Numbered from the stretch's first letter, positions 1 through 21,103 are shown. The stretch is DNA of 21,103 nt from an uncultured Dehalococcoidaceae bacterium (GCA_964514525.1 CAZEUJ010000007.1:1-21103), one strand, 5' to 3'. Notes: a model not told the origin generated them from the letters alone. Made by a program: numbers and translations.

Positions 1-773
1 GGCAAGGTTTCCTCGTAAACCGGCATTTCCTGACGGTAAATAATCCCTATCGGTATCTTATCGCCCCACTCCTGCGCTTTAAGCAGGGCGGCGGCTTTAT
101 CGGCGGGGTTATAGCTTTCCTCCAGCTTATAGACGCGCTGCTTATACCACTGGAAGGTATTGACGCGATTAAAAGAGACGCATGGCTGCAAAATATCGAT
201 CAAAGCGAAGCCGTGGTGCTGGACTCCTGCCTTGATCAGCCCTGCCAGGTGGTCGATTTCCCCGGCGAAACCGCGCGCCAGGAAGCTGATGTCCGAAGCC
301 AGGGCCAGCATGAGCGGATTGAGCGGCTGGATAGCGCCCAGGGGCGTCGTTTTGGTGATGAAACCGAGCTCGCTGGTGGGGGAAGCCTGTCCTTTCGTGA
401 GGCCGTAGACCTGGTTGTTGTGGACGAGGTAGGTCATGTTGATGTTGCGGCGGGCGGTGGCCAGCAGATGCTGAACGCCCTCCCCGTAAGCCCCGCCGTC
501 GCCGTCGATGCCGATAACGACGAGGTCGCGGTTGGCGATTTTCGCGCCGGTGGCGGCGGGAAGGGTGCGACCGTGCAGTCCGTTGAAAACGTTGCCCTGC
601 GTGTAATGGGGCAGCTTGGGGGCCTGGCCGATGCCGGACACGAAGAGGACCTGTTGCGGTTCCAGTCCCAGTTCTACCATAGCTTTTTTCACCGCCCGGA
701 GGATGCCGAAGTTGCCGCAGCCGGGGCACCAGGCGATGGGCACTTTAGATTCATAGTCCTGTAACGCTACCAT
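1..773 (-). CDS. korB: 2-oxoacid:ferredoxin oxidoreductase, beta (TPP-binding) subunit; the C-terminal end runs off the window
   Basis: It is absent from the ORF track because it is open at the window edge. Manual minus-strand translation from the ATG at 773-771 gives MVALQDYESKVPIAWCPGCGNFGILRAVKKAMVELGLEPQQVLFVSGIGQAPKLPHYTQGNVFNGLHGRTLPAATGAKIANRDLVVIGIDGDGGAYGEG... This shows the CPGCG motif and the GDG thiamine-PP motif typical of OFOR beta subunits. The ATG overlaps the TAG stop of the alpha gene (ATGGTAG). No stop codon occurs before position 1. Substrate (2-oxoglutarate or another 2-oxoacid) cannot be determined. Confidence 0.85.
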   Translation of the reverse strand, partial: MVALQDYESKVPIAWCPGCGNFGILRAVKKAMVELGLEPQQVLFVSGIGQAPKLPHYTQGNVFNGLHGRTLPAATGAKIANRDLVVIGIDGDGGAYGEGVQHLLATARRNINMTYLVHNNQVYGLTKGQASPTSELGFITKTTPLGAIQPLNPLMLALASDISFLARGFAGEIDHLAGLIKAGVQHHGFALIDILQPCVSFNRVNTFQWYKQRVYKLEESYNPADKAAALLKAQEWGDKIPIGIIYRQEMPVYEETL

Positions 774-2500
774 TTCCCGACCTCCTCGCGCAGGCGGTCG
801 ACTATCTCCCGGGGGGAAAAGGGGCGGCCGTCATATTTCAAAATAGCGCCATCTACCGCCCGGCCGGTCTCGCGCCTGATCAGGGCGGCCAGCTGTGCCG
901 TGGCGTTCCCCTCAATGACGATGTTTTTCCGGGCTTTTTTCATGGTTGAAGATACCGCCTCCGCCGGGAAAGGCCATAGCTGGGTGAGATGCAGGGTATT
1001 GACGGCCCGGCCGTCTTTCTTAAGAATATCGGCGGCTTCCCGGATAGCGCCATAGGTGCTGCCCCAGCCGATTAACGTGGTCTGCGCGCCATTTACCTGT
1101 TGGAATTCCGGCGGGGTTATCTCACTCTTAAGACCGTTCTGCTTGCGGAGTCGCTTTTCCACCTGGCTTTTCCGGGTAGCGGCGTCCTCGATCATGTGGC
1201 CGGCCTCGTCATGCTCATCGGAGTCGGTGACGACTAAAGCTTTTCCCTGCCCCGGCAGGGCACGCGGAGAAATGCCGGAATCGGTAACTAAGTGTCTCTT
1301 ATAGTCGGTAAGGTTTTTGACTTCTTCTTCGGATAAAAGCGCGCCGCGGTCAACTTTAACCTGAGATAAGTCGAACCTGTCCGCGTTGTAATAAGACGTT
1401 GCCAGATGGTTATCGGTAAGAATAATGACCGGCGTCTGGTATTTTTCCGCCAGGTTAAAGGCTTTAACGGCGGCGTTAAAAGCATCCGCGGCATTTGCCG
1501 GCGCCAGCACGGCCCGGGCGGCCTCGCCGTGGCCGGCGTGCAGGGCGAAAAACAGCTCGGCCTGCTCGGTGCGGGTGGGCAGGCCGGTAGCGGGGCCGGG
1601 ACGCTGCCCCAGGACGACCACCACCGGGGTCTCGGTCATGCCGGCCAGGGCCAGACCCTCGACCATCAACGCGAAGCCGCCGCCGGAGGTTGCCACCATT
1701 GACCTTACCCCGGTGTAGCCCGCCCCCACGGCCATGTTCATGGCGGCGATTTCATCCTCGACGTGCATCATCACCACGCCGTACTGCCGCCCCTTGTCCG
1801 CGATATATTCCAGGATGGCGCTGGACGGCGTCATGGGATAGCCGGCGACGAACTTACAGCCGGCGGCCATCGCGCCAAGGCACAGCGCCTCGTTGCCGGT
1901 CAGCAAGAGTTTATTGTTTTGCGCTGGCGGCGGGCGGGTTTCCGGGAACGGGAGTTTTTTACCCTGCGACCGCACATAGTCGTAGCCGGCGCGGGCGGCG
2001 GTAATATTGTCCTTAACTATTTTTTCACCATGCCGGCCGAACTCTTTTTGCAGGACTGCCGCGAGCAGGTTGAAATCAAATGCCGCCAGCCCTAAAGCCG
2101 CCCCTACCGCCACGGTATTGGCCATAAGCTGGCTCCCGGCTTTTTCCAGGGCCAGTTTCAGCAGCGGCACGTTTAAGAAATTGGCTTTATCGGTAGTAAA
2201 TTTAGACTGCTCGGCATCGTAAATAACGGTGCCGCCGGCCTTAAGCTCTTTCTCGTGGAGGTCTACGGTCTCCTTGTTGAGCGCCATCAGCAAATCCAGG
2301 GTCGGCGAGAGGGCCTGCACGTCAGATGTCTTCGCCCTGACGCGGAAGAAATTGTGCCCGCCTCTTATCCGGCTCTCGTAGTCCTGGTCGGCGAAAACGT
2401 TAAGCCCTCCCCGCGCCAGCGTCTTTGCCACTATCGTGCCGACGGACTGGACACCCTGCCCCGCCTCCCCTCCGACCATAATATTGAAATCGTCGGTCAT
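767..2500 (-). CDS. korA: 2-oxoacid:ferredoxin oxidoreductase, fused gamma-alpha subunit
   Basis: The ORF is 767..2539. The N-terminus FNIMVGGEAGQGVQSVGTIVAKTLARGGLNVFADQDYESRIRGGHNFFRVR is the OFOR gamma-type domain. It is followed by an alpha-type domain (LLTGNEALCLGAMAAGCKFVAGYPMTPSS). I prefer the internal ATG at 2500 (MTDDFNIMVGG) because GGGAGA lies about 7-9 nt upstream. The longest ORF would start at 2539. Confidence 0.9.
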   Translation of the reverse strand: MTDDFNIMVGGEAGQGVQSVGTIVAKTLARGGLNVFADQDYESRIRGGHNFFRVRAKTSDVQALSPTLDLLMALNKETVDLHEKELKAGGTVIYDAEQSKFTTDKANFLNVPLLKLALEKAGSQLMANTVAVGAALGLAAFDFNLLAAVLQKEFGRHGEKIVKDNITAARAGYDYVRSQGKKLPFPETRPPPAQNNKLLLTGNEALCLGAMAAGCKFVAGYPMTPSSAILEYIADKGRQYGVVMMHVEDEIAAMNMAVGAGYTGVRSMVATSGGGFALMVEGLALAGMTETPVVVVLGQRPGPATGLPTRTEQAELFFALHAGHGEAARAVLAPANAADAFNAAVKAFNLAEKYQTPVIILTDNHLATSYYNADRFDLSQVKVDRGALLSEEEVKNLTDYKRHLVTDSGISPRALPGQGKALVVTDSDEHDEAGHMIEDAATRKSQVEKRLRKQNGLKSEITPPEFQQVNGAQTTLIGWGSTYGAIREAADILKKDGRAVNTLHLTQLWPFPAEAVSSTMKKARKNIVIEGNATAQLAALIRRETGRAVDGAILKYDGRPFSPREIVDRLREEVGKW

Positions 2501-2578
2501 TTCCCGTCTCCCTGCTGATGAAGAAAAACTACCAAGCATAGTAAGTATGCTATATTAAGTCGGATAATTCTGTAATTT

Positions 2579-2607
2579 TTGTCACATAGCGTTTTTTATT
2601 TAATAAT
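2579..2607 (+). promoter_or_regulatory. Possible sigma70-type promoter for the moxR operon in the divergent AT-rich spacer
   Basis: TTGTCA (2579-2584), about 16-17 nt, then TAATAAT (2601-2607). It lies about 50 nt upstream of the moxR ATG. Motif match only. Confidence 0.25.
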
Positions 2608-2655
2608 GATAATATCAGGATAGTTAAACTGTTATAGTATTCAAAATAGAAAGCG

Positions 2656-3642
<987 letters not shown>

Positions 3643-3645
3643 ACG

Positions 3646-4896
3646 ATGCGGGGCGACGCCTGGCTGCTCGTAGCGCTACTGCTGCTGATTATCAGCCTGG
3701 CATTACACCAGGTCGCCTTAGCTCTGATTTGCCTCCTGTTTTTGCTGACCGGCGGCGTGTCCCGCTTGTGGAACCGGTTTTGCCTCCACCGTATCGAATA
3801 CCGGCGCCGACTGAGCCATAACCAGGTCTTTTTCGGCGAAGAAATAGTCTTCGAGATAGAGGTCACCAACCGCAAGCCCCTGCCGCTGCCCTGGCTCCAG
3901 ATCGAAGACGAGCTGCCGGAGAAGGTGACCTTCCTCAAGGGCAAGACGGAAACGATGATTGAGGACCGCGTCCTTCTCACCAATATCTTTCCCATCAACA
4001 TGTACCACCGGGTGAAGCGGCGTTTTCCCGTGCGGTGCCAGCAGCGCGGCGCCTTTGTCTTCGGCCCGACTTATATCCGTTCCGGTGACCTGTTCGGCTT
4101 CTTCCGACGGGAAATGAAGTTTGACAAGCTCGACTACCTTCTGGTGTATCCCCGGCTGGTGCCGCTGGAAAAGCTGGGCATCGCATCACGGCAGCTTTTC
4201 GGCGATATTCGCCTGAAAAGGCACCTTTTCCAGGACCCGGTGCTCACGGCCGGGGTGCGGGACTACGTTAGCGGGGACAGCCTGAAACGCATACACTGGA
4301 AGAGCACCGCCCGGCTCGGCAGGCTGCAGACCAAGGTATACGAGCCGACGACCACGGTGGACATCAGCCTTTTCCTGGACGTGCGTACGTTGAGGGCGCC
4401 CCTGTGGGGGAGTATTTATCAACTCCAGGAGCTGGGGATTATCGCCGCCGCGTCGATTTCACAGTATGCCCTGAAAGAAGGCTTTAACGTCGGCCTGCAC
4501 GTCAACCAGATAACGCGTTTTTCGCAGGGGACGTTGAAGGTGCCGCACAGCGGGCATCCCGACCAACTGAGACACATCCTGGAGGCGCTGGCGCAGATAC
4601 ACCAGGTGGAATCGATATCCATGGCAAAACTGATACGGCAGGAAGCCTCGAGCCTGCCCTGGGGCAGTACGTTGATGGTCATCGCGGCGCAGCCCGGGGA
4701 AGACCTGCTGGCGACGTTACTGGATTTGAAGCGGGTGGGGCGCAGCGTGGTACTGGTCAAAGTGGGCGGGGATGCCAAAGAAGGAGCGGAATTGGGCGCC
4801 GGACACTTGCCCGTTTACCATATCAACGACGACGTAGCTTGGGAACTGGTCAAAGAAATCGGATTGATAGGGACATCGGATGATAGACGCGGTTAG
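3646..4896 (+). CDS. DUF58 domain-containing membrane protein (usual MoxR partner)
   Basis: 416 aa. It starts 3 nt after the moxR stop, with GGGGAAGGG upstream. It has two N-terminal hydrophobic helices. The DUF58 signature VRDYVSGDSLKRIHWKSTARLGRLQTKVYE is present. Confidence 0.85.
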   Translation: MRGDAWLLVALLLLIISLALHQVALALICLLFLLTGGVSRLWNRFCLHRIEYRRRLSHNQVFFGEEIVFEIEVTNRKPLPLPWLQIEDELPEKVTFLKGKTETMIEDRVLLTNIFPINMYHRVKRRFPVRCQQRGAFVFGPTYIRSGDLFGFFRREMKFDKLDYLLVYPRLVPLEKLGIASRQLFGDIRLKRHLFQDPVLTAGVRDYVSGDSLKRIHWKSTARLGRLQTKVYEPTTTVDISLFLDVRTLRAPLWGSIYQLQELGIIAAASISQYALKEGFNVGLHVNQITRFSQGTLKVPHSGHPDQLRHILEALAQIHQVESISMAKLIRQEASSLPWGSTLMVIAAQPGEDLLATLLDLKRVGRSVVLVKVGGDAKEGAELGAGHLPVYHINDDVAWELVKEIGLIGTSDDRRG

Positions 4897-6379
4897 AAAT
4901 AAAGGCGGCTTCGACTGGCTGGCGACGGTTCTTTATCCGCTGGCGGTTGTGCTCATGGAAGTCTTCTGGGTCTATCCCTGGCTCGTCTGGCTGGGGAGCT
5001 GGCCGATGTTTGCCGAGGCAAGGCCCATCCTGAGCCTATGGTCGGTAGTTATTACGCTGGCGGTATCGCTCCTGGTGACGCGGCTGACCCTCCGGCGGGA
5101 ATGGTCTTTATGGCGCATCCGTGCTATCATCATCGGCGGCGGGCTGGTCGTTATCTTACTAGTGCTGGGGGCGGACTACAGAGCCGACTACGGTTTCCTC
5201 AGCGGCCAATGGTTCGCGCACACCTGGCAGGCGTTGGGGACTACTTTTGTGAATCCTCAAACACTAGTCCTGGCTATCCCGGTGCTGCTGTATCTCTGGT
5301 GGCGGGGCATTATGCTCGGGCAGACGACATCGTATTTCCGCGATATCTATCGCTCCTTCTTACTCGGCATGGCAGCCCTTATCGTCCTGATTATCTTCTG
5401 GCAAATCAGCGCGTCGTCGGAGCGTTTTACGGGGCCCGGCGCCGAAATAGGCTGGTATGTCATGGCATTTTTCTTCTTTGGCCTGATAGCGATAGCCACC
5501 TGCCATCTCTACCTGATGCGCCGCTCCATGCCCCGGGAAGAAGCCAGGCTGACATCGGTATGGCGGTGGGTGCCGATAATGCTCGGCGTCACCGGCGGGA
5601 TGGTGCTCGTCGGTTTCGGTTTGGCCAGCATCTTCTCGCCGGAACTGTTCGAAAGTATCGGACGCGGCTTTAGCGCCATCGGTAATTTCTTCGGAAAAAT
5701 ATTCGAATATATCCTGATACCGATCTCTTTCGTGTTAGAATGGCTGGTACGTATTTTTATGTATCTAATAAATCTGTTAAGAGGGGAACAGACCCAACCG
5801 CCGGCCGATACCGGTAATGCATCGGGGCCTCAGTGGCCGGAAGTGATACCTAAAGAAGTGCCGCCGTGGGTGACGGATGCCATTAAGTGGTTCGTAATAG
5901 CTTTACTTATCGGGCTGGTTTTATTCATACTGGTGAAGGCGGTCTCCCGCATCCGGGACCGGCGCGCCCGGGATGAGATAGAGGAAATCCACGAATCTCT
6001 CTGGAGCTGGAAGGGCTTGAGGGACGATTTGAAAGAGATGTTCAGATCATTATTCAAGAAAAAAGAAGAACTCCAGGAGGAATATCATTTCGACGAAAAC
6101 GTAAAAGGCGAGATGGACATACGTGAGATTTACCGCCACCTGCTGTGGGAAGGGAAACGTTCCGGAGTCCCCCGCCGCCTCTACGAGACCCCCGCGGAAT
6201 ATTCGGTACGCCTGCGGCAGGCGGTACCGGACGGCGATGAGCCCCTGAAAAGCATAACTAACGAATACGAAATCGTCCGCTATGGTGAAAACATCATGCC
6301 GGAAGAGCAGGTGGGTAAAGCCAACAGCCTCTGGCAAACATTAAAGGGGATACTGCGGAAGTTGAGGGGCGACCAGTAA
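4880..6379 (+). CDS. Polytopic membrane protein with a C-terminal DUF4129-like domain
   Basis: 499 aa. It overlaps the DUF58 gene by 17 nt. Multiple hydrophobic helices occupy the first ~350 aa. The charged C-terminal domain (EIYRHLLWEGKRSGVPRRLYETPAEYSVRL...NEYEIVRYG) matches the DUF4129 pattern. I see no transglutaminase Cys-His-Asp core. Confidence 0.7.
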   Translation: MIDAVRNKGGFDWLATVLYPLAVVLMEVFWVYPWLVWLGSWPMFAEARPILSLWSVVITLAVSLLVTRLTLRREWSLWRIRAIIIGGGLVVILLVLGADYRADYGFLSGQWFAHTWQALGTTFVNPQTLVLAIPVLLYLWWRGIMLGQTTSYFRDIYRSFLLGMAALIVLIIFWQISASSERFTGPGAEIGWYVMAFFFFGLIAIATCHLYLMRRSMPREEARLTSVWRWVPIMLGVTGGMVLVGFGLASIFSPELFESIGRGFSAIGNFFGKIFEYILIPISFVLEWLVRIFMYLINLLRGEQTQPPADTGNASGPQWPEVIPKEVPPWVTDAIKWFVIALLIGLVLFILVKAVSRIRDRRARDEIEEIHESLWSWKGLRDDLKEMFRSLFKKKEELQEEYHFDENVKGEMDIREIYRHLLWEGKRSGVPRRLYETPAEYSVRLRQAVPDGDEPLKSITNEYEIVRYGENIMPEEQVGKANSLWQTLKGILRKLRGDQ

Positions 6380-6438
6380 GATATTGTTTTCCTGTTACCA
6401 TTTGAATAGCGGAGCTTCTGTATAATCACCCCCTTTAT

Positions 6439-6491
6439 CCCCCTCAAACAGATTTATTAATATAAATGGACTTTTATTTTGTTTGAGGGGG
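6439..6491. repeat. Perfect 12-bp inverted repeat with a 29-nt AT-rich loop
   Basis: CCCCCTCAAACA (6439-6450) is the exact reverse complement of TGTTTGAGGGGG (6480-6491). It sits in the convergent intergenic region. No U-tract follows it on either strand. Confidence 0.8.
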
Positions 6492-6521
6492 AAGAATAAA
6501 AAGAGGGGCTTCGCCCCTCTT
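6492..6521 (-). terminator. Rho-independent terminator downstream of epmA
   Basis: AAGAGGGGC (6501-6509) pairs with GCCCCTCTT (6513-6521), giving a 9-bp GC-rich stem. On the minus strand the stem is followed by TTTTTATTCTT. Confidence 0.7.
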
Positions 6522-6553
6522 AAACGCCCCGTTATCTTCAGGGAGTGGCCGCC

Positions 6554-6575
6554 GAGAGGGGCGCTAGCCCCTCTT
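6554..6575. repeat. Second copy of the GAGGGGC-loop-GCCCCTCTTAAA hairpin module
   Basis: AGAGGGGC (6555-6562) pairs with GCCCCTCT (6567-6574) around the loop GCTA. It is related in sequence to the hairpins at 6501-6521 and 15623-15638. It has no adjacent U-tract, so terminator function is uncertain. Confidence 0.6.
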
Positions 6576-6672
6576 AAAAATACTTACCCTTTCCAGCCAT
6601 CAATATCTGTGGTTTCTACCATTGATTCTGGCTGGAGAGGGCAGGGTGAGGTTAATACCTGTTAACAACTTT

Positions 6673-7602
6673 TCAAGCGTCATCCGCAGTGAAAGCCATA
6701 ACGTCGTCGATGGAGGCGGCGTTACAAAGCAGCATGACAAGCCGGTCGATGCCCAGAGCCACCCCGCCGCATTCGGGGAGGTGGGGCAGGGCTTTAAGGA
6801 ATTTATCCGGCATGGGCATTGCCTGGCCGCGCTCTTTTTTAATTTTTTCTACGGCTTCCCGGAAGCGTTTCTCCTGCTCTAGGGCATCTGTAAGCTCGCT
6901 GTAAGCGTTGGCAAGCTCCAGCCCGCCGATGAATACCTCAGTACGTTCGGCGACGAGGGTATTATCCGGCTTGAGGCGTGCCAGCGAGGCCATCGGCGTG
7001 GGATAGTCCACTAAAACAGTAGGCCGGGTCGGGGAAAAGGCGGGGAGCACTTTCGTGACGAAATCCACATCGAATCTCAAGGAATCAGGTTCCGCGACAG
7101 GGTCCCATCCGGCGGCTTTAAGAAAGGCGTCCCTGACCGTCACCCTGGGCCAGGGCCGCTTTAAATCTATAATCTGACCCTGGTACTCTATTTTGTTTTT
7201 ATATCCGAGGCTGCTAGCGACTGTTGTCACCATTTTTTCGATATCTGAAATGATTTGGTAATAGTCGGCCCCGGCGCGGTACCATTCCAGCATAATGAAT
7301 TCAGGATTGTGCCAGCGACCGCGCTCGCCCTTGCGGAAGCAGTGACTGAACTGGAAAATATTTTCATAGCCGGCGGCGAGCAGGCGCTTCATGTGGAGCT
7401 CAGGCGAGGCGGCGAGGAACCAGTCCTCGCTCATAAAGGGGGTAATGAATTCTTCCGGGGCGATGGCCGGGGCGCGGATGGGGGTCTCTACCTCCAGAAA
7501 ATCCTGCTCTTTGAAGAAGGCGCGGACGTGCTCGTAAATCAAGGCCCGCCGGCGCAGATTGGACTTCAGGCGGGCGAGTCGCTGAGGTTCGTCCTCAACC
7601 AT
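6673..7602 (-). CDS. epmA: EF-P--(R)-beta-lysine ligase (GenX/PoxA, truncated class II lysyl-tRNA synthetase paralog)
   Basis: 309 aa. It has no anticodon-binding domain. Class II aaRS motifs are present: FLEVETP, CFRKGERGRWHNPEFIMLEWY and GVALGIDRLVMLL. It starts 3 nt after the efp stop. Confidence 0.85.
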   Translation of the reverse strand: MVEDEPQRLARLKSNLRRRALIYEHVRAFFKEQDFLEVETPIRAPAIAPEEFITPFMSEDWFLAASPELHMKRLLAAGYENIFQFSHCFRKGERGRWHNPEFIMLEWYRAGADYYQIISDIEKMVTTVASSLGYKNKIEYQGQIIDLKRPWPRVTVRDAFLKAAGWDPVAEPDSLRFDVDFVTKVLPAFSPTRPTVLVDYPTPMASLARLKPDNTLVAERTEVFIGGLELANAYSELTDALEQEKRFREAVEKIKKERGQAMPMPDKFLKALPHLPECGGVALGIDRLVMLLCNAASIDDVMAFTADDA

Positions 7603-7605
7603 GCG

Positions 7606-8172
7606 TCACTTTCCGGTGGAGACCCGCTCGACGTAGTTGCCGGTGCGGGTGTCAATTTTAATAACGTCACCCACTTTAATGAAAGACGGGGTGTCAATGC
7701 GGTAGCCGGTTTCTACGACGGAGGACTTCATCTGGGGGGTGATGGTGGCGGTCTTGGTGGATACCTCGGTCTCGATTACCTTGAGGTCGATGGTTATGGG
7801 CAGGTTGACATCGATAGGCTCGTCGCCGTGCATCAGCATGACGACCTCCATGCCTTCTTTCAGGAAGTTCTTTTTAATGCCAAGCAGGTCTCCGGGGACA
7901 GGGTGCTGGTCGTAGGTCTTGACGTCCATGAAAATATAATTATCGCCTTCACGGTAAAGGTACTGCTCGTTCTGGGTATCAAGCCTGGCTTCATCGACCC
8001 TCTCGCCGGAGCGGTAGGTGCGGTCGATAACGCCGCCGTCGCGCATATTTTTGAGTCTGAGGCGATAGATGGAGCGCCCCTTACCGGGCTTGGTGAAATC
8101 AACATCATCAATGTTATAGAGAACGCCGTCGATGATCAGCTTGGTGTTCTTGCGTACATCCTCGATTTCCAT
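7606..8172 (-). CDS. efp: Elongation factor P family protein (lysine-type loop)
   Basis: 188 aa. The modification loop reads FTKPGKGRSIYRLRLKNM, with the Lys equivalent to E. coli K34. The C-terminus VGDVIKIDTRTGNYVERV is typical of EF-P. AAGGAGAG precedes the ATG. Confidence 0.9.
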   Translation of the reverse strand: MEIEDVRKNTKLIIDGVLYNIDDVDFTKPGKGRSIYRLRLKNMRDGGVIDRTYRSGERVDEARLDTQNEQYLYREGDNYIFMDVKTYDQHPVPGDLLGIKKNFLKEGMEVVMLMHGDEPIDVNLPITIDLKVIETEVSTKTATITPQMKSSVVETGYRIDTPSFIKVGDVIKIDTRTGNYVERVSTGK

Positions 8173-8229
8173 CTACTCTCCTTATGTATCAGGTAAAGCC
8201 CGGCCGTTTATTATATGCGCGTTTAATTT

Positions 8230-8258
8230 ATTATAACATTTTAGGAAATATTATATAA
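8230..8258 (-). promoter_or_regulatory. Possible efp promoter in the AT-rich spacer
   Basis: A minus-strand TATAAT lies at 8235-8230. The -35 is weak (TTATAT, 17-nt spacer). The whole 8200-8290 stretch is very AT-rich. Motif match only. Confidence 0.25.
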
Positions 8259-8337
8259 TATTTGACGTTTAATATTTAATACCGTATGTGGATGTGTCGG
8301 TGCATTTCAGTATCGCAACAAGATGAGCTTTAATATA

Positions 8338-8377
8338 AAGAAAAAGGGAGTAAGCCATAGATTATTTGCTTCCTCCC
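8338..8377 (-). terminator. Rho-independent terminator downstream of the bicupin genes
   Basis: On the minus strand, GGGAGGAAGC, a 12-nt loop and GCTTACTCCC pair at 9 of 10 positions. The stem is followed by TTTTTCT. Confidence 0.6.
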
Positions 8378-8407
8378 CGGCATCTTAATCGGTCTTCCCC
8401 ATAAAAA

Positions 8408-9310
8408 TCACTTACTGGTAAACTTTTGTGGTCCGCCCAGCCACGTAGTATCGTGCTCGTGGGCGAGGCAGATCGCGGTGAAGCTGTACGGTTTTTCCAC
8501 GTTTCTCGTGATTAGCGGGCAGTGGACGAGTCCTTTGGGGGCGATAACGACGGTGGGGATATTAAAGACGTGCACCTCCCGCTCCTCGCCCATCTGGATT
8601 TCTATCTCCGCCCCGAGATAATCGGGGTTTTCCGGGTCCAGCCCCACGAAGACCAGGGCTTCGTCGTTGGGATGGACATGCGGATCGCTTTCATGCCAGG
8701 GGCCGGTGCCGGTGTGGAAAGCCCAGGTGAAATTTAGTAAAAAGCCGGGGTGGTTCTTGCCGCTCCAGAACCCTATAAAATCGGCGTTGCCGCCTTTTTT
8801 GCGGTGCATGTCGCGCAGTTCCATCCTGGTAATCATCTCGCCGCATTTATTGGCCAGGATAAACGCCTTTTTTCTCTCGGTCAGCTCGGTGGTCTTGTCT
8901 TCGCCGTTGACGGAAATCGCCAGGAAACCATAAGGCTTATCGACCTTTTTCGCGGTCATCGGCAGGTGCGGCACGCCGGCCGGGATGGCGACTACCGACG
9001 GGGCGGCGATAATATGTTCTTCGGCCTCTTCGCCGAGCTCCATTACCAACTCAGCACCCAGGGTATTGGGGTTATCGTAATCGAGTCCCGTGAAGACGAA
9101 GACCTCGCCGTAAGGATGGACATGCCCGTATTTCCCGCCTACATCCCAGGGACCGACCCGGTTATGATAGCTCCACACAAAACTGACATTAAGACCTTCC
9201 AGGTCGGAGCCCTTGGGCCAGGTAATGTATTCCGGTTTGCCTTTCGCCCCGCCCGGCAGCTTGTTATAGACCAGCTTTTTAATAAAATGTCCATATTTCG
9301 TTTTCGCCAT
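8408..9310 (-). CDS. Bicupin-like protein of unknown function (paralog A)
   Basis: 300 aa with two internally repeated ~135-aa modules. Each module carries cupin metal motifs: H63-V-H65-PYG-E69...IPAGVPH115 and H211-V-H213-PND-E217...APKGLVH263. Both modules share the LGAE(L/I)...GEE...H motif. GGAGGG serves as the RBS. Confidence 0.55.
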   Translation of the reverse strand: MAKTKYGHFIKKLVYNKLPGGAKGKPEYITWPKGSDLEGLNVSFVWSYHNRVGPWDVGGKYGHVHPYGEVFVFTGLDYDNPNTLGAELVMELGEEAEEHIIAAPSVVAIPAGVPHLPMTAKKVDKPYGFLAISVNGEDKTTELTERKKAFILANKCGEMITRMELRDMHRKKGGNADFIGFWSGKNHPGFLLNFTWAFHTGTGPWHESDPHVHPNDEALVFVGLDPENPDYLGAEIEIQMGEEREVHVFNIPTVVIAPKGLVHCPLITRNVEKPYSFTAICLAHEHDTTWLGGPQKFTSK

Positions 9311-9332
9311 CGTACCCTCCTCGTTAATAAAG

Positions 9333-10232
9333 CTACTTTATGTAGCCGTCGGGTCCCTTGCCGGTATGTCCCCAGGGGCGCACCACCGCAAATATCCAGG
9401 GACTGTCCTGCTTTGTCACGATGAGCGGGCAATGGGCGTGCCCGGCGGGCTGTATGGCGACCGTGGGCGTGGTGATAACGTGTTTTTCCATGTCCTTGCC
9501 CATGTAAAGCTCGCATTCCGCCGGCAATATACTAATATCGTCGGGGTCGGCGCCCATGAAAAGCAGGAACTCGGTATAGGGATGCACATGGGGTTTATCG
9601 GGGACGGGGCCGAACCTGTAAGGCGCCCGGTTCATGCTTTCATACGACATGTGGAACTCGAAGTCCTTGCCATGGATATCCGTGATAGCGCCGTCGTGGG
9701 TATCCTGGTTGAACGGGCCGTAGTGCCAGGGGCCGTTGCGGGTAAATGCTAGGTGCTGGACATTCTCACGGTATTTAGAGCGCATGAAATCGGCCGGCTT
9801 GCCCGGTTTATCGCTCAGTTTCGCGGTTTTAGACGTCAGTTCCGGTGCCATCGAGACCGTCATAAAGATAAACCTGTCGTCCATTCTCCCGATGGTGGCC
9901 GGCATATGTGGCATGCCTTTGGGGACGGCGACCGCCGTGGCCGTGGTAATCATGTGGGTCTCTTTTTCCTCGCCGAGGGTCAACTCGACTTCGGCTCCCA
10001 GGTAGCCCTCGTCAAATGTGTCCAGCCCCATCCATATCATTACCTGGTCGGAGTCATGCACCTGCGTCTCGTAGGGCGCCATTTTACCGGCGGACCAGTA
10101 AGTCCCGTATTGAATGTGGACGTCGTAGCCGAGGAACGCTCCGTTCATCTCGGTCCCCTGCCGGGGCAAGCCCGGTCCGTAGTCTTTAAAAGAAAGAGCC
10201 TTTACCAGGTGACCGTATTTCGTTTTCGCCAT
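9333..10232 (-). CDS. Bicupin-like protein of unknown function (paralog B)
   Basis: 299 aa. It has the same MAKTKYGH N-terminus as paralog A, and the 5' 15 nt are identical. The C-module keeps H215-V-H217...E221...H265/H267. The N-module has Q57-V-H59, so the site is partly degenerate. Confidence 0.55.
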   Translation of the reverse strand: MAKTKYGHLVKALSFKDYGPGLPRQGTEMNGAFLGYDVHIQYGTYWSAGKMAPYETQVHDSDQVMIWMGLDTFDEGYLGAEVELTLGEEKETHMITTATAVAVPKGMPHMPATIGRMDDRFIFMTVSMAPELTSKTAKLSDKPGKPADFMRSKYRENVQHLAFTRNGPWHYGPFNQDTHDGAITDIHGKDFEFHMSYESMNRAPYRFGPVPDKPHVHPYTEFLLFMGADPDDISILPAECELYMGKDMEKHVITTPTVAIQPAGHAHCPLIVTKQDSPWIFAVVRPWGHTGKGPDGYIK

Positions 10233-10265
10233 TTTTCATACCCCCGTCAGCATATTTGGAACAGA

Positions 10266-11735
10266 CTAGACCAGCGCGCCACCCTCGGGTGATACGCCGT
10301 TGGGGTCGATGGCTCTCAAGAGCTTCCTCCACCATAGATGGTAATTCGATACGGCCGGTCCGATTTCGTCCTGCGGGCCCATGGTGCTGGCGAAGTAACG
10401 TTCCTTGAAAGCCCTGGCCGTCTGCTCTTTTTGCCAGGTTTCCACGGCCTTCTTGGCTTCCTCGTTCCGTGGGTCAAATTTACAGAATATTTCCGTTTTA
10501 CCCAGGTGCCCCTGCTCGACGCCCCAGCCGAAAAACGCCCCGCCGTCATCAACTATCAAGCCCTTCTTAATCAAGGGCTTCTTGGCTTCGCCGGCGCCGA
10601 TGGCCCACTTGATGGTGAGGTCGCGCTGGCCCATGATGGGAATCGAGTTGAACGCCCCGCCGGGGCGGAACGTCTCCCGGATGGAGGCGGAAATCCTGAT
10701 GCACTGGCAGAGCAAAATCCCTTCAATCTCGGGGTCTTCCACCGTCTTTAAAGACTTGCCGCCCGCTTCGCCGACTATTTTTTTAAGGACCTTCTTCTTG
10801 TAGTCGAAGTCCTCCGGGGTGTTGCCGGCGATGATGACGAAGAAGCCGGGCCCCTGCACCTCTTTGCTGAGGCGCTTGAACATTGCTTCATCTTCTTCAT
10901 TGCAGGTGGTGATATTGGCGGCGACCATGGCCGCGTTAAAACCCATCAGCTCGTAGCATATTTCGGCTTCGCCCAGCTTGAGCTCCGCCTGCCACATTTT
11001 CTCCACCGACGGGAAGCTGAAATACCGCGCCATCATGTTAGGCGGTATCTCGCTCAGGGTGTATTTCGGCGACTTCCCGGTTATCGGGAAGCTCGCGGGA
11101 CCCGGCCAGTGATAAAGCTTTACGGCGCCCTTGGTGAATACCCCCGGCGTTACGCCCGGCGGCACGGCGCTGGTAAGAATGCTCCTCAAAGAAGGACCCG
11201 GCCCGTCGCCGCAGAACCATTCGTCGGTAGAGCCCAGCGCGCCCGTCCGCACGATGTTCCCTTCAGGGGTGACCCATTCTATAGCCAGATGGTTGCGGTC
11301 GTCGCCGCTGGTGGTCTGGTCCATGTGGCCGTGGCCCCGCAACAGCGCCGAGCAGTTGGTCCCGGCCCCCTTGATGCAGAAGTTCAGGCCCCTTTTCATC
11401 AACTCGGCCTGAAGCTCCGACGAGATCACGTAAGGCTCGACCACGGCATACATGTTTTTCTCGTTGATTTCGATGATGCGGTTCATCCGGCGCAGGTCGA
11501 ACAAAAGGATTCCCTTGGGGAACATCCCGGACCAGCCCGTGCATATGGGACGGAACTGTAACTTATGCTTGTTGCAGAGTTTTACCAATGCCTGGACTTC
11601 CGCGGTGTTAGCTGGGAGGATTATGGCGGCGAACTCCGTACCGTAATACGCGGGCATTATGGCGGGGTCGTCGCAGATATTTTCCTCTCCCACCACATCT
11701 TCGAATTCCTTGTATACTTCTTTACTGAAAGCCAT
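10266..11735 (-). CDS. FAD-binding (PCMH-type, FAD_binding_4) oxidoreductase, GlcD/GlcE-like
   Basis: 489 aa. The N-terminal pattern AAIILPANTAEVQALVKLCNKHKLQF...GILLFDLRRMNRIIEINEKNMYAVVEPYVISSELQAELMKRGL matches the FAD_binding_4 layout. The usual GGGTS motif is replaced by CTGWSG. Confidence 0.7.
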   Translation of the reverse strand: MAFSKEVYKEFEDVVGEENICDDPAIMPAYYGTEFAAIILPANTAEVQALVKLCNKHKLQFRPICTGWSGMFPKGILLFDLRRMNRIIEINEKNMYAVVEPYVISSELQAELMKRGLNFCIKGAGTNCSALLRGHGHMDQTTSGDDRNHLAIEWVTPEGNIVRTGALGSTDEWFCGDGPGPSLRSILTSAVPPGVTPGVFTKGAVKLYHWPGPASFPITGKSPKYTLSEIPPNMMARYFSFPSVEKMWQAELKLGEAEICYELMGFNAAMVAANITTCNEEDEAMFKRLSKEVQGPGFFVIIAGNTPEDFDYKKKVLKKIVGEAGGKSLKTVEDPEIEGILLCQCIRISASIRETFRPGGAFNSIPIMGQRDLTIKWAIGAGEAKKPLIKKGLIVDDGGAFFGWGVEQGHLGKTEIFCKFDPRNEEAKKAVETWQKEQTARAFKERYFASTMGPQDEIGPAVSNYHLWWRKLLRAIDPNGVSPEGGALV

Positions 11736-11753
11736 GATTCATAACCCCCTTTC

Positions 11754-13019
11754 CTAAAGTGCCTTCTCGACGAGTTCGACGATATCGTATACTTTCAGGC
11801 CGCTGCCGCTGTCTTTGACGGCTTCGCTGAAGTTCTTCTCACACCAGGGACAGGCGCTCACGATGGCATCGGCGCCGGTAGACAGGGCTTCATCAATCCT
11901 CTTTTGCGCGGTCCACTTGTTGAAATCGGCGTTGGACACGTCAACGCCGCCGCCGGCCCCGCAGCACCAGGAGTATTCTTTAATCCTGGTCATTTCCGTG
12001 AGTTTTACACCGGGGATGCTCCTGAGGACGTCGCGGGGAGGTTCATAGACGCCCTGGGTGCCGCGCCGGTACGGCTTGGGCGGGTCGAAAACGAACTTAT
12101 CGCCCGGTATCTTTTTCCCCTGCCAGTGTATCCACGGCTCGCCCAGCCTGCCGAGGTAACAGGGGTCGTGGTACGTGACCGAGAGATTGACTTTCTTGTT
12201 CAACTCTAGCTTGCCTGTTTTTATTAGTTTGTCAATATATTCCGAGATATGCAGCACTTCGAGGTCGCCCTTAAGGTCGAACCTATCATAGAGCACCTTG
12301 AAGGCCTGGTAGCCGTCGGCGCAGCCCGTCACCAGCGTCTTGATGCCGGCTTTCTTAATCATCGCCATGTTCTTTCTGGCCTGCTTGAGGAAGTCGTCCT
12401 GATAACCCATCTGGTAGGCGCGACCGCCGCAGCACGTCTCGGCGTCGCCGGCGATGCCGAAATTGACGCCGCCTTTCTGTAATATCTTTACGGTGGCTTT
12501 AGCCAGCTTCTGCATGTCCTTATCGTAGCTGGTCAGGCAGCCGACGTGATAAAGGACATCCACTTTCTCTTTCAAGGCGTCCTTCAGGTCCAGTCCTGCG
12601 GCCCAGTCGCCCCGTTTGCCTTTGGCGGGCACCATCGAGCCCGTCTGGCGCATGCCGGCGATGACCTTGTCTAAGGCGGGATTGGTCTTGCCGTCCTGGA
12701 CACACCTGATCCTGAACTCGTTAATGGGCTGGAGGACCTCCATGTCCATGGCGTAATTACACGAGACGCCGCAGGCGCCGCACATCTGGCAGTTATAGAC
12801 GATATGGAGGAGCCTGTCCGTGTAGTTAAAGCCGTTCTTCAACATCGCCGTCCCGATATTTACCCTGCCGCCGCCCGAGTAGGCGTGGAAGTTAAATCTC
12901 GCGATGCTGGGGCATACGTAGGAAAACTCGGACCCCTTCACCTTCTGCATGGGGATAAATTTACAGGCCGAACACCGGCAGCACATTGCCATATCGCCTC
13001 GGTAATCTTCTAGTGCCAT
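11754..13019 (-). CDS. Fe-S oxidoreductase with two 4Fe-4S motifs and two CCG domains (GlcF/HdrD/LldE-like)
   Basis: 421 aa. Cys motifs are CCRCSACKF...CPS and CQMCGACGVSC. Two CCG signatures are present (TCCGGRAY and WCCGAGGG). Confidence 0.85.
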   Translation of the reverse strand: MALEDYRGDMAMCCRCSACKFIPMQKVKGSEFSYVCPSIARFNFHAYSGGGRVNIGTAMLKNGFNYTDRLLHIVYNCQMCGACGVSCNYAMDMEVLQPINEFRIRCVQDGKTNPALDKVIAGMRQTGSMVPAKGKRGDWAAGLDLKDALKEKVDVLYHVGCLTSYDKDMQKLAKATVKILQKGGVNFGIAGDAETCCGGRAYQMGYQDDFLKQARKNMAMIKKAGIKTLVTGCADGYQAFKVLYDRFDLKGDLEVLHISEYIDKLIKTGKLELNKKVNLSVTYHDPCYLGRLGEPWIHWQGKKIPGDKFVFDPPKPYRRGTQGVYEPPRDVLRSIPGVKLTEMTRIKEYSWCCGAGGGVDVSNADFNKWTAQKRIDEALSTGADAIVSACPWCEKNFSEAVKDSGSGLKVYDIVELVEKAL

Positions 13020-13069
13020 CTTCTCTACCTCCTGAATTTATTCAACGATGAATGTTTTTTATTCATAGT

Positions 13070-14536
13070 CTAAAAGCACACTTTCCCGGGATTCATAATA
13101 TTGTTGGGATCGAATATCTTCTTAAGCTTGGCTAAAACAGCCACGGTAGCCGCATCCCTGTTAATAATCGTTCCGGCGTTTTGGCCGTAAGGCCTGGAGA
13201 AGAACGCCCCCGCCGCCATTAAGCCCTTGACGGCCGAGGCGGACAACTCTTTGACCCGATTTGCCTCACTGGCGTTGGCAGGGTCGTAGAACAGATTGAA
13301 CTCGCAATGAACGCCGGTACCCTGAACGATGGGCTGGATGTAGACGCCCATGTCCGGGGTAGAGTAGCCGGCGTTTTCCGCCAGATCGTTCATGGCCTTG
13401 ACCTGGCCTTCGAGCTTGTCATTTATGGTTAAAAAGAAGACGTCCTCGCAGGCGCCTTTATAGCGTAGTTTCCAGTAGGGCTCGGCGGAGGGCCGCTGGA
13501 CCGCTTTTAATATTTCATTGGCGGAAATGCCGCCGGCGGCTTTAACGGCTTCCACCCCCAGACGCTGGGTGATATCGGTGATGCCTTTAATGTGAGAGCT
13601 AACGCGTTCCTCCGGTAAATATTCGTAGCCGGCGACAGTATAGAAAAGAGTCCACGGAGGCAGGGCATCCTTAAGGTTCTGGTAGCCCCTGGGCCATTTC
13701 TTCGTAAAGATGGCCGCCAGGTTGGCATTATTGAGGATAAAGCATTCGTTGACCATTCTCAGCCTTATCAGCCAGGAAGCCAGATCGAGCAGCGTGGCAG
13801 GGCTGGAGGCGCCGACTACAAACGGCTCTTCAAGGCTGGGGAGTATTTCACACCTCATCGATGCCCACGTTACGATGCCCATCGTCCCCTGCGCCCCCTG
13901 GATAAGCCGGTGCCAAGATGCCACGCCCGGCCCGTAGGGGGCTTTTTGCACGCCCCCGACGGCCCACTGTTCCTCGATGGTACCAGGCCCGGCCGCTTGC
14001 CCCGTCCTGAACTCATCTCCGGTGCCGAAAATTACCCCCGCGCAGGCCAGCGGGTCGGATATATCCCATTGATATTTGGGCATGACTACCGGCTCCCTCT
14101 CCAGCAGGCTGCCGATGACCGTCTTCGACTTTCTCGGCAGCAGCGGCATGTTGAGTCGGAGGCCTTCCTTTTCCACCGCCGGTATGAGCTCACCGAAGGT
14201 CACGCCCGGCTCGACCTCGGCCACCCGGCGCGCCCGGTCGACCAGAATAATCTTCTTCATATTACTCAAATCTACGATAACGGCCCCTCCGATGCCGGGA
14301 ACGGTGTCACCGCGGAAATGCGGGGGGCCTGAGCTTACCGGCACGAGCGGCGTCAGCGTCTCGTTGGCCAGGGCTACAATCTTCTGCACGTCGCCGGTAT
14401 TTTTTGGCTTTACGACACATACCGGCCTTATCGAATTGACGAAGCTAATATCTCTGGAATATTCATCCAGCGCCGCCGGTTCATAACTTACATTGCCGGC
14501 TCCCACAACCTTCACCAGCTTCTCCTTTACAATCAT
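13070..14536 (-). CDS. FAD-binding (PCMH-type) oxidoreductase, GlcD-like
   Basis: 488 aa. The pattern PVCVVKPKNTGDVQKIVALANETLTPLVPVSSG...GAVIVDLSNMKKIILVDRARRVAEVEPGVTFGELIPAVEKEGL matches FAD_binding_4. A FAD-oxidase C-terminal-type domain follows. AAAGGGGG serves as the RBS. Confidence 0.8.
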   Translation of the reverse strand: MIVKEKLVKVVGAGNVSYEPAALDEYSRDISFVNSIRPVCVVKPKNTGDVQKIVALANETLTPLVPVSSGPPHFRGDTVPGIGGAVIVDLSNMKKIILVDRARRVAEVEPGVTFGELIPAVEKEGLRLNMPLLPRKSKTVIGSLLEREPVVMPKYQWDISDPLACAGVIFGTGDEFRTGQAAGPGTIEEQWAVGGVQKAPYGPGVASWHRLIQGAQGTMGIVTWASMRCEILPSLEEPFVVGASSPATLLDLASWLIRLRMVNECFILNNANLAAIFTKKWPRGYQNLKDALPPWTLFYTVAGYEYLPEERVSSHIKGITDITQRLGVEAVKAAGGISANEILKAVQRPSAEPYWKLRYKGACEDVFFLTINDKLEGQVKAMNDLAENAGYSTPDMGVYIQPIVQGTGVHCEFNLFYDPANASEANRVKELSASAVKGLMAAGAFFSRPYGQNAGTIINRDAATVAVLAKLKKIFDPNNIMNPGKVCF

Positions 14537-14662
14537 GACTGCCCCCTTTCGCTTTTAGCTGGAATAGATAATCCTATCTGAAAGGACAATACCAGTATTA
14601 TAGATTCAAGTTATATTTGAAAATAAGGGTATTCAGCCGACCCCGAAATATTGTCTCACCAG

Positions 14663-14692
14663 ATAGTAATCTACTTTTACAGCCCCTGTCAA
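14663..14692 (-). promoter_or_regulatory. Sigma70-type promoter for the FAD/Fe-S/bicupin operon
   Basis: On the minus strand, TTGACA (14692-14687), an 18-nt spacer, then TACTAT (14668-14663). This leaves a leader of about 120 nt before the ATG at 14536. Confidence 0.45.
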
Positions 14693-14775
14693 ATAGCTTC
14701 CACAGAGTATTGTATTGCATCGGTTACAGAGGGGGATAAAGGAGGCGGATTTGAAATAACTTTAACCTCTCTTTT

Positions 14776-15552
14776 TCAGGGGCGGCTTCCGCCCGCCGGA
14801 GCGGAGACCTCCAGTATTTGGCCCGAAAGTTTGGAGGCAACATCCGAGACAAGGAAAGCTACGGCGTTGGCGATATCCTCGGGGGTGGTCGTTTTACCGG
14901 CCTTGGCCAGGTTATCCACAATTTCCGCCATGCGCGGGTCGCCGCCGCTTACCCGGTGGAAATTGGTAGCACCGGGGCCGGGGGCGATGATGTTGATATT
15001 GATGCCCTGAGCGCCGACCTCACCGGCGAGTGTCTTGCTGAACATGACCGTACCGGCTTTGGCGGCGACGTATACCGCGGCTCCGGCCAGTCCGGTGGGC
15101 TGGTGGGCGGCATGGGTGGAGAAATTAACGATTTTGCCGTAATGACGCTTTAACATATGCGGGAGAACGGCCTGGGTGACGTTCATCGTGCCCCGGAGAT
15201 TGATATTGATATCGATATCCCACATTTCCTGCGTCATCTCGACGAAGGGGCGAATACCGCTGGCGCGACCGGCGCAGTTCACGAGGATATCGATATGTTT
15301 AAAATGTTCGAAGGCTTTTTTAAAAGCGGCGTCGACACCGGCTTTGTCCGTGATATCGACCTTCAATGCGAGGGATTTCCTGCCCAGCGCTTTCACCGCA
15401 GCGGCGGTCTTTTGCGCGCCTGCGAAATCGATATCGGCACAAATAACATCACAGCCTTCTTCCGCCAGCTTGACGGCGATGCCCCTCCCGAAGCCAATCT
15501 GCGAGCCCGTGCCGGTTACCAGCGCTATTTTCCCCTTTAGTTTCAGGTCCAC
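14776..15552 (-). CDS. Short-chain dehydrogenase/reductase (SDR, FabG-like)
   Basis: 258 aa with a GTG start preceded by GGGAGGG. The cofactor motif is TGTGSQIGFG, NCAG is present, and the catalytic motif is YVAAK. Confidence 0.9.
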   Translation of the reverse strand: MDLKLKGKIALVTGTGSQIGFGRGIAVKLAEEGCDVICADIDFAGAQKTAAAVKALGRKSLALKVDITDKAGVDAAFKKAFEHFKHIDILVNCAGRASGIRPFVEMTQEMWDIDININLRGTMNVTQAVLPHMLKRHYGKIVNFSTHAAHQPTGLAGAAVYVAAKAGTVMFSKTLAGEVGAQGININIIAPGPGATNFHRVSGGDPRMAEIVDNLAKAGKTTTPEDIANAVAFLVSDVASKLSGQILEVSAPAGGSRP

Positions 15553-15588
15553 GAAGCCCTCCCGAAAAACAGTCTGAATTGCCGACGT

Positions 15589-15597
15589 ATTATACCA
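15589..15597 (-). promoter_or_regulatory. Extended -10 promoter element (TGGTATAAT) for the SDR gene
   Basis: The minus strand reads TGGTATAAT (TGnTATAAT form) about 37 nt upstream of the GTG start. It lies immediately downstream of the terminator at 15611-15640. The -35 is weak. Confidence 0.45.
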
Positions 15598-15610
15598 CGC
15601 CGACGAAAGG

Positions 15611-15640
15611 GAGAAAAAGAACAGGGGCGCAAGCCCCTCT
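15611..15640 (-). terminator. Rho-independent terminator downstream of the AAA+/RyR gene
   Basis: On the minus strand, AGGGGC, the loop TTGC and GCCCCT form the stem (15638-15623). It is followed by GTTCTTTTTCTCCC. It shares the 13-mer GCCCCTCTTAAAC with the 6501-6525 hairpin. Confidence 0.65.
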
Positions 15641-15815
15641 TAAACACTCCTGATGGCGTTGGCCTCGTACTGACGGCCTGTATTATTTATTTCACCTGGC
15701 GGCAAAGACGCCAGGATTCTACCAAAGACAAGTTAAATTCCTAGAAGTCTTACCGTTGGGGTTCTGTTCTTTGCCCCCGTTAAACATCAAAGAATAGACT
15801 GTTTTTATAAAAACT

Positions 15816-18485
15816 CTAACGACTGGTCGTAGTCGATTTTACTATCGTATATCCGGCTCTTGCCAGGATCTTAGGAATACTTCTGATTAACGTGCGGTCT
15901 TTTTGCCTGGCTATGTCGGATAGTGCTGACCACGGTACGAGGTCTTGGTGCTGCTTAAGCTTTTTATTGGTTTCCCTGGCAGGTTTCCAGTGGTCGGCAA
16001 GTTTCTGCGCCATCCACCGTTGATGTTCCTCTTGGGCTAATATTTCGATTTCCTTTTTTGAAAATCTACAGGGAGTCGTATCACCGCGCATCGGTATAGC
16101 GGTATATCCCACTTTTATAAGTTTGTTCTGGATATCCCAGGCGTTATTACGGTTCTGCTCCTTCTCATTTTCCGGTAATTCGGAGTAAGGCTTGAGTGAG
16201 GAATGCTCTTTCCGGTCTTGCCGTGTCACCGGTCCATAGGCCCAGCCTTTGGAACGCATATCGTCACAGAATGCTTCGTGTACCACTTCCGCGAGTTTCT
16301 CGAGGAGATCGCTATCAAGTTCCAGCCGGTGCATTATAGAGGAAAAATCGCGGCCATCGACGTGCAGACTCAGCTGTGTTTCCGATGGCAAACAGGAACG
16401 TTCGAAACTAGCCTTGCTGGCTAGCTGACTCATTGACACGATTGCTTCCATGGAGCGTACTCCATGTTTGTATTGGCTGGTTAAGAGAAAAGCGCGCAAT
16501 ACTCCCCGGTCGATATTCACGGTTCTCTTGTTGCCCTTATGGCTGATAAGCTGGGGGGCAATGCGCTCGATGATTGAACGCAGCATGATGGCTCGCCTTA
16601 TCACGTAATAAATATCCCTGGTACGCCCCGGCTCGTTTTCGCTTACCTGCCGGTTAGGGCCTAATATATTGAGAAATCCTTTAAGACGGGAGGCAAAATC
16701 CGGTAACTTAACGTCCCGGCGTTTCGTATCATCCAGGTTGGCGCCGAACGATTCCATGTCATAGCTGCTGCTGCCGGCAAAAACGAAGATGCTCCGGCCA
16801 ATAGGATGATTTATTTGCCCTTCCTGGAACTCTCCATCCTGCATGGGAGCCAGGAAATAGCGCAGCCAGCCCAGCGGCTGTTGCTGCAACTGGGTATCGA
16901 ATTCATCCCAGAAGACCAGCGGGATTTTGCCGGTTAAAGCCTTATCTCGCACCTGGTGGAAAGCATCGTACAGATTTTCAAGTCCGGCAAATTGTGACAG
17001 GTTAAAGGTCAGTGTCTCGATTCCTCCCGGCAGTACCGAATTAGCTACCTCTTTTACCGCAAACGACTTACCCGCGCCCGGCGGCCCGAACACGGCGATG
17101 GATAGAGGTGCTTTCTTGTAACCTTGACAATAATCGCGGATAAGGTTACAGATACTGTGCAGGCTCTCGATTTCCCTCCGGTCTACCGTGCGCAGGTTGC
17201 CGAATCGTCCTATCGGGACCTCGGGTAACGCAGATTCCATACCTTCTAGGACGATTTGTTCAGCCACACCCTCCAGTGAATCGGGGTTTTTATCCTCGAG
17301 GATTGTCCAGAAACCCCCATCTTTCGCTGCGGATGAAATCTTCGCCCGGGTTATGGTTGCCTGTGATGGGATTTTAATTATTGCCGTTGCCAGGCAGGTT
17401 TTATCCTCGGCAAGCACCCCGGCTATTTCCGCTACCGGAAACGCAAGTCGTATCGGTTCCTCGTCGCTGTTTACCCGACCGTATCCTTCAACATGAAGAA
17501 ATCGCATGGCTCGCGTTCCGCGCTGTATACCGCGGGCTACGTTCGGCTGCCTGGTGTTCAACATCAATTCGCGGGCTATACCCGCTGTCAGGCAGGAGTC
17601 ATAACCTATCATATATCCCATGTGGTTTTGTCCCCATTCGCCTTCCATCGCATTCGGGTCGAAGAATAGGACCGCCTCCGGCATGGACCTGGCGTTTTTC
17701 GAGAGTAAAACAACACCGGCCGTATCGAAAATAACAATAACATGGGCGCATTGTGCCAGCGTTTTAACCCGCGGATTGTTTATAAGCTCCCATACGAGGT
17801 CCTGGGCGGTACGCTCCCAGGATATCTGGCGGCTGATCTGCACCTGGCTGGCCCGCAGGTCTTCCGCCAGCATTACCACGGTGAGTCTTTCCGCATGATT
17901 CTGGACCAGATATTCCCATAGTTTACCCTGCGCTACCGGTTTAGCCATCTTGACCAGGACATGAGTACGGGCGGTATTTGTAATAATTTTGTTCCATTCA
18001 TTCGGTTGCCCCCGAAACCCGAGGTTAGCGTCGTCGATGATGACAATATCCGGTCGAGGGGATTTAACTTTACCTGTTGCGGGTTTTTCACTTAAGACGA
18101 CATTGCTCTGGGCCGGATTAAGGCCGAGGAATTCCTGCACCCGCCATACCCTGTTTAAAGACGGTTTGCTTTCGTCGAGAAAAAACGGCATCCACATGGC
18201 GTATGAATGGTGGAAACGGCTATCGATAGGGGAAAGACGCACCCGGGGCAGATTAACCTGTTTCACCACACCATCAACCTGGCCAGCTTCATGCAGTGTC
18301 TTGGCCACGGCATCGATGAGCAGGGATAATATCGCCGCGCCTCCCGGCTGGCATAATGCGGCCGTGACTTCATCCGCCGTCCATGCCCGTGCTGCACTCT
18401 TCATACGCGGCATACGGGCGATATTCCAGTCTATCGTTACGTCCCCCGTAACGACAATGGTTTTCGAATCCATCTTTTTGTCCAT
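15816..18485 (-). CDS. Multidomain protein: N-terminal ~430-aa uncharacterised (possibly PfkB/ribokinase-like) domain, classical AAA+ ATPase, and two C-terminal RyR repeat domains
   Basis: 889 aa with AAGGGGG as the RBS. Walker A is GPPGAGKS (aa 467-474, nt 17087-17064). Walker B is LVFWDEFD (aa 523-530, nt 16919-16896), followed by IFVFAGSSS. The two RyR-type repeats are LAEVVHEAFCDDMRSKGWAYGP...LKPYSELPENEKEQNRN...KVGYTAIP and ILAQEEHQRWMAQK...LVPWSALSDIARQKDR...RAGYTIVK. Confidence 0.8.
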   Translation of the reverse strand: MDKKMDSKTIVVTGDVTIDWNIARMPRMKSAARAWTADEVTAALCQPGGAAILSLLIDAVAKTLHEAGQVDGVVKQVNLPRVRLSPIDSRFHHSYAMWMPFFLDESKPSLNRVWRVQEFLGLNPAQSNVVLSEKPATGKVKSPRPDIVIIDDANLGFRGQPNEWNKIITNTARTHVLVKMAKPVAQGKLWEYLVQNHAERLTVVMLAEDLRASQVQISRQISWERTAQDLVWELINNPRVKTLAQCAHVIVIFDTAGVVLLSKNARSMPEAVLFFDPNAMEGEWGQNHMGYMIGYDSCLTAGIARELMLNTRQPNVARGIQRGTRAMRFLHVEGYGRVNSDEEPIRLAFPVAEIAGVLAEDKTCLATAIIKIPSQATITRAKISSAAKDGGFWTILEDKNPDSLEGVAEQIVLEGMESALPEVPIGRFGNLRTVDRREIESLHSICNLIRDYCQGYKKAPLSIAVFGPPGAGKSFAVKEVANSVLPGGIETLTFNLSQFAGLENLYDAFHQVRDKALTGKIPLVFWDEFDTQLQQQPLGWLRYFLAPMQDGEFQEGQINHPIGRSIFVFAGSSSYDMESFGANLDDTKRRDVKLPDFASRLKGFLNILGPNRQVSENEPGRTRDIYYVIRRAIMLRSIIERIAPQLISHKGNKRTVNIDRGVLRAFLLTSQYKHGVRSMEAIVSMSQLASKASFERSCLPSETQLSLHVDGRDFSSIMHRLELDSDLLEKLAEVVHEAFCDDMRSKGWAYGPVTRQDRKEHSSLKPYSELPENEKEQNRNNAWDIQNKLIKVGYTAIPMRGDTTPCRFSKKEIEILAQEEHQRWMAQKLADHWKPARETNKKLKQHQDLVPWSALSDIARQKDRTLIRSIPKILARAGYTIVKSTTTSR

Positions 18486-18548
18486 AGGCTTACCCCCTTT
18501 GTTCTAACCGAAAGTAGGTCAACGGGTAGCGGTACGTGGTCGGATGTG

Positions 18549-18578
18549 ATTATAGCCTTTTTACTATTGGTTTATCAA
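18549..18578 (-). promoter_or_regulatory. Sigma70-type promoter for the AAA+/RyR gene
   Basis: On the minus strand, TTGATA (18578-18573), an 18-nt spacer, then TATAAT (18554-18549). Confidence 0.45.
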
Positions 18579-18606
18579 GACCGGGATAAATTATTTTATC
18601 TTACAA

Positions 18607-18635
18607 TTGACATAATTATCTCTTCATTATATATT
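18607..18635 (+). promoter_or_regulatory. Sigma70-type promoter for the TrkA_N/RyR gene
   Basis: TTGACA (18607-18612), a 17-nt spacer, then TATATT (18630-18635). It lies about 40 nt upstream of the ATG at 18678. Confidence 0.5.
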
Positions 18636-18677
18636 TGGTGAGAAAACTTACCGACGTGTTGGAATGGACGGCAACAA

Positions 18678-20507
18678 ATGATGAATACAGAAACCAGAAA
18701 GAACACCAGCCGGATAACCGGTGACTTTCCGGACAGGCTATCCTTCTGGAAGAAACTCAAACGATTCATTGGAGACTACAAATGGCTGTTGATCGTCCTC
18801 ATGTGGATTGTGACTATAGTGCTGGGATATATCGGATTTAGCAGGTATTTTTCCGCTATAGGTGAGACACATTCCTTTTGGGATATTTTATATCGTACCC
18901 TGCAACTCTTCGTTTTGGAGTCGGGTTTTATATCGGGTTCGGTGGAGTGGGAATTTCAGGTTGCCAGGTACCTGGCACCGGCGGTCGCGGCGTATACCGC
19001 CGTGCAGGCTTTGGCCATCATTTTCCAGGAACAGCTCCGATTGTTCCGTGTGCAGTTTTTAAAGGACCATATCGTGATTTGCGGGTTGGGCCAAAAAGGC
19101 CTGCTCCTCTCCAGAGGATTCCGGGAAAGAGATGAGCAAGTAGTGGTAATCGAGAAGGATGAGGGCAACAATTTTCTGGGTCAATGCAGGGAGCTTGGTA
19201 TAATTATTTTAATAGGTGATGCCGCCGACCCGGTGCTTCTTCGTAAAGCGCGGGTAAACAAAGCCAGGTACGTTATATCAGTCTGCGGCGACGATGGTGC
19301 CAATGCCGAGGTCGCCGTCCATTCCCGCGAGCTCGTTTGGAATCGCAAAGGCAAGGCGTTATCGTGTCTGAGCCACATCTCTGATTTTCGACTCTGTAAC
19401 TTGCTTCGAGATCGAGAAATCAGACTGGGCAAACTGGATACTTTCAGGTTGGAGTTGTTCAATGTTTTTGAAAGCGGGGCCAGAATCCTCCTGGACGAAT
19501 ATCCGCCCTTCGGCAAAACGGGTGAGGAAAATATCTCTAGAATACACCTGGTTGTAGTCGGGGCAGGTCGTATGGGAGAAAGCCTGGTGGTGAATGCCGC
19601 CAGGAACTGGTGGGACTTGGGCAGGCGGGACGGTGAACGTTTGCGTATCACCATAATTGACAAAGAAGCGGTAAGAGAAAAGGAATACCTGCACCTCCGC
19701 TACCCCCAGATGGAAAAAGCATGTGAGTTAGTGCCGGTCGAAGCGGATATTCAATTTTTAGAGTCGGGGCGGGCGGATTTTCTTTTTGATGATCGCGGGA
19801 AGTGCGCGGTAACGATGGTATATGTTTGTCTGGACGATGATTCAAGTGCTCTTAGTGCCGCCTTGATGATACGTCAGAAAGTGAAGACTCTCGAAGTCCC
19901 GATTGTAATACGCATGGACCACAACGCAGGGTTGGCCACCCTTTTACGAGGAGAGGAGGACAGGTCCCGGAGTCTGTCTAATTTACATGTGTTCGGACTT
20001 TTTGACCATACCTGCACCCCGGATTTGATATCCCGGTGCACCTATGAAATTTTAGCCCGCGCTATCCATGAAAATTATATCCGAAACGAGAAGGCTAAAG
20101 GCCTTACCCCCGCTACGAATCCTTCCTTGGTTCCCTGGGGGGAACTGGGGGAAAATTTCAGGCAGTCGAACAGGCGTGCCGCAGAACACATTCGTGTCAA
20201 ACTTGATGCCATTGGGTGTGATATTACTATAACCACCGATTGGGATACGCCGCGGTTCGAATTCACGCCGAATGAAATTGAATTGATGGCACAAATGGAG
20301 CACGAAAGTTGGGTTGAAGAGAAGTCAAGCGAGGGATGGAAATATCGTCCGGCCAAGGATACGGCCAAGAAAACCAGCCCCTATCTGGTTCCCTGGAACG
20401 AGTTGCCTGAAGAGGAAAAAGATAAGGACAGAAATCAAGTCCGGGAGCTGCCGGAATTTCTCGCTAAAGCCCGTTTCCAGATTTATCGGTTAAAGAAATT
20501 GGATTAA
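18678..20507 (+). CDS. Channel-like membrane protein: 2-TM pore-like module, TrkA_N/RCK Rossmann domain, second Rossmann-like domain, and two C-terminal RyR repeat domains
   Basis: 609 aa. The N-terminal module reads TM1 WLLIVLMWIVTIVLGYIGF, then the pore-helix-like SFWDILYRTLQLFVLESG, then TM2 VARYLAPAVAAYTAVQALAIIF. The first Rossmann motif is IVICGLGQKG (nt 19083-19100 encode GLGQKG), followed by VVVIEKD...LIGDAADPVLL, which is TrkA_N-like. A second motif VVVGAGRMG is encoded at about nt 19560-19577. The RyR repeats are ILARAIHENYIRNEKAKG...LVPWGELGENFRQSNR and LMAQMEHESWVEEKSSEGWKY...LVPWNELPEEEKDKDRN... Confidence 0.8.
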   Translation: MMNTETRKNTSRITGDFPDRLSFWKKLKRFIGDYKWLLIVLMWIVTIVLGYIGFSRYFSAIGETHSFWDILYRTLQLFVLESGFISGSVEWEFQVARYLAPAVAAYTAVQALAIIFQEQLRLFRVQFLKDHIVICGLGQKGLLLSRGFRERDEQVVVIEKDEGNNFLGQCRELGIIILIGDAADPVLLRKARVNKARYVISVCGDDGANAEVAVHSRELVWNRKGKALSCLSHISDFRLCNLLRDREIRLGKLDTFRLELFNVFESGARILLDEYPPFGKTGEENISRIHLVVVGAGRMGESLVVNAARNWWDLGRRDGERLRITIIDKEAVREKEYLHLRYPQMEKACELVPVEADIQFLESGRADFLFDDRGKCAVTMVYVCLDDDSSALSAALMIRQKVKTLEVPIVIRMDHNAGLATLLRGEEDRSRSLSNLHVFGLFDHTCTPDLISRCTYEILARAIHENYIRNEKAKGLTPATNPSLVPWGELGENFRQSNRRAAEHIRVKLDAIGCDITITTDWDTPRFEFTPNEIELMAQMEHESWVEEKSSEGWKYRPAKDTAKKTSPYLVPWNELPEEEKDKDRNQVRELPEFLAKARFQIYRLKKLD

Positions 20508-20639
20508 CGGAGAATTGTTAGAATTCAGGTAAAAACTGCTATAAATGAGAGTCCAGACTATTGATATGTTCAGGGCGCATGGACTATACTCCAAGCGATA
20601 ATGAAACACTGTTCGCTAGCTTAAAAAGGCTTAACTGAG

Positions 20640-21103
20640 ATGACGCACGAAGTTTTCATCTGTTATGCCTCCCGCGATAAGGCTATTGCCGAGGCGGTCT
20701 GCACTGCGCTGGAAGCCAGACACATTAAGTGCTGGATTGCCCCGCGGGATGTAATGCCCGGCACGGAATGGGCGGAGACAATCGTTGATGCCCTTGATGG
20801 AAGTCATGCCCTCGTCCTGGTATTATCCTCCAACTCTAATGTCTCACCGCAGGTAATCAGAGAGGTGGGGAGGGCCGCCAGCAATGGTACCCCCATCATT
20901 CCGCTTCGCATTGACGATGTCGTCCCCTCTAAAGCCATGGATTATTTTGTAAGCAGCCATCAGTGGTTGGATGCCCAGACAGGACCGATAAAGAAGCATT
21001 TACCCCGCCTCGCCGGCGTTGTACAACAGATTTTGGCCCGGAAAGGTGCACCTCAGGTTACAGAGATAACGGAGGCTGAAGAAGCAAAGAAGGCTCAGGA
21101 GGC
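20640..21103 (+). CDS. TIR domain-containing protein; the C-terminal part runs off the window
   Basis: It is absent from the ORF track because it is open at the edge. Manual translation from the ATG at 20640 gives MTHEVFICYASRDKAIAEAVCTALEARHIKCWIAPRDVMPGTEWAETIVDALDGSHALVLVLSSNSNVSPQVIREVGRAASNGTPIIPLRIDD... This is the TIR_2-type pattern: FISY-like strand, W...RD..PG, VLVLS, and a conserved Glu (E75, nt 20862-20864). No stop codon occurs through 21103. An in-frame stop at 20622-20624 fixes the start. Confidence 0.8.
   Translation, partial: MTHEVFICYASRDKAIAEAVCTALEARHIKCWIAPRDVMPGTEWAETIVDALDGSHALVLVLSSNSNVSPQVIREVGRAASNGTPIIPLRIDDVVPSKAMDYFVSSHQWLDAQTGPIKKHLPRLAGVVQQILARKGAPQVTEITEAEEAKKAQE

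Follow-up and report, generated by a model that had tools for sequence, protein, structure and literature searches.

In Thoeris systems (types I-XI), as described in the available part of a survey (10.64898/2025.12.03.692087), a TIR protein with a catalytic glutamate adjoins effectors that carry a small-molecule-binding domain. The module analysed here, which comprises an AAA+ ATPase-RyR protein (P1), a channel-like TrkA_N-RyR protein (P2) and a TIR protein (P3), resembles Thoeris in this arrangement, and in both cases the effector outputs are membrane-acting or enzymatic, the gene order is variable and the effectors are combinatorial. The sensors described in that part of the survey are SLOG, Macro and other described effector folds, whereas the putative sensor of the module is RyR (PF02026). 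RCK channel-RyR and PfkB-AAA-RyR effectors are not mentioned in the text and supplements as far as these were available. Furthermore, the TIR of the module is probably a long membrane-anchored TIR_2 protein whereas ThsB of Thoeris is short, and the ThsA/ThsB models of PADLOC do not call the module.

According to the same part of the survey (10.64898/2025.12.03.692087), type X Thoeris of Bacillus sp. BH32 combines a TIR protein with a predicted ion-channel effector (ThsK), similar to P3 and P2, and has been validated against phage. Its TIRs fall within the short type II-like cluster and lack BLAST similarity to P3 (E = 1.8), ThsK and P2 were compared by description only, and RyR or TrkA domains are not mentioned there, even where animal ryanodine receptors are discussed. 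Originally no named defence system with this domain combination was known. PADLOC called no system in the window, i.e. the whole stretch of 21,103 nucleotides, but a TIR and ion-channel system already bears a name.

The phage proteins RyDEP (DyoEdafos gp78) and RyR Tad (Pectobacterium phage CB1 gp68) have the RyR/Repeat12 fold in common with the module. Their RyR domains bind 2'cADPR, 3'cADPR and cADPR at nanomolar affinity via the contacts H/W/(K)/H/(K)D, and RyDEP is a glycosidase with a catalytic dyad of His and Asp which is also kept in non-catalytic sponge homologues (two 2026 preprints, PMC13232231 and 10.64898/2026.06.04.730250). Since phage RyR domains bind or cleave 2'/3'cADPR, the earlier claim that no function had been assigned to the RyR repeats of prokaryotes no longer holds. 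The phage proteins, small homodimers of single-repeat chains, sequester the host signal or cleave it. In contrast, the RyR repeats of the module are covalently joined in tandem and lie at the C-terminal end of large proteins of the cell. The first repeat of the tandem is degenerate (D to N in P1, a shortened loop in P2), and the tandem presumably acts as a receptor.

Repeat12 of the animal ryanodine receptors is homologous to the RyR domains of the module (phmmer E = 1e-17 to 1e-23, Foldseek E ~1e-8) and it, too, forms a pseudo-dimer of two repeats on an ion channel. In the animal proteins, where the natural ligand of the domain is debated, it has a regulatory function at the periphery of a giant 6TM Ca2+ release channel, whereas in the module it is found on a small 2TM/RCK protein beside a TIR enzyme.

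Gene arrangement and domain architecture

P1 (15816-18485, minus strand, 889 aa) and P2 (18678-20507, plus strand, 609 aa) are encoded divergently, and the flank beside the module in the window consists of metabolic and housekeeping genes. The 192-bp spacer (18486-18677) has an A+T content of 61.5%, in agreement with the predicted AT-rich divergent region. A consensus scan detected back-to-back sigma70-like sites on its minus (18578..18549, TTGATA-18-TATAAT) and plus strand (18607..18635, TTGACA-17-TATATT), each with a match of 11/12. Since the 5.6-kb region contains 10 such sites compared to 5.9 +/- 2.3 in shuffled sequences, the proposed promoters are suggestive only. Pattern matches only are also a third such promoter-like site (20561..20590, plus strand, TTGATA-18-TATACT), which precedes the TIR start codon by 50 bp, and a GC-rich, terminator-like hairpin with a T run behind it (15623..15638, minus strand, AGGGGCTTGCGCCCCT + GTTCTTTTTC), approximately 180 bp downstream of the P1 stop codon.

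Based on ORF, Pfam and Foldseek analyses P1 consists of a ribokinase/PfkB-like domain, an AAA+ ATPase of the classical clade and a tandem of Repeat12-like RyR domains. Pfam detected RyR in two stretches (1.2e-26) as well as AAA (4e-6). The homologues number more than 1,600, most of them full length, and the AlphaFold2 model reached a mean pLDDT of 71 with low confidence at residues 530-608. Residues 1-370 (17376..18485, minus strand) gave no match in Pfam and were assigned via Foldseek to HldA (4e8y, 4e84; E ~4e-7, target-normalised TM-score ~0.5). The GG motif of this domain (G48 G49) is invariant in the homologue alignment, from which we read that the canonical DTxGAGD catalytic motif appears to be no longer recognisable; this counts against the signal relay proposed below. 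The earlier reading of P1 had not included this N-terminal domain of about 370 aa.

The AAA+ domain (residues 440-715; 16341..17168, minus strand) shows weak sequence matches to Cdc48/p97 D1/D2 and carries the two Walker motifs, A with GPPGAGKS (K473) and B with VFWDEFD (D527 E528). The three residues are invariant in 24/24 homologues, in agreement with the intact motifs originally described. Two RyR repeats were delimited at residues 716-889 (15819..16340, minus strand) by means of column counts, an alignment with RyR Tad gp68 and a phmmer search of the PDB, which retrieved RyR Repeat12 and the Bacteroides thetaiotaomicron structures 3NRT/6UAG. Foldseek likewise matched P1 to RyR3 Repeat12.

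In P2, for which 646 homologues were found, a pore-like 2TM module is followed by two RCK/TrkA_N domains and a RyR tandem (Pfam, AlphaFold2 with a mean pLDDT of 82, Foldseek). Its best structural match is the full-length GsuK channel (4gx0, 4gx5, 4gx2; E ~1e-10). Like GsuK, MthK and Kch, the 2TM K+ channels gated by an RCK ring, P2 has the GxGxxG nucleotide sites of the RCK domains, and it matches the whole GsuK chain with a 2TM pore and two RCK domains per subunit. Model secondary structure and hydropathy indicate a membrane part (residues 23-125; 18744..19052, plus strand) consisting of TM1 (23-61), a short pore-helix-like helix (67-76), the conserved loop TLQLFVLESG and TM2 (91-125); Y72, Q76 and L77 are conserved among homologues. 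Unlike GsuK, MthK and Kch, P2 has the loop TLQLFxLESG, lacks the TVGYG selectivity filter and carries the additional C-terminal RyR tandem. Its membrane part has no Ion_trans_2 match in Pfam, and its pore has no sequence match to solved channel pores. Due to the lack of pore sequence similarity and of a K+ selectivity filter, the term channel refers to fold and topology only, which likewise counts against the relay.

The Rossmann-type region (residues 130-445; 19065..20012, plus strand) was identified by Pfam (TrkA_N, 2.5e-18, residues 132-219), by Foldseek matches to the GsuK RCK, TrkA and KtrA and by the motifs G136-L-G-Q-K-G141 and G295-A-G-R-M-G300, in which G136, G138, G141, G295 and G300 are invariant. 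The predicted pore-like and TrkA_N/RCK module is thus present, but with two RCK domains instead of one. The RyR tandem of P2 (residues 455-609; 20040..20504, plus strand) was assigned using Pfam, alignment and Foldseek matches to RyR3 Repeat12 (9ls7, 6uhb). That both proteins end in two RyR repeats is evident from the sequence of P1, whereas repeat 1 of P2 is degenerate, keeps only H464/Y467 and was missed by Pfam, which detected one stretch (1.3e-17, residues 534-602). The fold search nevertheless matched the complete two-repeat Repeat12 domain.

The TIR gene (20640..21103, plus strand) starts 132 bp after the P2 stop codon on the same strand, as originally described, and profile searches recovered its domain (TIR_2, 3.5e-24) as well as the RyR domains of P1 and P2. 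Since the ORF runs off the end of the window, only 154 aa of P3 are visible. The catalytic Glu75 is located within VIREV; at least 90% of the 66 partner TIRs examined share it, and all of them (66/66) were assigned to TIR_2. The best matches of P3 among the PADLOC models were NADase-type TIRs (SAVED_TIR, 2e-8; Aga_TIR, 5e-5), compared to E = 0.007 for ThsB. Four homologues (L086-L089) are 82-87% identical over the TIR domain and have one predicted TM helix each. Past the TIR domain the orthologues of about 750-940 aa (e.g. in L086) continue with a Zn-ribbon, one TM helix and an extracytoplasmic SBP_bac_5 domain. Judging from these orthologues, P3 is probably a single-pass membrane receptor with a cytoplasmic TIR and an extracytoplasmic solute-binding domain. 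The SBP_bac_5 part would lie past the window end and was therefore outside the earlier reading.

Candidate ligand-contacting residues and fusion partners of the RyR domains

Over 158 aa, P1 and P2 share 36% identity in their RyR tandems (E = 9e-27). In repeat 2 the ligand contacts of the phage proteins align with H821, W824, H846, K862 and D863 of P1, which are invariant or nearly so, and with H542, W545, K560, K583 and D584 of P2, the pattern H, W, (K), H, (K)D having the identical spacing 0, +3, +18, +25, +41/+42. P2 has a serine (S567) in place of the phosphate-contacting His of the phage proteins, which counts against the proposed signal relay. The corresponding positions in repeat 1 of P1 are H736/F739/H761/Q777/N778. 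The signature H-x2-aromatic...D(+42) was present in 75/86 AAA-RyR, 73/89 TrkA_N-RyR, 18/18 RyR-only and 11/11 RelA_SpoT-RyR proteins, compared to 12% of shuffled segments.

RyR was found joined to at least five unrelated output modules. Its partners include the channel, PfkB-AAA, RelA_SpoT-TPR-SLOG, a DSP-phosphatase and, once, TIR itself, and it also occurs as a standalone domain; RyR-only proteins (86-186 aa) are frequent in the module loci, and in L086 the gene of one such protein immediately precedes that of the P2 orthologue. Judged by this variety of fusions RyR behaves like a swappable sensor domain. Together with the conserved phage ligand residues this makes RyR the most plausible common ligand-binding module of P1 and P2, in line with the original suggestion.

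Linkage of TIR and RyR genes across genomes

The AAA-RyR set comprised 80 loci on one-genome-per-species contigs from Chloroflexota, Acidobacteriota, Planctomycetota, Chlorobiota, Gemmatimonadota, Actinomycetota, Pseudomonadota, Cloacimonadota, Bacillota and two archaeal lineages. Their identities of 32 to 68% show that they are not near-identical copies of one mobile element. The density of TIR ORFs falls from 9.5 per 100 kb within 2.5 kb of the AAA-RyR gene to 1.3 per 100 kb at 7.5-10 kb. For DUF4062, which recent preprints showed to be an NADase resembling TIR, the corresponding densities are 5.5 and 0.9 per 100 kb. TIR or DUF4062 was present within 5 kb in 30/41 well-flanked loci (at least 5 kb on both sides of the RyR gene) from more than 10 phyla; about a quarter of the well-flanked loci have neither within this distance, which counts against the relay.

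In the TrkA_N-RyR set (82 loci, i.e. 80 from a metagenome scan plus L086 and L087) a TIR was detected within 5 kb at 31 loci, mostly directly downstream and on the same strand as in the window; TIR or DUF4062 accompanied 11 of 17 well-flanked loci among the 80 metagenome loci. The full trio occurs in 6/84 AAA-RyR-anchored loci (5 without that of the window) and 8/82 TrkA_N-RyR-anchored loci. Overall, at least 13 loci other than that of the window carry it, in other gene orders as well (e.g. L004). In L086 a P2 orthologue (78% identical) is paired with a TIR in the absence of any AAA-RyR gene. Several TIR paralogues are held by some loci. The predicted co-occurrence in distant taxa is therefore real and decays with distance, but the trio is not obligatory: TIR also pairs with AAA-RyR alone and with TrkA_N-RyR alone. 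The link between TIR and RyR genes is not due to chance, and the presence of TIR beside both RyR families in distant taxa supports the functional linkage that had been proposed.

A SLOG-like gene, alone or fused to four TM helices, lies directly downstream of AAA-RyR in about half of the related loci and is its more frequent partner, but it is absent from the window. The assignment to SLOG is based on sub-threshold matches only (YpsA, E = 0.003; PDB 2NX2, E = 0.2). These neighbours resemble the SLOG-SLATT or 'SLOG and 4TM' effectors known from conflict systems with nucleotide signalling, the latter being listed as a putative Thoeris effector in the available part of the survey (10.64898/2025.12.03.692087). 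Further members of the gene network are DUF4062 NADase-STAND-TPR/WD40 proteins, RelA_SpoT toxin-like modules and a polymorphic-toxin phosphatase.

P1 and P2 gave no meaningful PADLOC hits. No defence islands were detected around the module loci, whose surroundings beyond the module's own parts are heterogeneous and mostly housekeeping, with about 10/148 neighbours hitting any PADLOC model. Taken with the metabolic window flank, these findings count against the Thoeris-like reading and do not support the abortive-infection role originally proposed.

Proposed signal relay and alternative roles

We regard it as somewhat probable that the locus encodes a Thoeris-like nucleotide-signalling module whose TIR product is read by the RyR domains of several effectors. 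Once triggered, P3, probably single-pass with a cytoplasmic TIR and an extracytoplasmic solute-binding domain, would use NAD+ to make a signal derived from ADP-ribose, for example a cADPR isomer or a related compound, and this signal would bind the C-terminal RyR tandems of P1 and P2. In P2, binding would act via the RCK gating ring to open the non-canonical 2TM pore and dissipate ion gradients. In P1 it would switch on the AAA+ ATPase coupled to the ribokinase-like domain, with ATP consumption or remodelling of a target as guessed outputs. The domain architectures, the conservation of the contact residues and the recurrent linkage of TIR or DUF4062 genes with RyR-bearing proteins are shown, whereas we infer the identity of the signal, its binding by both proteins, the opening of the channel and the biological role.

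The same relay might serve ordinary transmembrane signal transduction instead of immunity, which we consider rather unlikely. The TIR-TM-solute-binding receptor would then sense an extracellular molecule, and an NAD-derived second messenger would gate the cation channel and the ATPase, comparable to the control of K+ transport by c-di-AMP. This would agree with the TIR-Zn ribbon-1 TM-SBP_bac_5 architecture of the closest orthologues, with exactly one predicted TM helix after the N-terminal TIR in 38/83 complete partner TIR proteins, with the housekeeping surroundings outside defence islands and with the resemblance of P2 to a regulated RCK channel more than to a crude pore. However, the network contains the typical conflict components listed above, the spread over more than 10 phyla is patchy with a genomic context that differs from locus to locus, and some loci hold several TIR paralogues.

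The TIR product need not be the RyR ligand, since RyR3 Repeat12 also binds ATP and ADP according to PDB titles. RyR domains could thus sense ATP/ADP or NAD+ levels while TIR and DUF4062 act as plain NAD+-depleting effectors. Their genes would then co-occur because one stress response involves them all, the channel and the ATPase reacting to the metabolic collapse. In crystals of human RyR3 Repeat12 the homologous pocket is occupied by AMP-PCP, ADP or ATP (6uhh, 9ls7, 9l9b), GsuK has been solved with NAD and ADP (entry titles 4gx2, 4gx1), the DUF4062 enzymes characterised so far make linear ADPR (preprint) and the best PADLOC hits of P3 are NADase-type TIRs. Nevertheless, such a scenario seems improbable, as the residues conserved in the module, among them the ribose-site Asp and His, are the ones by which the phage proteins contact the terminal ribose and the phosphates of gcADPR, and as the tight, often operonic linkage and the TIR-RyR fusion fit an enzyme-receptor pair; a general energy sensor requires neither.

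Both residues of the RyDEP dyad are kept in repeat 2 of P1 and P2, and the frequent RyR-only proteins would suit signal-destroying or buffering modules, similar to the RyDEP glycosidase or to sponges, by which P1, P2 and the RyR-only proteins would set the threshold of TIR signalling or terminate it. The pair is also present in non-catalytic sponge homologues and therefore does not predict catalysis. Taking furthermore into account that fusion to large outputs (channel, AAA+, RelA_SpoT) is a sensor-effector pattern and that many loci lack any other candidate effector, we consider this role very improbable.

Fortuitous adjacency of a housekeeping K+ channel, an unrelated ATPase and an independent TIR element, as the housekeeping flank and the JGI label 'voltage-gated potassium channel Kch' of some P2 homologues might suggest, is strongly disfavoured by a co-occurrence that is repeated in different phyla, decays with distance and is seen in varying gene orders, by the homologous RyR tandem of P1 and P2, the existing TIR-RyR fusion and the missing K+ selectivity filter of P2.

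With the relay from TIR to RyR as the favoured reading, RyR as a signal sensor on host effectors and its recurrent pairing with TIR across many phyla would be features not yet described. The biological role of the module would most likely lie in conflict or abortive infection.

Domain architecture and genomic setting of the module

The three-gene layout of the original prediction was present in the window. The genes of the AAA-RyR protein (P1; ORF of 889 aa, 15816-18485, minus strand) and of the TrkA_N-RyR protein (P2; ORF of 609 aa, 18678-20507, plus strand) diverge from a 192-bp AT-rich spacer (61.5% A+T), and the TIR ORF (P3) starts on the plus strand at 20640, 132 bp past P2, with 154 aa visible before it is cut by the window end. 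The back-to-back sigma70-like promoters proposed for the spacer were recovered as two sites (each 11/12), which, like a third site upstream of the TIR gene and a terminator-like hairpin 3' of P1, are pattern matches only. Promoter-like sites numbered 10 compared with 5.9 +/- 2.3 in shuffles.

The G+C content of the module (15816-21103) is 0.503 and that of the remaining window (1-15552) 0.560, which fits an acquisition by horizontal transfer; neither tRNA genes nor a visible integrase were detected within the window. Outside the module, the window carries genes of ordinary metabolism, namely those for a 2-oxoacid:ferredoxin oxidoreductase, a MoxR (AAA_3)-DUF58-DUF4129 membrane-protein triad (2656-6379, plus strand), EpmA with EF-P, and FAD/CCG oxidoreductases. 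The EpmA-like class II tRNA-synthetase paralogue and EF-P follow the triad on the opposite strand (6673-8172, minus strand), and a 313-aa ORF antisense to them (7255-8196, plus strand) is probably spurious. Two tandem paralogous ORFs of ~300 aa (8408-9310 and 9333-10232, both minus strand) begin with MAKTKYGH and carry the motif HVHPY...LGAE...GEE...H, which is duplicated internally in each; Pfam returned no match for either at E <= 1e-5.

P1 matched the Pfam families AAA and RyR, the latter in two stretches (1.2e-26, 93 bits, cut-off 27.4). Its Walker A (GPPGAGKS) and Walker B (VFWDEFD) motifs are those of a classical AAA+ ATPase, and K473, D527 and E528 are invariant among 24 homologues, in agreement with the AAA+ ATPase with intact motifs that had been proposed. 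The model of P1 reached a mean pLDDT of 71 and is poor at residues 530-608. By fold, its C-terminus resembles Repeat12, the two-repeat RyR domain of animal ryanodine receptors, and the N-terminal ~370 residues resemble HldA, a kinase of the ribokinase family (E ~4e-7); no PfkB match was obtained against Pfam, and the DTxGAGD/GAGD catalytic motif is not recognisable in the family consensus. The P1 family comprises 1,679 matches, those among the matches listed being full length and 51-68% identical.

The TrkA_N/RCK and RyR domains expected in P2 were both recovered (Pfam TrkA_N 2.5e-18; RyR 1.3e-17, 64 bits, cut-off 27.4). The best structural match of its AlphaFold2 model (mean pLDDT 82) was the full-length GsuK channel (E ~1e-10, ~540 aligned columns), followed by TrkA, KtrA, MthK and RyR3 Repeat12. 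From N- to C-terminus, P2 consists of TM1, a short helix, a loop and TM2, followed by two RCK domains and, last, an RyR domain of two repeats, and both GxGxxG (Rossmann) motifs of the RCK domains are invariant. It is thus like the RCK-gated K+ channels GsuK, MthK and Kch in having RCK/TrkA_N domains with GxGxxG, but unlike them in having no T-V-G-Y-G-type filter. The postulated 2-TM pore-like module was borne out by TM1, TM2 and the GsuK fold, but not at the level of pore sequence. Since the membrane part gave no Ion_trans_2 match in Pfam, was not matched in sequence by any pore of known structure in the PDB, and shows the conserved loop TLQLFxLESG (TLQLFVLESG in P2) instead of a TVGYG selectivity filter between the pore-like helix and TM2, we use the term "channel" for P2 on the grounds of its fold. 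The P2 family comprises 646 matches.

The RyR tandems of P1 (residues 716-889) and P2 (residues 455-609) are 36% identical to each other (E = 9e-27), and PDB phmmer matches together with Foldseek matches to 6uhi, 9ls7 and 6uhe support the predicted membership of both in the RyR family (PF02026).

Candidate signal makers and their linkage to RyR genes

The TIR domain of P3 was confirmed by Pfam (TIR_2, 3.5e-24) and retains the conserved catalytic glutamate, Glu75, within VIREV. All 66 partner TIR ORFs submitted to Pfam were likewise assigned to TIR_2, with the catalytic Glu kept in at least 90%. Protein P0121 is 100% identical to P2 of the window, and an exact look-up of both, meant to reach past the cut-off TIR gene, returned no record. 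The full-length architecture was taken from orthologous loci (L086-L089), in which four TIR proteins encoded downstream of P2 orthologues are 82-87% identical to the visible fragment of P3. Each of the four has one predicted TM helix; the orthologue in L086 consists of TIR (1-123), a Zn ribbon (290-311), the TM helix (342-360) and SBP_bac_5 (464-852). Because its orthologues are so built, the TIR protein of the window, whose gene is truncated, most likely spans the membrane once, as a receptor whose TIR domain lies in the cytoplasm. An N-terminal TIR domain and, after it, exactly one TM helix were predicted for 38 of the 83 partner TIR proteins that are complete; the others include cytoplasmic proteins with TPR, WD40 or STAND modules.

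Loci devoid of a TIR gene often encode DUF4062-STAND-TPR/WD40 proteins. DUF4062 was reported in 2026 preprints as a TIR-like NADase. Our DUF4062 HMM detected 38 ORFs in 27 loci, none of them overlapping a TIR hit, and since a profile-profile comparison of our own DUF4062 and TIR alignments yielded nothing (probability 0.7%), the TIR-like nature of DUF4062 rests on the preprints. Proteins combining DUF4062 with a STAND NTPase and TPR/WD40 adjoin AAA-RyR at L033:12729-15716, L039:6153-10001, L065:13175-15202 and L008:13227-17624.

A one-genome-per-species scan gave a set of 80 AAA-RyR loci. Their source organisms, mostly uncultured MAGs, belong to the Chloroflexota, Acidobacteriota, Planctomycetota, Chlorobiota, Gemmatimonadota, Actinomycetota, Pseudomonadota, Cloacimonadota, Bacillota, Euryarchaeota and Methanobacteriaceae. 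Cultured strains that encode homologues are Chlorobium ferrooxidans DSM 13031 (L047) and Maioricimonas sp. JC845 (L023). With HMMs refined iteratively on these same loci, the density of TIR ORFs came to 9.5 per 100 kb up to 2.5 kb from the AAA-RyR anchor, compared with 1.3 per 100 kb at a distance of 7.5-10 kb, and that of DUF4062 ORFs dropped from 5.5 to 0.9 per 100 kb across these distances. Of the 41 loci with at least 5 kb on both sides, 30 had a TIR or DUF4062 gene within 5 kb. A P2-anchored metagenome scan gave 80 TrkA_N-RyR loci, or 82 with L086 and L087. A TIR gene was found within 5 kb in 31 of the 82, usually directly 3' of the anchor and in the same orientation, which is also the arrangement in the window, and TIR or DUF4062 at 11 of the 17 well-flanked loci of the 80-locus scan.

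The complete trio of AAA-RyR, TrkA_N-RyR and TIR genes was present, in varied gene orders, in 6/84 loci of the AAA-RyR set (5 without the window's own) and in 8/82 of the TrkA_N-RyR set. In one of them (L004) the TIR and AAA-RyR genes lie in the same direction, divergent from TrkA_N-RyR (TIR <- AAA-RyR <- then -> TrkA_N-RyR). AAA-RyR and TrkA_N-RyR each also pair with TIR singly; L086 contains, in this order, a RyR-only gene, TrkA_N-RyR and the TIR-Zn ribbon-SBP_bac_5 gene, and lacks AAA-RyR. The genes co-occur elsewhere, as trio in different orders and as pairs, and the module therefore withstood the objection raised against it in advance, namely that they might never co-occur outside this genome.

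Immediately 3' of AAA-RyR, ~48% of the 84 loci encode a ~160-aa domain (GVTGHR...SPLAEGADR...WDG..GGT), which occurs by itself, joined to 4 TM helices or joined to the AAA-RyR C-terminus (for example L011:7061-7651, L024:12659-13285, L003:1472-3076, L016:12613-14388; fused in L025, L030 and L060). It gave only sub-threshold matches to the SLOG superfamily (YpsA, YAcAr, DprA). The label "SLATT" was dropped in favour of "SLOG-like", the shared part being soluble and free of TM helices. The window contains no copy of this gene. Four Chloroflexia MAGs (L069, L078, L080, L084; anchors at ~9.9-12.0 kb) encode P1 homologues of 677-750 aa with the ribokinase-like and AAA+ parts and no RyR tandem, which still adjoin TIR genes; in L069, L078 and L080 these P1 homologues also have, on the other strand, an independent SLOG-like gene as neighbour.

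Conserved residues and fusion partners of the RyR domain

Two phage proteins, described in 2026 preprints, provide a reference for ligand contacts. RyDEP of phage DyoEdafos contacts gcADPR (2'cADPR/3'cADPR) through H75, W78, H100 and D117 (PMC13232231), and the RyR Tad protein gp68 of Pectobacterium phage CB1 binds 3'cADPR, 2'cADPR and cADPR via H129/W132, K147/H154 and K170/D171 (10.64898/2026.06.04.730250). Because a tblastn search of phage genomes with the P1 RyR tandem gave weak matches only and did not recover the DyoEdafos RyDEP, contact residues were mapped by aligning gp68 with the four RyR repeats of the window. The contact sets of the phage proteins share the spacing 0, +3, +18, +25 and +41/+42. 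The equivalents in repeat 2 of P1 are H821, W824, H846, K862 and D863, each of them invariant or almost invariant, and those in repeat 2 of P2 are H542, W545, K560, K583 and D584, the residue at +25 being Ser or His. Both first repeats have degenerated: that of P1 has H736/F739/H761 and an invariant Asn replacing Asp, and that of P2 keeps only H464/Y467. The signature H-x2-aromatic...D(+42) was found in 75/86 AAA-RyR, 73/89 TrkA_N-RyR, 18/18 RyR-only and 11/11 RelA_SpoT-RyR proteins, compared with 12% of shuffled segments. Comparative genomics and the independent biochemistry of the phage homologues both argue for the proposed role of the shared RyR module as putative receiver of a TIR signal.

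The RyR domain is furthermore fused to RelA_SpoT-TPR-SLOG in proteins of 829-877 aa from ~10 loci. These proteins, with RelA_SpoT (alarmone-synthetase or toxin-like) and SLOG (LSDAT_prok) parts, form a third RyR-bearing effector class encoded near TrkA_N-RyR or AAA-RyR genes (L150:3555-6188, L064:3448-6021, L117:3266-5755, L130:16003-18525 and about 7 more); in L012 this RelA_SpoT-TPR-SLOG protein lacks RyR. Directly downstream of AAA-RyR in a Methanobacteriaceae MAG (L053:12715-14697, plus strand) lies the gene of a 660-aa protein with N-terminal TIR_2 and C-terminal RyR, a presumed signal maker fused to a presumed signal binder. A 346-aa protein (L054:7619-8659, plus strand) joins a polymorphic-toxin-type dual-specificity phosphatase (Tc-R-P, Y_phosphatase3) to a C-terminal RyR domain. 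Small RyR-only proteins are frequent in the loci, with either one repeat (86-103 aa) or two in tandem (133-186 aa), for example at L086:1919-2479, L089:334-894, L126:4334-4867 and L044:9938-10222. In this they are similar to the sponges and hydrolases of phages, and they may act as buffers of a signal.

A single small domain on many outputs beside a ligand-making enzyme is the sensor-effector signature in CBASS, type III CRISPR and Thoeris. By analogy, the presence of RyR on many outputs beside TIR may represent the same pattern.

Proposed signalling relay, alternatives and significance

From the domain architectures, residue conservation and gene linkage, which are what is seen directly of the module, we infer the ligand, its binding, the gating and the biological role in a TIR-messenger-RyR-effector relay, which as a whole we consider the most likely reading, somewhat more probable than not. 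A trigger would activate the TIR protein, whose TIR domain would turn NAD+ into an ADPR-derived messenger. Binding of this messenger to the RyR tandems would open P2 via its RCK ring, collapsing ion gradients, and would switch on the AAA+ ATPase and the ribokinase-like module of P1.

The module resembles Thoeris in combining a TIR domain carrying the catalytic Glu with one or more recurrently linked effector genes. Thoeris effectors bind a TIR-derived ADPR-based signal; the RyR domain here is homologous to gcADPR-binding phage domains, shares their conserved contact residues and may bind such a signal. We therefore regard the module as apparently working like Thoeris, with only partial membership of that group. 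PADLOC 2.0, applied as a check for known systems, called none: P2 gave no match, P1 matched only mad8, at E = 0.006, and the TIR protein matched ThsB only at E = 0.007-0.01. A survey preprint lists 29 putative Thoeris types; type X (TIR + "ion channel") is among those validated, and "SLOG and 4TM" and "ATPase" are among its untested effector categories. Neither the text nor the parts of the supplement that were covered mention RyR or TrkA (10.64898/2025.12.03.692087). Nor is RyR mentioned in those surveys of conflict systems by the Aravind laboratory that were consulted. A type X TIR is unrelated in sequence to that of the window (BLASTP E = 1.8), which places the latter outside the type II/X ThsB cluster; P2 may nevertheless overlap with the type X effector ThsK, and P1 or P2 with other effectors of the survey. 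The type X ion-channel effector was also sought by tblastn of a type X TIR against plasmids, and each of the five loci examined proved to be a type II (Macro) system. TIRs of the "ATPase" category are only 30-40% identical to those found here, and two homologues of its source protein adjoin TPR-S/patatin or unannotated genes, not AAA-RyR.

The same TIR-RyR relay could serve ordinary transmembrane signalling, an alternative that we regard as unlikely. An enrichment of the gene neighbourhoods in known defence genes had been proposed as a check, and the loci do not lie in defence islands: no clear enrichment was seen among the 148 other neighbours, ~10 of which scored on any PADLOC model, the remainder being assorted housekeeping genes. 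Less probable still is that RyR senses ATP, ADP or NAD next to a TIR domain acting as a plain NADase; such nucleotides are present in RyR3 Repeat12 and GsuK structures, and the gcADPR contacts are those conserved in the second repeats. That RyR acts as a RyDEP-like signal sink seems very unlikely. The catalytic His/Asp dyad of RyDEP (H75/D117) has equivalents in H821/D863 of P1 and H542/D584 of P2, but since non-catalytic sponges possess the dyad too, it is no guide to glycosidase activity. Adjacency by chance can hardly be credited, as on the recurrence across genomes the juxtaposition of P1, P2 and P3 is real and beyond chance.

Within the relay reading, the module might correspond in prokaryotes to the cADPR-ryanodine-receptor axis of animals, perhaps as its evolutionary forerunner, a proposal that we make tentatively and consider rather unlikely. 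A transmembrane TIR receptor with an extracytoplasmic ligand domain would generate a cyclic-ADPR-type messenger, which would directly gate a channel via a Repeat12-type RyR domain. If this holds, Repeat12 would be an ancestral cADPR receptor module, and the source of the phage RyR sponges and hydrolases would be explained. Whether Repeat12 binds cADPR-type messengers has long been debated in animal Ca2+ signalling, and a TIR gene beside a Repeat12-bearing channel offers a simple bacterial system for asking this.

If the RyR tandem is a receptor of TIR products, it would represent a new sensor domain for TIR/NAD-derived immune signalling with at least three new effector classes (RCK channel, PfkB-AAA+ ATPase and RelA_SpoT-SLOG protein), and would point to hosts as the probable source of the RyR-domain counter-defence proteins that were described from phages in 2026. 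The TIR-TM-solute-binding architecture moreover suggests the existence of transmembrane TIR receptors in bacteria. The relay would account for a family of more than 1,600 proteins at present without function, and the finding thereby gives this large orphan family a testable function.
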